Source of the DNA: Alphaproteobacteria bacterium
Lineage (GTDB): Bacteria; Myxococcota_A; UBA796; GCA-2862545
Direction of reading: 5' to 3'
Length of the DNA stretch: 64,000 nucleotides
NCBI GenBank assembly: GCA_020632925.1
Contig: JACKER010000007.1
Span: forward strand, 180,910-244,909
Made by a program: the position numbers and the translations under genes. Position 1 is the first letter of the stretch. Each line of letters opens with the position of its first letter. The notes beneath the pieces were generated by a model. That model worked only from the letters and a program-made list of their open reading frames with translations. It was not told where the DNA came from and ran no database searches. This document shows, piece after piece, positions 1 to 64,000 of the stretch.

Positions 1-84
1 GCCGCCATCCCCCGTCGTCTCCCCGGCGCAGGCCAGCCCGAACCCGAGGACCGTCGCTGCCAGGAACCACCGCGCTGCGCCCAT
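1..84 (-). CDS. Lipoprotein, N-terminal fragment only (the gene continues beyond the window start)
   Basis: The reverse strand reads ATG(84..82) MGAARWFLAATVLGFGLAC-AGETTGDGG, which is a signal peptide followed by an L-A-C lipobox. A GGAGGA Shine-Dalgarno sits 6 nt upstream on the reverse strand. Only 28 codons are visible. Confidence 0.45.
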   Translation of the reverse strand, partial: MGAARWFLAATVLGFGLACAGETTGDGG

Positions 85-145
85 CGCTTCCTCCGCACCG
101 CGGGAGGATGTCACACTCGGCCCCGTCCCGTCAGCGGCGTAGGAT

Positions 146-976
146 GTGGCCGGAGGGAGCGTGCACGCCGCGACGATGGTGGCCCAGGGGGTCACGATGA
201 TGGCGCTGCCGGCAGTGGCGCTGGCCCTCGTTCGGCGTCGGACGGGCGTCCCCATCGGTCCGGCGCTCGCCGGGGCGGCGGCCTTCGTCGGGTCGCAGGT
301 GGTCCACCTCCCGCTCAACGCCGGCGTCGCGGCCCTGTGTCCGCCGCTGCCGGAGGGCGTGGGGCGGTGGCTCGTGCCGCTGGCGCTCGGGGCCTCCGCG
401 GGGGTGTGCGAGGAGACCGCTCGCTGGGTCTCGCTGCGGCGCAACCGGACCTCGGCGGGCGCGCTCGCCACCGGCATCGGGCACGGCGGCGTGGAGGCGG
501 CGCTCCTGGGGTTGGCGGTCGTGGTCACCGTGGTGCGGCTGATGGGCGTCGGCGACGGCGAGGGGCTGCCCGAGGAGGCGCGGCAGCAGGTCGCACAGGT
601 GTGGGCGGCCTCGGACCTGGTCGCCCTCGTGGCCATCGCCGAGCGGGTGTTCGCCATGACCGCCCACGCAGCCGCCTCGCTGCTGGTCGGGCTCGCGGTG
701 GTGCGCCGCTCCGTGTGGCCGTGGCTCGGCGCCTTCCTGCTGCACGCCGCCCTCGACGCCGGGGCCGTGGCGCTGGCACCCGCCGGAGCGGTGGTGACCG
801 AGGGCTTCGTGGGTGGCGTGGCCCTCGCGTGTGTCGGGGTGATCGTGCTCGTGACGCGCGCCTGGCCGGTGGACGCGCCGCCCGCCGCCCCGCCCGTCCC
901 GCCACCGGCGTCCGCCGGGTCGCTCTCCCGCAGGCCCCTGTCCGCGTCCGACGCGCTGCACGACGACCTCGGGTAG
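146..976 (+). CDS. CPBP/YhfC-like intramembrane metalloprotease (CAAX-protease/Abi family)
   Basis: Polytopic hydrophobic protein carrying the three CPBP motifs: EETAR (EExxR), FAMTAH (FxxxH) and HAALD (HxxxD). It lies directly upstream of an ABC ATPase and permease. The start is uncertain between GTG 146 and internal ATGs. Confidence 0.6.
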   Translation: MAGGSVHAATMVAQGVTMMALPAVALALVRRRTGVPIGPALAGAAAFVGSQVVHLPLNAGVAALCPPLPEGVGRWLVPLALGASAGVCEETARWVSLRRNRTSAGALATGIGHGGVEAALLGLAVVVTVVRLMGVGDGEGLPEEARQQVAQVWAASDLVALVAIAERVFAMTAHAAASLLVGLAVVRRSVWPWLGAFLLHAALDAGAVALAPAGAVVTEGFVGGVALACVGVIVLVTRAWPVDAPPAAPPVPPPASAGSLSRRPLSASDALHDDLG

Positions 977-985
977 GGTGCGGCG

Positions 986-1896
<911 letters not shown>

Positions 1897-1900
<4 letters not shown>

Positions 1901-2691
1901 GCCGGATGGTGGCGCTCCTGCGCAAGGAGGCCCTGGACCTCGTGAAGCACCGCATGGTGCTGGTGACGCTGCTGCTCGTCCCGTCGCTGCTGACGCTGGT
2001 GGCGCTGGGCTCGGTGGTGCCGTTGCAGGCGTTGCCCCAGGGCGAGGTGTCCATGGACGAGCTCGGCCCGCTCGCGGCGAGCGTGGACTGCACCGATCTG
2101 GCGCCCGAGGACTGCCTCCGCTTGTCCGTCGCCGCGATGCACCGGCTGCTGTACCTCATCATCCCCACCACCCTGCCGACGGTGATCGCGGCCTACTCGG
2201 TCGTCGGCGAGAAGTCCGAGCGGACGCTCGAGGCCCTGCTGGCGACGCCGATCTCCACGACCGAGCTGCTGTCGGCGAAGGGGCTCGCGGCCCTGATCCC
2301 GGCGGTGGTGGCCACCTGGCTGGCTGCGGCGGTCCACGCGGCCGGCCTGTTCGCTGCCGTCGGACCGGACCTGCTCGCTCGCGTCTACACCCCCGCCTGG
2401 CTGGCGGCCCTCGTCGCGACCGTGCCGACGCTGGCGCTCGCCTCCGTCCTGCTGTCGCTGCTCGTGTCGAGCCGATCGGTCGACCCGCGATCGGCACAGC
2501 AGCTGGGTGGCTTCGTCGTGGTCCCGATCGTGGGGATGCTGATCGCCCAGTCGCTCGGCGTGGGCGTGCTGCGCGCCCCGGTGCTGGCGGCGTTGACCAT
2601 CGGCGCGGCGGCGATCGACGCGTTGCTGATGTGGCTGTGCGTGCAGGTCTTCGAGCGCGAGAGCATCCTCGTTCGCTGGAAGGGGATGTGA
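1897..2691 (+). CDS. ABC-2 type transporter permease
   Basis: Starts at ATG 1897, overlapping the ATPase stop (ATGA). It has about 6 predicted TM helices with composition typical of an ABC-2 permease. Confidence 0.8.
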
Positions 2692-2730
2692 TCTTGCCAC
2701 ACGGACCAGCGGTGAGCGTATGCTGGTCGT

Positions 2731-4362
2731 ATGGGGCAAGGGCCGTCAGGGAGGGGGTTGATCCTGGCAGCGCCGGTCCTCGGCGTCGCCCTGCTGCTGT
2801 ATGCGGGCTCGGCGCTCTGGTCGGGTGCGGCGACCTGGGGGCTCGCGGTCGCGTTGGGTTGCGGAACTTCGGCGGTGGGCCTCCTGATCGCCACCGGACG
2901 GATGATGGCCCGCACCGAGCGCCTGGAGGCGGATCTGGCGCACCAGGGCATGCGCTGTCGGTCCGCCGAGCAGCAGCTCCACGCGGAGGGCGAGCGGCTG
3001 CGCGCGCTGGGCGTCGCGTCGATGGAGGTGAGCGGGGCGACGGTGACGCACGCGTCGGAGCTGCTGGCGGCGCTGGTGCAGGAGCCCGACCAGCTCTGGC
3101 GTCGGGCGCGGACGGCGCTCGTCCAGGAACGTTGCGGGGTGTGCCTCGAGCCCGAGCTGCGGGGTGCCACGGTCGTCCAGCTCGACGGCCGCGTGCTGGA
3201 GCTGGTCGCCACCGGACACCGCCACGACGGTGGGCGCAAGGTCGGCGGCGACGTGGTCCTGGTGCGGGACACGACCGACCTGCAGGCGCTCCAGCGACGC
3301 CTGGAGGGTGCGGAGCAGCTCGCCACCGTCGGGACGCTGGCGGCCACGGTCGCGCACGAGCTGAACAACCCGCTCGTGGGGGTGATGGCGAACCTGGAGG
3401 TGCTGGCGGACCACCTCGCCGTCCCAGGCGCCGATCCGGAGATCGTGGAGTGCCTGTACGACGCGCGCGACGCCGCCTCCCGCGTGCGGGCGATCGCCGC
3501 CGACCTGCGGACCCTGGCCCGCCCGGAGGACGCGTCCCCGGTGCCGACCGACGTGGCGACGGTGGTGCTGAGCTCGCTGCGCCTGTTGCGCCACACCGCC
3601 GGCAGCACCCCGCTCGAGGCCGAGCTCGACACCGGGCTGCCCAAGGTCATGGCGACGGAGGGGCGCCTCGGGCAGGTGCTGTTGAACCTGCTCACCAATG
3701 CGATCGCCGCGAGCGTGGAGACGGACACCTCCGCGGGCGTCCGCCTCCGTGGGCGCGCTGACGGCGACTTCGTCCGGATCGAGGTCATCGACCACGGACC
3801 GGGCATCCCGGCGGACCTCCGGGACCAGCTGTTCACCCCGTTCGCCACCGGGCGGCCGGGCGTGGGGACGGGCCTCGGGCTCTACACCTGTCGGCGGATC
3901 GTGGAGGGCTTCGGCGGCACGGTGGACCTCGATCAAGGTGGTGGTGCCGTCGTCGCCACGGTCCGCCTCCCGATCGCGCCGGGGGCCGCGCCGGTCGAGG
4001 GGCGCGGGCCGGTGCTGGTCGTGGACGACGATCCGACCGTGGGCCGAGCGCTGGCCCGTCGGCTCGGACCCGTCCCCGTCACGGTCGTCCGCGATCTGGC
4101 CGCGGCGCGCGTGGAGCTGCAGCGCCGTCGGTGGGACGTGGTGCTGGTCGACGTCCACCTCGACGGAGAGCTCGGCACCGACCTGCTCGACGACGCGCTC
4201 GCGGTCCGTGGGACCACGCTCGTGTTCATGTCCGGCGGCGCGCCCGACGCGGAGCTCATGGCCCGTATCCGGCGGGGAGGCTGCCGCCTGCTGGAGAAGC
4301 CGTTCAGCCCCGCGGCGGTCTGGGACCTCTCGGAGGAGGGCAGGGACCCGATGCTGCGCTGA
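2731..4362 (+). CDS. Hybrid sensor histidine kinase (N-terminal TM region, HisKA, HATPase, C-terminal receiver domain)
   Basis: N-terminal TM helices, H-box VAHELNNPL, G-boxes IDHGPGIP and GTGLGLYTCRRIV, then a receiver domain (VLVVDDDP...VLVDVHLDG). Confidence 0.88.
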   Translation: MGQGPSGRGLILAAPVLGVALLLYAGSALWSGAATWGLAVALGCGTSAVGLLIATGRMMARTERLEADLAHQGMRCRSAEQQLHAEGERLRALGVASMEVSGATVTHASELLAALVQEPDQLWRRARTALVQERCGVCLEPELRGATVVQLDGRVLELVATGHRHDGGRKVGGDVVLVRDTTDLQALQRRLEGAEQLATVGTLAATVAHELNNPLVGVMANLEVLADHLAVPGADPEIVECLYDARDAASRVRAIAADLRTLARPEDASPVPTDVATVVLSSLRLLRHTAGSTPLEAELDTGLPKVMATEGRLGQVLLNLLTNAIAASVETDTSAGVRLRGRADGDFVRIEVIDHGPGIPADLRDQLFTPFATGRPGVGTGLGLYTCRRIVEGFGGTVDLDQGGGAVVATVRLPIAPGAAPVEGRGPVLVVDDDPTVGRALARRLGPVPVTVVRDLAAARVELQRRRWDVVLVDVHLDGELGTDLLDDALAVRGTTLVFMSGGAPDAELMARIRRGGCRLLEKPFSPAAVWDLSEEGRDPMLR

Positions 4363-4383
4363 CGATGTTACCGGGCCGGCGAG

Positions 4384-5802
4384 GTGCCGGTGGTGTGGAC
4401 CCCAGAATGGTTCGGCGTGGACCGCGACGTGCTCCGGCGGGTGCTGAGCGTGCTCGCGGAGCGTGGCGCGGACCACGGTGAGATCTTCCTCCAGCACGCA
4501 CGCACGACCCGGGTCGTGATGGAGGACGGGATCCTCGGGCGCGCCGAGGTGCGCGTGGACCACGGTGCCGGCCTGCGCGCGGTGGTCGGGGACCGCGTGG
4601 GGTACGCGTTCACCGAGGACCTGTCGGAGCGCAGCCTGACGGACGCGGCGCGCACGGCGGCGAGCATCGCGCAGGGGGGCGTCCGCCACGGGCCGGTGGC
4701 GCTGGTCGACGGCCGACCGCAGGGCGACCGGTACCGTCTCCAGCGCGGCTGGGGTGAGGTCGCCGTCCGTGAGCGGATCGATCTCGTCCACCGGGTCGAG
4801 GCGCTGGCCCGCGACCTCGATCCCCGCGTGCAACAGGTCCAGGCCAGCCTGATCGACGTCGACGAGCGCGTGGTGATCGCGAGCATCGACGGGCGCGTGA
4901 CGCTCGACGATCGGCCCATGGCGCGCCTCGGCGTCCAGATCACCGCCGTCTCCGAGGGTCGCGTCCGGACCGGCAGCAGCAACCTCGCCGGACGGCGTGG
5001 GCTCGACTGGTTCGACGAGGGACGCCTCCAGCAGGTGGCGAAGGAGGCGGTGGAGCGCACCGTCGTCCAGTTCGACGCGGTCCAGCCCCGCTCGGGGGAG
5101 TGGCCGGTGATCCTGGCGGCGGGGGCGAGCGGCATCCTGCTGCACGAGGCCGTGGGGCACGGGATGGAGGCCGACTTCGCCCGCCGGGACGAGACGATCT
5201 ACAGCTCGATGATCGGTCGCCGGGTGGCGCCGCCCTTCGTCACCATCGTGGACGACGGGACGCAGGCCGGCGAGCGCGGCTCGATCGAGGTCGACGACGA
5301 GGGGACCGAGGGGCAGCACACGGTGCTCGTCCGAGAGGGTGTGCTCGAGACCTTCCTGCACGACCGGGTGAGCGCCGCCCACTACGGCCTGCGGTCCACG
5401 GGCTCGGGGCGCCGCGAGTCGTACCGGCACCCGCCGATGCCGCGCATGCGCAGCACGTACATGGCGTCCGGTCCGAACACCGCTGAGGAGATCGTGCGCT
5501 CGGTGAAGTACGGCATCCTCGCGGAGACGTTCGCGAACGGCCAGGTCCAGATCGGCGCCGGCGACTACACCTTCTTCGTCCGCGGCGGCTGGCTGGTCGA
5601 GGACGGTCGGGTGACGGCGCCCATCCGCGACGTGAACATCATCGGCAACGGTCCGGAGACGTTGGAGCGCGTGACGATGGTGGGCGACGATCTGCGGCTC
5701 GACACGGGTGGGTGGACCTGCGGCAAGGACGGGCAGCGCGTCGCGGTGTCGCAGGGCATGCCGACCGTGCTGGTGTCCCGACTGACGGTGGGTGGCGCGT
5801 GA
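4384..5802 (+). CDS. tldD: Metalloprotease TldD
   Basis: Length and N-terminal alignment fit TldD (LAERGADHGEIFLQH...). Carries the HEAVGHGMEADF metal-binding motif and the GxC/GGWLVEDG C-terminal region. Confidence 0.9.
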   Translation: MPVVWTPEWFGVDRDVLRRVLSVLAERGADHGEIFLQHARTTRVVMEDGILGRAEVRVDHGAGLRAVVGDRVGYAFTEDLSERSLTDAARTAASIAQGGVRHGPVALVDGRPQGDRYRLQRGWGEVAVRERIDLVHRVEALARDLDPRVQQVQASLIDVDERVVIASIDGRVTLDDRPMARLGVQITAVSEGRVRTGSSNLAGRRGLDWFDEGRLQQVAKEAVERTVVQFDAVQPRSGEWPVILAAGASGILLHEAVGHGMEADFARRDETIYSSMIGRRVAPPFVTIVDDGTQAGERGSIEVDDEGTEGQHTVLVREGVLETFLHDRVSAAHYGLRSTGSGRRESYRHPPMPRMRSTYMASGPNTAEEIVRSVKYGILAETFANGQVQIGAGDYTFFVRGGWLVEDGRVTAPIRDVNIIGNGPETLERVTMVGDDLRLDTGGWTCGKDGQRVAVSQGMPTVLVSRLTVGGA

Positions 5803-7109
5803 CCGAGGAGCAGGGACTGACGATCGCGCTGGAAGCTGCGAAGGCGGCGGGAGCTTCGGATGCGTACGTCGACGTGGCGCGTACGCGCGAGGTGACGTTG
5901 CGCCGGCGGCAGGGTCGGATCGAGACCTCGTCGGAGGCGACGACCCGCTCGTTGTCGGTGCGGGTCTGGGTGGACGGCCGATACGGAGCGGCCGCGACGA
6001 CCGACCTGCGTCCCGAGGGTCTGCCCGACTTCGTGCGTCACCTGGTCGCGCTCACCCGCGAGCTCGAGCCCGATCCCGATCGGCGCATCGCGGACCCCGC
6101 GCTCTACCCGGCCGGCCCCGGACCGGAGCTCGACGCGGCGGACCCGGCGGTGGCGGCGCTCGACCCGGCGACCCGCGAGGCGATGCTGGCGGACGCGGCG
6201 AGCGCGCTGGACGCCGACCCCGAGGTCCTCAGCGCCTCGGCCGAGATCCGCACGGCCGACGGGTTGCTCCTGGTCGCGTCGACCAACGGGCTGGCCACTC
6301 GGTGGCAGGGCACACGGGTCACCGTGTCCGCGCAGGCGACGGTGCGGGACTCGGGCGATCGGCGCAGCGAGGACCACGCCTGGGCCACCTGCCGTCACCT
6401 CGAGGACCTGCCGCGGCTGGCGGCGCTCGGTGAGGAGGCCGCGCGGCGTGCGAAGGAACGCGTGGGGAGCCAGCAGGGACGCACGCGGCGCGCGACGATG
6501 GTGGTCGAACCGCGCGCGGCGGGGACGCTGCTGCGCTGGCTGGTCGCGGGCGCCGAGGGCTCTGCGCTGCACCAGGGCCGCAGCTTCTGGCTGGGGCGCC
6601 TCGACGAGCCGGTGGTGAGCGACGTGCTCTCGCTGACGGACGATCCGTGGCTGCCGCGGGGCCTGCGCTCGCGGGTGCACGACGACGAGGGGATGGCGAG
6701 CGGACCGAGGGCCGTGATCGAGGGTGGGGCGCTGCGGTCGCCCTGGCTGGACACGACGTACGCCCGCAAGCTCGGCACCTCGCCCACCAACGGAACACCC
6801 TCGAACCTGGTGGTGCGCCCCGGTGAGCGTGGCCTGGACGCGATCGTCGGCTCGGTCGAGGACGGTGTGCTCGTCACCGACTGGGTGGGTGGCAACGTGT
6901 CGGAGTCGACGGGTGACTTCTCGGTCGGGCTGCGGGGCTTCGCGCTGCGCGGTGGGGTCCGCGGCGGGCCGGTGGGGGAGATGAACGCCTCGGGCAACCT
7001 GCTGGCGCTGTTCCGCTCGCTCGTGGAGGTGGGCGACGAGCCGTTCCGCTGGTCCCCGATGCTGAGCCCCGCGCTGGTGTTCGAGGACGCTCAGCTCAGC
7101 GGGTGCTGA
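5799..7109 (+). CDS. pmbA: Metalloprotease PmbA/TldE
   Basis: Paralogous to TldD and lacks HExxxH. Starts at GTG 5799, overlapping the tldD stop (GTGA). Forms the usual tldD-pmbA pair. Confidence 0.85.
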   Translation: MTEEQGLTIALEAAKAAGASDAYVDVARTREVTLRRRQGRIETSSEATTRSLSVRVWVDGRYGAAATTDLRPEGLPDFVRHLVALTRELEPDPDRRIADPALYPAGPGPELDAADPAVAALDPATREAMLADAASALDADPEVLSASAEIRTADGLLLVASTNGLATRWQGTRVTVSAQATVRDSGDRRSEDHAWATCRHLEDLPRLAALGEEAARRAKERVGSQQGRTRRATMVVEPRAAGTLLRWLVAGAEGSALHQGRSFWLGRLDEPVVSDVLSLTDDPWLPRGLRSRVHDDEGMASGPRAVIEGGALRSPWLDTTYARKLGTSPTNGTPSNLVVRPGERGLDAIVGSVEDGVLVTDWVGGNVSESTGDFSVGLRGFALRGGVRGGPVGEMNASGNLLALFRSLVEVGDEPFRWSPMLSPALVFEDAQLSGC

Positions 7110-7110
7110 T

Positions 7111-7986
7111 TCAGCAGGGGCACTGGTAGAAGGGCGTGGACAGCCCGCCACGTCGCCCGCCGGACACGCTCTCGAGGACCAGCTGCTGCTCGAGCCAGGT
7201 CCGCCCGATCAGCTCGAGCTCGCCGTCGCCCTCCACGTCGAGGATCTCGTCCACGGTGAGGACGTCCCCCAGGTCGCGCTCGACCACTGCGCGCAGGCCG
7301 CCGTTCGGGTCGACCTCGTACAGTCCGAGCACGCTCCCGGTCGGCTCACCACAGCTGCCGTCGAGGTGGGCGTGGGCCATCACTCGGACGACGCCGGTGC
7401 CCGGGTGGCGAAGCAGGCGCACGTCGACGGTCGGCACTCCCTCCAGCGCACCCGAGGCCACGCTGGCGAGCAGCGCGCTGCGTGCGGCCTGCTCCTGCTC
7501 CATCGTCGCGTCCTCCGTGTTCCAGACCACCGGCGCGGCGAGCTCCGCTGCGCGTCCCCAGCGCTCGACGGCGCAACCCTCGAGCTCCGCCGCGACCACG
7601 GCCGCCCCGTGGCGCACCACGAGCTCGGGCGTCCAGCTCGTCACCTCCTCGCCCGCGTAGGTCGGGTCCCCGAACAACCGGTCCAACCGGACGAACGACG
7701 TGACGCGGGCGACGCAGCCGCTGGCCAGTCGGACCGAGGTCAGGCCGGCGAGCTCGGCGGGAACCCGGTCGGTGGACAGCGGGCGCACCAGGGCGAGGTC
7801 GCCCTCGGGTCCCTGGATCAGCTCGCCCGGCTCGGCCAGCTCGGGTGCGGGACCCTCGAACGTCGCCCACACGTGCCCTCCGCCGCTCACCACGAACAGC
7901 AGCCCGGTCGGCGGCGGCGAGGTGATCGGCACGGGGACCGGCGTGTGGGAGAAGCACCCGAGCAGCGTGGGTAGCAGGAGTGGCAT
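7111..7986 (-). CDS. Hypothetical lipoprotein
   Basis: N-terminus MPLLLPTLLGC has a signal peptide and an L-L-G-C lipobox. Composition is natural (D/E/L/V rich). Convergent with pmbA. The overlapping ORFs 7346..7957(-) and 7366..7974(+) have Arg/Pro-rich artefact-like composition. Confidence 0.55.
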   Translation of the reverse strand: MPLLLPTLLGCFSHTPVPVPITSPPPTGLLFVVSGGGHVWATFEGPAPELAEPGELIQGPEGDLALVRPLSTDRVPAELAGLTSVRLASGCVARVTSFVRLDRLFGDPTYAGEEVTSWTPELVVRHGAAVVAAELEGCAVERWGRAAELAAPVVWNTEDATMEQEQAARSALLASVASGALEGVPTVDVRLLRHPGTGVVRVMAHAHLDGSCGEPTGSVLGLYEVDPNGGLRAVVERDLGDVLTVDEILDVEGDGELELIGRTWLEQQLVLESVSGGRRGGLSTPFYQCPC

Positions 7987-8071
7987 GTCGTGTCCTCGGT
8001 TCCGGGCGGGCGGACGACCTTCGTGCTCATTTTCCTTGCGGGAGCGTGTGTGGTGCGTCTATCCTCGGTCG

Positions 8072-10138
8072 ATGTGGTTCCTCACCATCCTGGCATGCAG
8101 TGACCCCTGTGGTGGCCCGCGCTTCGTCGATCAGGACGGTGACGGCTTCGGCCGCGGGAGGGCGGCCTCCTGCGAGGGTCCGGATGTGGTGCGGGTCGGC
8201 GGTGACTGCGACGACCACGACGCGAACGTCCATCCGGGCGCGCCCGAGGTCTGTGACGGCGGTGTCGACGACGACTGCGATCCCGACACCGTCGAGGAGG
8301 AGGTGGACGGCGGGCCGGTGTTCCGTGACACCGACAGGGACGGGTTCGGTGGTGAGCGCGTGCGCGAGGGGTGCCCTGGCGATCGCGAGTCCAGCGTCGG
8401 CGGAGACTGCAACGACCTCCAGCAGGACATCCACCCGGGTGCGGCGGAAGCGTGCAACGACGGGATCGACGACGACTGTGACCCCGCCACGCCCGACGAC
8501 GACGCGCTCGGCCCCCTCTGGTACGTCGATGCGGACCTCGACGGGTTCGGGGATCCGTCGCGTCCGCTGCGGACCTCGTGCCGACCGATCGGAGGCACGT
8601 CGACGGTGGCGACGGATTGCGACGACCAGCTCGCCAGCGTGAACCCCGAGGCTCAGGAGAGCTGCAACGATCGGGACGACGACTGCGATGGGCAGGTCGA
8701 CGACGATGTGTCCTGGTGGGACGTGTTCGAGGATGCCGATGGCGACGGCTGGGGGGCGGTCGCGCTCGGCACCGTCTGCCATGTCGAGCGAGGGCAGGTG
8801 ACACTGTCGGGTGATTGCGACGACACCGAGGCCGCCATCCACCCGCAGGCCGAGGAGGTGTGCAATCACGTCGACGACGACTGCGACGGGCAGGTCGACC
8901 CGGGGTTGTGGGTCGAGCAGTGGCCGGACCTGGACGGCGACCTCCACGGCGACGCGTCGGCGAGCTCGATCGTGGACTGCCGGACGCCGGGCTGGACGAC
9001 GAGCCCGTCGGACTGCGACGACGCCACCCCCACGGTGTACGAGGGGGCGCCCGAGCACTGCGACGGCCTCGACGAGGACTGCGACGGAGCGGTCGACGAG
9101 GACGCGGTCGATCGGCGGTACCTCGACCTGGATGGAGATGGGTTCGGTCGGACGGATCGGTTCGTGACCTCGTGCGACGCCGTGGGGGCGCCGAGCGGAG
9201 GAGACTGCGACGACGACGACGCGACTGCCTACCCGGGGGCGGTGGAGACCTGTGGCGACACCACGTCGGACTGCGATGCGCGCACCGATCCGTGCTCGGA
9301 CACGTGCGTCTGGGCCCGGCGTGGGTCGGACAGCGTCTCGCTGCGGCTGGACGACGGGACGCAGGTGGCGTCACTCCCGTGTTCGATCGACGCGGTGGAT
9401 CGAGCGGGCGTCCCCGTGCGGTCGGACGACCTGCTGGTCCGGTGGACGGACCCCGGCTCGGGCAGCTGCAATGGCGACTGGGTTCCACTCGATCAGGATC
9501 TCCCCGATCCCGTTTCCTGGGAGGTGTGCGTCGGCAACTGCCCGTATTGCGGCAACTACGACTACTACGAATACTACGGCTACTACTACGATTGTGATTG
9601 CACGACCTTCGAGGCCGCGCCCGAGGTGGGTCGGCTCGCGGTGGACGACGCCGGGCACGTCTGGGCGCCATTCGGCTTGCGTGCCGCAGGTGACGAGGAC
9701 GGTGGACTGCTGGAGGTCGTGAACCCGTATGTCGTGGCCCAGCGGATTCCGTTTCCCCAGGCGTCCGCGTCCGACGGGGTGTGGTTGGTGGGCGACGACC
9801 GGTTGTGGCTGGCGCAGGGTCCCGTGCTCGTGGCGTACACGTTGCCGGGGTTGAACCCCATGGCCGACGTGCCCGGTGGTCGCGTCGTCGACGCGCTCGA
9901 CGGGCGGATGGTGGTGCTCGGGGACGGACCCGCGCGGTTCGCGGGCGCTCGGGACGGGGTCGACCTCGGGGTGTTCGAGCCGCTGGACATCACGAGCGCG
10001 CTCGCCGTCGGTCCGGGCGACCTGCTGGCGACGTTGCCGGACGGCTCGGTCGTACGGACGCGCGGTGACGGCGTGGTCGTGCCCTGGCTCCCCGCGGGGT
10101 CGGCGACCGAACTGGTGGGTATCGCTCCCTGCCCGTAG
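8072..10138 (+). CDS. Cys-rich repeat lipoprotein of the MopE-like 'putative metal-binding motif' family
   Basis: N-terminus MWFLTILAC (lipobox). Contains at least 9 repeats of DCDDxDxxxxPGAxExCNGxDDDCDG. The C-terminal repeat-free domain is shared with the downstream paralog. Confidence 0.8.
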   Translation: MWFLTILACSDPCGGPRFVDQDGDGFGRGRAASCEGPDVVRVGGDCDDHDANVHPGAPEVCDGGVDDDCDPDTVEEEVDGGPVFRDTDRDGFGGERVREGCPGDRESSVGGDCNDLQQDIHPGAAEACNDGIDDDCDPATPDDDALGPLWYVDADLDGFGDPSRPLRTSCRPIGGTSTVATDCDDQLASVNPEAQESCNDRDDDCDGQVDDDVSWWDVFEDADGDGWGAVALGTVCHVERGQVTLSGDCDDTEAAIHPQAEEVCNHVDDDCDGQVDPGLWVEQWPDLDGDLHGDASASSIVDCRTPGWTTSPSDCDDATPTVYEGAPEHCDGLDEDCDGAVDEDAVDRRYLDLDGDGFGRTDRFVTSCDAVGAPSGGDCDDDDATAYPGAVETCGDTTSDCDARTDPCSDTCVWARRGSDSVSLRLDDGTQVASLPCSIDAVDRAGVPVRSDDLLVRWTDPGSGSCNGDWVPLDQDLPDPVSWEVCVGNCPYCGNYDYYEYYGYYYDCDCTTFEAAPEVGRLAVDDAGHVWAPFGLRAAGDEDGGLLEVVNPYVVAQRIPFPQASASDGVWLVGDDRLWLAQGPVLVAYTLPGLNPMADVPGGRVVDALDGRMVVLGDGPARFAGARDGVDLGVFEPLDITSALAVGPGDLLATLPDGSVVRTRGDGVVVPWLPAGSATELVGIAPCP

Positions 10139-10171
10139 CGGACGGATGGGCGGATCGAGTAGGGTTTCGGC

Positions 10172-12052
10172 ATGTGGCTCTGGTTGGCCATCGGGTGTGG
10201 GCGAGACTGTACCCCCGAGATCGTGCGCCCCGACCGCGACGGTGACGGGTACGGTCTGGGTGCGCCCTCGTTCGCCTGCGTGGGGCCGGGCCTCGCGAAC
10301 CGCTTCGACGACTGCGACGACACCGATCCGACGATTCACCCCGACGCGGTGGACACGTGCAATGGCGTGGACGACGACTGCGACCCGACCACCCTCGAGG
10401 ACGAGGTGTCCGGCGTGCCGCTGTTCCACGACGGTGACCGTGATGGGTTCGGCGGGGCACCGGCGGGGTCGGGGTGCCCCTCGCGCGGCGTGTCGCTGGT
10501 CGCGGGGGACTGCGACGACCGTGACGAGACCGTGTTCCCGGGTGCCCCCGAGCTGTGCAACGACGGCCGGGACGACGACTGCGACCCGTCCACTCCGGAT
10601 GACGTGGGGCGGTTCGGGACCGAGGGGTACGCGGACGCCGACGACGACGGGTACGGCGACCCCGACCGGCCACTCGGACGGAGCTGCGAGCCGATCGGTG
10701 CGACGACGGGGGACGACTGCGACGACGGGGACCGCCTGGTCCACCCGAGAGCCCGCGAGGTGTGCAACGGCGTCGACGACGACTGCGACGGCCTGACCGA
10801 CGAGGACGTGCTGCCCGAGTGGTGGGCGGACGCCGATGGCGACACCTTCGGGGGCGAGGCGCTCGGTCCGGCGTGTGAGTCTCCCCGGCCCGGCGCGGTG
10901 CACCGTGGCGGCGACTGTGACGACGCGCGGGCCCGGGTGTACGACGGGGCGCCCGAGCACTGCGACGGGACGGACGAGGACTGCGACGGGCTCGTCGACG
11001 AGGACGTTGTGGACCGGTGGTACGCGGACGCCGACGGCGACGGGTGGGGACGGACGGAGGACTGGGTGGCGGGGTGCGATCCGTCGCTCGGCGCGCGCTG
11101 GGGCGGGGACTGCGACGACACCGACCGCAACACGTACCCCGGCGCACCCGAACGCTGCGGCGGGAGCGCGTCGGACTGCGACGGACGCACCGACCCGTGT
11201 GTGGAGGGGTGCGTCTGGTTGGCGAGCGCGACGCACACCTTCGCGGTCCGACCCTCCGACGGCGCCGTGCTCGCGTCGCTGCTCGGCAGGTACGACACGG
11301 TGGATCGGACGGGCGGGCTGTGGACGACGGACGGCACCGATGTGGTGCGGCGGGACCCGGGATCGGGCGTCGCCACCGGGTGGCCGCTCGCCGACGAGCT
11401 GCCGGAGCCGACCACCTGGGTCGAGTGCATTCCGAACTACGGCTCGTGCGACGGAACGTACTACCGCACCGACTGGTACTGCCCCGCTCACCACACGTCG
11501 CCCGAGCTCGGCCGCCTGGCGGTGGGGACGTTCGGCGAGCTGTGGGTCCCCTATGGCGAGCGTGACGAGGTGACGGACTACTACGGGTACAACGTCGGTG
11601 CGATCGAGTCCGGCGCGGGCGGTCTGATGGTGTTCGACACGGTGGATGGGCTGCGGGACGAGCTCGCCTTCCCGTGGGGCACGCTCGCGGCCTCGGCGTG
11701 GCCCGTGGGCCCGGACCGCCTGTGGCTCCAGCAGGACACCGAGCTCGCGGGGCTCGCGCCGGGTGGCGTGGAGGTGGCGCGCGTCGTCGGCGAGCGAGCG
11801 GTGGACACGCTCGACGGGCGGATGGTGGTGCTCGGCGCCGCGGTGCCGCGCTTCGCGGGCGCTCTGGACGGCGCGGACCTCGGGGTGTTCGAGCCGCTCG
11901 ATGCGACGGACGCGCTCGCCCTCGCGCCGGGCGTCGTGCTCGCCACGCTGCCCGACGGTTCGGTGGTGGTCGCGCGTGGGGACGGTGTGGTCCGCGAGCT
12001 GCTGCCCGCGGGATCGGCCAACGGGGTGGTGGGGTTGGGCCCGTGTCCCTGA
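10172..12052 (+). CDS. Cys-rich repeat lipoprotein (MopE-like), tandem paralog of 8072..10138
   Basis: N-terminus MWLWLAIGC (lipobox). Same DCDD...PGA.E.CNG.DDDCDG repeats and a conserved C-terminal domain (...VVLG..PRFAGA.DG.DLGVFEPLD...LATLPDGSVV..RGDGVV..LPAGSA..VG..PCP). Confidence 0.8.
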   Translation: MWLWLAIGCGRDCTPEIVRPDRDGDGYGLGAPSFACVGPGLANRFDDCDDTDPTIHPDAVDTCNGVDDDCDPTTLEDEVSGVPLFHDGDRDGFGGAPAGSGCPSRGVSLVAGDCDDRDETVFPGAPELCNDGRDDDCDPSTPDDVGRFGTEGYADADDDGYGDPDRPLGRSCEPIGATTGDDCDDGDRLVHPRAREVCNGVDDDCDGLTDEDVLPEWWADADGDTFGGEALGPACESPRPGAVHRGGDCDDARARVYDGAPEHCDGTDEDCDGLVDEDVVDRWYADADGDGWGRTEDWVAGCDPSLGARWGGDCDDTDRNTYPGAPERCGGSASDCDGRTDPCVEGCVWLASATHTFAVRPSDGAVLASLLGRYDTVDRTGGLWTTDGTDVVRRDPGSGVATGWPLADELPEPTTWVECIPNYGSCDGTYYRTDWYCPAHHTSPELGRLAVGTFGELWVPYGERDEVTDYYGYNVGAIESGAGGLMVFDTVDGLRDELAFPWGTLAASAWPVGPDRLWLQQDTELAGLAPGGVEVARVVGERAVDTLDGRMVVLGAAVPRFAGALDGADLGVFEPLDATDALALAPGVVLATLPDGSVVVARGDGVVRELLPAGSANGVVGLGPCP

Positions 12053-13578
12053 GGGAGCGCGTGCTGTTCGCTGCGACCGCGGGGCTCCTCGTCCTCGCCG
12101 GGTGGTTGGTGTGGGAGGGGCGGCCTGAGCGCCCGGAGCGCGAGGTGCCCGAGCAGGTCGCGGCGCCGACACCCTGGCCGGTGTACCGTGCACCATACGA
12201 GATCGTGCTGAGCGCGACGCCAGCGCGCATGCCGATACCGGACCACTGCCTGAGCTTCGTACCGTCCGACGGGACGACGACGGCCCTGGCGCTCGCCGAT
12301 CCCCACGCCTGGTGGAACCCACGTCGCCACGCGTCGCCGCGCGTGCGTGCTTGGAGTCGTGCGCTCGGGATGGGCCCCTCGGACCTGGCCCCGTGGGTGG
12401 CTCCCATCGACCCTTGGCTCGCACATGCCCTGGTGGACGAGGAGCGAGCCTGGGTTGGTCTCGACGGTCACGCATACGCCGATGCGGCCGACCGCCTCGA
12501 TTCCCTGCTGGACGCGGACGGACAGATCGCGGATTCGTCGGGCGACCCGGAGCTCGCGCGGGTGACGGATCTGATCGCGCTGGATCTGGAGGCTCAGGGT
12601 TTGGAGAGTCCCCTCGCTCCCACGAACGATGTTCCGACCGCGCTGGATCTGATCCTCGAAGGCTCCGATGCGGAAGCGCAGGTGGGGGTCGCGCGCCTCT
12701 GCTCCGCCGACCTGCTGCTCGATCCGGCCACGCACCGGGCGCTTCGGGAGCGTGTCGCCCGCGCCGCGGATGCGACGATGGCTCTTCGGCTCGTCGAGGT
12801 GGGGCTCCGGTCGGCCTGGAACGCCGGCCAACGAGGGGAGGTGATCGCCTGGGCGGCGAGGGTGGAGCCGACGCTCGACGCTTGCGACGGTTGGGGACCC
12901 TACGCGGAGCTTTCGGAGGTGGTGCTACCGACCTTCGGCGACCTCGGGTCGACCTTCGGGCCGGACGGCGCGCGGGAGGTGGCAGACACCCTCGCAGCGC
13001 GCTGGCCCTGGGCCCACGCCTCGGTGGATTGTGATCTCGCACCTTGCGTATTGCGATTCGGCATGGCGACTGAAGATCAGTCGCGGAACGCCTGGTTCGA
13101 GTCCAGGAACGCGCTGCCGGACGTGGGATGGGCAGGGGTTTCCACCCGTGCGATCTATGACGATCGCGGGCCCTCGCTGGTCATCTACGGCGCAACGGCG
13201 GAGGCGTCGGGTCTCGAACCCGAGACGTTCGTACGGTGGACGGAGTGGCGGAGCTGGCGTTCCCATGTCTGGCCTTGGGAATGTCTGGTCGAGGGCGAGC
13301 GCGCCAAACTGCTCTCGGTGGTTGGGCAACTCGGGTGGCGCGCGATCAGGTCGTGGGAGGAGGACCTGGATCGGGCCGCGCAGGAGTGTCACGCGGTGCT
13401 TCCCCTCAGAGCGTCTGCGCATTTGGACGCCCGCTGGGACGGCGACCGCTGGGCGCTGGACTCGGAGCTTCCGTTCGTCACCTGCGTGGAGGACGCCACG
13501 GTGCTCGGTCCGCCCGAGCCCACGGCGCTGCGGCTCGACTTCCGCGTCGACGACGGAACGGACCTCCACGGTCGCTGA
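12043..13578 (+). CDS. Hypothetical membrane-anchored protein
   Basis: Starts at GTG 12043, overlapping the upstream stop (a second GTG at 12061 is also possible). N-terminal TM helix LFAATAGLLVLAGWLVW. About 510 aa with natural composition and no recognisable motif. Confidence 0.55.
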   Translation: MSLRERVLFAATAGLLVLAGWLVWEGRPERPEREVPEQVAAPTPWPVYRAPYEIVLSATPARMPIPDHCLSFVPSDGTTTALALADPHAWWNPRRHASPRVRAWSRALGMGPSDLAPWVAPIDPWLAHALVDEERAWVGLDGHAYADAADRLDSLLDADGQIADSSGDPELARVTDLIALDLEAQGLESPLAPTNDVPTALDLILEGSDAEAQVGVARLCSADLLLDPATHRALRERVARAADATMALRLVEVGLRSAWNAGQRGEVIAWAARVEPTLDACDGWGPYAELSEVVLPTFGDLGSTFGPDGAREVADTLAARWPWAHASVDCDLAPCVLRFGMATEDQSRNAWFESRNALPDVGWAGVSTRAIYDDRGPSLVIYGATAEASGLEPETFVRWTEWRSWRSHVWPWECLVEGERAKLLSVVGQLGWRAIRSWEEDLDRAAQECHAVLPLRASAHLDARWDGDRWALDSELPFVTCVEDATVLGPPEPTALRLDFRVDDGTDLHGR

Positions 13579-13581
13579 GAG

Positions 13582-14784
13582 CTATGGCAGGACCGTCCGC
13601 AGCCGCCCGTCTCGGTCCAGCCCCACCGCCACGACGCCGTCCGGGCCCGTCACCAGCTCGACCTGGTGCAGCTCGGTCCCGTCGACCGCGAGCGGCTGGC
13701 GGTGCCCGGCGCCCACGGGGTCCGTGAGCAGCTCGGTGCTGCGATCCACGCTCTCCACCGCGACGAGCAAGGTCCCGTCGAGGTCTTCGGCCATCGCCAG
13801 CCAACGCTGCCCGAACACCGGTCCACCCGCGTCCACCCAGGGCGCGCTCCAGGTGGCGCCGTCGTCCTCCGAGATCGCCAGGTGCAGCCTCGGCGCCTCG
13901 TCGCTCGCGGGCGCGATCCAGCCCGCCACCAGCGCTCCGTCGGCGCGACGCAGGATCCGCGGACCGTCCTCGGGGCAGATCTCACCCGAGTAGAGGTAGC
14001 GGTCGTCCGAGACCTGGCGGACCTCGTCGAAGCCGGGCTCCCCGCCGGTCGCCACCGCGGTCTGCAGGGTGCGGCCGACGTGGATGCGCACGGCGAGCAG
14101 CGGACCGTCGGGCCCCATCCGGAAGTCGGGTGGGCTGCAGTCGTGCGCGATCGGGAGCTCCTCGGACACCGGGCGGACCACGAAGCCGTCGTCGCGCCGC
14201 GCCCACACGACCTGGTCCGTCGTCCCCCACACCTGCCGCTTCCAGAGCACCCAGGGCTCGTCGGCTTCGTAGGCGAGGGACGCGTGCTCGACGACGAGCT
14301 CGGCGCCCTCGGGTGCACTCGGGAGGTCCGACGGCTCGATCACGTCGACGAGCGCGGGCTCGTGGAACGTCACGCCGCTCCCGTCGGGCACGCCCTCGGT
14401 CAGCCAGACGGAGCGCGCGTCACCGTGGCGGTACGGGTCGACGCTGGTGAACGCGATCCCCAGCACCCCGTCGCCCAGCGCCAGCGCGGGCCGCTCGGTG
14501 GCCCCGGCGAAGACGGTGCCCGTCGTCGGCACCTCGGTGGCTGGCCCGAGCGCCCCGTCCGCGCCGAGCCGGTGGACCCACAGCCGCGTCAGGTGGTCGC
14601 GGTCCGCCAGCCCGAACGTGAGCCACACGCCGCTGTCGTCGGCGGCCAGCCGCTGGAACCCGAGGCGCTGGTCGGGGTCCTCGGGCGCCTCCACGCACCC
14701 GGCGCCGCACCCCTCGTCGTCGGGGACCTCGAGGGCCACCGGGGGAGGCGAGCAGGCGAGCAGGGACCACCACATGGCGTGCAT
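13582..14784 (-). CDS. BNR/Asp-box repeat lipoprotein (sialidase/glycosyl-hydrolase-like beta-propeller)
   Basis: N-terminus MHAMWWSLLAC (lipobox). Contains the Asp-box SEDDGATWS. The in-frame ORF upstream of 14784 has artefact-like composition. Confidence 0.65.
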   Translation of the reverse strand: MHAMWWSLLACSPPPVALEVPDDEGCGAGCVEAPEDPDQRLGFQRLAADDSGVWLTFGLADRDHLTRLWVHRLGADGALGPATEVPTTGTVFAGATERPALALGDGVLGIAFTSVDPYRHGDARSVWLTEGVPDGSGVTFHEPALVDVIEPSDLPSAPEGAELVVEHASLAYEADEPWVLWKRQVWGTTDQVVWARRDDGFVVRPVSEELPIAHDCSPPDFRMGPDGPLLAVRIHVGRTLQTAVATGGEPGFDEVRQVSDDRYLYSGEICPEDGPRILRRADGALVAGWIAPASDEAPRLHLAISEDDGATWSAPWVDAGGPVFGQRWLAMAEDLDGTLLVAVESVDRSTELLTDPVGAGHRQPLAVDGTELHQVELVTGPDGVVAVGLDRDGRLRTVLP

Positions 14785-14904
14785 CCTATCCGGGCGTTGG
14801 GCCGTCGGGCTGCGGCATTCCTGACGCGGTACGACACGCGATCGTGGCCAGGTCGGCGTCGCTCCGTGGTCCGGATGTTGCTGCAAGATCGGGTGGAGGT
14901 CGTG

Positions 14905-15996
14905 ATGAAGGAGCAGATGCAAGCCCCGACTCAGGCCCCCGCCCCGGCCCCGGAGGCTGCGGCACCCGCCCCGGTGGTCGCCCAGGCCGCCGGGAACGCG
15001 TTCGAGGCGGCGCGCGCGCCGGTGCCCCAGGTGGTCCCGCTGCCGCCGCCGCGGCCCAAGGACCTCGGCACCAGCCCCCGCGACAAGTTCGACAACCAGT
15101 TCGCGGCCCAGGGCAACCGAACGATCGACCCGAACGAGGCTCGCTGGCGTCAGCTGTCGCCCGACGAGGCCGCGCCGTACCTGGCCACGCCCGACGAGTT
15201 CCGCTCCCAGCCCGGCGAGCTCGGCTACCACACGACGCTCGGCGGACAGACCTGGCTGTGGGGCAAGCACGCCCAGGATCCCAAGAACCCGCTGCGCGCC
15301 CGAGACATGATGGGACCGAACGCGAAGCAGGTGTTCAGCCGGGCGATCCCGACCGCCAACCCCAAGGACCCGAAGAAGCAGGACGTCACGGTGTTGAACG
15401 CGAACGGGACCACCTCGGTCCTGGGCGCCAACAAGCACGGCATGACCGAGCTGCCGACCACCGGCTACGGCTTCACCACCCACCATCGCAACGACGTGAA
15501 GGTGAAGGGCCACGCGCAACCCGATCAGTGGGGCACGGCCGCGGGGGTCGCGCGGACGATGAACATGATGGCCGACTACCGGACGATGTTCCCTGGGTCG
15601 AGCATCGCGATCGGGGACCTGTCGACGGACACCGGCAACAGCCCGCTGGTGCAGACCGGGTCGAACAAGCGCCACTCCACGCACTACCAGGGGTCGCAGG
15701 TCGACATGCAGTACCCGCAGGGCAAGGGCAGCACCAACGCCGGACCCAAGACGGCCGACGACCTCTTCCGGACGCGGTCGCTCGTCCGGATCGCCGAGCA
15801 GAACGGGATGAACCGGTTCTACACCGATCCGGCGCTCCACCAGAAGGGGCTGTACACGGCGCCAGGCACCTCGGAGAAGGGGGAGTCGCACCACCGCGAC
15901 CACATCCACATCGGCCAGGGATCGGGTCGACGGGCGGCTCCGGCTCCGGCTCCGGCTCCGAGAGCGCGAGCGAGCCGCATCCGCCGCCGTCGCTGA
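14905..15996 (+). CDS. LAS-superfamily zinc peptidase (M15/VanY-like peptidoglycan peptidase)
   Basis: GGAGG Shine-Dalgarno 7 nt upstream of ATG 14905. Motifs STHYQGSQVD (SxHxxGxxxD) and ESHHRDHIH (E..H.H). N-terminus is Pro/Ala/Gln-rich with no obvious signal peptide. K/N/Q-rich composition is atypical for GC-frame artefacts. Confidence 0.6.
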   Translation: MKEQMQAPTQAPAPAPEAAAPAPVVAQAAGNAFEAARAPVPQVVPLPPPRPKDLGTSPRDKFDNQFAAQGNRTIDPNEARWRQLSPDEAAPYLATPDEFRSQPGELGYHTTLGGQTWLWGKHAQDPKNPLRARDMMGPNAKQVFSRAIPTANPKDPKKQDVTVLNANGTTSVLGANKHGMTELPTTGYGFTTHHRNDVKVKGHAQPDQWGTAAGVARTMNMMADYRTMFPGSSIAIGDLSTDTGNSPLVQTGSNKRHSTHYQGSQVDMQYPQGKGSTNAGPKTADDLFRTRSLVRIAEQNGMNRFYTDPALHQKGLYTAPGTSEKGESHHRDHIHIGQGSGRRAAPAPAPAPRARASRIRRRR

Positions 15997-16000
15997 CCCG

Positions 16001-17815
16001 TCAGCGCGGGAAGAGGGGGTTCGCCGGCAGGATGTCGGTTCCCCCCACGGGGATGGGCGTCCACTCGCGCGCGTGCCCGTCCACGAACACCACGAACCGC
16101 AGCGACGGGTCCTCCAGCGGTGCGTCGAACACGAGATCGAACGTCGCGGGGCGCCCGTCGGGCAGCGGCTCGACCACGCGGACCTCGAACGGGCCCATGT
16201 CGACGACGTCGCCGTCGTAGTGGGGGCAGCCGTCGGTCAGCGTGCGGTCCAGCCACTGGGCGGAGATGTGCGTGCCGGACTCGGGGAGCTCGCGCACCCC
16301 TCCGGCTGGCGGCGCCACCCCGCGGTCCACCTGCATCCTGAGCGTGCGCTCGTCGATGCGCTCCACCACCGAGCGCTGGAGCGAGGGGGCGATGGCGTAC
16401 AGGTGCGCGGGGCCGGGCTCGCCGCGCAGGCGTCGCGCGAAGGGGAGGTAGCCCGCGAACAGACCGACCGGAGCCTGCAGCGCGATCGCGTCGGCCTCGG
16501 CCGCGCCAGCGTCGACCAGCACGTCGGACCAGGCCCCCGCGGTGAGCGTGTCGAACACGCGGACGTTGAGCAGGGCGAGGGGTAGTAGCACCGGCGACAG
16601 CAGCCCGTGGACCGCGAGGAGCAGCCCCACGACCGGCGTCCGCCAGCGGCCCAGCTCCCCGCGGGCCAGCGCGGCCGCCAGCGAGCCGACGAGCCCGCTC
16701 ACACCGATCCCCGTCATCAGGAGCAGCCGGGAGGAGGGGAGGGTGGCGCAGACCGGGACGACCGCGAGCAGGGAGCCCGCGAGCAGGAAGCGCGCGCCAC
16801 GCGAGGGGACGAGGTCGGGGTGCGGGTTCGCGTGCGTCGGCCAGACCGCCTTCACCAGCGGCCAGCACACCCAGGCGATGGGGACGAGCAGCACGAGCGC
16901 CGCGCGGGCGAGCTCGTGGCCGAGCCGGGGCCCGAGCAACATCCACAGGTCGACGAACGACACCGTCCAGGCCGAGCCCCACAGCATCGGCGCCCGCTCC
17001 AGCACGAGCGAGGCGAAGGCGCGAGGCTGCCCGAGCGCGTCGAAGTAGCCGTCGTTGTGCGCGCCGCCGTAGCCCCCCTGGATCCAGGCGGCGGCCCACA
17101 GCCCCACGGGGAGCACGTAGATCAGGGCCTTCCAGCGGTCGCGGCGGTGATCGACGAAGAGCGCGGCGGCGAGGAGGTACCCCACCGTCGCCACGCCCGC
17201 CTCGGAGGAGCACAGCGACAGCCCGAGCAGCAGGGCCGCGAGCGCACGCCGGCCGCTCAGGTGCGAGGCGACGGCCCAGGTGCCGAAGGCGGCGGCGATC
17301 ACGGCGTTCCGGTTCGCGAGCCAGCCCAGCGTCATCCCGTGGGCGTCGTCCAGGACGAAGGCCACCGTGGCGAACAGGATGGCGGCGCCTGCCTTCTCGC
17401 CCAACGCCTTTCGGTAGATCGCGGCGGCCCCGAGGCACGCGACCGCGAACCACGCGGCGGTGTGAAGCGCGTGCCAGGGGAAGAACGTGGGTGCCACCCA
17501 GCCGTCGACGAGGTGCGTCCACGCGGTGACCGGACGGAAGAACGCGAGCTTCAGGTTCGGGTCGCTCCACCAGGGCAGGAGCGCCTCGTGCTGGCGGGCC
17601 GCCACGTCCGCGGGTGTCCGCACGAAGCGGAACATGTCCATCGCCACGAAGTCGGGTGACTCGAGGAGCGCGCGCTGGACGACGTCGTCGAGCTGGAACC
17701 CCGTGAACAGCATGGGGGAGCACAGCAGGACGGCGGCGATCACCAGCCCGCGCGGCCCGAGCCGCTCCCACAGTCGCACGGGAAGCAGCGCGAGCCGGGT
17801 CCAGCGGTCGGTCAT
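16001..17815 (-). CDS. Large polytopic integral membrane protein (about 14 TM, possibly a GT-C-like glycosyltransferase or lipid-modifying enzyme)
   Basis: Start ATG 17815 overlaps the upstream hydrolase stop (ATGA). About 600 aa with many TM helices and a soluble C-terminal domain of about 130 aa. Confidence 0.7.
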   Translation of the reverse strand: MTDRWTRLALLPVRLWERLGPRGLVIAAVLLCSPMLFTGFQLDDVVQRALLESPDFVAMDMFRFVRTPADVAARQHEALLPWWSDPNLKLAFFRPVTAWTHLVDGWVAPTFFPWHALHTAAWFAVACLGAAAIYRKALGEKAGAAILFATVAFVLDDAHGMTLGWLANRNAVIAAAFGTWAVASHLSGRRALAALLLGLSLCSSEAGVATVGYLLAAALFVDHRRDRWKALIYVLPVGLWAAAWIQGGYGGAHNDGYFDALGQPRAFASLVLERAPMLWGSAWTVSFVDLWMLLGPRLGHELARAALVLLVPIAWVCWPLVKAVWPTHANPHPDLVPSRGARFLLAGSLLAVVPVCATLPSSRLLLMTGIGVSGLVGSLAAALARGELGRWRTPVVGLLLAVHGLLSPVLLPLALLNVRVFDTLTAGAWSDVLVDAGAAEADAIALQAPVGLFAGYLPFARRLRGEPGPAHLYAIAPSLQRSVVERIDERTLRMQVDRGVAPPAGGVRELPESGTHISAQWLDRTLTDGCPHYDGDVVDMGPFEVRVVEPLPDGRPATFDLVFDAPLEDPSLRFVVFVDGHAREWTPIPVGGTDILPANPLFPR

Positions 17816-18726
17816 GCCTCCGCGGGGTCCTTCGGCAACGGGTGGCGGGCGAGGAAGTCCTCGACCAGCGGCAGGATGCGCTCGTGCGCGTCCTCGACGA
17901 CCCAGTGGGCGGCGTCCGGGAAGCGGTGCGCCTCGCCCTGGGGGAGCAGCTTCTGCCACTTCTCGAGGAAGCGGGGCGTGAACACGAAGTCCTTGTCGCC
18001 CCAGATGAACAGGGTCGGCGTCTTCGCGAACTTCTCGGGGACCTCCTTCGTCATCCGCTCGATCGTCACGCGCGTGGGATGCCCGTCCTCGAGCGGGATG
18101 TCGCGGATGAACATCAGGTGCGCGACGCGGTGGTCGTACGAGTCGTACGGCGCGAGGTACCCCCGGCCGACCGCACCCTTCATGCGCCCGCGGTCGCCGA
18201 TCGCGCGGAGCAGGCCGGCGCGGGCGAAGCCGTTGAAGCCGCGGACGACGATCTCACCCACGAGCCGCTTGCGGGCGAGGCGGATGGAGAGCGGCACCTC
18301 CTCCATGAAGACGGAGGTGTTGAAGACGACGAGGCGAGCGATGCGCTCGGGGCGCGCGCAGGCGGCGCCGAACCCGATGGCCCCGCCCCAGTCGTGGACC
18401 AGCATGGTCACGTTCTTGAGGTCCAGCCGGTCCATCAGCTCGACGAGGTTGTCGATGTGGTCCTGCAGCCGGTACGTCCAGGACTGCGGCTTGTCGGAGA
18501 GCCCGGAGCCGACGTGGTCCGGCACGATGCAGCGGTACCGGTCGGACAGGCCCTTCACGAGGTCCCGCCAGTAGAACGACCAGGTGGGGTTGCCGTGCAC
18601 CATCAGGAGCACCTCGCCCTTGCCCTCGTCGAGGTAGTGCAGCCGGTGGCCGCAGGAGAGCTGCGCGTCCGCCCCCTTCCAGGGGTAGAGCGCGCGCACG
18701 TCTTCGGGGAGGTCGGCCCAGGTCAC
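17812..18726 (-). CDS. Alpha/beta hydrolase of the haloalkane-dehalogenase-like (OleB-like) subfamily
   Basis: HGNPTWSFYWR, the nucleophile motif VHDWGG, and a C-terminal DAAHWV His motif. Start taken as GTG 18726 overlapping the KAS III stop (GTGA); ATG 18780 would give a 58-nt overlap instead. Confidence 0.75.
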   Translation of the reverse strand: MTWADLPEDVRALYPWKGADAQLSCGHRLHYLDEGKGEVLLMVHGNPTWSFYWRDLVKGLSDRYRCIVPDHVGSGLSDKPQSWTYRLQDHIDNLVELMDRLDLKNVTMLVHDWGGAIGFGAACARPERIARLVVFNTSVFMEEVPLSIRLARKRLVGEIVVRGFNGFARAGLLRAIGDRGRMKGAVGRGYLAPYDSYDHRVAHLMFIRDIPLEDGHPTRVTIERMTKEVPEKFAKTPTLFIWGDKDFVFTPRFLEKWQKLLPQGEAHRFPDAAHWVVEDAHERILPLVEDFLARHPLPKDPAEA

Positions 18727-19745
18727 CAGGACACGCTCATCACGACGCAGCCCAGGCCGCTGCCGACGCCGAAGAGGCACAGCTCCTTGCCCTTGGTGAT
18801 GCGGCCCTGGGCCTCACCGAGGGCGAGCGTCAGCGGGAGCGAGGCGGGACCGACGTTGCCCAGGTACGGGAAGGTCAGGAGCGCCTTCTCCAGCGGCAGC
18901 TCGAGCTGCTGGAAGGTGTGGGTGAAGTGCGAGAGCGACACCTGGTGGCAGACGAACTCGTCGACCTCGGGTGCGCCGGGCCGCCAGCCGAACTCGTCGG
19001 CGGCGAAGGGCCACGTCTCGACCGCCAGACCGACGCCGTGCACGAGCAGGCCGTGCGGGTCGGCCTTCATCTCGGTCGGGTTGCCGAGGCAGAGCTGGTT
19101 GAACTCCGTCGCCGACCGCATCACGACGCCGTTGACCTTGTGCTTGTTGCGCGACAGGTCCTTGTGCATCACGACGGCGGCGACGGCGCCGGAGCCGAGC
19201 GTCAGCGTCGCGAAGTTGTCGCGGAAGGTGTCGGCCGTGGACAGCGGGTTGTTGAGCCGATGGATCGTGGCGGACACGGGCTCGCGGGAGCTCTCGCCGT
19301 CCACCACGAGCGCGATCTTGATCTGGCCGAGCTCGATCATGTTCGCGGCGAGCGCGATGCCGTTGAGGAAGCCGAGGCAGGCGTTGGCGATGTCGAAGCA
19401 GAACGCGCTGCGCGGCAGGCCCATCTTGCCGGCGGCCATGCTGGCGGTCGCGGGCTCGAGGTAGTCCCGGCAGACGCTCGTGTTGATGAGGCAGTCCACC
19501 TTCTCCTTGGGGATGCCCGCGTTCTCGAGCGCGCGCTCGCCGGCCATGGCAGCCACGGTGGAGGGCTGCACGCCCGGGTCCCACCAGCGGCGCTCCTTGA
19601 CGCCCGAGAGCTTCTCGAGCTGGCCCGGGGGCAGGCCCAGACGGTCGAGCGTCGGGCGGAAGGCCTCTTCCAGCTGGTTGCTGGTCATGACGTGCGGCGG
19701 GAGCACGTAGCCCATGGCTTCGATGCAGGTGTTCTCGAACCTCAT
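18723..19745 (-). CDS. 3-oxoacyl-ACP synthase III-like (FabH/OleA-like) condensing enzyme
   Basis: Cys-His-Asn triad in FabH-like contexts: NACLGF, CHQVS and GNVGPAS. About 340 aa, matching KAS III length. Confidence 0.8.
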   Translation of the reverse strand: MRFENTCIEAMGYVLPPHVMTSNQLEEAFRPTLDRLGLPPGQLEKLSGVKERRWWDPGVQPSTVAAMAGERALENAGIPKEKVDCLINTSVCRDYLEPATASMAAGKMGLPRSAFCFDIANACLGFLNGIALAANMIELGQIKIALVVDGESSREPVSATIHRLNNPLSTADTFRDNFATLTLGSGAVAAVVMHKDLSRNKHKVNGVVMRSATEFNQLCLGNPTEMKADPHGLLVHGVGLAVETWPFAADEFGWRPGAPEVDEFVCHQVSLSHFTHTFQQLELPLEKALLTFPYLGNVGPASLPLTLALGEAQGRITKGKELCLFGVGSGLGCVVMSVSW

Positions 19746-19873
19746 CCGACCCCCGGCGCGCGCGTGAGGGGCGGCACGTAACCGCTCGCCTGGATACCCG
19801 CAGCACCATGGCTCCTGCTTCTCGGCGCTCGCGCCAGGTGGACTGGGCGCGCAGCGTCCGCGAAGACCAACAG

Positions 19874-20452
19874 ATGGGCGAACGCGTCCTGTGGGGCCTG
19901 ATCGCCGTCAACGTCGTGGTGTTCGTCCTGTGGTCGCAGGCCCGCGGGTCTCTGCTCCAAGACGTGATGGCGCGGCACTTCCTGGTGTCGGTGGACAGCA
20001 TCGCCGAGCTGCGCTTCTGGACGCTGATCACGGCGGAGTTCAGCCACTACGACCCGAGCCACCTCCTGTTCAACATGGTGGGGCTGTACTTCTTCGGCCG
20101 TCCTGTGGCGCAGGCGCTGGGCTGGAAGGACCTGCTCGGGCTCTACCTGACCGGTGCGCTGGTGGCGTCGCTCGCGCACGTGCTCTACGGCATCGTGACC
20201 GGGGACATGGCGCCTTCGCTGGGTGCCTCGGGCGCGGTGATGGCGATCGGCGTGTGCTTCGCGGCGCTCTACCCGAGGGCGACGCTGCTCGTGTCCTTCG
20301 TCTTCCCCGTCCCCGCGGCGGTGGCGGTGGGCGGGTACGTGCTGCTCGACGTACTGGGCGCGATGACGGGCGGCGGCAACGTCGCCCACGCCGCGCACCT
20401 CGGCGGCGCCCTCATCGGTTTCCTCTGGTGGTACGTCCGGACGAGGCGGTGA
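19874..20452 (+). CDS. Rhomboid family intramembrane serine protease
   Basis: 6 TM helices, the GxSG motif LGASGAVMA and the catalytic His AHLGGALIG. Start could alternatively be 19808. Confidence 0.85.
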   Translation: MGERVLWGLIAVNVVVFVLWSQARGSLLQDVMARHFLVSVDSIAELRFWTLITAEFSHYDPSHLLFNMVGLYFFGRPVAQALGWKDLLGLYLTGALVASLAHVLYGIVTGDMAPSLGASGAVMAIGVCFAALYPRATLLVSFVFPVPAAVAVGGYVLLDVLGAMTGGGNVAHAAHLGGALIGFLWWYVRTRR

Positions 20453-20594
20453 GCCGACGGTGAACTTCGCCGAGAGCTTGCGCTTCGTTCGTCGCGTACA
20501 GGAGTACGCTTCCTCCCTGCAGCGCGGCGCTCTCGACGAAGTTCCCGCGCCGGCTCCCCGCCTCTGAGCGTTGGTGGTGTGCGAGCGTCCGCCG

Positions 20595-20829
20595 CGGGCG
20601 CCCGGCTCGGAGCGGTGTCCCGGGTCGCGAGCGCAGCGAGCCGCAGGCTCACGCGCTCGGGCAGCACCTCCAGCCAGGTGTCAGGACGTGATCCTTGATC
20701 ATTTCGGGCCCTTCCGCCACGGGCGCCCGGCTCGGAGTGGTGTCCCGGGTCGCGAGCGCAGCGAGCCGCAGGCACACGCGCTCGGGCACGACGTCCAGCC
20801 CGGTGTCAGGACGTGATCCTTGATCATTT
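20595..20829. repeat. Tandem direct duplication of about 125 bp (two copies, about 93% identity); each copy ends in the 27-bp motif GTGTCAGGACGTGATCCTTGATCATTT
   Basis: Compared by eye: the first copy ends at 20704, the second runs about 20720..20829. Lies in the intergenic region between the rhomboid gene and the Ser/Thr kinase. Confidence 0.8.
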
Positions 20830-20889
20830 GTGCGGTGGGCACTCTCCGTCCCGTGGCACACGACCACGACCACGACCACGACTCGCCGG

Positions 20890-20916
20890 AAATGATCAAC
20901 GATCACCTCCTGACAC
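20890..20916. repeat. Inverted copy of the 27-bp motif (AAATGATCAACGATCACCTCCTGACAC)
   Basis: Reverse complement of the motif found at 20678..20704 and 20803..20829, with 1-2 mismatches. Confidence 0.75.
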
Positions 20917-20954
20917 CCATGCGCGTCCGCCACCCATGCGCTTCCGCGCTACCT

Positions 20955-20990
20955 CCCGCTCCCGCTCCCGCTCCCGCTCCCGCTCCCGCT
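20955..20990. repeat. Hexanucleotide microsatellite (CCCGCT)6
   Basis: Perfect tandem hexamer. The same unit recurs inside the pseudokinase CDS at 29246..29335. A second microsatellite, (ACGACC) in about 4 copies, lies at 20860..20882. Confidence 0.85.
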
Positions 20991-21001
20991 TCGGGCCCCC
21001 G

Positions 21002-21028
21002 AAATGATCAACGATCACGTCCTGACAC
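21002..21028. repeat. Second inverted copy of the 27-bp motif (AAATGATCAACGATCACGTCCTGACAC), 16 bp upstream of the kinase start
   Basis: Near-exact reverse complement of the direct copies. Confidence 0.75.
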
Positions 21029-21043
21029 CAGGGGAACACCCGG

Positions 21044-23287
21044 GTGTTACCGTCGCCGCCGGGCCCCGGTGGTATCCTCCGCGCCGTGGACCCTGGCCTC
21101 TTCGCCTTCCTCGACCCCGACGTCGCCCGCGAGCTGGGCGAGGCCATGGCCGGCTACCAGGGATCGACGCCCGGGGTGAAGGCCGCCGAGCTCCTGGCCC
21201 GCTGGCATGGCGAGGGGCGCATCCGCACCGACCAGCTCTGCCGCGCGATCGGTGCGCTGCCGGTCGATCTCCCCATGGGTGTGGGGACCGCGGAGCCCGT
21301 GATCCTCTCGATGATCGGCAAGGGCGCCTTCGGCGAGGTCCACCTCGCGCACGACGGCGTCCTGTCGCGCCACATCGCCGTCAAGAAGATGTTCCGCACC
21401 CACGACCCCAAGGCTCGGGAGCGGATCCTCCAGGAGGCGCGGATCGTCGCGCAGCTCGACCACCCCTCGGTCCCGCCGATCCACGCGGTCGAGGTCGGGC
21501 CCGACGGGATCGTCGGTTACGCGATGAAACTCGTCCGCGGGCAGACCCTCAAGGAGTACGTCGGCGAGTGCCGCGCCTTCCACGAGGCCGGGCGGCGACC
21601 CGACGACGACCACGCGCTGCCCGCCCGGCTCGAGATCTTCCTCAAGATCTGCGACGCCGTGCACCACGCTCACAGCCGCGGCGTGCTCCATCGCGACCTC
21701 AAGCCGTCCAACGTCATGATCGGGCAGTTCGGCGAGGTCCTCGTGCTCGACTGGGGCATCGCCCGCGTGCTCGGGCGGGCGGAGGCGAGGCAGGCGGCGC
21801 TCGAGCCCGGGCTCACGGGTCTGTCGATGAACGACGCGGAGACCGTGGCGGGCGACGCCACCGGGACCCCGGCCTACATGTCGCCCGAACAGGCCAACGG
21901 CGCCGACGGCTCGCTCGACGCCCGCAGCGACCAGTACGCCCTCGGCCTGCTCCTCCACGAGCTCGTCACGCTCCAGAAGGCGGTCAAGGACAAGCCGATC
22001 ATGGCGCTGTACCGCGCGTCCCGCGGGGAGCGCGACCCCATGGTGCACGCGTTCGGCGACAAGGTGCCGCCCGAGCTCGTCGCGATCGTCGACAAGGCCA
22101 CCCGCCTCGCGCGCAAGGACCGCTACCCCTCGGTCGACGAGCTCGCCGAGGACGTGCGCCGCTACCTGCGCGACGAGCCGGTCAAGGCCCGCCCGGACAC
22201 CCGGTTCCAGCGCGCGACGCGGTGGATCGGCCGCAACCGCGCCACCACGCTGGCGATGCTGATGAGCTCGGCGCTCGTGCTGGTCGTCGGCTTCGTCATC
22301 GCGCTCCTCGGGACGCTCGTCGTCGTCGAGGGCATGCGCTGGCGGCAGGCCGCTCGCCAGGAGGCGCTCGCCAACCTCGTCTCCGCCGTCTCCAGCCAGG
22401 CGCGCCACATCGACGCGAGCTTCCAGGACGTACAGGGGAGGGCCGGCGGGCTCGCGCTCGCCGCCGATCTCGCCCTGCGTGCGCAGCCCGATCCGGACCT
22501 GCCCATCGTGCGCCCCACCGAGCTCGAGGCGACGGGCACGCTGTTGGAGGCCCCCGGCTACGAGGGGAGGATCAGCCTCGATCACGCGATCACGCACCTC
22601 GCCCCCGGTGTCGAGATGAGCGAGGTCGAACCCGACGTGCGGCGCCTGCTCGCGCTGCAGCCCGAGCTCGAGCGCCTCATCATGGCGAGCCACCCCGTGC
22701 CGCTGCCGCCGGACGAGGCCCGCCAGCGCCTGATCGAGCACGGCAACCCGATCGTGTGGGCCTACGTGGCGCTCGATGACGGCGTCATGGTGGTCTGGCC
22801 CGGGGCCGACGACTACCCGGAGGACTACGACCCGCGCGAGCAGGCCTGGTACACCGGGGCCAGGGGCGCCCATCGGCCCGTGTGGGACCCGGCGAGCCGC
22901 GATCCGTCGGACACGGAGGACCTGGGGCTGCTGGTGACCTCGATGGTGGGCGTGTTCGTGGGCGACCGGCAGGTCGGCGTGGCGGGCGTGGACCTGTCCA
23001 TCGACCACGTCATCGACGACCTGCTGGCGTCCCCTGTCTCCACCGCCGTCGACACGTGGTTGGTCGACGACCAGGGCCGCACCATCGTGACGTCGACGAA
23101 CCGCGACGCGCTGCCGCCCGACTTCCCGTACCCGAGCGTGCTCGAGCAGGTCGCAGCCGGGAGGAGCTCGGGCTCCATCGCGCAGCGCGACGGACGCACC
23201 ACCCGACGCATCACCTGGGCCCACCTGCCGGCGCTCGACTGGACGTACCTGGTGGTCGGCGACGAGCGGGAGCTGGTCGGCTACTGA
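21044..23287 (+). CDS. Ser/Thr protein kinase with a C-terminal extracytoplasmic Cache-type sensor domain
   Basis: Kinase subdomains GKGAFGEV, AVKK, HRDLKPSNVMI, DWGIA and GTPAYMSPE. One TM helix, then a periplasmic domain with the Cache-like YDPREQAWY motif. Confidence 0.88.
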   Translation: MLPSPPGPGGILRAVDPGLFAFLDPDVARELGEAMAGYQGSTPGVKAAELLARWHGEGRIRTDQLCRAIGALPVDLPMGVGTAEPVILSMIGKGAFGEVHLAHDGVLSRHIAVKKMFRTHDPKARERILQEARIVAQLDHPSVPPIHAVEVGPDGIVGYAMKLVRGQTLKEYVGECRAFHEAGRRPDDDHALPARLEIFLKICDAVHHAHSRGVLHRDLKPSNVMIGQFGEVLVLDWGIARVLGRAEARQAALEPGLTGLSMNDAETVAGDATGTPAYMSPEQANGADGSLDARSDQYALGLLLHELVTLQKAVKDKPIMALYRASRGERDPMVHAFGDKVPPELVAIVDKATRLARKDRYPSVDELAEDVRRYLRDEPVKARPDTRFQRATRWIGRNRATTLAMLMSSALVLVVGFVIALLGTLVVVEGMRWRQAARQEALANLVSAVSSQARHIDASFQDVQGRAGGLALAADLALRAQPDPDLPIVRPTELEATGTLLEAPGYEGRISLDHAITHLAPGVEMSEVEPDVRRLLALQPELERLIMASHPVPLPPDEARQRLIEHGNPIVWAYVALDDGVMVVWPGADDYPEDYDPREQAWYTGARGAHRPVWDPASRDPSDTEDLGLLVTSMVGVFVGDRQVGVAGVDLSIDHVIDDLLASPVSTAVDTWLVDDQGRTIVTSTNRDALPPDFPYPSVLEQVAAGRSSGSIAQRDGRTTRRITWAHLPALDWTYLVVGDERELVGY

Positions 23288-23297
23288 GCGCGCGGAG

Positions 23298-24299
23298 GTG
23301 GGCGTGGTCGAGACGTTCCTGCGGCACACGGGGACCGAGGTCCCGCTGCTGTGTGGCGCCATGTACCCGTGCAGCAACCCGGAGCTGGTGGCCGCGGTCT
23401 CCGAGGCAGGCGGCATGGGCATCGTGCAGCCCATCTCCCTGGTCTACGCCCACCGCCGCCGCGATCTGCGCGAGGCCCTGCGGGAGATCAAGCGCCTCAC
23501 CGACAAGCCCATCGGGTTCAACGCGATCGTGGAGCAGTCGAGCCAGGTCTACCTCGACCGCATGAAGACCTGGGTGGACATCGCCCTCGAGGAGGGGGTG
23601 CGGTTCTTCGTCACCGCGCTCGGGAAGCCGGGCTTCGTGGTCGAGAAGGCACACGCCGTCGGCGGCTTCGTCTACCACGACGTGACCGAGCGCCGCTTCG
23701 CGCAGCGGGCCCTGGACGAAGGCGTCGACGGGCTGATCTGCGTCAACGGGAACGCGGGCGGGCACGCCGGCCAGCGCACCCCCGAGGCCCTCTTCGCGGA
23801 GCTCGGGGACCTGGGCGTGCCGCTCGTGTGCGCGGGCGGCGTGGGCGACGAGCGGCGCTTCGTGCAGATGCTCGACCTCGGGTACGCGGGCGTGCAGATG
23901 GGGACGCGGTTCATCGCCACGACCGAGTGCACCGCGCACCCCGACTACAAGGCCGCCATCGTGAAGGCGAAGGCGGACGACATCGTGCTCACCGAGCGTC
24001 TCTCGGGGGTGCCCGTCGCCGTCATCGAGACCGAGTACGTCAAGCGCACGGGGACCCGCGCGAGCCGCCCCATGCGCTGGATGCTCCGTCACCCGCGGTT
24101 CAAGCACTGGGCGCGCTCCTGGTACTCGATGCGCTCGGTGTTCAAGCTCGCGAAGGGGAACCGCCGCGCTGACGCCTACTCGGACTGGCTCCAGGCGGGC
24201 CGGAGCGTCGAGGACGTGCATGCCGTGGTCCCGGCCGGCGACGTGGTGCGCGCCTGCGGCGAGGCGTGGCACGCCCGAGGCGGGCTCCAGGCCCGGTGA
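23298..24299 (+). CDS. Nitronate monooxygenase (NMO, 2-nitropropane dioxygenase/FabK-like FMN TIM-barrel)
   Basis: MYPCSNPELVAAVSEAGGMGIV, the phosphate-binding motif GGVGDERR, and overall NMO-family pattern. Confidence 0.8.
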   Translation: MGVVETFLRHTGTEVPLLCGAMYPCSNPELVAAVSEAGGMGIVQPISLVYAHRRRDLREALREIKRLTDKPIGFNAIVEQSSQVYLDRMKTWVDIALEEGVRFFVTALGKPGFVVEKAHAVGGFVYHDVTERRFAQRALDEGVDGLICVNGNAGGHAGQRTPEALFAELGDLGVPLVCAGGVGDERRFVQMLDLGYAGVQMGTRFIATTECTAHPDYKAAIVKAKADDIVLTERLSGVPVAVIETEYVKRTGTRASRPMRWMLRHPRFKHWARSWYSMRSVFKLAKGNRRADAYSDWLQAGRSVEDVHAVVPAGDVVRACGEAWHARGGLQAR

Positions 24300-24303
24300 T
24301 ACG

Positions 24304-24338
24304 GGCTACAGGCTACAGGCTACAGGCTACAGGCTACA
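24304..24338. repeat. Heptanucleotide tandem repeat (GGCTACA)5, followed by degenerate copies to about 24360
   Basis: Perfect 7-nt tandem copies. The reverse complement (CCTGTAG)2 appears at 24805..24820, giving inverted flanks around the 24644..24804 array. Confidence 0.85.
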
Positions 24339-24439
24339 GGCTCGGGCTACGGGCTCGGTGCCCCCTATCGGAGTGTATGGGACCGACGCTCCCCCGCCTG
24401 CTCCTCGCAGGCACTCGCCCCGACCGCGAGCCGACCGAT

Positions 24440-24495
24440 GAGCCATGTGCCGGTGGATGATCGGTGCGTTCGAGCCATGTGGCAGTCGATGATCG
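24440..24495. promoter_or_regulatory. Pair of 24-bp direct repeats (GAGCCATGTG-C-GT-GATGATCG) spaced 32 bp start-to-start; a putative transcription-factor operator
   Basis: 21 of 24 positions identical between copies 24440..24463 and 24472..24495. Lies in a locally lower-GC stretch upstream of the 24879 gene. Confidence 0.4.
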
Positions 24496-24643
24496 ACTCC
24501 ACCTGGGTCCGTCTGACGCATTTGCGGTAGAACCGTAGTTATCGCTCGTCCACTCACACCGCCCCAGGTCCTCGCGCGCCAGATCGATCAACGACTGGCA
24601 CATGGCTCCAAACCACCCCTCAGTCGCGATGAGATGGCCGACG

Positions 24644-24804
24644 CCCGAAGCCCGAAGCCCGAAGCCCGAAGCCCGAAGCCCGAAGCCCGAAGCCCGAAGC
24701 CCGAAGCCCGAAGCCCGAAGCCCGAAGCCCGAAGCCCGAAGCCCGAGGCCCGAGGCCCGAGGCCCGAGGTCCGAAGCCCGAAGCCCGAAGCCCGAAGCCC
24801 GAAG
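24644..24804. repeat. Heptanucleotide VNTR (CCCGAAG)x23 with a few G/T variants
   Basis: 161 bp, exactly 23 units of 7 nt. The variant units CCCGAGG and TCCGAAG cluster near the 3' end. Lies 75 bp upstream of the CDS starting at 24879. Confidence 0.95.
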
Positions 24805-24878
24805 CCCGAAGCCTGTAGCCTGTAGCCTCTACCAGGGGGTCCGGCGGAGCCCGAGCCGTCCGGTGATATGCTGCCCCG

Positions 24879-25796
24879 GTGAGCCTCGGCGCCTACCAGG
24901 TCCCGCGCGACGCCGGCACGGTCATGGTGCACGTGCAGATCATCGATCTGCAGCCGTTCAGCCTCGACCTCGTCGTCCCGACCTACCTCCCGGCCAGGGA
25001 CCTGACCCAGCGCGTCGCGCGCGACGCCGGGCTCGGTGGTTACTGGCCCGACGGCACCCGGCGGGAGTACTGGCTGCGTGCGCGCGGGCGCCTGATGCAG
25101 CCCGAGGAGAAGCTGCAGGACCTCGGGGTCGTGCCGGGCGAGCTGCTCCACCTGTTGCCACAGCCACCGCCCGGCAGCGGCCTGCAGGAGCGGCCCCCCG
25201 AATACCCGGAGAACCGCGGGTACGCGGCGGCCGGCAACATCAACGTCCTGTTCGGCCTGTTCACCGTGTTCCTGTGGACGGGCCTGTGGGCCACCGCCCT
25301 GACCGTGCGCCACGGCATCGTCTACGGCCTGTTCCCCGGCGTCGGGCTGTCGCTGCTGTGCACGTCCTTCTCGCGCCACCTGTGGGGTGGGCTCGGCTCG
25401 CAGGTGCGCATCCCGGTCACCGCGTTCCTGCTGTTCGGCTCGCTGCTCCTGCTCGCGGGCGTGCCCACCTTCGTGATCCAGGACCCGCTGGCGGACATCG
25501 CCCTGTCGCTGGGCACGGCGTTCGTGGGCGGCGCCTTCGGCATCCTGCTCGGCTGGCTCGCGTGGTACGGCGCGGTCGAGCCGCTCCCCGAGATCGCGCT
25601 CAAGGAGGTCAAGGCCGCCGAGGCGCTCGTGACCTGGCCCTGCGGCATCTGCGGGGGGCCCGTGACCGTCGAGGTGAAGGCGGACTGCGCCTTCGGGTGC
25701 GGCCGCGTGTTCCACCAGGGCTGCTACGCCGCGAAGAACGCGATGTCCGACGGCAAGACCTGCGCGGTCTGCGGTCTTCAGGCCCCAGCGGCCTGA
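24879..25796 (+). CDS. Membrane protein with an N-terminal ubiquitin-like (beta-grasp, YukD-like) domain, 4-5 TM helices and a C-terminal Cys4 zinc-ribbon
   Basis: N-terminus VMVHVQIIDLQPFSLDLVVPTYLPARDL...LGVVPGELLHLLP shows a beta-grasp pattern. Hydrophobic core follows. C-terminus has WPCGICGG...CAFGCG...CAVCG. Confidence 0.65.
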   Translation: MSLGAYQVPRDAGTVMVHVQIIDLQPFSLDLVVPTYLPARDLTQRVARDAGLGGYWPDGTRREYWLRARGRLMQPEEKLQDLGVVPGELLHLLPQPPPGSGLQERPPEYPENRGYAAAGNINVLFGLFTVFLWTGLWATALTVRHGIVYGLFPGVGLSLLCTSFSRHLWGGLGSQVRIPVTAFLLFGSLLLLAGVPTFVIQDPLADIALSLGTAFVGGAFGILLGWLAWYGAVEPLPEIALKEVKAAEALVTWPCGICGGPVTVEVKADCAFGCGRVFHQGCYAAKNAMSDGKTCAVCGLQAPAA

Positions 25797-27712
25797 ACCT
25801 CGTCCTCGTCGGCCTCCATCAGCGCCGCCACGTCGGGGTCGAGCGCCGGCTCCGGCTCGGGCTCCGCCGCGACCTCGTCCTCGGACTCGGGGAACTGGTG
25901 CCGGAGGAGCAGCGAGCGTCCGGCACCCTCCCCCAACGTCGCGACCCGGCGCACCAGCCGGAGGTGCGCGTCCCGACGGTCCTCGGCGGCGTCCAGCTCG
26001 ATCTGCGAGCCCACGGTGAGCGCCAGGTCGTCACCCGCGTGCAGGGCCTCCTCCGACAGCGCCCGCGCCAGCGCCAGCCCGCGCGGTGTGTTCGCCTCGG
26101 CCGACGTCGCCAGCACCCGGAGCGCGAGCGCGACCGCAGGACGCTCGGCGGCGCGGCCCGCCAGCGCGAGCAGGTGGTCTGCGTCCACCTCGCCCGTGGC
26201 TGCGCGCGCGAAGGCCAGCGCGATCTCGCCCTCGAGCCCCCGCGCCTGCGCCGCGACCCAGGGCACGGCGTCCTCGGGCCGCCCCTCGCGCCAGGCCTCC
26301 GCGAGCGCGTCGTTGAGCTGGAGCGGAGGCAGGGCGACCTGCGGCTGGAGGCGCGCGCTCGTCACCAGGACCCCGGCCATCCAGCCGGCGATGTGGTTGA
26401 ACGCCACATCCAGTCCCTTCGCCGCGCGGCGCAGACCGTTGCGGATGCCCGGCGGCGGCACCGCCCGCTGACGCACGGCCCGCGCGATCTCCACGAGCAG
26501 TTGCAGCACCTTGCCCACCTCGAGGTCCGCCTGCTGCGCGAGCCGGATCATCGCGGCCGGAGAGGTCTCGTCCGCCAGGACGTCGGCGGCGGCGAGCACG
26601 AAGAAGGCGGCGTCCGTCTTGAGGCGCGCGCAGGCTCCCGCCATCTTCTCGGCCGACTCGAGCGCGGCGTCGAAGATCCCCGCCATCGGGTCGCCACGTC
26701 CCCCCGTCAGCTCGGTGAGCAGCGCGTCCAGCCCGAGCGGATCGTCTTCGGGGACCACGTCGTCGGTCACCGGCAGCGACACCAGCCAGGAGGCGCCGGG
26801 GACGTGGGGGGCGAGGTCGTCGAGCAGCGCTCGCACGTGCTCGATCACCTCGACCGACGGCGACGGACCAGCCTCGAGCTCCTTGGGCGGCAGGGCCTCG
26901 AGCGTGGGGCGGACGAGCTCGAGCGACGTGGGGAGCCGCAGCTCCCGTGTGCGGACGTCGTCGTTGACCCTGTCCAGCACGGGCGCGGTCGTCGCCAGCT
27001 CGAGCATCAGGGTGGCGAACCCGTAGCCCTGCGACGGATCGGGCGTGGCCGACATCGCGTCGACCACGAGCAGCTGCGTGAGGGACAGGACCCGCGCGCG
27101 CGTCGTCACCAGGCGCCCGCCGCGATCCACCAGCGGCGGAGCGGCCGGGAGCAACAGGTGCGCCCAGGTCCGGTGGAGGAGGGAGCCGTCGGACAGGCGC
27201 GTGGCGGCCCGCACGAGCGGCGTGGGATCGCGCAGGACCACCTGCGGCGACAGCCCGATCCCGTCGGGGAGATCCTCGATCAGCTCGACCGGGTCCTCCT
27301 CGAGCGCTCGCAGCAGCTCCTCGTCCTCCTCGGCGAGCTCGCCCGTGGGCATGGTCTCGACGAACTTGGGTGCGTCCTGCCCGCGGCGGATCCCGGGGTT
27401 CCAGGAGCGGACCAGGTCCTCCATCTCGATGGGCGCGTCCGCGGGAGCGTCGTCGCCGCCGTAGTCCGCGCCGTCCTTGTCCGCGGTCTCGGGCCGCAGG
27501 ATGACGTCGGTCCCCTGGCCGGCCTCGCCCGCCTTCATGCCCCCGAGGCCGAGCAGGGCGGCGATCTCCTGGTTGCCCAGCTGGTCCTGGGCCGCGTCGC
27601 GCTGTTGCTCCTGCTGCTGTTCCTGCTGCTGCTCGAGCTCCTGCTCCTCCTCCTGTTCCTGTTGGGGGAGCTGCTTCTTGCGCAGGTCGTCGTTCGGATC
27701 CGGTCTGGCCAC
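25778..27712 (-). CDS. Hypothetical acidic protein with a Gln/Glu-rich low-complexity N-terminal segment
   Basis: Start GTG 27712 preceded by GGAGG. N-terminus ...RKKQLPQQEQEEEQELEQQQEQQQEQQ. The remainder is D/E/L/A-rich with no recognised motif. Divergent from the pseudokinase gene. Confidence 0.55.
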   Translation of the reverse strand: MARPDPNDDLRKKQLPQQEQEEEQELEQQQEQQQEQQRDAAQDQLGNQEIAALLGLGGMKAGEAGQGTDVILRPETADKDGADYGGDDAPADAPIEMEDLVRSWNPGIRRGQDAPKFVETMPTGELAEEDEELLRALEEDPVELIEDLPDGIGLSPQVVLRDPTPLVRAATRLSDGSLLHRTWAHLLLPAAPPLVDRGGRLVTTRARVLSLTQLLVVDAMSATPDPSQGYGFATLMLELATTAPVLDRVNDDVRTRELRLPTSLELVRPTLEALPPKELEAGPSPSVEVIEHVRALLDDLAPHVPGASWLVSLPVTDDVVPEDDPLGLDALLTELTGGRGDPMAGIFDAALESAEKMAGACARLKTDAAFFVLAAADVLADETSPAAMIRLAQQADLEVGKVLQLLVEIARAVRQRAVPPPGIRNGLRRAAKGLDVAFNHIAGWMAGVLVTSARLQPQVALPPLQLNDALAEAWREGRPEDAVPWVAAQARGLEGEIALAFARAATGEVDADHLLALAGRAAERPAVALALRVLATSAEANTPRGLALARALSEEALHAGDDLALTVGSQIELDAAEDRRDAHLRLVRRVATLGEGAGRSLLLRHQFPESEDEVAAEPEPEPALDPDVAALMEADEDEVQAAGA

Positions 27713-27758
27713 GCGGCCTCCGCGGTAAGGATAGCGCGGAGGTGGTACTCTCCCCGCG

Positions 27759-29753
27759 ATGGCGGAGTCGAGCATCGCGGGCATGGCCCCCACCGGCCGG
27801 AAGCTCTCCGGACCGGGGATGGAGATCAGGGAGCTTGCGGCGGCCAACGGGCTGAAGCACCTGGCGTTCGTCCACGACGAGTCGCTGCGGTCGCACCCGG
27901 CGCTCGGGCCCGAGGTCCAGGCGCGGCTCGGGTTCATGGAGCAGCCCGAGGTCGGCGGGATGGTGCGGCTGGCCTGGCACGACGGCGCCACCGGCACCTT
28001 CGTGTACCCGACGGGCACGGTCTGGACCGTCGCCGAGGTCGTCCGGCAGTACGCAGACTCCGGGGACGCGCCCGGGGTGAAGGCCGGGCTCGAGCTGGCG
28101 TACCTCGTGGGCGAGACGCTGGTGGAGGCGGCGGAGGCCGGTGTGGGGCAGGGGATCCCGTGCCACGGCAACGTCAGCCCCTGGACGGTCGGGATCAAGG
28201 GCGACGGGCAGCCCGTGGTCATGCTGTACGGGGTGCCCCAGGCGGAGGTCCTGGCCTGGCGCGAGAACCCCAAGCGCGCGCTCTCGGAGGACGCCTTCCG
28301 GTACGCGCCGCCCGAGCGCCTCGAGGGTGATCGTCCCGAGGACGTCTCGTCCGATCTGCTGTCGCTGGCACTCGTCGCCCTCGAGGTGATGGTGGGGCGC
28401 CCGGTCTACGACGGCGTCGTGGCCGACGTTCGGCAACAGGCGAGCCGTGGGGAGGGCGTCCGCCGGCTCTACCAGTGGCGCGAGAAGCTCCCCCAGAACG
28501 TGCGCGAGGTCATGGGTCGCGCCCTCAAGCCGGACCCGGACACCCGCTTCCCGAACGGCATGGAGTTCGTGTATGCGGTGCACGATCTCCTCGGCAGCAT
28601 CGACGTCGAAGGGCCCTCCCTGGTCGAGGTGATGGCGCGCGTGCGCGCATCGGAGCGCCGAGCACGCAGCAGCGGCACTCGGACCGGCGCGCTCACACCG
28701 GAGGAGCTGCGGGAGATCGCGGCCGACCTGGACGAGGTCGAGGACCGACCCCTGCCTCCGCCCCGCCGCGCGCGCCCGGAGGCCGCCGACGAGGACGAGC
28801 CCGCGGAGAAGCCGCGCTGGACCCGGGTCACGCGCAACGCCGACCGCCGCGCCGACGCCGGCGAGACCACGGGCGGTGGTGCGCCCCAGGCCACGGGGCG
28901 CCAGCTGACGGGACGGCGCGAGCGTCCGGCGGTCACGCGCGACGAGCCGCCACCGGGGCAGGCCACCGGCGCGCACGATCGACCGCGTCGGCGGCTGCGC
29001 GGCGACGGCTCGGTGACCGGCACCCAACCGCGCCCCTCGGCCCAGGCGGCCATCGAGGACGACACCGCTGCCCGGGACCGTCTCCGCCGCCGGCTGCGGT
29101 CGTCACGGACCGCCGAGATCCCCGCCCGCCCGGAGCCCCTCGACACGGGGCAGCTCGCGGGCCTCGACCTCGACGCCCCCGACGACGTCGATCTGGAGCC
29201 CGTCACGGGTCGCCCGCCCGCCCTCGACACCGCCGAGGTCATGAGCGCCGCTCCCGCTCCCGCTCCCGCTCCCGCTCCCGCTCCCGCTCCCGCTCCCGTT
29301 CCCGCTCCCGCTCCCGCTCCCGCTCCCGTTCCGGCTCCGGCAGACACGCTGTCGAGGCGGATGCGGCGCGAACGCCCCGAGCCTGCTCCGGCCGTGGAGG
29401 ACGAGCCGCTGCTCGAGGACTCCACTGCGGAGCGGAGCGCTGCCGCCGCGCTGCTCGAGCGCCTGCGGACCTCTGGTGGCCGCCGTCGTCGACGCGCCCC
29501 GGAGCCCGAGCCGCCGGCCCCCGTCGCGGCCGACGACGAGCCGATCACGGCGGTGGTGGACGTGCCGCCGGAGGCGCCCGAGCCCCAGCGTCTCCCGGGT
29601 CGGGTCGTGGCCGAGGCCGGACGCCCGCGCGCGCCCCGCCGACGCCCGCGCCCCCGCCGACGCCCGCGCCCCCGCCGACGCCCCGGCCCGCGGTGGCTGC
29701 GCCGGCCCCAGCGGAGCCTGCGCCCGCCGCGCCCAGGGATGGGGACTGCCTGA
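27759..29753 (+). CDS. Pseudokinase (degenerate protein-kinase fold) with a long Pro/Ala/Arg-rich disordered tail; apparent frameshift near 29600-29700
   Basis: Kinase-like fold retaining FRYAPPERL (APE-like), but with no GxGxxG, HRD replaced by CHGN and DFG replaced by LYG. Contains (AP)n encoded by (GCTCCC)n at 29246..29335. The frame-0 tail becomes PRRRPRP-type, whereas the +2 frame continues as PAPPPTP... into a folded domain ending at 30184. Confidence 0.6.
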   Translation: MAESSIAGMAPTGRKLSGPGMEIRELAAANGLKHLAFVHDESLRSHPALGPEVQARLGFMEQPEVGGMVRLAWHDGATGTFVYPTGTVWTVAEVVRQYADSGDAPGVKAGLELAYLVGETLVEAAEAGVGQGIPCHGNVSPWTVGIKGDGQPVVMLYGVPQAEVLAWRENPKRALSEDAFRYAPPERLEGDRPEDVSSDLLSLALVALEVMVGRPVYDGVVADVRQQASRGEGVRRLYQWREKLPQNVREVMGRALKPDPDTRFPNGMEFVYAVHDLLGSIDVEGPSLVEVMARVRASERRARSSGTRTGALTPEELREIAADLDEVEDRPLPPPRRARPEAADEDEPAEKPRWTRVTRNADRRADAGETTGGGAPQATGRQLTGRRERPAVTRDEPPPGQATGAHDRPRRRLRGDGSVTGTQPRPSAQAAIEDDTAARDRLRRRLRSSRTAEIPARPEPLDTGQLAGLDLDAPDDVDLEPVTGRPPALDTAEVMSAAPAPAPAPAPAPAPAPVPAPAPAPAPVPAPADTLSRRMRRERPEPAPAVEDEPLLEDSTAERSAAAALLERLRTSGGRRRRRAPEPEPPAPVAADDEPITAVVDVPPEAPEPQRLPGRVVAEAGRPRAPRRRPRPRRRPRPRRRPGPRWLRRPQRSLRPPRPGMGTA

Positions 29754-30184
29754 TCACCACCGGCGACGATCTCGCCAGCCTCCCGATCGGTCCGGCGGGT
29801 GCGGTCGCGCTCCGGGCGGCGGTGGAGCTCGGGTTGCTCCCGATCGAGCCCGGCGGGCAGTGGACCGGTGCGGTCCGCCTCTTCCGCGACGGGAAGCCGC
29901 TCGCGTCCACCGCCGAGCTCGAGGTCGGCGGCCACTACCTGCTCGAGGTGGAGCCGGTGGCGGTGCGGCTCGTGGACGTGCACGTCGACGGCGATCCCCC
30001 GATCCGGCTGCGAACGCCGCTGGCCCTCGGTGTGCCGAGCGGGGCGCTGGCGCGGTCGCTGGCGGCGATGCTCGGGCTCGAGACCGCCGGGTGGTCGCTG
30101 GAGGTGGGCGGCGCGCTCGCCGATCCGCACGCTCCGCTGATCGACGCGTTGGGTGACGGGCGCGAGGTCCACCTGGTGAGGTGA
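29693..30184 (+). CDS. Tandem beta-grasp (ubiquitin-like) domain segment; either the C-terminus of the pseudokinase after a frameshift or a separate small ORF
   Basis: Frame +2. Candidate start GTG 29693. Sequence ...VRLVDVHVDGDPPIRLRTPLALGVPSGALARSLAAMLGLETAGWSLEVGGALADPHAPLIDALGDGREVHLVR resembles the N-terminal domain of the 24879 protein. Confidence 0.4.
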   Translation: MAAPAPAEPAPAAPRDGDCLITTGDDLASLPIGPAGAVALRAAVELGLLPIEPGGQWTGAVRLFRDGKPLASTAELEVGGHYLLEVEPVAVRLVDVHVDGDPPIRLRTPLALGVPSGALARSLAAMLGLETAGWSLEVGGALADPHAPLIDALGDGREVHLVR

Positions 30185-30327
30185 CGCCCTTCCCCGCGGC
30201 CCGGCGGTTCGGGTAGACTTCGGGAGTCGGTCGCCGTCGCGCGCCGTCGGGTCGGAACTCCTCCCGCCCCAGGCATCGCGCGGCCCCCGGTCGGCATGCG
30301 AACTCCCCACCCCCTCCAGGGAGCGCC

Positions 30328-32025
30328 GTGACGCAGCAGGAACGCTGGGATGTGGTGCTGAAGGTCCTCAATGGGCCCTTGGTCGCCTCGGGGGAGCAGG
30401 TCATCCGCGGGCCCGTCGTGCGCCTGGGTGGCAACCCGGGTCCCGGCGGCTTCAAGCTCGGCGGATATCGCGGGCTGGACGCGCGTCAGGCCGTGATCAC
30501 GGCGTACACGGGCGGGTCGGCCTCGGTCGCCCCCGTCGGCACCAACCAGGTCCGCCTCGCGCCCCACCCGAACGTCAACTGGCAGGAGATCGACCCGATC
30601 AACGGCCCGGAGTACCTCTCTCCGGGTTGCGCCATCCACCTGGGTCCGGTCGGGCGCGGCGCGACCATCGAGTACATCGAGTGCCGGCGCCTGGGCCTGT
30701 GGCAGGAGGGGCGGCTCGCGTCCGAGGCCTCCGACGTGCCCGAGGGCCAGATCGCCGCCGGGTCCTCGGTCCAGCGCAACGTGCGCGTCGGCGCCATCCC
30801 CGCGGCCTACGACGCGCGTCGGGTCGGCCGGATCCAGACGAGCTTCGCACCCGTGTGGTTCCTCGGCTGCAGCTTCCTGATGACGACGGGAGCGGCCGGC
30901 ATCATCGGCATCGCGGGCGCCTTCTTCTTCCTGCTGCGCGAGGTGAAGCCGCTCGGTCCGGAAGACGAGGGGTACGAGTTCTACGAGAGCGTCGCCGTCG
31001 AGCAGCTCGACACCATCGACCCGCGCCTCTACACCGGGCTCGAGCAGCCCTACATCAAGTTCGTGATGGAGCCGAACATCGCGGCCGCCGGGCTCGCCGG
31101 CAAGGGCTTCGAGAAGCCGGAGCGTTGGGATCAGGCGCTGTTCAAGTACGTCGCCGCCTCCGTCAACCTCCACGTGAAGAGCTGGGCCTTCTTCACGCGC
31201 CTCGAGGACGTGCACGTCGAGTACAGCAAGGTCGTGCTGGCGCTGCGCAGGGAGGGGCTGCCCGAGGTCCTCGCGGCCATCCCGTACCAGGAGAGCCGGT
31301 ACAACGCCTCCATCACGTCCGAGGTCTGCGCCGAGGGCTGGTGGCAGCTGATGCCCGAGTACGGGTATCGCTTCAGCCAGGTCGTCCCGATGGACTTCCA
31401 CGTGTCGGGCTGCCGCTTCCACGGCGCGGACTCCGTCGCCTGGACCCCCACCGAGCCCACCCCGCCACCGGGCGTCCGGCAGAACGCGGTCTACATCGAC
31501 AACGACCAGTGCATGATCGACAAGTGCACGACCGATGACCGCAAGGACCTCGAGAAGGCGACGGACGTGGCGATCTACACGCTCAAGGAGGCGTGGCAGG
31601 ACAACCTGATCGCGGACTCGGGCGCCGCCGTCCAGCTCGTGATCACCAGCCACAACGCGGGCTACGACGACGGCCGCTTCGGCCCCCGGTACAAGAAGCG
31701 CTTCAACGTGAAGCCCGCGCTGCAGACCTGGATCGACAAGAACGGCCAGGACGCCGCCGTCTCCTTCCTCGGCCAGCAGATCCGGTGCCGCGACCCCCGC
31801 GAGCGCAGCAGCTGCGACGCGCTGCTGATGGCGGAGACCCAGCACTACGCGTACAGCATCATCGCCCAGCACACGCTCGCGGTCTGCTACTACGCCAAGA
31901 ACTACGGGGAGGATCCGGCGTTCCGCCCGTGGCTCTTCTTCGTCGGCAAGGACGGCTACTGCGAGCAGTTCAGCATCCCGTCCAAGGACGAGGTCCGCTC
32001 GCGACGGAAGGGAGGGCAGCGGTGA
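30328..32025 (+). CDS. Membrane-anchored lytic transglycosylase (GH23/SLT domain) with a cytoplasmic N-terminal domain
   Basis: Start GTG 30328 preceded by AGGGAG. TM helix FLGCSFLMTTGAAGIIGIAGAFFFLL. SLT motifs AIPYQESRYN (catalytic E-S), WWQLMPE and TSHNAGY (AYNAG-like). Confidence 0.75.
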   Translation: MTQQERWDVVLKVLNGPLVASGEQVIRGPVVRLGGNPGPGGFKLGGYRGLDARQAVITAYTGGSASVAPVGTNQVRLAPHPNVNWQEIDPINGPEYLSPGCAIHLGPVGRGATIEYIECRRLGLWQEGRLASEASDVPEGQIAAGSSVQRNVRVGAIPAAYDARRVGRIQTSFAPVWFLGCSFLMTTGAAGIIGIAGAFFFLLREVKPLGPEDEGYEFYESVAVEQLDTIDPRLYTGLEQPYIKFVMEPNIAAAGLAGKGFEKPERWDQALFKYVAASVNLHVKSWAFFTRLEDVHVEYSKVVLALRREGLPEVLAAIPYQESRYNASITSEVCAEGWWQLMPEYGYRFSQVVPMDFHVSGCRFHGADSVAWTPTEPTPPPGVRQNAVYIDNDQCMIDKCTTDDRKDLEKATDVAIYTLKEAWQDNLIADSGAAVQLVITSHNAGYDDGRFGPRYKKRFNVKPALQTWIDKNGQDAAVSFLGQQIRCRDPRERSSCDALLMAETQHYAYSIIAQHTLAVCYYAKNYGEDPAFRPWLFFVGKDGYCEQFSIPSKDEVRSRRKGGQR

Positions 32026-32723
32026 CCTGGCGTCCCTGGGTGGTCTTCGCCGTGCTCATGCTGGCAGCGTTGCTGAACGGCACGCTGATCATCGTGGAGC
32101 AGATCCCGAAGATCGACGCTGGCCCCGAGATCATCAAGGTCGACGAGCGTCTGCGGACCCTGCAGTACACGGCCGCCAACCGTCGGGCCAACTTCGAGGT
32201 CATGGGGATGGACCCCGAGCTGGCGGACGCGACCGCCCGGTGGATCAACCGGTACGAGAAGCAGCAGGCCGAACGGATCTACAAGATGCTCGAGGAGCAG
32301 TCCGCCGAGGTCGCGGACGTGTTCTGTTCGTCCGAGCGGGCGCCCCAGCCCTACGCCGCCATGCGGTACCTGGTGTACGAGGAGAACGGCGTCCGCCAGG
32401 TCGTGAACCCGCTCGCGATGCGGCGCTTCGAGTTCCAGGACTGGTACGCGACCTCCTACGTCGACGCCCTGTACGACCACTTCGAGCGCAGCCAGGCGCG
32501 GAAGCCGGACGCCACGATCATGGCGGTCGGCGCCGTGTTCACGAAGCGCGAGATCGATGCGTTGGACGGAGTGGCACCCTGGTCCCTCGGGCTCGTCGGC
32601 TCCTGGGGCTTCGGCCGACTCACGAAGAAAGAGCCACGCGTGCAGGCGTTGGTCGTGGAGTACTTCGCGCTGATGCACTTCATCACCGAATTGGCGAATC
32701 TCAAGCGGGGGATCTGCGCGTGA
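32022..32723 (+). CDS. Hypothetical membrane-anchored protein
   Basis: Start GTG 32022 overlaps the upstream stop (GTGA), with a GGAGGG Shine-Dalgarno. N-terminal TM helix VVFAVLMLAALLNGTLIIV. K/E/Y-containing natural composition. Confidence 0.6.
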   Translation: MTWRPWVVFAVLMLAALLNGTLIIVEQIPKIDAGPEIIKVDERLRTLQYTAANRRANFEVMGMDPELADATARWINRYEKQQAERIYKMLEEQSAEVADVFCSSERAPQPYAAMRYLVYEENGVRQVVNPLAMRRFEFQDWYATSYVDALYDHFERSQARKPDATIMAVGAVFTKREIDALDGVAPWSLGLVGSWGFGRLTKKEPRVQALVVEYFALMHFITELANLKRGICA

Positions 32724-32859
32724 GACCCGTTGGAGACGCACACCTGCCGCTGCTCGGTACGCACCTGCGGTATAGTCCGCCCGGTGCCAGCTCCGAGGGA
32801 CGAGTGATCGACGCGAGCGTGCGTCCGCAGCGCGACGGGACGGTGGAGCGGACCACGCG

Positions 32860-34560
32860 ATGAGCGTCGCCCGCCGCCGATTCCGGATCATCAAGGAGAT
32901 CGCCGAGGGAGGCTTCGGAAAGGTCTACCTCGCCGAGCAGATCTCCTCGGACGGCTTCTCGCGCATCGTCGCGGTGAAGCTGCTGCACGCGAAGTGGTCG
33001 AGCCACGACGAGGTCGTCCAGCGGACGCGCGACGAGGCTCGCCTGCTCGGGCTCATCCGCCACCAGCACATCGTGAAGGTCGAGGATCTCACGGCGATCG
33101 ACGGCAAGTGCGCGATCGTCATGGAGTACCTCGAGGGCGTCGATCTCAAGTGGATGATCCAGTACCTGAAGGACCGGAACCTCGTGTTCCCCCGGGCGGC
33201 GCTGTTCGAGATCATCCTCGCCGCGGCCTCCGCGCTCGACGCCGCGTACAACTCGACCCCCCTGCAGGGTGGGGAGACGCTCAAGGTCATCCACCGCGAC
33301 ATCAAGCCGTCGAACGTCTTCGTGACGGTCGCGGGCGGCGTGAAGGTGCTGGACTTCGGAACGGCGCGGGCGAACTTCGCCGAGCGCGAGGCCAAGACCC
33401 AGGCGCTCGCCTTCGGCTCCCAGGGGTACATGGCCCCCGAGCGCATGCTCGGCGAGGAAGACACGCCCGCCGCCGACATCTTCTCGCTCGGCATCACCCT
33501 GTACGAGCTGCTCACGCTGGAGAGCTTCGGACGCATCCCGCCGCGCCCGAACAAGTTCCAGAAGAAGATCGACGAGCGCGTCGCCGCGGTGAAGCTCGAG
33601 GGCGAGAAGGAGTGGGTCGAGCAGGTCCGCGACACGCTGCGGCTGATGCTCTCCTACGACCCGAAGGAGCGGCCGACCGCGCAGCAGCTCGTCGAGATCA
33701 TGGAGTTCCTGTCCCAGGAGGCGACCGACACGGGGCTTCGGCGCTACTGCCGGACGGTGGTGGCCGAGGCCAAGGCGGCGCTTCCGGATCTCGAGACGGG
33801 GGACCCGCTCAACGGCGCCGTCGTCGAGGAGGACGCCTCGATCGGGTCGCCCGCGCTCTCCTCGAGCGGCAGCATGCCGAGCGTGCCCGGGGTGGGTGCA
33901 CCGCCACCCCCGCCGAACGCCATCCGCTCGGTCAACCCAGCCGGAGCGACGGGCAGCACGTCCCACTCCGGGCCCAGCCTGGACGCCTCACCCTCGGGTC
34001 CGTACGGCAACACCGGTCCGCACCCCCCGTCGACGACCTCGGGTGGGGGCGGGAAGACGGCCATGATCGCGCTCGCCGTGGGCCTGTTGCTCCTGGTGGC
34101 CGGGATCGCCGCGATCGTCGTGGTGACCGGCGTGGGCGGCATCGTGTACATCGGATCGGGCGAGACCGTGGCCAACCCGGTCCCCGTGCCGGTCCCCGGC
34201 CCCGATCCGGTCCCCGAGCCAGCCCATCCCACACCCGCACCCGAGCCCGAGCTGGCGGGTGGACGCGTGATCTCGCCCGACAGCCGCGCCGACGCCAAGC
34301 GGGTGCCGACGGTGCTCACGTTCGGTGATCCCGCGGGCGCGAAGGTCGAGATCAAGGGACCCAGCGGGTACAAGGCGGAGTGGGACGGCAAGGCGCCGTT
34401 CGATCTCGGCGGGGCAGCCGGCGACGGGGCGTACGTGACGGTGGTCGCGACGGCCAGCAAGACGTACCGCCTCAAGCGCTTCACGGTCGAAGCGGGCAAG
34501 GCGAACTGCAGCTTCATGTTCGACCCGGCGGCTGGGGAGTGGACGGGGGGCTGCAACTGA
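32860..34560 (+). CDS. Ser/Thr protein kinase with TM helix and C-terminal PEGA-like extracellular domain
   Basis: GGFGKVY, AVKL, HRDIKPSNVFV, DFGTA, GYMAPE. Then a Pro-rich linker, a TM helix (IALAVGLLLLVAGIAAIVVV) and a beta-rich C-terminal domain. Confidence 0.88.
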   Translation: MSVARRRFRIIKEIAEGGFGKVYLAEQISSDGFSRIVAVKLLHAKWSSHDEVVQRTRDEARLLGLIRHQHIVKVEDLTAIDGKCAIVMEYLEGVDLKWMIQYLKDRNLVFPRAALFEIILAAASALDAAYNSTPLQGGETLKVIHRDIKPSNVFVTVAGGVKVLDFGTARANFAEREAKTQALAFGSQGYMAPERMLGEEDTPAADIFSLGITLYELLTLESFGRIPPRPNKFQKKIDERVAAVKLEGEKEWVEQVRDTLRLMLSYDPKERPTAQQLVEIMEFLSQEATDTGLRRYCRTVVAEAKAALPDLETGDPLNGAVVEEDASIGSPALSSSGSMPSVPGVGAPPPPPNAIRSVNPAGATGSTSHSGPSLDASPSGPYGNTGPHPPSTTSGGGGKTAMIALAVGLLLLVAGIAAIVVVTGVGGIVYIGSGETVANPVPVPVPGPDPVPEPAHPTPAPEPELAGGRVISPDSRADAKRVPTVLTFGDPAGAKVEIKGPSGYKAEWDGKAPFDLGGAAGDGAYVTVVATASKTYRLKRFTVEAGKANCSFMFDPAAGEWTGGCN

Positions 34561-34573
34561 TGCCGGCCCGGGC

Positions 34574-35638
34574 GTGACGACGCCGGAGCAGGCGTTCGCC
34601 AGCAGGGTGGAGGCGGCGACCGCGCTGTCCGACGAGCGGCGGTGGGAAGAGGCCGGGCGGGCGTGGATCGAGGCGGCCCGGGTCGCCGTCGACGGGCGCG
34701 CGCTGCCGTCCGCGCGGCAGGTGCTCGGCCTCGCGGGGGAGGCGTTCCGACGGGACGACCGTGTGGACGAGGCCGCGAAGGCGCTCCGCATGGCGCTGTC
34801 CTACGGTCCGGACCCCGTGGAGGCGGTCGGCCTCCAGGTGAGGCTCGCGGGGCTCTGCGCCGAGCTCGGCCGGGGCGACGAGGGGATCGATCGATGCGAG
34901 CGGGCGCGGGACGCCGCCAGCGGTCCGATGCTCGCGATGGTGCTCGACACGCTGGCAGGGCTCCTGCTGGCCTATCGGAGCAAGGCGGAGGCGCGCTCGG
35001 TGGTGGAGGCGCTGAGCGCGATCCCCGGGGACGCCGAGGTGGCGGCCGCGTTCCGGCGGGCCCAGCTCCTGCGCATGGACGGCGACCTCGGCGGGGCGCG
35101 GGCCGAGGCCCGGCGGGTGGTGCAGCTGCTGACCGGGCGTCCGAACGCCGAGTCCGGGCTGGCGGCGGCGCGGACCGAGCTCGCGGAGCTGGACCTGCTG
35201 GAGGGGCGGCCGCTGGTGGCGCTCGGCGCGTGCGAGGAGGCGCGCCGGGAGCACGAGGAGGCGGGACGGCGTGGCCTCGCGCTGCGCGCGGAGGCGGCGC
35301 GGGTCCGTGCGGCCGTGGAGGGAGGTCTCGAGGTCTTCCCAGGGCCGCTCCAGCAGGGCGCGCGGTTCGCGGAGGAGCGTGGTCTGCACGTGCTCCAGCT
35401 GGACCTGCGGCTCGCGGCGGGGGCGGCCATGTCGCGGCGCGATCCGGACGGCGCGCGGCTCGCCCTGCAGTCGGTGGTGCGTCAGGCCGAGGCCCTCGGG
35501 TCGAGGTTGCACGCCGGGCGGGCTCGCCTGCAGCTGCTGCCCCTCCTGGACGGCGAGGAGCGCGTCCGGGTGCGCGAACAGGCCCGGATCGATCTCGCGG
35601 ACCACCTGCCGCTGCTCGCGAGGGTGGAGGCGACGTGA
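34574..35638 (+). CDS. TPR-like repeat protein (hypothetical)
   Basis: Start GTG 34574. Alanine/leucine-rich helical repeats. The stop overlaps the hutD-like start. Confidence 0.55.
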   Translation: MTTPEQAFASRVEAATALSDERRWEEAGRAWIEAARVAVDGRALPSARQVLGLAGEAFRRDDRVDEAAKALRMALSYGPDPVEAVGLQVRLAGLCAELGRGDEGIDRCERARDAASGPMLAMVLDTLAGLLLAYRSKAEARSVVEALSAIPGDAEVAAAFRRAQLLRMDGDLGGARAEARRVVQLLTGRPNAESGLAAARTELAELDLLEGRPLVALGACEEARREHEEAGRRGLALRAEAARVRAAVEGGLEVFPGPLQQGARFAEERGLHVLQLDLRLAAGAAMSRRDPDGARLALQSVVRQAEALGSRLHAGRARLQLLPLLDGEERVRVREQARIDLADHLPLLARVEAT

Positions 35639-36174
35639 GGATCTGGGACGCGGCGCAGCGTCGCGAGGTCCCGTGGAAGAACGGCCGCGGGACGACCACC
35701 GAGCTCGCGGTCTGGCCCGAGGGAGGCAGCCTCGGCGCGGGCTTCGTCTGGCGGCTGTCGAGCGCGGCGGTCGTCGAGGACGGTCCGTTCTCGCGGTTCC
35801 CGGGGGTCGACCGGTTGTTGGTGCTGCTCGACGACGGAGAGCTGCGGCTCGCGCTGCCCGACGGCGAGCGGGTCCTCGACCGGCGCCACGCCATGGCGCG
35901 GTTCCCGGGGGACGCGGCGACGGAGGGACGGGTGCCGCGTGGACCCGTCCGCGACCTGAACCTCATGGTGGACCGTGGGCGCGCCGCCATCGGCGAGGCG
36001 CGGGTGGTGAGCCGCCCCACCGAGGTCGGCCCCGGGCTGCTCGTCGTGCTGGAGGGCGCGCTGGCGCTCGGCGGCGCCTCGCTCGCCCCGTTGGAGGCGG
36101 CCTGGCTGGACGCTGCGCAGGTCGCCACCGGCGAGGCCACGGTGCTGCTCGTCGATCTGACCGTTCGCGCGTGA
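35635..36174 (+). CDS. HutD/Ves family protein
   Basis: Start GTG 35635 overlaps the upstream stop (GTGA), with a GGTGGAGG Shine-Dalgarno. N-terminal motif VPWKNGRGTTTELAVWP is characteristic of HutD. Confidence 0.7.
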   Translation: MRIWDAAQRREVPWKNGRGTTTELAVWPEGGSLGAGFVWRLSSAAVVEDGPFSRFPGVDRLLVLLDDGELRLALPDGERVLDRRHAMARFPGDAATEGRVPRGPVRDLNLMVDRGRAAIGEARVVSRPTEVGPGLLVVLEGALALGGASLAPLEAAWLDAAQVATGEATVLLVDLTVRA

Positions 36175-36209
36175 GGCGTCCCCCGTTTACCTGAAGTGAT
36201 TTGTAGGGT

Positions 36210-36464
36210 ATGGTGTTGACGGTCCAACTTCGGACCGTCCTGGAGGACGCCGTGGCCCAGCCGCAGATCACCGAGATCGCCACCTACTTCGCCTCGCGCA
36301 TGCCCACCGAGGGCGTGCCGGAAGACCAGGCCCGCGAGGCCTGGCGCTCCAGCCTGCGCTACGCGCGCCAGACCGGCGCCATCGACCCGCTCACCCGCCT
36401 GATCGAGACGACGGAGCCCGAGGACACCACGCTCCGCGAGCACTGCGAGAAGCTTCGTACCTGA
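36210..36464 (+). CDS. Small hypothetical protein (84 aa)
   Basis: Natural composition. Preceded by a locally lower-GC stretch containing TTGACG. Confidence 0.4.
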   Translation: MVLTVQLRTVLEDAVAQPQITEIATYFASRMPTEGVPEDQAREAWRSSLRYARQTGAIDPLTRLIETTEPEDTTLREHCEKLRT

Positions 36465-36467
36465 GGG

Positions 36468-37295
36468 TCACACACCCCAGACGCGAGCGGCGACCTGGGC
36501 GACCGCACCACCGTCGCGGGAGTCCTCGGTCAGCACCTCGTCGGCGGCCTCGACCGCCCGCGGGTGGGCGTGCGCCACGGCGAACGAGCGGCCCGCCCGC
36601 TCGAGCATGGGCAGGTCGTTGACCCAGTCCCCGACGGCGACGACCTCGTCCACGGTGCATCCGTGCCAGGCGGCGATCCGCTCGATGGCCGTGCCCTTGT
36701 CCTCGCGTCGGCGCAGCTCCAGGAAGCCGTGACCGGTGAACGTCTGGAAGCGGACGGTGTGCAGGTCCTCGCCGAGCACCCCCTCGAGCGCCCGCAGCGC
36801 GTCGTCCACGCGCTCCACCGGTCCCGCGGCGCTCACCGCCACCACCTCGTCCGAGCTCCCCCAGGGAGCGCCGTCCCACACGTCGAGGTGCCGCGAGAGC
36901 TGCTCGGACCACACGCCGAGGTAGGGCGCGTGGTGGTCGTCGGTCCCGCCGTAGTGGATGGTGCGCGACTCGAACAGGAAGGGCGAGAGCCCGTGCTCGT
37001 ACAGCACGCGGCGGATCGCCCCGTGCGAGGTGGGGTGGACGTAGGCCCCGAACACGCGCTCGCCCGTGCGCGCATCCAGCAGCTCGCACCCGTTCATGAC
37101 CGCGACCGGTCCCTCCACCCCGAGCGCGTCGGCCACCCACTTCGTGCCCGGGAAGATGCGCCCGGTGGCGATCGTCACCCGGACACCGGCGTCCGCCAGC
37201 CGCCGCGCCGCCAGCACGTCCTGCTCGGCGAGCTTGCGGTCGGCCGTCAGCGTCGTCCCGTCGAGGTCCAGCACCAGCAGCTTGGGGGAGGTCAC
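36468..37295 (-). CDS. Cof-type HAD-IIB family hydrolase (sugar-phosphatase-like)
   Basis: Start GTG 37295 preceded by AGGAGGG. HAD motif I LVLDLDGTT, GDWVNDLPM (motif IV) and the Cof-family pattern. The upstream in-frame extension is Arg/Pro-rich and looks artefactual. Confidence 0.8.
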   Translation of the reverse strand: MTSPKLLVLDLDGTTLTADRKLAEQDVLAARRLADAGVRVTIATGRIFPGTKWVADALGVEGPVAVMNGCELLDARTGERVFGAYVHPTSHGAIRRVLYEHGLSPFLFESRTIHYGGTDDHHAPYLGVWSEQLSRHLDVWDGAPWGSSDEVVAVSAAGPVERVDDALRALEGVLGEDLHTVRFQTFTGHGFLELRRREDKGTAIERIAAWHGCTVDEVVAVGDWVNDLPMLERAGRSFAVAHAHPRAVEAADEVLTEDSRDGGAVAQVAARVWGV

Positions 37296-37342
37296 GGTCC
37301 CTCCTAGCGCGGACGACACCGCCGCGCGCGCGGAGGTAGCAT

Positions 37343-37873
37343 GTGGACATGGGTCGGACGGACGAGCGCACGCTGCGGAGGCGGCTGGAGCGGGTGGAAG
37401 CCCTCCACGCCGGCGCCACGACGTCGGGCGAGCGCGAGGCGGCCGCGCGGGCACGCGAGCGCCTGCTCGATCGGATCGCCGTCGTCCGCGCGAACGACCC
37501 GGTGGCCCGCTTCTGTGCCGAGCACGTGGCCGCGTTGGGCGTCGCCCCGGCGCCTCCCCACCCGCCGGCAGCCATCCCGAGCGTCGACGAGGTGCTGCTC
37601 GTGCTGGACCGCTGGGCCTGGGGCACCTGGGATCGGCGCGCCGTGCATGCCTGGGCGGCGGCCGTCGTGGACCGCGTGACCCTCCCCGACGACCCCGGCG
37701 ACGCCGGCTCCGTGGTGGCGGAGGTGCTCCTGCAGCTCGCCTCCCTGCACCTCGTGCGCCTGTCGCAGCGCGATCTGCCACGCGTCCGCGACTTCCTCCT
37801 GGGCGGCGACTGGACGGCGTGGTTCGCGCTCGTCGAGGAGGCATCGTCGCGCCGCGCGCGCCGCGCTGGCTGA
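37343..37873 (+). CDS. Hypothetical protein
   Basis: GGAGG 6 nt upstream of GTG 37343. Natural composition. No motif recognised. Confidence 0.45.
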   Translation: MDMGRTDERTLRRRLERVEALHAGATTSGEREAAARARERLLDRIAVVRANDPVARFCAEHVAALGVAPAPPHPPAAIPSVDEVLLVLDRWAWGTWDRRAVHAWAAAVVDRVTLPDDPGDAGSVVAEVLLQLASLHLVRLSQRDLPRVRDFLLGGDWTAWFALVEEASSRRARRAG

Positions 37874-37906
37874 TCGGGTTATGCGGCGGCCTTCGGAGGG
37901 TGGACG

Positions 37907-38233
37907 ATGGCGGAGCTGATGATCGAGGAGGTGGAGGTCGGCACCGGGCCCACGGCGGCGCCGGGGCATCGGGTGAGCGTGCACTACACGGGCTGGCTCG
38001 TGGACGGCAAGAAGTTCGACTCCTCGCACGATCGCGGCACCCCGTTCCGCTTCGAGCTCGGCCGCGGCCAGGTCATCAAGGGCTGGGACCAGGGCGTCGC
38101 CGGCATGAAGGTGGGCGGCAAGCGCAAGCTGACCATCCCGCCCGAGCTGGGGTACGGCGCGCGCGGCTTCCCGGGCGCCATCCCGCCGAACGCCACCCTG
38201 GTCTTCGACGTCGAGCTGGTCGCCATCGGCTGA
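37907..38233 (+). CDS. FKBP-type peptidyl-prolyl cis-trans isomerase
   Basis: Full FKBP domain: [16 protein letters not shown]...[31 protein letters not shown]...LVFDVELV. Confidence 0.93.
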
Positions 38234-38301
38234 CGTTCGAGCGCCGATTGTCCCACCAGGTCGCGAATGCTGCTACGATGAGTGGACGGAGGGCGTCCAT
38301 C

Positions 38302-39234
38302 ATGCGGGCGGCGTTCGTGCTCCTCTCCCTCACGGCTTGCGAAGCGTTCCCAGCGGGTGACGCCGACGCAGAGTTCGAGCTGGTGGACGCCATCGCGCCC
38401 GCCACGGACCCCGAGCCCGTCGCGGACGATGCCGCCGTCGCGGTGCTCGAGCGGTGGCTCCCATCCCGGTCCGAGGACGCGGGGCTCCGCACCCTCGTCG
38501 ACGCCGAGCTCCGGACGCCGCGCGCTCGGCGCATCGGGGAGCGCGCCGTGCAGACGGTGCACGAGCTCTCCGCGATCCGGGCGCTCATCGTCGAGCGCGG
38601 GATGCCCGACCTGTTCGTCGGCATCCCGTACTGGGAGAGCTACCTCGAGGACGAGGCGGTGAGCCGTTCGTGCGCGGCCGGTCCCTGGCAGCTCATGCCC
38701 GAGACCGCGGTCGAGCTCGGCCTGCAGGTCGAGGGCTGCCAGATCGGGGACGCGACGTGGTCGCCGCATGTGGGCGACGTCGCCAGCGCCGCGAGCCCGT
38801 ACCGCGGGTCGAGCTGCCGGATCGCGTCCTGCGAGGTCGACGAGCGCACGGATCTCTCGCGCTCGACGCAGGGGGCGCTCGAGCTGCTGTCGCGGATGTG
38901 GGAGGCGCCCGACGTGGCGGCGAGCCCCGATCGCGCGGGCCTCGTGGTCCTGGCGTACAACACCGGGCTCGGCGCCGTGCGCAACCGCGTCGCGCGCGTC
39001 GAGGACGCCTGGCAGGACGTGGTGCGTTGCGCCGCCGATGGCGGATGCACCGGCTTCTCCGCGCAGGCCGCCCGGTACGTCCCGGGCGTGCTCGCGTCGA
39101 CGGCGATCGTGACCTGCGCCGCGGCCGAGGTCCCGGGCACGCGCTTCGCCGACGAGCGCGAGACCAGCGTCTGCCGGGCGCTGCGCGACGAGGGCCTGGT
39201 GGCCGACGCCGAGGTCCCGCTCCACCAGGGCTGA
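38302..39234 (+). CDS. Lytic transglycosylase (SLT/GH23 domain) lipoprotein
   Basis: N-terminus MRAAFVLLSLTAC (lipobox), with GGAGGG 9 nt upstream. SLT motifs GIPYWESYL, GPWQLMPETA and LAYNTGLGAV. ATG 38278 is an alternative start. Confidence 0.75.
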   Translation: MRAAFVLLSLTACEAFPAGDADAEFELVDAIAPATDPEPVADDAAVAVLERWLPSRSEDAGLRTLVDAELRTPRARRIGERAVQTVHELSAIRALIVERGMPDLFVGIPYWESYLEDEAVSRSCAAGPWQLMPETAVELGLQVEGCQIGDATWSPHVGDVASAASPYRGSSCRIASCEVDERTDLSRSTQGALELLSRMWEAPDVAASPDRAGLVVLAYNTGLGAVRNRVARVEDAWQDVVRCAADGGCTGFSAQAARYVPGVLASTAIVTCAAAEVPGTRFADERETSVCRALRDEGLVADAEVPLHQG

Positions 39235-39268
39235 GGGCTCCGCGGAGACGGCGTGGTAGGAGGGGCGG

Positions 39269-39904
39269 ATGGCCCAGATCACCGTCGCCGAACACCCGCT
39301 CCTCGACCTGCGCGCGTTCCGCGCCAGCTGGCCCGACGCGCTCGGGGCCATGGGCCCGCCCGCGTGGCTCGACGCGCTGGTGACCCCCGAGCCGGTGACC
39401 CCGCTCGCCGCACCCGACCAGGGCGCCACCGACGCCGTCCGCGCCATGCTGCGGCACGGCGGCTTCAAGCCCTCGGGGCGGAGCAAGCCCTGCAACGAGT
39501 ACATCCGCAGGGTCGCAGGGGAGGGGACGTTCCCCAGGATCTCGCCGGTGGTGGACCTGACGAACCTGGCGGCCCTGCACGGCGGGTTGCCCGTCTCCAC
39601 GGTCGATCCGGACCGGCTGACGGAACCGCTGCGCGTCGAGGTGGCGGTCAGCGGTGCCTCCTACGTCTTCAACGCGTCGGGCCAGACCATCGATCTGGGT
39701 GGCCTGATCTGCCTGCACGACGCCGAAGGGCCCTGCGCGAACGCGGTCAAGGACGCGCAGCGCGCGAAGACGACGCCGGACTCGCGGCGGACGCTGACGT
39801 TGATCTGGGGCACGCGAGCGCTCGCCGGGCGTGCGGACGCGCTGCTCGACTGGCACGTGGAGATGGCGCGTCGCCTCGGCGGCGCGGTGGAGGTGATCGC
39901 GTGA
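39269..39904 (+). CDS. B3/4 domain-containing protein (PheT-related tRNA-binding fold), tentative
   Basis: About 210 aa. Pattern ...HGGFKPSGRSKPCNEYIRR...DLTNLAALHGGLPVS... fits stand-alone B3/4 proteins. Stop overlaps the next start. Confidence 0.5.
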   Translation: MAQITVAEHPLLDLRAFRASWPDALGAMGPPAWLDALVTPEPVTPLAAPDQGATDAVRAMLRHGGFKPSGRSKPCNEYIRRVAGEGTFPRISPVVDLTNLAALHGGLPVSTVDPDRLTEPLRVEVAVSGASYVFNASGQTIDLGGLICLHDAEGPCANAVKDAQRAKTTPDSRRTLTLIWGTRALAGRADALLDWHVEMARRLGGAVEVIA

Positions 39905-41211
39905 TCGTGCTGACGCTCCTCGCCTGCAAGGGCGCCACCGGGGACGGGCCGACCGACGCCGGCCCGACGATGCCGGATCTGCCCGCGCCCTCCTGCCTGT
40001 CGCACAGCTACCTCCCGCTGGACGACATGGGTGAGCTGGTCGTGACCCAGGCCGCACCAGAGCTCTCGTTCGATCCCGCAGGGGTGGACGGGCTCGTCGA
40101 GCTGCTCGGAGCGCCCGAGCTCGCTCCGGTGAGCTACGGCGTCGACACCTGGCGCATCCGCTACGTCACGCAGGACCGCGGGCAGCGCGTCGAGGCCACC
40201 GCGGCCGTGATCGTCCCGCGGCTGGCGCAGCCGGGGCCCGCTCCGCTGCTGATGTGGGAGCACTTCACGAGCGGCGCGACCGACATCTGCGCGCCGTCGG
40301 CGATGGGCGCCCTCGGGCTCGGGCTCCCGCTCGCCTGGGCCGCGAAGCTCGGCGTGGTCGTCGTGGCGCCGGACTACCTCGGGATGAACGGGCTCGGTGC
40401 GCCCGCCGAGCAGCTCCACCCCTACGTCGTGGGGGAGCCGACCGCGATCGCGAGCCTGGACGCCGCGCGCGCGACCCTGCGGTTGGCGGACGAGCAGGGC
40501 CTGTCGGTGACGCCCGACCCCTCGCGGACGGTGGTGTGGGGCGCCAGCCAGGGCGGGCACGCCGCGCTCTGGGTGGATCGGTACGCGCCGGGGTACGCGC
40601 CCGAGCTCACCGTGCTGGGCGTGGTGGCGGCGGTGCCACCTTCGGACATGGTCGCCCTCGCCGACCGCGGGCTCGGTTCCTGGAACGACACCTCGGAGAC
40701 CCTGGTCGCCGTGTCCACCGCCCTGGCGGACTGGTACGGGTTGGACATCGACGAGGCGCTGGTCCCCGGCCTGTCGGACGCGGTGCTCGAGGAGCTGGCG
40801 ACCACCTGCAACGTGCTCGATCCGGCGAACGATCTGGACACCCTCGAGGAGGTGTTCACGCCCGGGTTCCTGGCGGCGCCGGGGCTGTGGGACGAGGCCT
40901 ACCCGGACTGGGGGTGCGCGCTCGAGGCGGATACCGTGCGGCTCTCGCCCATCCCGCGGACCAGCGGAGCCCCGGTGATGATGGTGCTCGGCGAGGACGA
41001 CACGCTCGCCTGGTCGCCGCCGGCGCGCGCGGACGCGGAGGCGTTCTGCGCCCAGGGCATGGCGATCGAGCTCGTGGAGTGCTCCGGCCTCGATCACGAG
41101 GACGCAGCGCTCAGCACGCTCGACGCCCAGGCGGCCTTCATCGCGGACCGGCTGGCGGGGGTGCCGATGAGCGCTGCCTGTACGCTGCCGCCCCCCACGA
41201 GCTGCCCGTGA
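39901..41211 (+). CDS. Secreted lipase-like alpha/beta hydrolase lipoprotein
   Basis: Start GTG 39901 (GTGA overlap). N-terminus VIVLTLLAC (lipobox). GxSxG WGASQGGHAAL. Architecture resembles a secretory lipase. Confidence 0.7.
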   Translation: MIVLTLLACKGATGDGPTDAGPTMPDLPAPSCLSHSYLPLDDMGELVVTQAAPELSFDPAGVDGLVELLGAPELAPVSYGVDTWRIRYVTQDRGQRVEATAAVIVPRLAQPGPAPLLMWEHFTSGATDICAPSAMGALGLGLPLAWAAKLGVVVVAPDYLGMNGLGAPAEQLHPYVVGEPTAIASLDAARATLRLADEQGLSVTPDPSRTVVWGASQGGHAALWVDRYAPGYAPELTVLGVVAAVPPSDMVALADRGLGSWNDTSETLVAVSTALADWYGLDIDEALVPGLSDAVLEELATTCNVLDPANDLDTLEEVFTPGFLAAPGLWDEAYPDWGCALEADTVRLSPIPRTSGAPVMMVLGEDDTLAWSPPARADAEAFCAQGMAIELVECSGLDHEDAALSTLDAQAAFIADRLAGVPMSAACTLPPPTSCP

Positions 41212-41978
41212 GGCGCTGGGTCCTCGGGATCACGGCGACGGCCTCGCTTGCCTGCGGCGGTCTGTTCGTGGACGCGACCGGGGTAGCACAGCTGGAGGAG
41301 GCGCTGCACGCGGTGTCGCCGGAGCAGTCGGTGACCCTGCTCTACGCGGGTGCGGCGGAGTCGATGGTCAACCCGCGCTGCGCGACCGCCCTGGCCGCCG
41401 TCGGCTCCTTCGATGCGTCCCAGCGGTCCGTCGTGCTGGCGCACGCGATGACGGACGCGACGATGTTCTGCCCGAAGACCTGCGCGGCCGACATCCTCGA
41501 GGAGCTGGCGCACCTCGCCCCGCAGGACCGGATGGCGCGGGTGGTGGAGCACTGCGGCGAGCCGGATCCGTTCGGTGGCGTGCTCGCGCCGCTGCGCGAC
41601 GAGGCCGCCCCGGTCGAGTACCTCATGGTGCGGCGGCTGGTGGAGGACGCGACGGCCGTGTCGCCGACGTTCTCCGAGGTGGTCCCGACGCTCGCGATCG
41701 GCCTGGCCCTGGACGGCGCACCCCCGCTCGAGCCCACGCAGCGGCTGCTCGTGGGCGGTACGCACGAGGTCGAGAAGGCCCCCTTCGAGGCCCTGGCGAC
41801 GCAGGTCCGCGCGTGCCCGGTCCCCGCGCTCGCCCACCGGATGATCCTGGACCCCGAGGGCCAGGTGGTCGCTGTCGGCGGGGACGCGTGCGCGGCCGCG
41901 GCGCTGCAGGCGATGAAGCTCCCCGGCGACGGGAAGTGGGCGGTGGTCGACGTGACCTGGCAGGTGCCCGCCGAGTGA
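41208..41978 (+). CDS. Hypothetical lipoprotein
   Basis: Start GTG 41208 (GTGA overlap). N-terminus VRRWVLGITATASLAC (lipobox). Cys-containing with natural composition. Confidence 0.55.
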   Translation: MRRWVLGITATASLACGGLFVDATGVAQLEEALHAVSPEQSVTLLYAGAAESMVNPRCATALAAVGSFDASQRSVVLAHAMTDATMFCPKTCAADILEELAHLAPQDRMARVVEHCGEPDPFGGVLAPLRDEAAPVEYLMVRRLVEDATAVSPTFSEVVPTLAIGLALDGAPPLEPTQRLLVGGTHEVEKAPFEALATQVRACPVPALAHRMILDPEGQVVAVGGDACAAAALQAMKLPGDGKWAVVDVTWQVPAE

Positions 41979-42000
41979 GCGCACCGCTCACCTTGAGCCC

Positions 42001-42447
42001 CTACGGCCTGGAGATCCGCTCGAAGGCGGCGCGCAGGCCGGCGGGCATGGCCACCCGCTGGAAGCTCTTCGGGTCGACGAAGACGTGCACCACGCTCCCG
42101 ACGACCGCCGGGCCGCTCGGGCCGGTCACGCGGTACCCCAGGCGGACGCGGTCCGCCGTGACGTCGGCCTGCACCATCGCCACCCGGATGGCGTCGCCGA
42201 ACCGCAGGGGCGCGAGGTAGTCGGCGTCGGCGTGCGCGAGCGGGGCGATGGTGCCCCCGCGGAGCTGCTCCGGCAGCGGGAAGCCGGCGTCCTCCAGGAA
42301 CGCCACGTACAGCTCGTGGAACCACTCGAACACGCGGCCGAAGAACACGATCCCCGCGGCGTCCACGTGGTGGAAGGGGACCTGCTGGTCGCGGCCGAAG
42401 CCTTCGGGCGCCTCGATCAGCGCCCGTCGGGAGAACGCGTCGGTCAC
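42001..42447 (-). CDS. Acyl-CoA thioesterase, hotdog fold (4HBT/YbgC-like)
   Basis: 148 aa. Pattern PFHHVDAAGIVFFGRVFEWFHE...RFGD. Start GTG 42447 overlaps the aldolase stop (GTGA). Confidence 0.7.
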   Translation of the reverse strand: MTDAFSRRALIEAPEGFGRDQQVPFHHVDAAGIVFFGRVFEWFHELYVAFLEDAGFPLPEQLRGGTIAPLAHADADYLAPLRFGDAIRVAMVQADVTADRVRLGYRVTGPSGPAVVGSVVHVFVDPKSFQRVAMPAGLRAAFERISRP

Positions 42448-43430
42448 TTGCCGGCCGCCAGCTCGCCCACCGGGCGGTGGTGACGGGAGCGGGGGCGCTT
42501 GCTCGTGAGCAGGCGATAGAACTCCAGGACCGTGCGCTCGTCGTCGTGCATCTGCGCGATCGCGTCCTTCGGGTGGTCGTTGAGCCAGCCGGCGATCGCG
42601 TAGGGCACGTGGTACCCGAAGCGCAGCTCCTGCTGGAGCTCGGCGTACTGCTCGACCAACTCCAGCACGGGCTCCACGTGGTACCGCGGGCTGTCGAGCC
42701 ACATCAGCAGCAGCTCGAGCGGGCAGTTCCCAGCGCCGCGGCCGATGCCGAGCATGGTGGCGTCCACCAGGGTCGCGCCCTCCTCGACGGCCACGATCGT
42801 GTTCGCGAAGGCGGTCTGCTGGTTGTTGTGGCAGTGGATGCCCAGGCGCTGCTCGGGCCGCAGCCAGTTCTTGTACTTGCGGACGAGGTACCGCACGTGG
42901 TGCGGGTAGAGCGCGCCGTAGCTGTCGACCAGCGCGACGTTGGGGATGGTCGAGTCGTGCAGGAGCCCGAGGAAGTGGTCGACCTCCTGGGGGGTGCACG
43001 TCGACACGGCCATCACGTTGCACATGACCTCGTAGCCCTTGTCCTGGGCCTCGTGCAGCGTGCGGATGGCGGCCTCGGTGTCCCTCGCGTAGCAGGCGAG
43101 GCGGACCAGCCCGATGGGCGAGTCGCTGCGCGGGCGCAGGTCGGCGGCGCTGGCGCGTCCGTGGTCCATCATCACCGCGAGCTTGATGTGCGTGTCCTCG
43201 ACGAGCCGAAAGAGCACGTCGTCGTCGCAGAAGCGCCACGGGCCGCAGGTGTCGCGGCTCGCGCAGCTCTCGCTCGTCCGGTACCCGATCTCCATCCAGT
43301 CCACGCCCGCCCGCGACAGCGCCTGCAACGTCCGGCGCACCAGCGGCTCGTCGAACTGCCACTCGTTGCAGCAGCCTCCGTCGCGGATCGAGCAGTCCAG
43401 CACGCGCACGTCGTGCCGGCGGTCGGTCAT
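42444..43430 (-). CDS. DRE-TIM metallolyase (HMG-CoA lyase / 4-hydroxy-2-oxovalerate aldolase-like)
   Basis: VRVLDCSIRDGG (DxxxRDG-type), HCHNNQQTAFANTIVAVEEGATLVDATMLGIGRGAGNCPLE (HxH...GERAGN-like). Confidence 0.75.
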   Translation of the reverse strand: MTDRRHDVRVLDCSIRDGGCCNEWQFDEPLVRRTLQALSRAGVDWMEIGYRTSESCASRDTCGPWRFCDDDVLFRLVEDTHIKLAVMMDHGRASAADLRPRSDSPIGLVRLACYARDTEAAIRTLHEAQDKGYEVMCNVMAVSTCTPQEVDHFLGLLHDSTIPNVALVDSYGALYPHHVRYLVRKYKNWLRPEQRLGIHCHNNQQTAFANTIVAVEEGATLVDATMLGIGRGAGNCPLELLLMWLDSPRYHVEPVLELVEQYAELQQELRFGYHVPYAIAGWLNDHPKDAIAQMHDDERTVLEFYRLLTSKRPRSRHHRPVGELAAGK

Positions 43431-43515
43431 CAGCCCGTCCGGGCAGCACGACACGCGGTAGTCGAGACCCACGGCGACCTCCAGGGGCGCGCCGTAACAT
43501 GGCGGCGGAGGGCAG

Positions 43516-44274
43516 ATGGCGCAGGCTCTGGTGCGACCGATCGGCGACAGCTTCCGAGACGCGATCCGGTCGCGGCCCGTGGACATCGACGTCGAACGCG
43601 CCATGGCGCAGCACGCGGCCTACGTGCGTGCCCTGCAGGACCTCGGCTACGCGATCCGGCTGCTGCCGACGGACGAGGCCCTGCCCGACGGGTGCTTCGT
43701 CGAGGACCAGGCGGTCGTCGTGGGGCGGCGCGCGCTGCTCCTCCGGGTCGGTCGTCCCGAGCGGGAGGCGGAGGCCCCGTCGGTGGCGGCGGGCCTTCGC
43801 TCGGCCGGGCTGTCGGTCCTGCGGCAGGAGGCAGGGCGCGTCGACGGGGGCGACGTGCTCCGTGTCGGGAACACCCTGGTGGTCGGCCGCTCGTCTCGCA
43901 CCGACGAGGCCGGCGTCGACGCGTTGCGCGCCGCGTTCCCCGAGCTCGAGGTCCGCGAGGTCGATGTCGCCGAGGGCACGCTGCACCTCAAGTGCCACTG
44001 CTCGTCGCCCGCGCCCGGGCTGGTCCTCGTCGCCGACGGGACCGTCCCACCGACCGCCTTTCACGGCCTCGGGCGGGTGCGGATCACGCCCGCCGAGGAG
44101 GCGTGGGGCGCCAACACGGTGGGACGCGGCGGGAAGGTGCTCGTGGCCGCCGGCTTCCCCGGCGTGAGCGCAGCGCTGCGGGACGAGGGCCTGACGCCGA
44201 TCGAGGTGGTGCTCGACGAGATCGCGAAGGCGGACGGCTCGCCCACCTGCCTGTCGCTCCTGGTGGAGCCGTGA
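43516..44274 (+). CDS. Dimethylarginine dimethylaminohydrolase (DDAH)-like amidinotransferase-superfamily enzyme
   Basis: About 250 aa. LHLKCHCS and a C-terminal active-site Cys in DGSPTCLSLL fit the DDAH pattern. Confidence 0.65.
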   Translation: MAQALVRPIGDSFRDAIRSRPVDIDVERAMAQHAAYVRALQDLGYAIRLLPTDEALPDGCFVEDQAVVVGRRALLLRVGRPEREAEAPSVAAGLRSAGLSVLRQEAGRVDGGDVLRVGNTLVVGRSSRTDEAGVDALRAAFPELEVREVDVAEGTLHLKCHCSSPAPGLVLVADGTVPPTAFHGLGRVRITPAEEAWGANTVGRGGKVLVAAGFPGVSAALRDEGLTPIEVVLDEIAKADGSPTCLSLLVEP

Positions 44275-45074
44275 CGCGCTCCCACCTGCTGATGCGGGCC
44301 GACGACGTCTGCCTGGTGGAGGTCCGGCCGCGCGGCGTCCGCGCCCGGTTGGCCCGCGCCATGGACGAGGGACGGCTGGAGGGCAAGGTCCGTGACGGGG
44401 ACTTCGCCGTGTCGGTGCCCGGCCCCTGGAAGCCGTTGCGTCCCGTGTTCCGGGGCCGTCTGATCGAGGTGCACGGCGGCACGTTGGTGGAGCTGGTGGT
44501 GGTGCCGGACGTGGTGGTGGGCCTGTTCGTCCTGGCCTGCTCGTTGCCGCTGCTCGGTCTGCCGTGGTGGATCGCGGCCTCGGCCTTCGCGGGCGAGGTG
44601 CCACGGGCGTTGAAGGCGCTGGGCGAGACGATCGGGGCGACCGCGATCGGGCACGCCGAGGTGGCCGCGACCCAGCCGCTCGCCGACCCGGAACAGCCCG
44701 GTGCGGAGCGAGGTGCGCCCGCGACGCTGTCGCCTCGGGTCGGGGCCGCCGAAGTGACGTTCTCCGCCGAGGGCTGGAGGCTGCGGGTCTCGCGGGCCCG
44801 TCTGCGCATCCATCCTCCGACGCGACGCGCGCTCGCGGCCGATTGGTCCGAGCTGCGGTCCGTCGAGGTCGTGGGGACCGAGCTCGTGCTCGGCGGCGCG
44901 CGGGGGGCGGTGCGCCTGCCGATGACCGACGTCCCCGACCCACACCGCCAGTGGCTCGCGAGCTACCTCGAGGCCGCTGCGCGCCGGTTCGGCGCACGAG
45001 AGCTCGAGGCTGCCCGCCAGGACGAGGCGCGTCGCCAGCTCGGACAACTGCGGGAGGAGAGGGACCGTCGCTGA
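44271..45074 (+). CDS. Hypothetical membrane protein
   Basis: Start GTG 44271 (GTGA overlap with DDAH). Two TM helices (VVVGLFVLACSLPLLGLPWWIAASAFAG). Charged C-terminal coiled region. Confidence 0.5.
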   Translation: MTRSHLLMRADDVCLVEVRPRGVRARLARAMDEGRLEGKVRDGDFAVSVPGPWKPLRPVFRGRLIEVHGGTLVELVVVPDVVVGLFVLACSLPLLGLPWWIAASAFAGEVPRALKALGETIGATAIGHAEVAATQPLADPEQPGAERGAPATLSPRVGAAEVTFSAEGWRLRVSRARLRIHPPTRRALAADWSELRSVEVVGTELVLGGARGAVRLPMTDVPDPHRQWLASYLEAAARRFGARELEAARQDEARRQLGQLREERDRR

Positions 45075-45121
45075 CCTGGCACGCGGGTGGCGCCGCGGGG
45101 GCCGCACGATAGCGAGCGCTC

Positions 45122-47044
45122 GTGAAGGAACCCGATCTCCCCCCCGACGAGCACGGCAGGCTGGCGGAGCTCCGCGCGCTCGACATCGTCGACACGCCGG
45201 CCGAGCACGCCTACGACGCCATCACCGCCATCGCGTCCCACGTGGCCGGCACGCCCATGGCCCTGGTGTCCCTCGTCGATGCCGACCGCCAGTGGTTCAA
45301 GGCGAAGGTGGGGCTCCAGGCCACGGAGACCCCGCGCAGCATCTCGTTCTGCGGACACGCCGTGGCCAGCGGGACCACGCTGCGGGTCCACGATGCCCGC
45401 GCGGACGACCGCTTCGCGGACAACCCGCTGGTGCTCGGTGAGCCGAAGATCCGCTTCTATCACGGTGTTCCGCTGATCAGCGGCGGACACGCGCTCGGGA
45501 CCCTGTGCGTCCTCGACCGCCAGCCCCGCGTCCTGTCCGAGGAGGTCGAGCGCATGTTGGCGCTGCTCGCGGATCAGGTCGTGAGCCAGTTCGAGCTGCG
45601 GCGCAGGAACCACGAGCTGGAGAGCCAGCGCGCCGAGCTGTCGATCCAGCGACGCTTCTTCGACATGAGCCTGGCGCTCCTGTGCACGGCGGACCGGGAC
45701 CTCCGCTTCCGGTTGCTCAACCCGCGGTGGGAGGTCGTGCTGGGGTGGTCGCTCGAGGAGCTCGCCGAGCGGCCCTTCCTGCACCTGCTCCACCCCGACG
45801 ACGTGGACCGCACCGTCGCCGAAGCGACGCGCCTCGCCGAGCGCAAGACGCCGACGGTGGACTTCGAGAACCGCTTCCGCCACCGGGACGGCCGGTGGAT
45901 CACGCTGTCGTGGGTGGCGGTGCTGGACGGCGAGACCTTCCTGGCCGCGGCCCACGACCTGACGGCCTACCGCGAGAAGGCGGCTGCCCTGGCCGAGAGC
46001 GAGGGGCGGCTCCGAGCGATCGTGGAGACCGCCGCCGACGCTGTCATCACCTTCGACGGTCGCGGCGTCGTCGAGCAGGTCAACCCTACCTGCACCCGCA
46101 TGTTCGGGGCCGGCCCGGACGAGATCGTCGGCCGCCCGGTGTCCGAGCTGGTGGCTCCCTCGCACCGCGACGCCCCCGAGGCCCGGTTCGACCTCGACCT
46201 CGAGGATCCCGACCGTCGCTCCCGCCCGTACGAGTTCCCCGCGATTCGACGGGATGGCACGCTCTTCGACGCCGAGGCGATGGTCGCCCCGTTCCAGCTG
46301 GGTGCCGAGCGGAGGTACACGGCCACCGTCCGCGACATCAGCGAGCGTCGGCGGGCCGAGCGCCGGCAGGCCGAGTTCGTGTCCACCGTGACCCACGAGC
46401 TGCGCACCCCGCTCACCTCCGTCCGCGGGGCGCTGGGCCTCATCGACGGCGGCGTGCTCGGGCCCGTGTCCGAGCCGGTCGCCGAGTACGTCGGGGTGGC
46501 GCTGTCGAACACCGAGCGTCTGGGTCGGCTGATCGACGACGTGCTCGACCTCGAGAAGATGCGCTCCGGCCAGATGGTCTACCGGATGGCTCCCGAGCCC
46601 GTCGCGGCGCTCGTCGACGCCGCCCTCGCCGCCACCGACGGCTTCGCGCGCGAGCACGACGCCGAGGTGGTGGTGATCGGCGACGTGCCAGCGGTCGAGG
46701 TCGTCGTCGACAAGGACCGGATGGTGCAGGTGCTCACCAACCTGATCTCGAACGCGGTGAAGTTCACGCCGTCCGGTCAGCGCGTGGAGCTGTCGGTCGA
46801 GCACGCCGCGGAGCGTCTGCGTCTGCGGATCCGTGACCACGGACCGGGGGTGCCGGCCGGGTTCCGGGATCGGATCTTCCAGCGGTTCGCGCAGGCCGAC
46901 GGGTCGGGGCGCCGGGGCGGTACGGGGCTCGGGCTGAGCATCTCGAAGAGCATCGTGGACCGCCACGGCGGCGTGCTCGCCTTCGAGGACGCACCCGGCG
47001 GCGGCACGATCTTCTACGTCGACCTGTTCGCGAGGGAGCCATGA
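45122..47044 (+). CDS. Sensor histidine kinase (GAF-PAS-PAS-HisKA-HATPase)
   Basis: N-terminal GAF domain, two PAS regions, H-box VTHELRTPL, N-box LISNAVKFT and G-boxes DHGPGV / GTGLGLSISKSIV. Confidence 0.9.
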   Translation: MKEPDLPPDEHGRLAELRALDIVDTPAEHAYDAITAIASHVAGTPMALVSLVDADRQWFKAKVGLQATETPRSISFCGHAVASGTTLRVHDARADDRFADNPLVLGEPKIRFYHGVPLISGGHALGTLCVLDRQPRVLSEEVERMLALLADQVVSQFELRRRNHELESQRAELSIQRRFFDMSLALLCTADRDLRFRLLNPRWEVVLGWSLEELAERPFLHLLHPDDVDRTVAEATRLAERKTPTVDFENRFRHRDGRWITLSWVAVLDGETFLAAAHDLTAYREKAAALAESEGRLRAIVETAADAVITFDGRGVVEQVNPTCTRMFGAGPDEIVGRPVSELVAPSHRDAPEARFDLDLEDPDRRSRPYEFPAIRRDGTLFDAEAMVAPFQLGAERRYTATVRDISERRRAERRQAEFVSTVTHELRTPLTSVRGALGLIDGGVLGPVSEPVAEYVGVALSNTERLGRLIDDVLDLEKMRSGQMVYRMAPEPVAALVDAALAATDGFAREHDAEVVVIGDVPAVEVVVDKDRMVQVLTNLISNAVKFTPSGQRVELSVEHAAERLRLRIRDHGPGVPAGFRDRIFQRFAQADGSGRRGGTGLGLSISKSIVDRHGGVLAFEDAPGGGTIFYVDLFAREP

Positions 47045-47400
47045 AGGTCCTGTTGGTGGACGACGAGGCGGACATCCGTCGGATCGCGGAGCTGAGCCTG
47101 CGGAACCTCGGCGGGCACGAGGTCGTCGCGGCTTCGTCCGGCGCCGAGGCGTTGGCGAGCGTGGAGGGCATCAGCCCCGACGTCGTCTTGATGGACGTGA
47201 CCATGCCCGACCTCGACGGGCTCGCGGTCCTCGCGGAGGTCCGGCGCCGCGGGCTGGCGGTGCCCGTGGTGTTCATGACGGCCCGCGTCCAACCCTCGGA
47301 CCGGGAGCGCTACCTCTCGGCGGGCGCCGTCGGTGTGATCGAGAAGCCGTTCGACCCCATGACCCTCCACGCCGCGCTGAGGCGGATCGTCGGGGGCTGA
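47041..47400 (+). CDS. Single-domain response regulator (CheY-like receiver)
   Basis: ATG overlaps the kinase stop (ATGA). VLLVDDE, MDVTMPDLDG and the conserved K in EKPFDP. Confidence 0.92.
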   Translation: MKVLLVDDEADIRRIAELSLRNLGGHEVVAASSGAEALASVEGISPDVVLMDVTMPDLDGLAVLAEVRRRGLAVPVVFMTARVQPSDRERYLSAGAVGVIEKPFDPMTLHAALRRIVGG

Positions 47401-47407
47401 GCGCTCC

Positions 47408-49642
47408 CTACGGCCCGTCCGACATGCGGCGGTGGATCCGGCGCCGGGCGGTCTCGAGCGCAGCGCGGAGGGCGATGGCCTCGACCTCCGTCGGGGATCC
47501 GCCCTCGCGGACCGCGTCCTCCATCGCCGCGGCGAGGCGGGTCACCTCCGGCGCTCCGTACATCGAAGCGGACCCGCGCAGCCGATGGGCGCACCGTGCG
47601 ACCCCCTCCGTGTCGCGGCGCGCGACGCAGGTGGCGATCTCCTCCACGAGCTCGCTCGCCGTCGCGAGGAAGTCCCGCAGCATGGCGTCACGGCCGTCCC
47701 CCGCCAGCACCGTCAGGTCGCGCAGCGCCTTGTCCGCCGCCACCTCGTCCGCGGAGACCACGGTGTCCACCGGGTCCGGGAGCGACCCGCGGAGCCCGTC
47801 GAGGAGCCTCCCCGCGTCGATGGGCTTGTCCACGAAGCCGTCCGCGCCCGCCGCGACGCAGGCCGCCCGCTGCGCCGGGGTGACGCTCGCGCTGACGACC
47901 AGGATGCGTGGCTGGTGGGTGGCGTCGGCTCGGATCCGCCGGATCGCCTCGATGCCGTCGAAGGTCGGCAGTCGGAGGTCCATCAGCACCACGTCGAAGG
48001 GCTGGGCGCAGGCCGTCGCCACCGCCGGTGGGCCGTCGTCCACCACGTCGGGTCGTTGCCCCAGCCCCGACAGGAGCAGCACGAGGATCTCCTGGTTGAT
48101 CGGGTCGTCCTCCACGACCAGGATGCGCATCGGCGCAAGCCTCGGCGCGAGCCTGGCGCGGTGCCGGTCCTCGGCGAGCATCTCCATCCACTCGGACCGC
48201 CGGAAGGGCAGACGGAGCAGCCGCGCGGGTGCCGGCAGGTCGTCGGGCGCCGGGCTCGCCGCATCGACGAGCAGGGCGAACCGGCCGTCGACCTCGGCGG
48301 CGACGGAGCGCCAGTCGGGCCACGTGGCAGACACCACGACCACGTCGGTGTCCTGGAGCGCCGTCGGCTCTGTCGCCACCACCACGCCCCACCCCTCGAG
48401 GACGGCGGTGATGGCGGACCGCGTGCGTTCCTCGGCCACCAGCAGACCGACCCGCTGCCCCACCGCGTTCCGGCCTGGCAGGGACGAGATCTCGTCCACG
48501 GGGATCTCGGCCCGGAGGCAGTGCATCCCGCCGCTGCTCGGCGCGACCGTCGCGATCGTGGCGTCGAGCCGCCGCGCCAGGTCCTCGCCCAGCGCGAGCG
48601 CCAGGCGAACGTCTCCGTCCCGGGTGTCGTCGCGGCGCGTGAACTCCACGTCGAGGACCACCGCGTGGACGCCGGACCGCGTCACCCGGACCTCGACGAA
48701 GCCGTCGCGGGCATGGCCGACCGCGTGCGAGACCAGGTGGCCCACCAGCTGCTCGAAGGGCGCGGCGTCCACCAGGATGCGGTCGGGCACGCTCCGTTCG
48801 CAGCGCCACACGAGCTCGACGCGGCGGTTCGCGGCCTCCACCGCGAGGACGTCCAACACCCCCTCGACGACGTCGAGGATCTCGACGGGCCCCTCGTCGC
48901 CCTTCCGTTCCTGGTGACGGAGCACGGTCTCGATCACGGCCAGCAGGTTCGAGGCGCTCCGATGGACCGTGTCCACGCTCCGCCGCTGATGGGGATCCTG
49001 GAGCGTGGCGCCGAGGTGGTCGGACAGCGTCAGGATCGCGTGGAGCGGTGTCCGCAGCTCGTGGCCCAGGCCCTCGAGGAGCCGGTCCTTCGCGCGGGCC
49101 TCCGCCAGCGCCGCATCGCGGGCTTCCGCCAGCGCCGCCGCCTGCTGGTCGTAGACCTCGCGGACCACCGCGGAGACCCAGGTCACCACGCCCACCAGGG
49201 CGATCTGGCCGAACGCGACCTCGGCTCCGACCGACACGAACTCGGGCGTGAGTGGGACGATCCGGACGGACCCGTGGATGGCGATCACCGCCGCGGCGGC
49301 CGCCGCGCTCCAGCCCAGCGTGGCGCGTCGGTCGCCCACCCAGGCCGCCGCGAGCGGCAGCGCCGCGAGGTACCAGGTCGCCATCGCGCGATCCTGGCCG
49401 GACCAGGCGGCGACCCCCAGCAGGCCCAGCAGGTTCCCGCAGAGCAGCGCGGCGCCGGCCCAGCGCGCCCCGCGCCCCGCCACGGTCCAGCTCACGAGCA
49501 TCCCGGCCGCGACCGCCAGGTCGAGCGCGGCGACGCGGAGGTGCCCCTCCACCAGGTAGAGGGCGGCGAACAGGAGCCACGCCGCCGCGCTGACGACCGC
49601 CAGCGTCCGCACGCGGCTCTCCCTGGTCTGCTCGTTCGTCAC
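47408..49642 (-). CDS. Hybrid histidine kinase with membrane N-terminus, HisKA, receiver and C-terminal HPt domain
   Basis: Start GTG 49642 overlaps the upstream regulator stop (GTGA). About 6 TM helices, GHELRTPL H-box, receiver ILVVEDDP...VLMDLRLPTFDG, and HPt motif AHRLRGSASMYGA. The ATP-binding G-boxes are poorly conserved. Confidence 0.8.
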   Translation of the reverse strand: MTNEQTRESRVRTLAVVSAAAWLLFAALYLVEGHLRVAALDLAVAAGMLVSWTVAGRGARWAGAALLCGNLLGLLGVAAWSGQDRAMATWYLAALPLAAAWVGDRRATLGWSAAAAAAVIAIHGSVRIVPLTPEFVSVGAEVAFGQIALVGVVTWVSAVVREVYDQQAAALAEARDAALAEARAKDRLLEGLGHELRTPLHAILTLSDHLGATLQDPHQRRSVDTVHRSASNLLAVIETVLRHQERKGDEGPVEILDVVEGVLDVLAVEAANRRVELVWRCERSVPDRILVDAAPFEQLVGHLVSHAVGHARDGFVEVRVTRSGVHAVVLDVEFTRRDDTRDGDVRLALALGEDLARRLDATIATVAPSSGGMHCLRAEIPVDEISSLPGRNAVGQRVGLLVAEERTRSAITAVLEGWGVVVATEPTALQDTDVVVVSATWPDWRSVAAEVDGRFALLVDAASPAPDDLPAPARLLRLPFRRSEWMEMLAEDRHRARLAPRLAPMRILVVEDDPINQEILVLLLSGLGQRPDVVDDGPPAVATACAQPFDVVLMDLRLPTFDGIEAIRRIRADATHQPRILVVSASVTPAQRAACVAAGADGFVDKPIDAGRLLDGLRGSLPDPVDTVVSADEVAADKALRDLTVLAGDGRDAMLRDFLATASELVEEIATCVARRDTEGVARCAHRLRGSASMYGAPEVTRLAAAMEDAVREGGSPTEVEAIALRAALETARRRIHRRMSDGP

Positions 49643-51036
49643 CGCCGGGCGAGCAGCGCGTGGATCCGCGCGCGGAACAGCCGGGTCCCGAACGGCTTGA
49701 CGATGTAGTCGTCGGCGCCGGCCTCGAACGCCGCCGCGAGGTGAGCCTCGGCGCCGAGGGACGTGCACATCGCGATCGGCGTCCGCGCGTGCCGCGGCTG
49801 GGCGCGGATCAGCTCGAGCGCCTCGAGCCCGCTCATCTCGGGCATCTGGATGTCCAGCAGGATGAGCGCGTAGGGCGCGGCGTCGGCGGCCTCGACCGCC
49901 TGGCGCCCGTCACCCACCACGTCCACGTCGAGCTCCAGCTCGGCCAGCAGCCGCTCGAGGACGTGGGCCACCGCGCGGTCGTCCTCTGCGACGAGGACCC
50001 GCGCCCGGCCCTTGCCACGGAGCGCGGAGATGACGACGCTCTCGCCGGAGGTGTCCGCCAGCAGCGCCATCCGCTGCCCCACCTTCACGGCTTCGGCGGG
50101 GGCCTGGTCCCGCGCGATCACCCCTCCCGCCACCCAGACGCTGCCGCTGACGGCCTGGTGCCCGACGAACGCGAGCAGGGTGGCGCGCAGGTCGGCCTCG
50201 GGTGGGGCCGGACTCGCCACCACCGCCAGCCCGTCGCGCCACCGGACGACCGTGGCGCCCGACAGGACGCGCTTCGCGACCCTCTGCGCCGCGTCCAGGT
50301 CGGAGGGCTCCCGGTCCAGCGTACGGAGCACGACGAAGGCCCAGGGGCCACCCTTCCGCGCGGCCTCCAGCAGCTCCCTGAGGGAGTCCGGGGCAGCACC
50401 CGCATCGCCGCCGGGGCGGAACGACGCCACCGCCGCCGTGATCGCGTCGGGCGTCACGGGCTTCGCGTAGACCTCCCGGGCTCCCAGCGCCAGGCACTCG
50501 GCGCGGATGGTGGCGGCGGAGGCGCCCGACAGCACCATGATCGGCAGCCCACGCAGGCGCTCGTCCTCCGCCCACTCCGCCAGGAGCTCACGCCCGTCCT
50601 CGTCCGGGAGCATCAGGTCGAGGACCACCACGGCGGGCCGCGCGCGCGACACGCTCGCACGGGCCTCGGCGGCGGTGCGCACCCAGGTGACCACGCTCCC
50701 CAGCCGTGCCTCGAGCGCGAGCCGCAGCACGTCCGCCTGCAGCTTGTCGTCCTCCACCAGCAGGACCCCGCCACCGTGGACGGCCACGCCGGAGGAGGCA
50801 GCTCGCAGGGCGCCCACCAGCTGATCGGCAGCCTCCCCCAGGACCTCCGGTGGCGCTCCCTCGACCGCCGCGCAGGCCCGCGCGACCTCGGGTCGGTGCG
50901 CGCCGAGGGTCGCGCCGATGTGCCTCGCGAGGCGCAGGAGCGAGGTGGCGCCGCTGGGGCGACCCGCGGCGAGCTCGGTCCTCGCGAGCTTGATCGCCTC
51001 CAACATCTCCGGGATGCGCGCGTCGTGGCTGCTCAT
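49639..51036 (-). CDS. Response regulator with two receiver domains
   Basis: REC1 VLLVEDDKL...VLDLMLPDEDG...KP. REC2 VLVAEDDRA...LLDIQMPEMSG...KPF. The central segment between them is unassigned. Confidence 0.8.
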   Translation of the reverse strand: MSSHDARIPEMLEAIKLARTELAAGRPSGATSLLRLARHIGATLGAHRPEVARACAAVEGAPPEVLGEAADQLVGALRAASSGVAVHGGGVLLVEDDKLQADVLRLALEARLGSVVTWVRTAAEARASVSRARPAVVVLDLMLPDEDGRELLAEWAEDERLRGLPIMVLSGASAATIRAECLALGAREVYAKPVTPDAITAAVASFRPGGDAGAAPDSLRELLEAARKGGPWAFVVLRTLDREPSDLDAAQRVAKRVLSGATVVRWRDGLAVVASPAPPEADLRATLLAFVGHQAVSGSVWVAGGVIARDQAPAEAVKVGQRMALLADTSGESVVISALRGKGRARVLVAEDDRAVAHVLERLLAELELDVDVVGDGRQAVEAADAAPYALILLDIQMPEMSGLEALELIRAQPRHARTPIAMCTSLGAEAHLAAAFEAGADDYIVKPFGTRLFRARIHALLARR

Positions 51037-51126
51037 GGTCCGTCCGGGTGGGCGGTCATCATAGCTTCGCGGGGCGGTGGCTCCGGGCCGTTGACAGGCC
51101 AGGGGCCGTCATCGACCATCGCGCAC

Positions 51127-54100
51127 ATGGACGGGCTTGGGCCGTGGGTCCTGGGGACCGAGCTCGGACGGGGTGCCGAGGGAGTGGTGTGGCGCTGCCA
51201 CCACCGCGACCAGCCCGATCGCGTCGGAGCGCTCAAGCTCGCGCACGCCCGGCCGCGCGACCCGCGGCACGCCGCCCGCCAGCTCGCGCTGCTCCGTGCC
51301 CTCGACCACCCGGGCGTGCTGCCCGTGTGGGATGCGGGGGAGCGCGAGGGGCAGCCGTGGATCGTGTCTCCGCTCGCGGAGGGGACCTCGGTCCTCGCCT
51401 TGCGGACCGACCCCCCGCAGCCCGAGGCGGTCGTGCTGTCGGTGGGGGCTCAGCTGGCGGAGATCCTGGCGCACGCCCACGCGCGCGGGGTGTGGCACCG
51501 CGACCTCAAGCCCGCGAACCTCGTGGTCCGCCCCGACGGGCGGCTGGTTGTGCTGGACTTCGGTTGCGCCGCGGCCGGCTTCCTCACGGCGCTCACCGCC
51601 ACCGGCGACCGCGCCCCGGGCACCCCGGAGTACGCACCGCCGGAGTGGTTCCTGGCGGACGGGGATCCCGCGGCGCACGACCTGTACGCGCTCGGGGTGC
51701 TGCTGGTGGAGCTCCTCGACGGGCGGCCCGCCTTCGCCCCGATGCTGCTCGACGACCTCGTGGAGCACAAGCTCGCCGGCCCCCTGCGCCCCGAGCGCGG
51801 CCCCGCGGTCGTCGCGGCGCTGGCGATGGCGCTCACCGACCCGGACCCCACGCGTCGTCCCGGCGCCGACGAGGCGCGAGCCGTGCTCGCCCCGTGGGCG
51901 GCACCGATCGCACCGGTCTCCGACGCCACCTGGGCCCCCGAGGTCGGGCCGAGCGTCCCGGCGCCCGTGGCGCGCGTCGGTCGGTACGAGGTCCTCGGCG
52001 AGCTCGGTCGCGGCGGGATGGGGGTGGTGTACCGCGCCCGCGATCCCGAGCTGCAGCGCGAGGTGGCCGTCAAGGTCGCGGGGGTGGCGGGATCGAGCCG
52101 CGGGCGGGCGGCGCGCGTGGACCACCTCCTGAGCGAGGCCCGCGCGATCGCGCGCTTCGACCATCCGAACCTGGTACGCGTCCTGGACGCGGGGCGGCAC
52201 GACGGCGGCGTGTTCTTCGCGATGGAGCTGGTCGACGGCCCCGATCTCGGGGCAGTGCTGCGGGAGCGGGGCACCCCGCCGCTCGACCAGGCGCTCGCCT
52301 GGACACTGGCGATCGGGCGCGCACTCGCCCATGCCCACGCGGCGGGCGTCGTGCACCGCGACGTGAAGCCGGGCAACGTGCTGCTGGATCCATCGGGCTC
52401 GCCGCGGCTCACGGATCTCGGGCTCGCGGTGGAGGCCCACACCGGCGCGGCGGCCGCCGGCACGCCCGGGTACATGGCGCCCGAGCAGGCCCACGGCGAC
52501 GAGGTGGGGCCGCAGGCCGACGTCTACGGGTTGGGGGCGGTCCTGTACGAGCTGCTCACGGGGACGTTGCCCCATGGCCGAGGGCACGCGCTCCAGCTGC
52601 TGCATCGCACGACCACGCTCGACCCACCGCCGGTGCGCTCGCGGGCGCCCGGTCTGCCCGCCGATCTCGACGACGTCCTGAGGACCGCGCTCGACCGCGA
52701 CCCGGCCCGTCGCTACCCCGACGCCGGCAGCCTGTGTGCGGATCTCGAGCGGGTCCGGCGAGGGGAGCCCGTGGCCTGCGTCCCCCAGCCGCTCCGGAGG
52801 AGGCTCGGGTGGCAGCTTCGGCGGCGGCGGACCGCCGTGGTCGTCCTGGGCGTCGCGATCGCTGCCGTTGGCCTGGTGGTGGGGGTGCCGGCGGCGCGTC
52901 GTGCGCTCCGCGAGCGGGATGCGGCGTCTCGGCTGGAGGTCGTGGAGGCGCGCATCGACCAGGCGCGCGCGGAGGGGGACGAGGGCCGGGCCCGCGAGCT
53001 GTTCGACGCGTTCGTGACGCTCCCCGCCAACGAGGGGACGGCGGCGCTCGGGCGGGCCTGGCTGTGGCGTGCCGATCGGGACGGGGACGTCGAGTCGCTG
53101 CTCGAGGCGTACGCGGTGTCCACGCGCGCCGCGGATCAGCGGGAGGCCCTGCTCCGCGTCGCGCAGCGGTACGAGCAGGAGGGCCTGCTGGACGAGCTCG
53201 CGGGGGTGCTGGCGATCGCCGGCCAGCGCGGGCTGGTCGACGAGGGCTTCGATCGCGTCCTCGCCGCCCTCGAGGTGGCGTCCCGCCGGCCGGTGGCGCC
53301 CGACCGGCTCGGGACCGCGGACGACCTCGCTCCGCTCGTCGGGCTGCTCGCCCACGTCACCACGACCGCGCACCTCGTCCGCGACGTGCTGGTGGTGGGG
53401 GACGACGCCGTCGTCATCGCGGTCGATCCCGAGGGCCGGGCGGCACGGCTCGCGCGCGACCTCGGCGCCGCGACCCCGCTGGACCTCCCTTCGGGCACCG
53501 TGCGGGCCGTGCGCGGTCCGGGGCCTCCCTGGGTCGCGGTGGTGGGCGCAGCGGACGTCCAGGTGGGCGAGGTCGCGGGCGCCACCTTCCGGTCGGTGAT
53601 GTCCTGGCCCGGGCCGGAGCGGATCGGTGGGCACGGCCTGGCGCGCGCGGATCTCGATCGCGACGGTCGCCCCGAGCTCTACATCGGTCACGGGGACCGG
53701 CGGGTGACGGGCATGCACCTCGACGAAGGCGGCACCTGGGTCCCCTTCGAGCCGCTCCCCGAGTTCCGGTGGGCCAACTCGGCCCCGGTGGCCCTGGACG
53801 CCGTGGACGCCGGGGCGGCGCTCGCGGTCGCGACGCGGGGTTGGGGCCTGTACGACGCGCGGGTGTACGGGGCGCCGGTGTCCGACGAGGGCCGCCCGAG
53901 CCGATGGACCCGCGTCCGTGCGGGCAGCGTGTCCGACGTGGCCGGGCTGCGCGGACCGCAGGGGTGGCGGGTGCTCGCCCCCGTCGGAGGTCCGATCCCC
54001 AACCGCGACGTGTGGCCTGCGTCGCTGGGTCCCGACGGGCCTCCGCCGGTGGTCCGCGTGATCGAGGCCGACGGGACGACCACGCAGGTGGTGGCCGGCC

Positions 54101-56019
54101 CGCACGGGGGCGCGGTCCCCTTCGACGCCGACGGCGACGGGGTGGACGAGGTGGCGCTCGCCCGGGGGTACGATCTGGTGCTCGCCCGGGAGGGGACCGC
54201 CGGCTGGGTGACCGTCCGCGTGGGGCACGCGCGCGCGCTCGGTGCCGCCGACATCGACGGCGACGGTGACCAGGAGCTGCTCGTGAGCGTCGACGGCAGG
54301 CTCCATGCGCTGGGCGCGGGCGAGGACCTGCTCCCGGGCTGGGTGCCCGCGGTCCAGGTGGCCGAAGCCCCTCCTGCTGGCGCGGGTGCGCTGGCGTCCG
54401 AGATCCAGCGGGCGGAGGACCTGTGTGCCCTGGGCTTCGGGGAGGACTGCGCGGACCGGCTGGCGCGGCTGGCGGATCTGGCCGCCGATCCCGATCTGGC
54501 GGCCACGCTCCAGCTCCGGTCGGCGGCGCTCGCGGCGTCGCAGGGGCGGACCGAGCTCGCCGTCGAGCGCTACTTGCGGGCAGCGGATCGGATCGGCCCG
54601 CCGGGCAGGCAGGCGGCCGCCGACACCCTCCGCGCGGCGGGCGAGCCCGACCGTGCGCTGGAGCTGGCGCCGGACGACCCCGTGCTGCAGGCCCTCGCTG
54701 CGGTGCCCGCGCTGACCGTGGTCGGCGCCGAAGGGCTCTCGCCGGTGGCGCAGGTGGCCGATCCGATGGGGGCGCGGCTCGAGCCCGGTGCGGGGCTCTG
54801 GCTCACCCCGCTGGGCCCCGAGCCGGTGCTCGAGGTGCCGCTGCGGTTCGACGGGCCGCGGCTCGGCGTCGACCTGTCCCTGGATCTCCTCGGCCTCGAG
54901 TGGGCCGGGGGACTGGTGCTCGAGCTCACCGACGCCGATGGGGGCGAGGTCGTGACGCTCGTGACCTACGGACACGGCGGTGGCGGGGTCGTCCAGACCA
55001 CGCTGCACGGCTCCGCGGGGGCGGGGCTCGTGCGGAACGCCTCGTCCGCGCCCGCGCCGGTGCTCGGGGAGCTGCGCCTGCGCGCGGAGATCCGCGCGGA
55101 GGACGGGAGCGCCGTGATCACGCTGGAGGCGCCGTGGGGGACGGAGCGGGTCGCCGGCCGGCGGGCAGCGCCGCTCGCGGCCGGGCCGATGCGCCTGGTG
55201 GTGCGCGCCAAGGACCCCGACATCCAGAGCGTGGCCGAGCTCAGGATCACGTCGTTGGTGCTGCGTGGGCTCACCCCCGTGCCGTCGTCGCCGAGCGGCC
55301 TCGCTCGCGCCGCGCGGGCCCTCGTGCTCGGAGCGCCCCAGGAGGCGTTGGCGGAGCTGCCCGAGGAGCCCGAGGCCGACCGGTTGCGCGTGCTCGCGCT
55401 CGACGACCTCGGGCGGTGGGGGGAGACGACCCCGGTGTTGGCGCGGATGATGCGGGCCGACCCCGAGGGCACCGCCGCCTGGGCCCGGCGTGCGCTGCGT
55501 CTGCGCGGTGAGCCCCTCGGTCGGATGGTGATGGAGGCCCTGGGGTCCGAGGCCGCCGCGGAGGCCTGGTGGGGCCTGGAGCTGGTCGCCCGCGGTCCGA
55601 CGCCGGACCCCCGGCTGGTTCGCGCGCTGACCGCCGGACCGCTGGCGGAGGTCCACACCGACGACGTCGACCTGCTCCGCGCGCGCGCCAGGTCCTGGTC
55701 CTCGCTCGGCAAGTTCGCGATCGTGGCCGACCAGCTGGAGGAGGCGTGGGCTGCGACGCGCACGGCGGAAGCCGGGCCGGAGCGGGATCGCACGCTGACG
55801 GCGATCCTGTTGGAGCGGGCGGCGCTGCACACGGCGCGGGGCGACCGCGTGCCCGCCATGGAGGACCTGCGCCAGGCCCTGGCCACCTCCGCGGTCCCCG
55901 ACCTGACGGCCGACCTCGTCCGGGCCGACCCTCGCTTCACGCCGCTCCACGACCTCGATGCCTGGGGCGAGCTCGTGCTGGCGGCGTCCCCGCTCCCCGG
56001 CGATCCCCCGGCGAGGTAG
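51127..56019 (+). CDS. Tandem (dual) Ser/Thr protein kinase with TM helix and large extracytoplasmic region containing FG-GAP-like repeats
   Basis: Kinase 1 (HRDLKPANLVV, DFGCA, APE). Kinase 2 (GRGGMGVVY, AVKV, HRDVKPGNVLLD, DLGLA, GTPGYMAPE). TM TAVVVLGVAIAAVGLVV. Ca-binding-like DxDxDG repeats (DLDRDGRPE, DADGDGVDE, DIDGDGDQE). TTGACAGG about 35 nt upstream of ATG 51127. Confidence 0.85.
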   Translation: MDGLGPWVLGTELGRGAEGVVWRCHHRDQPDRVGALKLAHARPRDPRHAARQLALLRALDHPGVLPVWDAGEREGQPWIVSPLAEGTSVLALRTDPPQPEAVVLSVGAQLAEILAHAHARGVWHRDLKPANLVVRPDGRLVVLDFGCAAAGFLTALTATGDRAPGTPEYAPPEWFLADGDPAAHDLYALGVLLVELLDGRPAFAPMLLDDLVEHKLAGPLRPERGPAVVAALAMALTDPDPTRRPGADEARAVLAPWAAPIAPVSDATWAPEVGPSVPAPVARVGRYEVLGELGRGGMGVVYRARDPELQREVAVKVAGVAGSSRGRAARVDHLLSEARAIARFDHPNLVRVLDAGRHDGGVFFAMELVDGPDLGAVLRERGTPPLDQALAWTLAIGRALAHAHAAGVVHRDVKPGNVLLDPSGSPRLTDLGLAVEAHTGAAAAGTPGYMAPEQAHGDEVGPQADVYGLGAVLYELLTGTLPHGRGHALQLLHRTTTLDPPPVRSRAPGLPADLDDVLRTALDRDPARRYPDAGSLCADLERVRRGEPVACVPQPLRRRLGWQLRRRRTAVVVLGVAIAAVGLVVGVPAARRALRERDAASRLEVVEARIDQARAEGDEGRARELFDAFVTLPANEGTAALGRAWLWRADRDGDVESLLEAYAVSTRAADQREALLRVAQRYEQEGLLDELAGVLAIAGQRGLVDEGFDRVLAALEVASRRPVAPDRLGTADDLAPLVGLLAHVTTTAHLVRDVLVVGDDAVVIAVDPEGRAARLARDLGAATPLDLPSGTVRAVRGPGPPWVAVVGAADVQVGEVAGATFRSVMSWPGPERIGGHGLARADLDRDGRPELYIGHGDRRVTGMHLDEGGTWVPFEPLPEFRWANSAPVALDAVDAGAALAVATRGWGLYDARVYGAPVSDEGRPSRWTRVRAGSVSDVAGLRGPQGWRVLAPVGGPIPNRDVWPASLGPDGPPPVVRVIEADGTTTQVVAGPHGGAVPFDADGDGVDEVALARGYDLVLAREGTAGWVTVRVGHARALGAADIDGDGDQELLVSVDGRLHALGAGEDLLPGWVPAVQVAEAPPAGAGALASEIQRAEDLCALGFGEDCADRLARLADLAADPDLAATLQLRSAALAASQGRTELAVERYLRAADRIGPPGRQAAADTLRAAGEPDRALELAPDDPVLQALAAVPALTVVGAEGLSPVAQVADPMGARLEPGAGLWLTPLGPEPVLEVPLRFDGPRLGVDLSLDLLGLEWAGGLVLELTDADGGEVVTLVTYGHGGGGVVQTTLHGSAGAGLVRNASSAPAPVLGELRLRAEIRAEDGSAVITLEAPWGTERVAGRRAAPLAAGPMRLVVRAKDPDIQSVAELRITSLVLRGLTPVPSSPSGLARAARALVLGAPQEALAELPEEPEADRLRVLALDDLGRWGETTPVLARMMRADPEGTAAWARRALRLRGEPLGRMVMEALGSEAAAEAWWGLELVARGPTPDPRLVRALTAGPLAEVHTDDVDLLRARARSWSSLGKFAIVADQLEEAWAATRTAEAGPERDRTLTAILLERAALHTARGDRVPAMEDLRQALATSAVPDLTADLVRADPRFTPLHDLDAWGELVLAASPLPGDPPAR

Positions 56020-56027
56020 CTTCGGCC

Positions 56028-56930
56028 ATGGCCCGCCTCGTCCATCCGTCGTCCGGCAAGCTGCACACCCTCGGCGCCCGCAACCTGGTGGGCAGGAGCG
56101 CCGCCTGCGCCGTGACGATCGACGATCGCGCCATCTCGGGCGAGCACGCGAGCCTGGTGTGGACCGGCGCCGGGTGGGAGCTGCGCGACCTCGGGAGCCG
56201 CAACGGGACCTTCGTCGACGGTGTCGCCGTGCCCCCCGGACAGGCCGTGCCCGTGGGCGCCGCCCACCGCCTCGGCTTCGGCCGCGACGACGGCGCCTGG
56301 CAGCTCGCGGAGGACGGTCCGCCCGTGGCGCAGGCGATCGGGCTGCCCGACGGCCCGTCCCGCTCGGCCACCGGCGGCCTGCTGCTGCTGCCCGACGAGG
56401 AGGAGCCGGTCCTGTCGGTGTTCGAGGACGCCGATGGGCGCTGGGTCTGCGACGGTCCCGAGGGCGTGGCGATCGCGCTCGACCAGGGCGTGGTGCGCGC
56501 CGGGGAGCAGGTGTTCCGGCTGTTCCTGCCCACGCTGCTCGCGCCGACGGTCGCGCGGTCGGACGACGCGGCGCTCGAGCTGCGCTTCCGGGTGAGCGAC
56601 GACGAGGAGTACGTCGAGCTCGACGTGGTCCGCGAGGGTCGCGCGGTTCCGCTCGGCGCACGCTCCGCGAACTACCTGCTGCTCACGCTCGCCCGACGCC
56701 GCCTCCAGGACGCCGAGCAGCCCGCGGCCGAGCGCGGGTGGATCCACCAGGAGGACCTCGCCCGCATGCTGCGCGTCTCCGACATCACGGTGGGGACGCA
56801 GGTGCATCGCGCCCGCGCCCACCTCGCCGCGGCCGGCGTGGAGGGGGCGGGCCAGCTCGTGGAGCGGAGGCACCGCACGCGCCAGCTCCGCATCGGCACC
56901 GACGCGCTGCGGATCGGCCCGCTCGGGTGA
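56028..56930 (+). CDS. FHA domain-containing protein
   Basis: N-terminal FHA: LGARNLVGRSAACAVTIDDRAISGEHASLVW...LRDLGSRNGTFVDG. The stop overlaps the downstream kinase start. Confidence 0.85.
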   Translation: MARLVHPSSGKLHTLGARNLVGRSAACAVTIDDRAISGEHASLVWTGAGWELRDLGSRNGTFVDGVAVPPGQAVPVGAAHRLGFGRDDGAWQLAEDGPPVAQAIGLPDGPSRSATGGLLLLPDEEEPVLSVFEDADGRWVCDGPEGVAIALDQGVVRAGEQVFRLFLPTLLAPTVARSDDAALELRFRVSDDEEYVELDVVREGRAVPLGARSANYLLLTLARRRLQDAEQPAAERGWIHQEDLARMLRVSDITVGTQVHRARAHLAAAGVEGAGQLVERRHRTRQLRIGTDALRIGPLG

Positions 56931-58648
56931 GCGGCGATCGGTTCGCGCTGGTCGGCGAGCTCGGGCGCGGGGGCACCGCGACCGTCTGGCTCGCGGAGGA
57001 CGCCAGCCGCGGGGAGCGCGTCGCGCTCAAGGTCGTCCACGCGCACCTCGCGGATCGCCCGTCCACCCGACGCCGCCTGGCGCGCGAGCTGCAGGCCGCT
57101 GCTCGGGTTCGCCACCCGGCCATCCTCCACCCGCTGGAGGAGGTGGAGCACGGGGGCTCCCCCGCGCTGGTCCTGCCGGCGCTCTCGGGCCAGACGCTGC
57201 TCGACCGGATCGAGCGGGACGGGCCGTTGGCCGAGCCCGACCTGCGCCTGCTGCTGGCCCGCGTCGGCGGTGCGCTCGCCGCAGCCCACGGCGCCGGCGT
57301 GCTCCACCGCGACGTGACGCCGCGCAACGTGCTCTGGGACGACGGCGGGGAGCCCATGCTCACGGACTTCGGGCTCGCGCGCCTCGCCGACCAGGGCACG
57401 GCGACCACGGGCGCCCTCGGCACGGTGGGCTACGCGGCCCCCGAGGTGTACACGGCCGGGGCGCGCGATCCGCGGGCCGACGCGTACGGCCTGGGTGCGG
57501 TGCTCTACCTTGCGGCGGCCGGGCGCCCCGCCTACGACGCCCCCACGGCCATGGGCGCCCTGCAGGCGCAGCTCGACGGCCGGCACACGCCGCTCGCGGA
57601 GCTGCGGCCCGACCGCGATCCCGCGCTGGTCGGCACGATCGAGGCGCTCCTGCGGCCCGAGCCCGAGGACCGCCCGTCGGTCTCCGAGGCGCTCCACCTC
57701 ACGTCGCGCGCCGCCGCCACCGCCGCCCCCGTCGTGCGGCGCCGGTGGGGGCGCATCGGCAGCGCGATCAGCCTGTGGCTGCTGGTGGCGCTCGGGTTCT
57801 TCCAGGACCTCGGCAGCTTCGCGCTGTCCACGGTGATCCTGGGCCACGGGGTGGCGGCGCCGGACATCCACCAGATGACCCAGGGGATCACCATGCTGAT
57901 CCTGCTGCCGCTGGTCATGGTCCCCGCGCTCGTGTCGATCGTCGCGAAGGACCGTGCGCCCGGGCTGCGCGCGGGGGGCGGCGTGCTCGCGGCGATGGTC
58001 CTGGCCTACGCGATCTTCGCGGGGGTGGTCGCGCCCGAGCAGGGGATGGGCGCCGGCTGGGACCTCGTCGGCACGATGCTCTACCACCAGATGGCCTGGG
58101 TGCTGCTCGTGGGGGCGGTGGTGGCCCTCGCGCGGCCCTGGGGCGGGTTCACCGTGACCGCGCCCGCCTCCGCGCCGGTCCGCGTGCCGCTGGCGAGCGA
58201 GGCGCGGAGGGCGCTGGACGCGCTGCTCGCGCTGGACGTGCCGGAGATCGTGCGCGCCGATCTGCGCGGGCTCTGCGAGGACCTGGGCGCCTCGATCGGC
58301 GAGCTCGAGGCGGAGCTCGGGACCGTGGACGACGCGCTGGGACGCACGGCGGCGGACCCCGGGCTGCTCGCGCAGCTGGAGGCCCGACGCGCGCGGGCGG
58401 CGGCCCACGGCCAGCCCACCGGCGAGCATGACCGCGCCGTCGAGGCCCAACGACGCCTCCTCGCCGAGGTGGACGCGCTCGAGGAACGGCGGGTGGCGGC
58501 GGTGGCCCGCCTGCTGGAGATCAGGGCCGAGGCCGTACATGCGGGGAGGCAGCTCCAGGAGGCACCGGATCCGGAGCCCACGACCCGCGACCTGCGCACC
58601 CTGCGGGATCGTGCGCGGGACGCCGCCCGAGCGCTGCAGCGCGGGTGA
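56927..58648 (+). CDS. Ser/Thr protein kinase with multi-TM C-terminal region
   Basis: Start GTG 56927 (GTGA overlap). GELGRGGTATVW, ALKV, HRDVTPRNVL, DFGLA, APE. Then 4-5 TM helices and a coiled-coil tail. Confidence 0.85.
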   Translation: MSGDRFALVGELGRGGTATVWLAEDASRGERVALKVVHAHLADRPSTRRRLARELQAAARVRHPAILHPLEEVEHGGSPALVLPALSGQTLLDRIERDGPLAEPDLRLLLARVGGALAAAHGAGVLHRDVTPRNVLWDDGGEPMLTDFGLARLADQGTATTGALGTVGYAAPEVYTAGARDPRADAYGLGAVLYLAAAGRPAYDAPTAMGALQAQLDGRHTPLAELRPDRDPALVGTIEALLRPEPEDRPSVSEALHLTSRAAATAAPVVRRRWGRIGSAISLWLLVALGFFQDLGSFALSTVILGHGVAAPDIHQMTQGITMLILLPLVMVPALVSIVAKDRAPGLRAGGGVLAAMVLAYAIFAGVVAPEQGMGAGWDLVGTMLYHQMAWVLLVGAVVALARPWGGFTVTAPASAPVRVPLASEARRALDALLALDVPEIVRADLRGLCEDLGASIGELEAELGTVDDALGRTAADPGLLAQLEARRARAAAHGQPTGEHDRAVEAQRRLLAEVDALEERRVAAVARLLEIRAEAVHAGRQLQEAPDPEPTTRDLRTLRDRARDAARALQRG

Positions 58649-58819
58649 GTGCCGCTGCGGTCGTCGAGCCAAAGCACACCGTGATCCGGACCAGCTGCGG
58701 TACCACAAGGAGTGGGTACTGGTCGATGCGCCGGTCGTGGGCGGTTGCCCGGAAAGGGAATTTGGATCTCGTGCTACAGTCCGACTCGAACCGGTCGATG
58801 ACGACAGCTGGGGGGATCC

Positions 58820-59113
58820 ATGATCCGACGCGAGCTGGAGAACGACGAGGACGAGGAGACCGTCCGCATGACGGGCTCCGAGGTGCGGGCGATGCTCGCC
58901 AACGACACCCCCACCACCGCGGGCCTGCGGGATCACGCTCCGGTGGCGGTGGACGGCTCCCTCGAGGATCCGGTGGTGCGCGCCACGCCCGAGACCGCCG
59001 CGCTGCGCTCGGTCGACCCGGTCGCGCGGGAGTTCGAGGTGGCCTGGATCCTCGCGGGCGCGACCTTCATGGCCATCGCGGTCTCCGCGCTGGTCGCGCT
59101 GGCCTTCCTGTAG
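58820..59113 (+). CDS. Small tail-anchored hypothetical protein (97 aa)
   Basis: Acidic N-terminus. C-terminal TM helix AWILAGATFMAIAVSALVALAFL. Followed by a GC-rich hairpin. Confidence 0.5.
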   Translation: MIRRELENDEDEETVRMTGSEVRAMLANDTPTTAGLRDHAPVAVDGSLEDPVVRATPETAALRSVDPVAREFEVAWILAGATFMAIAVSALVALAFL

Positions 59114-59119
59114 CCCGGA

Positions 59120-59142
59120 GCCCCCTCCACCCGGGAGGGGGC
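59120..59142 (+). terminator. GC-rich stem-loop (9-bp stem GCCCCCTCC / GGAGGGGGC, 5-nt loop) between convergent genes; a second hairpin at 59170..59184 (GGCCGC-TCT-GCGGCC)
   Basis: Perfect inverted repeat immediately after the stop at 59113. No U-tract, which is usual for high-GC genomes. Confidence 0.4.
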
Positions 59143-59189
59143 GGCCCGCAGGGCCGGGGTGGGTGGGGAGGCCGCTCTGCGGCCGGGAA

Positions 59190-59840
59190 TCAGCGGTGCT
59201 CGTCGAACACCGTGCCAGCCTCGTTGTACATCGACCGGAAGAAGGTGTTCACCAGCGCGCTGACCGAGCCGTGGAGCTGCAGCTCGCCATCGACCGCGGC
59301 GTCGGTGTTCTCCTCCGCGCCGTTCGTCAGGGACAGCAGGCCGGCGTGGCCGAGGTCGGCGATGATCAGCTCGTCGGCGGAGAGCTCGAGCGAGAGGTTG
59401 GGCATCGCGAGGAGCGCGTTGCGGAGCTGGCGGTTGTTGACGAGCGCCTGCGTGCGCGCCGCGAGCCCCGACGCCATCACGAAGCGCGCGTCGAGCTCGG
59501 CGTCTCCCGACGCGAACACGCCGTCGAGCGAGCCGGCGTCGGCGGAGCCCTGCTCCTCGATGCGCAGGGTCATCGTGTTGTACCGCGGGAGGCGCACCGT
59601 CCACTTCCAGCGATCCGAGAGCTCGTCGAAGCTCATGGAGGTGCCCTGGATCTGGCGTGACCAGTTGCCCGGCTTCACCTGGCGGTACCCGAGGCCGGCG
59701 AGGGCGTTGTTGCGGGCCTCGGGATCGACCTTCTTGCGCCGGGTGAAGAGGAAGCCCCCGACACCGAGCACCACGACCGCCACGACGACGGCGAACAGGA
59801 GGAGGGCGACGAGGCCGCCGACGACGATGAGCCATTCCAT
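59190..59840 (-). CDS. Hypothetical membrane-anchored protein
   Basis: N-terminal TM MEWLIVVGGLVALLLFAVVVAVVVLGVGGFLF followed by RRKK (N-in anchor). N/K/Q/S-containing natural composition. Confidence 0.65.
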   Translation of the reverse strand: MEWLIVVGGLVALLLFAVVVAVVVLGVGGFLFTRRKKVDPEARNNALAGLGYRQVKPGNWSRQIQGTSMSFDELSDRWKWTVRLPRYNTMTLRIEEQGSADAGSLDGVFASGDAELDARFVMASGLAARTQALVNNRQLRNALLAMPNLSLELSADELIIADLGHAGLLSLTNGAEENTDAAVDGELQLHGSVSALVNTFFRSMYNEAGTVFDEHR

Positions 59841-59873
59841 GGGACGGGATGCTCCCGCGAACCGGCGCTCGCG

Positions 59874-62800
59874 TCAACGCCGCCGGCGCGTGACCACCAG
59901 GCCGACGAGGATCGCGCCCAGGCCGATCAGGGGGCTGCCCGAAGTACCGGCCGCGTCGCAGCCGCAGTTCATCGACCGGTAGCCCGGGGTGTCGAAGGGA
60001 CCGTCGGCGGGATCGAGCACCATCCCGTCCTCGGTCTGCACGCCCTCGGGCGGTGTGCCGCCGACGAGCACGACCTCGCCGGCGTTGAAGCCGTCGATGG
60101 TCCAGGAGAGCCAGTCGGTGCCGTCGAACCCGTAGACCGCGTAGAAGGTGGAGCCGGCGTGGTAGTTCGTGTCCTCGAGCTCCATGCGCTCGCCGAGCTC
60201 GGGGCTGTCGGTCTCCCAGGCGATCTGGCCGTCGTCGGCGCCGCGGGGCTGCCGGTCCACCGAGCGCACCACCCGGACCTTGCGCACCGGCGCGTGGATC
60301 GGGTTGGTCCACGACAGCAGCGCGGTCGTGTCGTCGAGCGGCGCGACCTCGAAGTCGCCGATGCCGAGGCGGTTGTCGGGGGTGGCGGGCGCGACCACGC
60401 ACACGTCGTCGATCGTCCAGCCGCCGAACTCGAGGCCGCCGTCGGTGCGCAGCTCGAACGTGAAGCTCACGTCGCCCTGGTCGCCGACGCCGCCGAGATC
60501 GACCACGTGGCTGCGCCAGGAGCCGTCGACCGTCTGGTCCTCGCCGCCCGCGCTGCCCCAGTTGCGCCACACCTCGGTGCCGTTGGCGGTGATCCCGGCC
60601 TGGTCGTACTGGGCGTCCTCGACCGACAGCCAGCGGCGGTACTGCAGGAACACACCCGTGTACCACTTCGTGGGGATCGCGGGCGTGCTGAGCCGGTTCC
60701 ACTTGTCCGACTGGTAGGCGCCGTTGAAGTTGTCGTGGCCCAGGTCGTTGCCCCAGACCTTGTTGCCGCTGAACGCACCCGACGGGTCTCCGGACCGCCC
60801 GTTGGGCGTGCCCCACTGCCAGTCGTCGGCGCCGTCGACGGCCTCGCCCTGCACGAGCTCGTGGACGTACCCGCCGTCGTCCCGCTCGAAGTCGTCGCAG
60901 TGGACCTCGAGGAAGTCGCCCTCGTAGAAGGAGTACGGGTTGATGGCGCCGCCCGCCGGGGAGGCGAAGTCGTCACCGTTCACGGTGTCGCCCGTGACGT
61001 AGTACTCGATGATCGCGCCCTCGCCCTGGGACGGGATGTCGCCGACGATCGCGTCCGAGCCCGCGGGCGACATGGCGGCCGTCTGCCAGCTGCCCCCGTC
61101 GACGCGGTAGTGGACGACGCCCGAGTCGGCGCGGACCGCGGAGCAGCCCGACGACACGTCGACGAGCTCCACCCGGACCTCGTGGGCCTGGCCGGCGGGC
61201 TCGCGGATCAGGGGCTCGTGGCTGCTGATGACGCCGCCCGTGGTGTTGCCGTTCGCGAGGCCGTGGCGCGCGAAGGCCTCGTTGAGCGCGCAGACGTGGG
61301 GCGTGCCGTTCTGCAGGTTGCCGTCGTCGTCGTCGGCCACCAGCGCCGCGGCGTAGGTGTCGGGGATCCGGGGCCCCGACTCGAGCAGGCCGGCGAAGAT
61401 GTCGCTCGTGATCGCGACGGCCGAGGCCTCTCCCTCCTGGTCGGTCAGCAGCCCGAGCAGGTCGTACATCGCGCCGCCGAAGATCAGGCCGTCCTCGTGG
61501 ACCTCGCCGACGATGTCCCGGGGGTAGACGTGGTCCGGACCGAGGTCGCGGACGGCGCCGCCCCCGACGAAGAAGTAGGGCCCCATCTTGCGGTCGAGCG
61601 TCTGCAGCGTGCTGACCACGTCGCCGGCGCCCTCGCTGACCGAGCCGTCGAAGGTGCCGCCGAGCAGCGAGTGGTAGTGAAAGCCGTGACCCCACTCGTG
61701 GTAGATGACATCGCCGATCTGCCCGGTGTTGTTGCAGCCGCCGCCCGACTGGAAGAAGTTGACGTTGCCGTCCCAGTAGGCGTTGCAGACCTGGCTCAGG
61801 TTCACGTTCGCGGTGAACTTGTCGGTCACCCAGGACACGTTCGGGGCGAAGGCCAGCCCCCACGCCTGCACGTCGTGCAGGAAGCGGTAGGTGTCGAGCT
61901 GGGACTGGTGGGCGTCGGCGCTGGTCCACTGCAGGCCGGTCGGGTCGTTGCTCGACAGCGAGCCCTCGGGGTTGGCGCTGTCGACGACGCGGACGTAGTC
62001 GCCGTTGAGGTCGGTGCGGTAGGGGCCGCTGCCGTTGACCGTGAAGTCGCCGTTCTCGTCGGTCAGCGCGCTGTCGTTGCTGCTCCGGACCACGGAGAGC
62101 GGCATGTCGGCGGTGACGAGCGGCGAGCCGTCGACGGTGCGGTCGTGCACGCGGGCGGTGACCGTGCCCGTCGCGAAGCGGACCTCGTTGTGCACCGAGA
62201 GCAGCTCGCCGGTCTCGCCGTCGACGAGCGAGACCCAGTGGCCGACGGGCTCGGCGGTGCGGCTGCGGACCTCGAAGACCTTGCGCAGCTCGAAGCCGGA
62301 CAGCGAGGTGCGCTCGAGCAGGACGGGGCGGGTCTGCACGTCGGTGTGCTTGGCGGCGGGCGCGGGGCCCTGGCGGACTGCAGCGGTGAGGGCGGCCGCG
62401 GGGCCGAGGCGGAGCGAGCCCGTGACCTCGGCGTTCGGGGCCGTCTCGACCTGGAGGTAGACGAGGTTGCCCTGGACGATGCGCGCAGCGATGCCGCCGC
62501 GCCAGGTCGGGAGGCCGTCGCGGAGCGTGTCGAAGTCGACGAACCAGATGTCGCGGATCTCGTCGTACGCAGCGGAGCGCAGGACGAGCGTGCCGGTCTC
62601 GTAGCCGAACAGGCCGTGGTGGCGATCGAGCAGGGAGGCGACGGCCTCGATCATCGGCTCGCGACCCTCGGGCATCGGGATGCCCTGGCCCATCGCCCAC
62701 CGCGGGCGGCCGGTGAGCTCGTCGAAGCGCGCGGTCCAGCCCGGCGCGTCGGTCGCGGTGAACACCCGCCACGCAGGCCCCTGCAGCAGGCGGCCCTGCT

Positions 62801-62912
62801 CCTCGTCGTGCCAGACCTGCAGCCGCGAGGGCTCGATGCCCTGGAAGGTGTCGTCGCTGGGGACGAGGGCGTGGGCCTGGAGCGCGGCGAGGACGGTGAG
62901 GTGGGGGAGCAT
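59874..62912 (-). CDS. Secreted zinc metalloprotease (HExxH; M6/M36-like) with beta-rich accessory domains and a C-terminal MYXO-CTERM sorting signal
   Basis: Start ATG 62912 with a GGAGG Shine-Dalgarno. Signal peptide MLPHLTVLAALQAHA. Zincin motif VIYHEWGHGFHYH. C-terminus ...MNCGCDAAGTSGSPLIGLGAILVGLVVTRRRR (Cys motif, hydrophobic helix, Arg tail). The upstream in-frame 308-codon extension is His/Arg/Pro-rich and artefact-like. Confidence 0.8.
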   Translation of the reverse strand: MLPHLTVLAALQAHALVPSDDTFQGIEPSRLQVWHDEEQGRLLQGPAWRVFTATDAPGWTARFDELTGRPRWAMGQGIPMPEGREPMIEAVASLLDRHHGLFGYETGTLVLRSAAYDEIRDIWFVDFDTLRDGLPTWRGGIAARIVQGNLVYLQVETAPNAEVTGSLRLGPAAALTAAVRQGPAPAAKHTDVQTRPVLLERTSLSGFELRKVFEVRSRTAEPVGHWVSLVDGETGELLSVHNEVRFATGTVTARVHDRTVDGSPLVTADMPLSVVRSSNDSALTDENGDFTVNGSGPYRTDLNGDYVRVVDSANPEGSLSSNDPTGLQWTSADAHQSQLDTYRFLHDVQAWGLAFAPNVSWVTDKFTANVNLSQVCNAYWDGNVNFFQSGGGCNNTGQIGDVIYHEWGHGFHYHSLLGGTFDGSVSEGAGDVVSTLQTLDRKMGPYFFVGGGAVRDLGPDHVYPRDIVGEVHEDGLIFGGAMYDLLGLLTDQEGEASAVAITSDIFAGLLESGPRIPDTYAAALVADDDDGNLQNGTPHVCALNEAFARHGLANGNTTGGVISSHEPLIREPAGQAHEVRVELVDVSSGCSAVRADSGVVHYRVDGGSWQTAAMSPAGSDAIVGDIPSQGEGAIIEYYVTGDTVNGDDFASPAGGAINPYSFYEGDFLEVHCDDFERDDGGYVHELVQGEAVDGADDWQWGTPNGRSGDPSGAFSGNKVWGNDLGHDNFNGAYQSDKWNRLSTPAIPTKWYTGVFLQYRRWLSVEDAQYDQAGITANGTEVWRNWGSAGGEDQTVDGSWRSHVVDLGGVGDQGDVSFTFELRTDGGLEFGGWTIDDVCVVAPATPDNRLGIGDFEVAPLDDTTALLSWTNPIHAPVRKVRVVRSVDRQPRGADDGQIAWETDSPELGERMELEDTNYHAGSTFYAVYGFDGTDWLSWTIDGFNAGEVVLVGGTPPEGVQTEDGMVLDPADGPFDTPGYRSMNCGCDAAGTSGSPLIGLGAILVGLVVTRRRR

Positions 62913-63083
62913 GGTCTCGACCTCCGGACACCCTTCCTGTGTGCACGGCACGTGCCAGCGCAGGTCGATGGCCGCTGAGACCGTACCAAGGCTGTTTTCG
63001 GTGGCGGTCGAGGCCATCCATGCGGAAGAATGATCGCACTCCCGGTGTCCACGCACCCGACGTCCCGAGGCTATGGAGAGACG

Positions 63084-63296
63084 ATGGACCTGCTCGATCG
63101 CCTGCCGTTGCCGATCCTCCTCGCGCTCCAGGAGGCCGCCATGTCCCCGGGCGAGGAGGGCGCGGAACGAGCGCGGCGGCGGGCGGCAGACGCCGGTTAC
63201 TACCTGGTGAAGTTCGAAGGCGGTCGCCAGGTGGAGCCCCTGATGATGGAGGAGGCACCCGAGGACGTGGAGGGTGTGGTCCTGACCTTCGGCTGA
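63084..63296 (+). CDS. Small hypothetical protein (70 aa)
   Basis: GGAGAG Shine-Dalgarno before ATG 63084. Acidic natural composition. Sits immediately upstream of the kinase gene. Confidence 0.4.
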   Translation: MDLLDRLPLPILLALQEAAMSPGEEGAERARRRAADAGYYLVKFEGGRQVEPLMMEEAPEDVEGVVLTFG

Positions 63297-63320
63297 CGGG
63301 CGCGGTACGCTCCCGGGCCC

Positions 63321-64000
63321 ATGGCGCGCGTCGAAGGACAACGACTCGGTCGGTACACGCTGGTGCGCAAGCTCGGTCAGGGCGGCGGCGGCGAGGCGTG
63401 GGAGGCGGTCCTGCACGGGCCGATGGGCTTCTCGCGCCCGGTCGCGCTCAAGCTGCTGCCGGAGGATCGGGCGGCCGTGGGCGCGGAGGACCTGGTGCGC
63501 GAGGCGAGGCTCGGCGCGCTGCTCCAGCACCCGAACCTGGTGGGGACCTACGAGCTCGCCGAGGCCGACGGGGTCGTGTTCCTTGCGATGGAGCTGGTGC
63601 GGGGCGTCTCGATCCGGGAGCTCGCGGCGAGCGCCTCGCTGCACGGCGCCGCGGTGCTCGAGATCGGCGTGCAGGCCTGCGCCGGGCTCTCGCACCTCCA
63701 CCAGCTGCGGGTGGACGACGGTCCGGTGGGTGTGGTGCACCGCGACGTGAAGCCCGGGAACCTGCTCGTGGACCGCAGCGGGCTCGTGAAGCTCGTGGAC
63801 TTCGGGATCAGCCGGTTCGCCGGTGGCTCGGGCCACCTGTCGGGGACCCCGTCCTACTCCCCGCCCGAGCAGTACCTCGGGACGCCCGACGCGCGCAGCG
63901 ACCTGTTCTCGCTCGCGGCCACGCTCTTCACGGTCGTCGCGCGCCAGCCGCCCTTCGGGCGAGGGGTCCGGCTGTCGCGGGAGGCCGTGCGCCGGGGCCT
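63321..64000 (+). CDS. Ser/Thr protein kinase (3' end beyond the window)
   Basis: GQGGGGEAWEA, ALKLL, HRDVKPGNLLVD, DFGIS, SPPEQ. Truncated at the window end. Confidence 0.85.
   Translation, partial: MARVEGQRLGRYTLVRKLGQGGGGEAWEAVLHGPMGFSRPVALKLLPEDRAAVGAEDLVREARLGALLQHPNLVGTYELAEADGVVFLAMELVRGVSIRELAASASLHGAAVLEIGVQACAGLSHLHQLRVDDGPVGVVHRDVKPGNLLVDRSGLVKLVDFGISRFAGGSGHLSGTPSYSPPEQYLGTPDARSDLFSLAATLFTVVARQPPFGRGVRLSREAVRRG

What the first reader, a model, noticed from the sequence alone, without database searches (positions are those of the whole stretch)
20453..21043. Repeat-dense 590-bp intergenic region: 125-bp tandem duplication plus four copies (two direct, two inverted) of a 27-bp motif containing TGATCA/GATC
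Between the rhomboid gene and the Cache-domain Ser/Thr kinase lies a non-coding stretch with internal structure that no ORF explains. There is a tandem duplication of about 125 bp at about 93% identity. Both copies end in GTGTCAGGACGTGATCCTTGATCATTT, and the reverse complement of that motif recurs twice downstream at 20890 and 21002, the latter 16 bp before the kinase start. This produces two nested pairs of 27-bp inverted repeats. Candidate explanations are MITE-like terminal inverted repeats, a duplicated small RNA, or an array of operator sites for a dimeric regulator. Two hexamer microsatellites, (ACGACC) in about 4 copies and (CCCGCT)6, lie between the repeats.
Basis: seen in the sequence. 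Interest (0 to 1): 0.6.

Follow-up and report, generated by a model that had tools for sequence, protein, structure and literature searches.

The report
Accessory intergenic mosaic of 29-nt repeats
A 584-base stretch between two genes of an uncultured activated-sludge myxobacterium is an optional, fast-changing patchwork of four copies of a strictly conserved 29-base sequence. That sequence also flanks an unrelated gene in sister genomes, so it is most likely a docking site for an unknown DNA-binding protein rather than a jumping-gene end or a small RNA.

Summary
In detail: a 125-bp tandem duplication (94%), four motif copies (two per strand), two hexamer microsatellites and a 17-nt x2 repeat. 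None of these is expected by chance.

The conserved unit is an asymmetric 29-nt core, GAAATGATCAAnGATCACsTCCTGACACC, with short CCC...GGG flanks. It has no hairpin of its own.

Related MAGs settle most of the anatomy:
- **G3 (kinase 94% aa identical)** also carries an array upstream of the kinase. It has five copies, and its spacers are unrelated to those of the window.
- **G5 (equally distant)** lacks the whole 584-bp block. Its rhomboid stop is 47 nt from the kinase GTG.
- **A second locus** carries the core in two genomes, 36-37 nt upstream of a membrane-protein gene next to a truncated globin. The core is 28/29 identical there although the flanks have decayed.
- **An extra copy** sits between convergent genes in two genomes only.

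Copy number appears low. No transposase or recombinase domain was found among the ORFs scanned in the 64-kb window.

The motif pairs are not MITE ends, the unit is not a REP, and nothing supports an sRNA. The best reading is a BIME/NIME-like accessory mosaic built on a protein-recognition repeat. It may regulate or insulate the kinase-NMO operon. Interest is moderate.

The parts
20463..21046 (.). Accessory block of 584 nt that holds all the repeats. It is bounded by GGTG at 20459-20462 and ends in GGTG at 21043-21046.
   Evidence: It is absent from the equally related genome L013, where the rhomboid stop is followed after 47 nt by the kinase GTG. BLAST joins window 20462 to 21043 with a 4-nt overlap.
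20460..20567 (+). Candidate 35-codon ORF at the left edge of the block (weak).
   Evidence: Listed and called as a gene on Logan contig L001. Its first ~60 nt are nearly identical in L011, the G3 genome. GC by codon phase is 0.74/0.50/0.78. No homologue was found among 1.84 billion representatives.
20588..20712 (.). Tandem unit A (125 nt): an 89-nt spacer, motif copy 1 and an 8-nt joint.
20713..20837 (.). Tandem unit B (similarity ends at about 20829): an 89-nt spacer plus motif copy 2.
   Evidence: The spacers have coding-like GC periodicity on the minus strand (0.83/0.62/0.93; shuffle p 0.006-0.012), but no Pfam hit and no counterpart in L004.
20677..20705 (-). Core copy c1: GAAATGATCAAGGATCACGTCCTGACACC, pointing towards the rhomboid 3' end.
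20802..20830 (-). Core copy c2: CAAATGATCAAGGATCACGTCCTGACACC.
20859..20882 (.). (CACGAC)x4 microsatellite in the 60-nt centre between the divergent copies.
   Evidence: The centre is homologous to L004 155-207 (z 6.7-8.1).
20889..20917 (+). Core copy c3: GAAATGATCAACGATCACCTCCTGACACC, pointing towards the kinase.
   Evidence: By its flanks it is orthologous to L004 copy f3.
20914..20947 (+). 17-nt x2 tandem repeat CACCCATGCGCkTCCGC, which starts inside the 3' end of c3.
   Evidence: The counterpart in L004 is CACCCTTGTGAAGCCG x2 to x5.
20953..20990 (+). (CTCCCG)x6.3 microsatellite. The same hexamer is the 5' flank of the unit at L010 copy 2 and of the decayed relic in L004.
21001..21029 (+). 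Core copy c4: GAAATGATCAACGATCACGTCCTGACACC.
   Evidence: In L004 only a decayed 3' remnant remains (GCTCCCGC-TCGTCACCTTCCAGAACACC).
21035..21048 (.). Palindrome AACACC-CG-GGTGTT, which straddles the right junction of the block.
   Evidence: I8. It is kept as AACACC-GT-GGTGTT in L004. Only the GGTGTT half exists in L013.
21047..21085 (+). Proximal segment shared by all three genomes. It contains TATCCT (21073-21078), 7 nt before GTG 21086, and is the probable core promoter of a leaderless-type kinase-NMO transcript (inference).
21086..23287 (+). Ser/Thr kinase with a dCache_1 domain (733 aa), followed 10 nt later by a nitronate-monooxygenase gene (23298-24299). Context only.
19808..20452 (+). 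Rhomboid protease gene. Context only.

Best explanation
**What it is (largely shown).** Window 20463-21046 is an accessory, rapidly remodelled intergenic mosaic, comparable in architecture to BIME or NIME arrays. It is built on a lineage-specific, low-copy, asymmetric repeat. The repeat has a 29-nt core, GAAATGATCAAnGATCACsTCCTGACACC, usually flanked by CCC(G)...(W)GGG.

**How it got this way (inferred from the patterns seen).** The unit behaves as a discrete module. It is copied to new sites, then amplified locally by tandem duplication (125-nt unit here, 54-nt unit in the sister genome) and by slippage (microsatellites, 16-17-nt iterations of its 3' end). The DNA between copies turns over freely.

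**How it works (inferred).** All 29 positions are held constant across genomes that differ by 10-15% in coding DNA. The unit has internal TGAyCA-like repeats (TGATCA, nGATCA, CTGACA) but no hairpin. It is therefore most likely the recognition site of a dedicated sequence-specific DNA-binding protein.

In this window, two sites in each orientation sit upstream of a kinase-NMO operon whose own core promoter is the 40-nt segment shared with the array-less relative. The array would then act as an add-on regulatory or insulating platform in one of three ways:
- recruitment of a bound protein;
- a protein roadblock;
- 28-35-bp RNA hairpins in transcripts reading through from the rhomboid gene.

Any of these would uncouple the kinase from the rhomboid gene, which sits directly upstream of it in genome G5.

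The same site lies 36-37 nt upstream of a membrane-protein gene beside a truncated-globin/reductase pair. This suggests a small regulon.
For: **The repeats are real.**

**The array is present in a sister genome with different copy number and spacers.**
- L004 (kinase 94% aa, 89.6% nt identical) has 2 leftward and 3 rightward copies.
- Its spacers are not alignable with the window (z about 1). The centre, the tail of c3 and the proximal promoter are alignable.

**The block is dispensable.** L013 lacks all 584 nt, and G1, G3 and G5 are about equidistant at 88-90% nt identity.

**There is a second locus, and the site there is under selection.**
- The core is 28/29 identical between L003 and L010.
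- It lies 37 and 36 nt before the conserved, annotated GTG of the same gene.
- The 36 nt between the core and the start are about 55% identical, and the upstream spacer differs by more than 100 nt of indels.

**The unit comes and goes as a module.** L010 and L012 carry a further copy within a 44-nt insert between convergent genes. L003 lacks it.

**Copies evolve in concert within a genome.** Forward copies read AACGATCAC in the window and AATCGTCAC in L004.

**Copy number appears low.**
- There is one strict match among 185,579 species-representative genomes.
- There are no true matches in JGI metagenomes, viral contigs, plasmids or phages.
- There are no other full or half sites in about 110 kb of this clade.
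- Six-frame peptide words of the motif are absent from 5.8 billion proteins.

**The unit is not a hairpin.** Its DNA fold is -2.3 kcal/mol, z +0.4.

**No mobility enzyme is encoded nearby.** No transposase or recombinase Pfam domain was found in the ORFs scanned across the window.
Against: - No binding protein has been identified.
- Identity between copies at different loci (37/39 nt including flanks) is higher than ordinary operator sites need. It fits recent copying as well as it fits selection.
- The kinase clearly does without the array in G5. The kinase-proximal copy has decayed in G3, and the distance to the start is not fixed (56 vs 123 nt).
- The leftward copies, and the copy between convergent genes in L010/L012, have no gene to regulate.
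- Genome-wide copy number could not be measured for the window's own genome, which is not in the searchable collections.
- The one whole-genome count rests on a strict 22-base pattern in an incomplete MAG.
- The leaderless promoter reading is by eye only. The consensus scan found nothing.
Confidence: 0.45

Rival explanations
1. Selfish short interspersed repeat. The ~37-41-nt unit (core plus CTCCC/GGGAG-type mini inverted flanks) is a non-autonomous element, copied in trans by a transposase or recombinase encoded elsewhere (REP/RAYT-like, dRS3/NIME-like or ultra-short MITE). The array is an insertion hot spot with no host function.
For: - The unit shows presence/absence differences (L010/L012 vs L003).
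- The whole block is present or absent between relatives.
- Copies occur in both orientations with unrelated spacers.
- One copy overlaps a stop codon between convergent genes.
- Copies at different loci are near-identical, flanks included.
- Independent assemblies break in or next to the repeats.
Against: - The unit has no stable palindrome.
- Copy number appears very low.
- No TSD or substantial TIR is seen.
- The orthologous copy is 28/29 conserved while its flanks decayed, which a neutral relic would not show.
- No transposase or RAYT domain is found in the window.
- Most local copy gain is plain tandem duplication.
Confidence: 0.25
2. RNA-level element. In transcripts that read through from the rhomboid gene, the opposed copies pair into nested 28-35-bp hairpins. 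These would act as a processing, stabilising or terminating structure between rhomboid and kinase. Alternatively, the 29-mer is a UTR motif read by an RNA-binding protein or an sRNA.
For: - The c2/c3 hairpin folds at -60 to -68 kcal/mol, z about -6. The whole region folds at z -7.
- All gene-proximal copies are in the sense orientation: c3 and c4, L003, and both copies in L010, one 5' and one 3' of the same gene.
- In G5 the two genes are 47 nt apart, so co-transcription is plausible.
Against: - The arms are not kept complementary. The variable position gives a C-C mismatch in every pair here, and the central pair in L004 is only 78% complementary with no compensatory changes.
- Solo copies cannot form the hairpin.
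- There is no Rfam family and no terminator-like site.
- The unit itself is unstructured.
Confidence: 0.1
3. Site-specific recombination sites. The 29-mers would be targets of a recombinase, so that segments between them invert (a phase switch upstream of the kinase) or are exchanged or excised as cassettes.
For: - The sites are about 29 nt long and strictly conserved.
- Both orientations occur, and the 'modules' between sites vary.
- In L010 a gene is flanked by two direct copies 651 nt apart.
Against: - No spacer of one genome matches a spacer of the other in reverse orientation.
- The site lacks the two inverted arms around a 6-8-nt spacer that are typical of tyrosine-recombinase cores, and it lacks a 12-2-12 serine-recombinase layout (from the sequence; layouts from my own knowledge).
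- The array-less genome retains no single site, whereas excision would leave one.
- No recombinase domain is found in the window.
Confidence: 0.07
4. Neutral debris. The repeats are just duplication and slippage products in a recombination-prone spacer, and the motif has no function.
For: Tandem duplications, microsatellites and 16-17-nt iterations abound. The block is dispensable.
Against: The same 29-mer is found at an unlinked locus in three other genomes and is conserved there against decayed flanks. Cores stay intact while the spacers are replaced.
Confidence: 0.05
5. Polar replication-fork barriers (Ter-like). These would be asymmetric low-copy sites in two opposed groups, forming a fork trap.
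For: The sites are asymmetric, about 29 nt long, low in copy number and indifferent to gene context. The inner opposed pair is 60 nt apart here and 59 nt in L004. The B. subtilis TerI/TerII pair has a similar spacing of 59 bp (from my own knowledge).
Against: Cumulative GC skew keeps rising across the 64-kb window, with no lasting sign change at 20.7 kb. The cluster is absent from an equally related genome. No candidate terminator protein was found.
Confidence: 0.03
6. Coding. The motif would be the start of a peptide or protein (ATG ATC AAy GAT CAC GTC CTG ACA = MINDHVLTP), for example a leader peptide or a shared N-terminus.
For: All window copies carry the ATG. In L003 it is in frame with the downstream gene.
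Against: - In L010 the ATG is AAG.
- The annotated starts of P0121 and P0122 are the downstream GTG.
- At c4 the frame is out of phase with the kinase and decays into an Arg/Pro-rich off-frame product.
- The codons GAT and ACA are atypical for a 73% GC genome.
- No protein in 5.8 billion carries these words.
Confidence: 0.01

Closest known systems
BIMEs (clusters of REP sequences) of enterobacteria
   Same: Short (~35 nt) extragenic repeats clustered in both orientations. They are separated by variable linker motifs, located between genes including convergent 3' ends, vary between strains, and can form long hairpins in read-through RNA (properties from my own knowledge).
   Different: The REP unit is itself a GC-rich imperfect palindrome present in hundreds of copies and linked to RAYT transposases. 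This unit is asymmetric and relatively AT-rich, has no stable hairpin, and appears to be present in only a handful of copies.
Neisseria intergenic mosaic elements (NIMEs: RS units bounded by 20-nt dRS3 repeats)
   Same: Strictly conserved short repeats bracket variable 50-150-nt segments in intergenic arrays that differ between close strains (from my own knowledge). The pattern here is the same: conserved cores with unrelated 25-130-nt spacers between G1 and G3.
   Different: dRS3 has terminal inverted symmetry, is abundant, and serves as an integration target for filamentous prophages. None of this is shown here.
MITEs
   Same: Inverted copies of a ~28-35-nt sequence bracket short segments (116 and 359 bp) in an intergenic region.
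   Different: No TSD is present, the interior is not conserved, and the 'element' as a whole is not repeated anywhere. Solo copies are conserved, and same-strand copies derive from tandem duplication.
Operator arrays of heptad-binding repressors (omega of pSM19035, CtsR) and multi-site regulatory regions
   Same: Contiguous 7-nt direct repeats (AAyGATC x2). Several sites occur in direct and inverted orientation upstream of a gene, and one target gene has the site at a fixed distance from its start. The comparison itself is from my own knowledge.
   Different: The conserved site is much longer (29 nt). It also occurs where there is nothing to regulate, the array is dispensable, and no cognate regulator has been identified.
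Mycobacterial interspersed repetitive units (MIRU-VNTR)
   Same: Low-copy (tens) intergenic units with variable tandem copy number between strains, sometimes overlapping the stop codon of the upstream gene (from my own knowledge; compare L010 copy 2).
   Different: MIRUs are strictly head-to-tail, of uniform period, and lie within operons. Here the spacers are heterogeneous and both orientations occur.

Membership tests
REP / BIME | The unit is an imperfect palindrome that forms a stable stem-loop. | tested here: not met
   The unit folds as DNA at -2.3 to -4.9 kcal/mol, z +0.9 to -0.5 against shuffles. Only a 5-bp TGATC/GATCA stem forms.
REP / BIME | Tens to hundreds of dispersed extragenic copies per genome. 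| tested here: inconclusive
   There is one strict-pattern hit in the only clade genome held in genome contigs, and no other site in about 110 kb of clade DNA. The window's own genome could not be scanned, and degenerate copies would escape the strict pattern.
REP / BIME | Clusters of copies in alternating orientation with variable linkers. | tested here: met
   2+2 copies here and 2+3 in L004, with unrelated spacers.
REP / BIME | An associated RAYT (Y1 HUH transposase) gene in the genome. | not testable with these tools
   No such Pfam domain was found in the ORFs scanned in the 64-kb window.
MITE | Terminal inverted repeats bounding a conserved element that recurs as a whole. | tested here: not met
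   Only the ~29-37-nt unit recurs. The interiors of the inverted pairs are not conserved between genomes, and solo units exist.
MITE | A target-site duplication flanking the element. | tested here: not met
   No direct repeat flanks the c2/c3 or c1/c4 pairs. The 584-nt block is flanked by GGTG, but it has no TIR, and microhomology-mediated deletion explains the repeat equally well.
Transcription-factor operator / regulon site | Conserved at orthologous promoters relative to the flanking non-coding DNA, at a fixed distance from the gene. | tested here: met
   L003 vs L010: 28/29 identical, 37 vs 36 nt from the GTG, flanks about 55% identical or indel-ridden. At the kinase locus this feature is not met: distances are 56 vs 123 nt and the array is absent in L013.
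Transcription-factor operator / regulon site | Cognate DNA-binding protein identified or encoded nearby. | tested here: not met
   No HTH or other DNA-binding Pfam domain was found in the neighbours scanned at either locus. Several neighbours have no Pfam hit at all.
Invertible promoter switch (inverton) | A segment between inverted repeats found in both orientations, with an invertase nearby. | tested here: not met
   No reverse-orientation spacer matches were found between G1 and G3, and no recombinase domain in the window. Read-level data were not available.
Known structured RNA (Rfam) | A match to a covariance model, or a fold better than shuffles with covariation. | tested here: not met
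   No relevant Rfam match at E<=10; the only two hits are chance-level and lie inside the rhomboid gene. The 125-nt units give z -0.5 to -1.75. The only strong folds are the trivial inverted-repeat hairpins, and these show no compensatory changes.
CRISPR array | Direct repeats only, with regular repeat-spacer period. | tested here: not met
   Both orientations occur, and start-to-start distances are 125 and 112 nt here and 54 and 161 nt in L004.
Replication terminator (Ter) sites | Located at the replication terminus, where the GC skew changes sign. | tested here: not met
   Cumulative GC skew continues to rise across the window. Only 64 kb of a 1.13-Mb contig could be seen.

The most novel reading that the evidence does not exclude
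The 29-mer may be the polar recognition site of a dedicated, still unknown protein system of this uncultured Myxococcota clade. One possibility is a recombination or targeting system that inserts, deletes and exchanges short DNA modules at these sites. That would explain conserved sites with unrelated, partly coding-like spacers and precise gain or loss of units. The other possibility is a Ter/Tus-like polar barrier set. Either would be a new site-plus-protein system rather than a regulon or a selfish repeat.
Probability: 0.08. Interest if true: 0.7.

Novelty: new variant of a known kind. Interest (0 to 1): 0.36.

Why it matters
Short repeat families of uncultured Myxococcota are essentially uncharted. 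This one combines three properties that are usually found apart:
- operator-like purifying selection on an asymmetric 29-nt site;
- module-like gain and loss of the unit;
- BIME/NIME-like mosaic arrays that differ completely between genomes only about 10% apart.

If the site belongs to a regulator, it defines a small clade-specific regulon. That regulon would link a Cache-sensor Ser/Thr kinase-nitronate monooxygenase operon with a membrane-protein gene beside a truncated globin and its reductase. A nitrosative or oxidative stress theme is suggested by this gene content only. If the site is a mobile unit, it is an unusually short, non-palindromic one.

In practical terms, the repeats break short-read assemblies exactly here. 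The array is also a ready-made strain marker for this lineage in activated sludge.

Tried and rejected
- **Motif as start codon or leader peptide.** Rejected: the ATG is AAG at the orthologous L010 site, and it is out of frame with the kinase.
- **Sigma-70, sigma-54 or ECF promoter inside the motif.** The consensus scan found nothing. Inspection by eye found no hexamer pair with workable spacing in either orientation.
- **Rfam and sRNA.** No match, and the units are not better folded than shuffles.
- **Mobile-element databases.** No similarity in plasmids, phages or viral contigs.
- **JGI metagenomes.** The strict pattern gave 0 hits. The tolerant pattern gave 3 chance hits inside coding sequence of low-GC contigs.
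- **Six-frame peptide words of the motif used as a proxy search in 5.8 billion proteins.** Only 2 word-sharing candidates, none scored.
- **Shufflon or inversion test on spacers.** Negative.
- **Origin of the 89-nt spacer.** It has coding-like GC periodicity but no Pfam hit and no source in any fetched DNA. This remains unexplained.
- **dif/Xer, hix/res, parS, DnaA-box, IHF, FNR/CRP, NsrR, matS and Noc sites.** Compared from memory; none fits beyond a few bases. These were not formal tests.
- **Terminus or fork-trap idea.** GC skew does not switch in the window.
- **sORF 20460-20567.** No homologues.
- **Retrieving the second locus or more DNA from the window's own genome.** Failed, because its proteins are not on record in the contig index.
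- **Literature.** Full-text search for the motif strings found only unrelated primer sequences.
Full report
**1.

Reading 20200-21300, the repeat finder and Tandem Repeats Finder give the following:
- a 125-nt unit repeated 1.9 times (20588-20829, 94% matches);
- four copies of GGTGTCAGGAsGTGATCsTTGATCATTT: two on the + strand at the ends of the tandem units (20677, 20802) and two on the - strand (20890, 21002);
- nested inverted pairs of 28-35 nt at 91-94% complementarity;
- (CACGAC)x4, (CTCCCG)x6.3 and a 17-nt x2 repeat.

Dinucleotide-preserving shuffles expect no match to the motif. The 64-kb window has no further copy at up to 7 substitutions, nor by full-length or half-site weight matrices.

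The flanking genes are a rhomboid protease and a Pkinase + dCache_1 protein, followed 10 nt later by a nitronate monooxygenase gene.

One correction concerns the kinase start. The 733-aa product recorded for this genome, and the annotated starts in two relatives, correspond to GTG 21086. This is 56 nt beyond copy 4, not 16. The long ORF that begins at the ATG inside copy 4 is an off-frame artefact.

**2. Whose genome this is.**

The window's rhomboid and kinase are MCB9683579.1 and MCB9683580.1, on a 1.13-Mb contig of a MAG labelled "Alphaproteobacteria bacterium". Its relatives carry the isolate name HK-STAS-MYXO or the label Myxococcales. The HK-STAS-MYXO series are Myxococcota MAGs from a hybrid long/short-read assembly of Shatin activated sludge (PMC8518188).

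I call the genomes:
- **G1:** the window.
- **G2:** HK-STAS-MYXO-38, locus L003.
- **G3:** GCA_020430605.1, loci L004, L010 and L011.
- **G4:** GCA_020430625.1, locus L012.
- **G5:** a Logan contig from SRR14932560, locus L013.

Coding DNA of G1, G3 and G5 is mutually 88-90% identical. G2 and G3 are 85-90% identical. The window's own genome is not in the searchable collections, so its genome-wide copy number could not be measured.

**3. The same locus in relatives.**

In G3 the 574 nt upstream of the kinase also hold the motif:
- two leftward copies, one cut by the contig start and one decayed at 6 positions;
- three identical rightward copies, two of which are a 54-nt tandem duplication.

Three parts align with the window:
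- the 60-nt centre (CGACCACGACCA..., z 6.7-8.1);
- copy c3 with its 16-17-nt iterated tail;
- the last ~50 nt before the kinase (90% identical).

The spacers between the leftward copies, although about 125 nt apart in both genomes, are unrelated (z about 1). Window copy c4 survives in G3 only as a 3' remnant next to a single CTCCCG.

Within each genome the same-strand copies share variants (AACGATCAC in G1, AATCGTCAC in G3). They were therefore duplicated or homogenised after the split.

G5 is equally distant from both, and it has none of this. Its rhomboid stop is followed after 47 nt by the kinase GTG. The junction reads ...CCGGTG|TTACCGTCG.... Relative to G5, window 20463-21046 is a 584-nt block bounded by GGTG on both sides. 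What all three genomes share is GGTGTTACCGTCG...GGTGGTATCCTCsGCGCC-GTG. This includes a TAnnnT hexamer 7 nt before the start codon and no Shine-Dalgarno-like sequence. I infer that this is the kinase's own, possibly leaderless, promoter. That is inference: the consensus scan found no promoter.

Two conclusions follow. The repeat block is accessory, and its interior turns over much faster than the genes around it. Independent assemblies break at about 20528-20530 (L001, L011) and inside motif copies (L002, L004), as expected for a repeated or polymorphic stretch.

**4. A second, unlinked locus.**

The single hit among 185,579 species-representative genomes was G2. There the core, with 37/39 nt identical to window copy c1 including flanks, lies between a divergently transcribed truncated-globin gene and a gene for a small membrane-anchored protein without Pfam domains.

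The orthologous spacer of G3 has the core at the same place:
- the core is 28/29 identical;
- it lies 36 vs 37 nt before the conserved, annotated GTG;
- the 36 nt between the core and the start are only about 55% identical;
- the upstream spacer differs by more than 100 nt of indels.

This is direct evidence for purifying selection on the whole core. The one difference turns the motif's ATG into AAG, which disposes of the idea that the motif is a start codon or leader peptide.

G3 and G4 carry a further copy at the 3' end of the same gene. It supplies the stop codon (…PSPGNDQ*) and lies 10 nt from the convergent AIM24 gene. It sits within a 44-nt insert, CTCCCG-core-TGGGAGGAG, where G2 has four bases, and next to a ~580-nt gene that G3 lacks. 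The unit can therefore appear or disappear as a discrete module, in a place where no promoter is needed.

**5. Anatomy of the unit.**

Twelve copies from four genomes give the core GAAATGATCAAnGATCACsTCCTGACACC, usually between CCC(G) and (W)GGG. Its features are as follows:
- It is relatively AT-rich in a 73% GC genome.
- It contains two contiguous heptads (AAyGATC), which can also be read as a TGATC-N3-GATCA palindrome, and a third related hexamer (CTGACA) 10-11 nt further on.
- It is otherwise asymmetric and does not fold (-2.3 kcal/mol, no better than shuffles).
- The first GATC is present in every copy. The second is lost in 3 of 11 full-length copies, so a Dam-type methylation switch is not a conserved feature.

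**6. What it is not.**

- **Not MITE ends.** Solo conserved units exist, there is no TSD, the interiors are not conserved, and same-strand copies come from tandem duplication.
- **Not a REP.** It has no palindrome, and its copy number appears low.
- **Not a known or evident RNA.** There is no relevant Rfam match. The 125-nt units are not better folded than shuffles. The only strong folds are the inverted-repeat hairpins (z -6 to -7), and their arms show uncompensated differences (78% complementarity for the central pair in G3).
- **Not an inversion switch on present evidence.** No spacer appears in reverse orientation between genomes. No recombinase or transposase domain was found in the ORFs scanned across the window.
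- **Not a terminus fork trap on present evidence.** GC skew does not change sign here.
- **Not present in mobile-element or metagenome collections.** No similarity in plasmids, phages, viral contigs or JGI metagenomes. No called protein carries the motif's six-frame words. No paper mentions it.

**7. Best explanation.**

The block is a BIME/NIME-like intergenic mosaic built on a low-copy, clade-specific repeat. The 29-nt core of that repeat is held constant by selection.

The steps shown are:
- conservation of the core against its flanks;
- gain and loss of the unit and of the whole block;
- local tandem amplification;
- turnover of the spacers;
- low copy number in the DNA that could be inspected.

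The steps inferred are as follows. A 29-nt asymmetric sequence with internal hexamer repeats and no fold is most simply the footprint of a sequence-specific DNA-binding protein or protein complex. At the membrane-protein gene its fixed position just upstream of the start looks regulatory. At the kinase, two sites per orientation were added upstream of a self-sufficient core promoter. There they would recruit or block something, or, in read-through RNA, fold into long hairpins. Any of these would uncouple the kinase-NMO operon from the rhomboid gene, to which it is directly joined in G5.

I put this at 0.45. The main rival, at 0.25, is that the unit is a selfish short repeat copied in trans with no host role. 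That rival explains the module-like indels and the very high inter-copy identity better. It explains the orthologous conservation and the low copy number worse. The two readings are not exclusive, because REPs and dRS3 are also protein-recognition sites.

The gene content of the two loci is a truncated globin with a ferredoxin-reductase-type partner at one, and a nitronate monooxygenase at the other. This hints at nitrosative or oxidative stress, but that is a lead from gene names only.

**8. Unexplained.**

- The 89-nt spacer of the 125-nt unit has coding-like GC periodicity on the minus strand (0.83/0.62/0.93). It has no homologue, and 6 of 29 codons differ between the two copies.
- The origin of the block's left part is unknown. 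This part includes a 35-codon ORF that is nearly identical in G3 over the ~60 nt visible there, but has no homologue anywhere.
- The palindrome AACACC-NN-GGTGTT straddles the right junction. Its right half belongs to the ancestral spacer.
- The 16-17-nt iterations that start in the 3' end of the rightward copies also have no explanation.

**9. Verdict.**

This is a real, non-random and evolutionarily dynamic feature. It is a new variant of a known kind of bacterial repeat architecture, in a poorly known lineage. It is of moderate interest until the protein that reads the 29-mer is found.

Noticed in passing
window 20460-20567 (+): A 35-codon ORF (MNFAESLRFVRRVQEYASSLQRGALDEVPAPAPRL) starts 8 nt after the rhomboid stop. 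It was called as a gene on an independent Logan contig and is nearly identical in G3 over the ~60 nt visible there. It is absent from G5 and has no homologue among 1.84 billion representative proteins.
   Followed up: partly
window 20443-20477 and 20529-20564: A 36-nt inverted repeat (86%) spans the rhomboid stop and the small ORF. Two independent assemblies (L001, L011) end at window ~20528-20530, right at its second arm.
   Followed up: no
window 21035-21048 and 21073-21078: The palindrome AACACC-CG-GGTGTT is kept with a changed centre in G3 and is only half present in G5. A TATCCT hexamer lies 7 nt before the kinase GTG and is conserved in G1, G3 and G5. The membrane-protein gene of L003 and L010 likewise has TACGCT/TAGGCT 5-6 nt before its GTG. 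Together these suggest leaderless transcripts in this lineage.
   Followed up: partly
window 29248-29340: A long (CTCCCG)n hexamer array, the same unit as the microsatellite next to motif copy c4, lies inside a large ORF (27735-29753) that has no Pfam hit.
   Followed up: no
window 7966-13341: A 5.4-kb segment holding two MopE-type copper-binding repeat proteins (7661-10138, 10163-12052) is replaced by about 570 nt in the syntenic G3 contig L011. A MopE gene also lies beside the globin locus in L010 (295-1764).
   Followed up: partly
L010 4167-4215 vs L003 1900-2500: G3 (and G4, L012) lacks a ~580-nt coding segment present in G2 downstream of the membrane-protein gene. The deletion junction shows GTCC microhomology, and the 44-nt motif-bearing insert sits right next to it, supplying the stop codon.
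   Followed up: partly
window 20588-20676 and 20713-20801 (minus strand): The spacers of the 125-nt units show codon-like GC periodicity (0.83/0.62/0.93), as if derived from a gene fragment (…LDVVPERVCLRLAALATRD…). There is no Pfam hit and no source in any fetched DNA.
   Followed up: partly
window, whole; L003 record title: The source MAG and HK-STAS-MYXO-38 are labelled 'Alphaproteobacteria bacterium' in NCBI, although the isolate names and the nearest relatives say Myxococcota/Myxococcales. The NCBI label is probably wrong.
   Followed up: partly
window 2716-4362, 32776-34560, 45113-47044, 47408-49909, 49594-56019: The window is rich in signalling genes. It holds a hybrid histidine kinase, two further Ser/Thr kinases (one in a 2141-codon ORF with two kinase-domain matches), a GAF-PAS histidine kinase and an HK-receiver-Hpt protein.
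   Followed up: no

What the first reader, a model, noticed from the sequence alone, without database searches (positions are those of the whole stretch)
24300..24878. Perfect 23-copy heptanucleotide VNTR (CCCGAAG)n bracketed by inverted (GGCTACA)n arrays, upstream of a ubiquitin-like/zinc-ribbon membrane protein
A 161-bp array of exactly 23 heptamers sits 75 bp upstream of the CDS at 24879. It is flanked at the 5' side by (GGCTACA)5 and at the 3' side by its reverse complement (CCTGTAG)2, so the array lies inside a roughly 530-bp inverted-repeat-bounded segment. Between the flanks is a locally lower-GC stretch carrying two 24-bp direct repeats spaced 32 bp start-to-start (three helical turns), consistent with a response-regulator-type operator. 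A 7-nt unit cannot be read in-frame; the apparent (PKPEARS)n ORF at 24634..24825 is therefore almost certainly not the function. A long perfect heptamer tract in promoter-proximal DNA is a classic substrate for slipped-strand length variation that changes promoter-to-operator spacing, giving phase or strength variation. Such tracts are rare in a 70% GC chromosome outside contingency loci.
Basis: partly seen in the sequence, partly recalled or inferred. Interest (0 to 1): 0.65.

Follow-up and report, generated by a model that had tools for sequence, protein, structure and literature searches.

The report
Inverted heptamer arrays beside flipped gene
The spacer between two genes is built from two mirror-image arrays of 7-base repeats around a small core, a type of repeat cluster already described in other bacteria. 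It adjoins a 1-kb gene cassette that looks inverted, so the proposed "promoter switch" is plausible in spirit but unproven and probably not why the repeats are there.

Summary
The repeats are real, but they are not a perfect 23-copy array. There are 24 units at 24644-24811: 19 CCCGAAG, 4 CCCGAGG and 1 TCCGAAG, with a longest perfect run of 14. They are followed by CCTGTAG x2 plus CCTCTAC.

The left flank, (GGCTACA)5 plus three degenerate inner units, mirrors the right arm in the order of its unit types. The whole 24300-24832 segment is therefore a foldback.

The claim that such tracts are rare is wrong. Among the 119 loci returned, inverted heptamer pairs outnumber direct pairs 36 to 12, and most lie between co-directional genes. 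The same architecture was described in Xanthomonas (PMC4692102).

Six relatives have at most 49 nt upstream of this gene and no repeats.

The downstream YukD-like gene is bracketed by a perfect 17-nt inverted repeat. Flipping it in silico restores the operon arrangement of the closest relative. The array's "promoter-proximal" position is therefore probably secondary.

Verdict: a new member of a known kind, an intergenic heptameric simple-sequence-repeat (SSR) pair. Its function is untested, and a graded effect on gene expression through a hairpin or G-quadruplex is the best guess.

The parts
23298..24299 (+). Upstream gene, a nitronate monooxygenase family protein. Its stop codon (24297-24299) lies 4 nt before the first heptamer unit.
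   Evidence: Pfam NMO, E=3.5e-40. Coding-like GC3 of 0.97.
24304..24338 (+). Left arm, outer part: (GGCTACA)5, the reverse complement of the TGTAGCC/CCTGTAG unit type.
24339..24358 (+). Left arm, inner part: the degenerate units GGCTCG GGCTACG GGCTCG(G). These are reverse complements of CGAGCC / CGTAGCC, the inner unit type of the right arm.
   Evidence: Sequence read directly. rc(left) aligned to the right arm.
24359..24643 (.). Core or spacer of the foldback, 285 nt, GC 58-66%. It shows no coding periodicity in any frame.
   Evidence: No Rfam family. No homologue of its longest ORF.
24440..24463 (+). 24-nt motif, copy 1: GAGCCATGTGCCGGTGGATGATCG.
24472..24495 (+). 24-nt motif, copy 2, 32 nt after copy 1.
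24585..24608 (-). 24-nt motif, copy 3, in inverted orientation. It pairs with copy 1 in the RNA fold and with copy 2 in the DNA fold, forming the inner stem.
   Evidence: (I3, I7).
24644..24811 (+). Right arm, inner part: 24 heptamers (14 CCCGAAG, 4 CCCGAGG, 1 TCCGAAG, 5 CCCGAAG). On the minus strand this reads (CTTCGGG)n, which fits the G3N4 G-quadruplex consensus.
   Evidence: G4 pattern at 24644-24765 (18 G-tracts) and 24777-24807 (5 G-tracts) on the minus strand.
24812..24832 (+). Right arm, outer part: CCTGTAG x2 plus the degenerate CCTCTAC. It pairs with (GGCTACA)n of the left arm.
   Evidence: (I6: 22 nt, 95% complementary).
24842..24858 (+). IR-L, the left copy of a perfect 17-nt inverted repeat (CGGCGGAGCCCGAGCCG) bracketing the YukD cassette. 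It resembles degenerate array units (CGGAGCC CGAGCC).
24859..24882 (+). Remnant of the 3' end of an upstream gene (SGDMLPR*). Its TGA stop overlaps the GTG start of the YukD gene (GTGA).
   Evidence: Frame translation. The 53 nt upstream of the start align to the 3' end of the upstream gene in L002, with 0 of 2000 shuffles reaching the score. Family C-terminal tails are shown.
24879..25796 (+). Downstream gene: a YukD-like ubiquitin-fold domain, a transmembrane region and a Cys-rich C-terminus, 305 aa.
   Evidence: Pfam YukD, E=6.3e-7, 30.5 bits against a cut-off of 27. zf-RING_2 scores below its cut-off. 402 homologues were found.
25853..25869 (-). IR-R, the right copy of the 17-nt inverted repeat. 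It lies inside the coding sequence (AAEPEP) of the minus-strand gene.
25778..27760 (-). Convergent gene of about 630-660 aa (the mechanical ORF runs to 28273). It is homologous to the gene that lies directly upstream of, and co-oriented with, the YukD gene in the closest relative.
   Evidence: tblastn of the L002 625-aa protein gives 43% identity and E=6e-106. Homologues are listed.

Best explanation
**What it is.** The 24300-24832 segment is a lineage-specific intergenic foldback made of two heptameric simple-sequence-repeat (SSR) arrays in inverted orientation. It belongs to the class of long heptanucleotide SSRs, in the "convergent pair" arrangement described for Xanthomonas GGGNATC repeats.

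**How it is built.**
- The arrays grow and shrink by slipped-strand mispairing.
- The two arms keep a mirrored order of unit types: TGTAGCC-type outside and CGARGCC-type inside.
- The arms are predicted to pair into a stem of about 50 bp that encloses the core. Roughly 16 surplus right-arm units are looped out.
- The complement of the long arm, (CTTCGGG)n, fits the G-quadruplex consensus.

**How it came to sit upstream of the gene.** The YukD-like gene most likely lies downstream of the array only because a 994-bp cassette (24859-25852) was inverted. The inversion took place between a perfect 17-nt inverted repeat, one copy of which adjoins the array and looks like degenerate array units. Before the inversion the foldback lay between the 3' ends of two convergent genes.

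**What it does.** The inferred effect is structural and acts in cis. A hairpin and/or G4 in DNA or in a read-through transcript would insulate, process or stabilise the neighbouring transcripts. In the present orientation it would dampen or tune expression of the YukD gene in a graded, length-dependent way. This resembles the hmw1A 5'-UTR hairpin or REP-type hairpins more than a switch that changes promoter spacing.

**Shown versus inferred.**
- Shown: the anatomy, the predicted fold, absence from relatives, recurrence of the class across phyla, the 17-nt inverted repeat and the synteny.
- Inferred: transcription through the element, the structures forming in vivo, any effect on expression, and the direction and age of the inversion.
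For: **Anatomy and mirror symmetry:**

**Fold.** The whole element (24290-24880) folds with the left arm paired to the distal right arm.
- As RNA the energy is -267.9 kcal/mol, against -231.4 +/- 7.1 for shuffles (z = -5.1).
- As DNA, z = -5.8.

**G-quadruplex pattern.** It occurs on the minus strand only.

**The class exists and is widespread.**
- Those loci hold 266 heptamer arrays, with 36 inverted pairs against 12 direct pairs.
- 19 of the 29 pairs with genes called on both sides lie between co-directional genes, and they often fill the whole spacer.
- CCCGAAG is the commonest unit. The same two unit types abut each other in an Acidobacteriota MAG.

**Literature.**
- PMC4692102 reports 70-75 convergent heptamer pairs per Xanthomonas genome. 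[quoted passage not shown] Their lengths differ between species.
- PMC4679880 covers the abundance of heptamers among long SSRs.
- PMC12721329 shows a heptamer SSR forming one arm of a 5'-UTR hairpin that RNase III processes.

**Lineage-specific.** Six relatives have a gap of at most 49 nt upstream of the gene and no similarity to the spacer.

**Inversion.**
- The 17-nt inverted repeat is perfect.
- Only 2 such pairs occur in the 64 kb, against 0.07 expected.
- The gene upstream of YukD in L002 is homologous to the gene that is convergent here.
- The 53 nt upstream of YukD are homologous to the 3' end of that L002 gene.
- Flipping in silico restores a tail typical of the family and a GTGA stop/start overlap.
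Against: - There is no expression or structure data of any kind.
- No promoter or terminator was detected, so it is unknown whether the arms are ever on one transcript.
- The arms are very unequal (8 units against 27). They are 285 nt apart, whereas most pairs elsewhere are 8-160 nt apart. Pairing may therefore not be the selected property.
- The left arm has no G-quadruplex motif.
- The rest of the source genome could not be scanned, and the window holds only this one heptamer locus. A genome-wide family in this organism is not shown.
- The 56 nt that form the present C-terminal tail of the convergent gene are strongly coding-like: GC3 18/18 and GC2 6/18. A recent one-way inversion does not explain this.
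- The match between the C-terminal tails is short and MAFFT did not align it.
Confidence: 0.55

Rival explanations
1. **Contingency locus.** The heptamer tract lies between a promoter or operator in the core and the YukD gene. Slippage changes the spacing or the UTR length and gives phase or strength variation.
For: - The tract is long, with a perfect run of 14 units, so it should be prone to slippage.
- In the present assembly it sits 46-67 bp upstream of the start codon.
- The core has lower GC and three copies of a 24-nt motif that could bind a regulator.
- There is a precedent: expression of hmw1A in H. influenzae is inversely proportional to the length of a heptamer SSR (PMC12721329).
Against: - No sigma-70-like promoter was found.
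- The tract is interrupted by a block of variant units.
- Arrays of this kind are common in free-living, high-GC bacteria and mostly sit between co-directional genes or just after stop codons (PMC4692102).
- The spacer is absent from six relatives.
- The gene-array juxtaposition appears to result from an inversion.
- Copy-number heterogeneity was not observed, because only one short-read contig exists and it breaks in the array.
Confidence: 0.12
2. **Functionless by-product.** The arrays are neutral slippage expansions and an inverted duplication that accumulated in a dispensable spacer at a rearrangement scar. They have no selected role.
For: - The spacer is lineage-specific and absent from relatives.
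- It sits at the boundary where homology to the relative's operon stops.
- The arm lengths are unequal and the units degenerate.
- No known RNA family, promoter or terminator was detected.
- The core has no homologues.
Against: - The mirrored order of unit types in the two arms, and the predicted fold with z about -5, are not expected from independent neutral slippage.
- Inverted pairs outnumber direct pairs three to one across phyla, and mirrored irregularities are conserved in other genomes such as L008 and L036.
- Positional and orientation rules are reported for Xanthomonas (PMC4692102).
Confidence: 0.22
3. **Mobile element.** The segment is a non-autonomous foldback or MITE-like element with heptamer-array terminal inverted repeats. 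It, or an inner 169-bp element bounded by the 24-nt motif, inserted here.
For: - The architecture is one of nested inverted repeats.
- GC is locally lower.
- It lies at a synteny breakpoint.
Against: - No target-site duplication is visible at either boundary.
- There is no second copy of the core or of the 24-nt motif in the 64 kb.
- The motif is found in JGI metagenomes only as a chance match inside an unrelated coding sequence.
- The longest ORF of the core has no homologues.
- No transposase or recombinase family was found among the major flanking ORFs scanned (16-36 kb, plus 7.7-12 kb).
- In other genomes the arms are shared between loci while the spacers differ.
Confidence: 0.06
4. **Coding sequence.** The array is translated as a (PKPEARS)n repeat peptide from ORF 24634-24825, or as part of a larger protein.
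For: The ORF is open and starts with ATG.
Against: - The heptamer contains no stop codon in any of the six frames, so an open frame is automatic.
- A 7-nt period is characteristic of non-coding SSRs (PMC4679880).
- There is no Shine-Dalgarno-like sequence before 24634.
- This exact peptide is not in the 15-billion-protein collection, although the neighbouring gene product is.
- The adjacent core shows no codon-position GC periodicity.
Confidence: 0.02

Closest known systems
G-rich heptameric repeats GGGNATC of Xanthomonas and Nostoc, including the 'convergent' inverted pairs (Rehm et al. 2015, PMC4692102)
   Same: - They are tandem heptamers of 2-26 units in intergenic DNA.
- Many occur as two arrays on opposite strands close together.
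- They are preferentially found between aligned ORFs.
- The G-rich strand is antisense within about 50 bp upstream of an ORF, or sense just after a stop codon.
- The unit is G3N4 (here GGGCTTC on the minus strand).
- Lengths differ between related species.
   Different: - The unit sequence differs.
- The left arm here (GGCTACA) has no G3 tract.
- The arms are 285 nt apart with a structured core between them, rather than closely adjacent.
- A genome-wide family could not be shown for this organism.
- G-quadruplex formation was not tested.
Long heptanucleotide SSRs, STRR-type repeats and Beggiatoaceae TAACTGA repeats (as reviewed in PMC4679880; cyanobacterial heptamers as cited in PMC4692102; Geobacter heptanucleotide elements, PMC2700814)
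   Same: - Heptamer tandem arrays are over-represented in the intergenic DNA of free-living bacteria with large genomes.
- Their function is unresolved.
- Roles suggested in the literature include post-transcriptional regulation and genome rearrangement.
   Different: - Those families are defined by one genome-specific word present at tens to hundreds of loci.
- Here only one locus is visible, with two related words arranged as a mirror-image pair.
H. influenzae hmw1A/hmw2A (ATCTTTC)n 5'-UTR repeat (PMC12721329)
   Same: - A heptamer SSR lies upstream of a gene.
- The repeats form one arm of a long hairpin with a complementary partner region.
- Expression depends on array length.
   Different: - In hmw the SSR is shown to be transcribed, cleaved by RNase III and variable in populations. 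None of this is known here.
- The hmw partner arm is a G-rich region, not a second heptamer array.
- hmw belongs to a host-adapted pathogen, whereas this is an environmental MAG.
REP/BIME and REPIN intergenic palindromes (own knowledge, not tested here)
   Same: - They are hairpin-forming inverted repeats that fill the spacers between co-directional genes.
- The arms are conserved and the loops variable.
- Known effects include stabilisation of upstream mRNA.
   Different: - REP arms are unique palindromic units of 20-40 nt mobilised by RAYT transposases.
- Here the arms are tandem heptamers, and no RAYT could be looked for outside the window.
Invertible DNA segments bounded by short inverted repeats (fimS, the Hin/Gin systems, shufflons; own knowledge)
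   Same: - A gene-sized cassette (994 bp) is bracketed by a perfect 17-nt inverted repeat.
- One repeat copy lies inside a coding sequence, so flipping would swap that protein's C-terminal tail and couple or uncouple the downstream gene.
   Different: - No recombinase family was found among the major flanking ORFs scanned (16-36 kb, plus 7.7-12 kb).
- Only one orientation has been observed.
- No inverted repeat is present in relatives.

Membership tests
Intergenic long heptameric SSR (LSSR / STRR-like) | Head-to-tail tandem copies of a 7-nt unit, far longer than chance allows | tested here: met
   TRF reports 25.1 copies, 97% matches and score 310 at 24638-24813, and 8.1 copies at 24300-24355.
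Intergenic long heptameric SSR (LSSR / STRR-like) | Located in non-coding DNA | tested here: met
   The arrays lie between the NMO stop codon (24299) and the YukD start codon (24879). The core shows no codon periodicity, and the ORF peptide is not in the protein collection.
Intergenic long heptameric SSR (LSSR / STRR-like) | The same word recurs at many loci of the same genome | not testable with these tools
   Only 64 kb of the source genome is available and it holds one heptamer locus.
Convergent (inverted) heptamer pairs of the Xanthomonas type (PMC4692102) | Two arrays of related units on opposite strands, close together | tested here: met
   rc(left arm) aligns to the distal right arm in the same unit order. 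Inverted repeats I1-I6 are listed. The spacing of 285 nt is at the long end of what is seen elsewhere.
Convergent (inverted) heptamer pairs of the Xanthomonas type (PMC4692102) | Position and orientation rule: between aligned ORFs, with the G-rich strand antisense within about 50 bp upstream of an ORF or sense just after a stop codon | tested here: met
   Both flanking genes are on the + strand. The left arm starts 4 nt after the stop codon. The right arm ends 46 nt before the start codon, with its G-rich strand on the minus strand. The rule is quoted.
Convergent (inverted) heptamer pairs of the Xanthomonas type (PMC4692102) | G-quadruplex formation by the repeat | tested here: inconclusive
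   The sequence pattern G3N1-7 x4 is met for the right arm on the minus strand (23 G-tracts) but not for the left arm. Biophysical formation cannot be tested here.
Phase-variable contingency locus (SSR-mediated) | Unit number differs within or between populations | not testable with these tools
   The only other assembly of the locus (L001) breaks inside the array. No reads are available.
Phase-variable contingency locus (SSR-mediated) | SSR placed within or between promoter elements, or in a mapped 5'-UTR | tested here: inconclusive
   No sigma-70-type promoter was found in 24100-25000. The scan does not cover other promoter types, and there are no transcript data.
Phase-variable contingency locus (SSR-mediated) | Uninterrupted, homogeneous tract | tested here: not met
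   Variant units (4 CCCGAGG and 1 TCCGAAG) interrupt the tract into runs of 14 and 5.
MITE / foldback transposable element | Multiple copies, with target-site duplications | tested here: not met
   There is no second copy in the window. Only a chance coding match was found in metagenomes. The core ORF has no homologues. No duplication is visible at the borders. The rest of the genome was not searchable.
Known structured RNA family (Rfam) | Match to a covariance model at or near its gathering score | tested here: not met
   The only matches are to three eukaryotic miRNA models, with E = 0.38-3 and scores far below gathering. None overlaps the element.
Site-specific invertible segment (inverton or shufflon type) | Inverted repeats bracket the segment | tested here: met
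   A perfect 17-nt inverted repeat lies at 24842-24858 and 25853-25869. Two such pairs occur in the 64 kb against 0.07 expected.
Site-specific invertible segment (inverton or shufflon type) | Dedicated recombinase nearby, and both orientations present in a population | tested here: not met
   No recombinase or transposase family was found among the major flanking ORFs scanned (16-36 kb, plus 7.7-12 kb). The independent contig L001 shows the same orientation at both junctions. The population mixture itself could not be tested.

The most novel reading that the evidence does not exclude
The foldback heptamer pair and the 17-nt inverted repeat form one recombination-prone module. In this reading, microhomology derived from the heptamer units drives reversible flipping of the 994-bp YukD cassette without a local recombinase.

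Flipping would toggle two things at once:
- The C-terminal tail of the roughly 640-aa neighbouring protein. Both alternative tails look functional: one is typical of the family and the other has a coding-like GC3 of 18/18.
- Translational coupling of the YukD-like gene to that neighbour.

The array would tune expression in the uncoupled state.

More broadly, inverted heptamer-array pairs would be a cross-phylum class of intercistronic elements, maintained by their hairpins, that also seed gene-scale inversions.
Probability: 0.08. Interest if true: 0.75.

Novelty: new member of a known kind. Interest (0 to 1): 0.38.

Why it matters
On its own this locus is one more example of a poorly understood but already described class: intergenic heptameric SSRs, often arranged as inverted pairs.

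Three points make it useful:
- **It corrects an assumption.** Long SSRs in high-GC environmental bacteria do not mark contingency loci. They are common and follow positional rules, lying between co-directional genes and directly after stop codons.
- **The inverted-pair architecture is widespread.** It was reported for Xanthomonas. In a sample of 119 loci it recurs in Acidobacteriota, Chloroflexota, Myxococcota and other phyla. Irregularities are mirrored between the two arms, which argues for maintenance of pairing and makes the function of the class testable.
- **It suggests a route to rearrangement.** A copy of array-like sequence forms one arm of a perfect inverted repeat around a gene that is inverted relative to its relatives. 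This is a concrete case for the idea that such repeats promote rearrangements.

Tried and rejected
- **Rfam.** A scan of 20-30 kb at permissive E-values found nothing relevant.
- **Promoter and terminator scan.** A consensus scan of 24100-25000 found none.
- **Same locus in other assemblies.** The aim was to compare unit numbers. Exact-protein look-ups gave one short-read contig that breaks in the array. The NMO product is not on record.
- **24-nt motif.** A search of JGI metagenomes returned two contigs of one unrelated organism, where the match lies inside a coding sequence, so it is a chance match.
- **Longest core ORF (89 aa).** A search against 5.8 billion proteins found no homologue.
- **Recombinase or transposase.** None was found among the main flanking ORFs scanned.
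- **Heptamer remnants at the other inversion breakpoint.** Only the (CGGCTC)3 hexamers that encode EPEPEP are there.
- **Inverted repeats flanking the YukD gene in relatives.** None was found.
- **Alternative-orientation protein.** A search for it among homologues of the convergent gene failed. The window's own product is not in the collection and the best hit is only 61% identical.
- **Coding reading of the array.** Rejected, because the open frame is automatic for this unit.
Full report

Largely yes, with corrections. Tandem Repeats Finder reports a period-7 array at 24638-24813 with 25.1 copies, 97% matches and score 310. It reports a second array at 24300-24355 (8.1 copies) and a short third at 24810-24828.

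Parsed unit by unit, the long array is 24 units over 168 bp (24644-24811). It consists of 14 CCCGAAG, 4 CCCGAGG, 1 TCCGAAG and 5 CCCGAAG, followed by CCTGTAG x2 and a degenerate CCTCTAC (24812-24832). It is therefore neither perfect nor 23 copies, and the longest perfect run is 14 units.

The two 24-nt direct repeats at 24440 and 24472 (32 nt apart, 88% identical) are real.

- A third, inverted copy of the 24-nt motif lies at 24585-24608. The window holds 3 matches against 0 expected by chance.
- The left arm continues with three inner units, GGCTCG GGCTACG GGCTCG (24339-24358).
- A 17-nt inverted repeat brackets the downstream gene (section 3).

The statement that a 7-nt unit cannot be read in frame is wrong. 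Such an array reads as a 7-aa repeat in every frame and is open only because the unit has no stop codon.

The array's right junction is reproduced exactly by a short-read contig (L001), which is identical to window 24799-25876. That contig breaks inside the array, so the copy number rests on the MAG assembly alone.

**2. Anatomy**

The reverse complement of the left arm aligns with the distal right arm in the same order of unit types. CGAGCC/CGTAGCC units lie on the inside and TGTAGCC units on the outside (inverted repeats I1-I6).

The segment 24300-24832 is therefore a compound foldback. It has an outer stem of heptamer units, a 285-nt core of lower GC (58-66% against 73% for the window), and an inner inverted repeat formed by the 24-nt motif.

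Folding 24290-24880 pairs the left arm with the last eight or so units of the right arm and leaves the surplus right-arm units in a loop.
- As RNA the energy is -267.9 kcal/mol, against -231.4 +/- 7.1 for shuffles (z = -5.1).
- As DNA, z = -5.8.
- The core alone is less remarkable, with z = -2.7 on the plus strand and -1.9 on the minus strand.

The complement of the long arm, (CTTCGGG)n, satisfies the G3N1-7 quadruplex pattern with 23 G-tracts. The left arm does not.

Several searches found nothing:
- No Rfam family matches the element.
- No sigma-70-like promoter or intrinsic terminator was found.
- The core has no codon periodicity.
- The longest core ORF has no homologue.
- The 24-nt motif occurs in JGI metagenomes only as a chance match inside an unrelated gene.

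**3. Surroundings**

The element fills the spacer between a nitronate-monooxygenase gene and a gene for a membrane protein.
- The monooxygenase gene is 23298-24299. The left arm begins 4 nt after its stop codon.
- The membrane-protein gene is 24879-25796. It encodes a YukD-like ubiquitin-fold domain and a Cys-rich tail.
- Both genes are on the plus strand.

The source is a MAG (protein MCB9683582.1, H6735_00915, a 1.13-Mb contig). It is labelled Alphaproteobacteria, although the homologues come mostly from Myxococcota MAGs.

In six relatives with 74-79% identical protein, the YukD gene has almost no upstream spacer. In five it overlaps or follows a co-oriented upstream gene by at most 18 nt. 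In the sixth it lies 49 nt from a divergent gene. No repeat-bearing spacer is present, and nothing resembles the window's spacer.

In the closest relative (L002) the upstream gene encodes a 625-aa protein and overlaps the YukD start (ATGA). Its homologue in the window (43% identity, E = 6e-106) lies downstream of YukD on the opposite strand.

The evidence for an inversion is as follows:
- The 53 nt upstream of the window's YukD start align with the 3' end of the L002 gene; none of 2000 shuffles reach that score.
- In the corresponding frame these 53 nt end in SGDMLPR*, with the TGA overlapping the GTG start (GTGA). Family members end in ...GDTLAP* or ...RDTLAP*.
- A perfect 17-nt inverted repeat (24842-24858 and 25853-25869) brackets the gene.
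- Only two such pairs with 500-1500 nt spacing exist in the 64 kb, against 0.07 expected.
- Relatives have no such repeat.
- Flipping 24859-25852 in silico yields a 643-aa protein (read from the frame position used for the query; the likely GTG start gives about 630 aa) with the family-type tail, coupled to YukD exactly as in L002.

I therefore infer that the YukD cassette is inverted relative to the ancestral operon. Before that event the foldback lay between the 3' ends of two convergent genes.

The copy of the repeat next to the array reads like degenerate array units (CGGAGCC CGAGCC). Array-like sequence may thus have supplied the homology for the inversion.

One observation does not fit a recent one-way inversion. 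The 56 nt that now form the tail of the convergent gene are strongly coding-like, with GC1 17/18, GC2 6/18 and GC3 18/18.

**4. What kind of thing is it?**

These came from Streptomyces and other Actinomycetota, Acidobacteriota, Myxococcota, Chloroflexota, Planctomycetota, Bacteroidota, Spirochaetota and others.

Those loci contain 266 heptamer arrays of at least 3 copies.
- The median is 4.7 copies.
- 34 arrays have at least 10 copies and 3 have at least 24.
- The longest has about 110 copies.
- CCCGAAG is the commonest unit, with 19 arrays.

Pairs of arrays with reverse-complementary units within 1 kb number 36, against 12 direct pairs.

Among the 34 inverted pairs with arms at most 700 nt apart, crude gene calls place 19 of the 29 pairs with genes on both sides between co-directional genes. 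Six lie between convergent genes and 4 between divergent genes. The pairs often fill the spacer to within 20 nt on both sides.

Two further observations stand out:
- In two loci of one Thermoanaerobaculia MAG (L008, L036), the arms share the same irregular interruption in mirror image while the loops differ.
- A Vicinamibacteraceae MAG (L085) has the same two unit types as the window abutting each other.

The architecture is already in the literature.
- Rehm et al. (PMC4692102) found 183-186 GGGAATC-type arrays per Xanthomonas genome, of which 70-75 cases were convergent inverted pairs. The arrays were preferentially between aligned ORFs. [quoted passage not shown] They were mostly transcribed, and their lengths differed between species. 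The window's element obeys these positional rules.
- PMC4679880 summarises earlier work showing that heptamers are the most abundant class of long SSR in many genomes. It describes the TAACTGA arrays of Beggiatoaceae and suggests roles in translation and in rearrangement.
- PMC2700814 lists heptanucleotide elements in Geobacter.

**5. How it most likely works**

Shown: the structure, the predicted pairing, the G4 pattern, the lineage specificity, the recurrence of the class and the inversion signature.

Inferred: the arrays change length by slippage. The arms pair, or the long arm forms G4, in DNA or in a read-through transcript. This has a graded effect in cis on the neighbouring transcripts.

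The best functional precedent is hmw1A of H. influenzae. There, about ten heptamer repeats form one arm of a 5'-UTR hairpin that RNase III cleaves, and expression falls as the SSR lengthens (PMC12721329).

I give this composite explanation a confidence of 0.55. Class membership is much more secure than function.

The rivals are:
- A neutral by-product of slippage at a rearrangement scar (0.22).
- A foldback or MITE-like mobile element (0.06).
- A translated repeat peptide (0.02).

**6. Verdict**

This is a new member of a known kind. The claimed perfection, the claimed rarity and the operator and promoter reading are not supported. The slippage-prone nature of the array and a possible length-dependent effect on the downstream gene remain plausible but untested.

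The more interesting lead is the 17-nt inverted repeat around the YukD cassette and its link to array-like sequence. Long reads from the source sample would settle both the unit-number heterogeneity and whether both orientations coexist.

Noticed in passing
window 20588-21040: This is a second repeat-rich spacer, directly upstream of the Ser/Thr kinase gene at 21044. It has a 125-bp unit repeated twice (94% identical) and a 28-35-nt motif (GGTGTCAGGACGTGATCSTTGATCATTT) present as two direct and two inverted copies (94% complementary). (CACGAC)4 and (CTCCCG)6 hexamer arrays lie between the motif copies. Its layout of motif pairs plus SSRs resembles the heptamer element.
   Followed up: partly
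window 20894, 21006 and 24586 (minus strand): The 9-mer TCGTTGATC occurs only three times in the 64 kb. All three are inside the repeated motifs of the two repeat-rich spacers, against about 0.1 expected from base composition. The significance is marginal once the number of possible shared words is taken into account.
   Followed up: partly
window 24842-24858 / 25853-25869 and 25797-25852: A perfect 17-nt inverted repeat brackets the YukD gene. Both alternative C-terminal tails of the neighbouring gene of about 640 aa look real. One matches the family, and the other has GC3 of 18/18. It is unresolved whether this is a reversible switch or the relic of another gene.
   Followed up: partly
window 56350-56366 / 57211-57227: This is the only other perfect 17-nt inverted-repeat pair with 500-1500 nt spacing in the window (ACGGCCCGTCCCGCTCG). 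It lies in a region of overlapping long ORFs near a kinase gene.
   Followed up: no
window 29248-29338: (CCGCTC)15 is a hexamer array inside the gene at 27759-29753, which has a weak Pkinase match. It encodes a (PA)n / (APAPVP) stretch. This is an in-frame SSR, unlike the heptamers.
   Followed up: no
L004 765-4921, L005 2049-4918, L125 2394-5433: In several relatives the YukD-like membrane gene is the last gene of a cluster that contains a Tail_P2_I (phage baseplate protein) homologue and a conserved 311-aa gene. This suggests a link to a contractile-injection-type system. These genes are not in the window.
   Followed up: partly
L026 (Thermomicrobiales MAG) 499-6433: Six inverted heptamer-array pairs with different words (AGCCGGT twice, AGTGGCA, GGCGGGA, AGTGACA, AGTCTCA) lie within 8 kb. 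Several of them (about four by the crude gene calls) fill the spacer between co-directional genes from the stop codon to the ribosome-binding site.
   Followed up: partly
L105 6557-7338 (Streptomyces beigongshangae): A heptamer array (CTCCGGG) of about 110 copies is the longest in the sample.
   Followed up: no
L085 6890-7026 (Vicinamibacteraceae MAG): The same two unit types as in the window, (GGCTACA)-type directly abutting (CCCGAAG)n, lie between divergent genes in an unrelated phylum.
   Followed up: partly
window 7700-12052: Two large genes carry many MopE-type Cys-rich metal-binding repeats (Pfam PF11617). These account for most of the long direct-repeat families in the window.
   Followed up: no
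whole window / source record: The MAG is labelled Alphaproteobacteria in NCBI. However, homologues of the YukD-like protein that carry names are mostly from Myxococcota or Myxococcales MAGs. The window is rich in Ser/Thr kinases at 73% GC. The label may be wrong.
   Followed up: no
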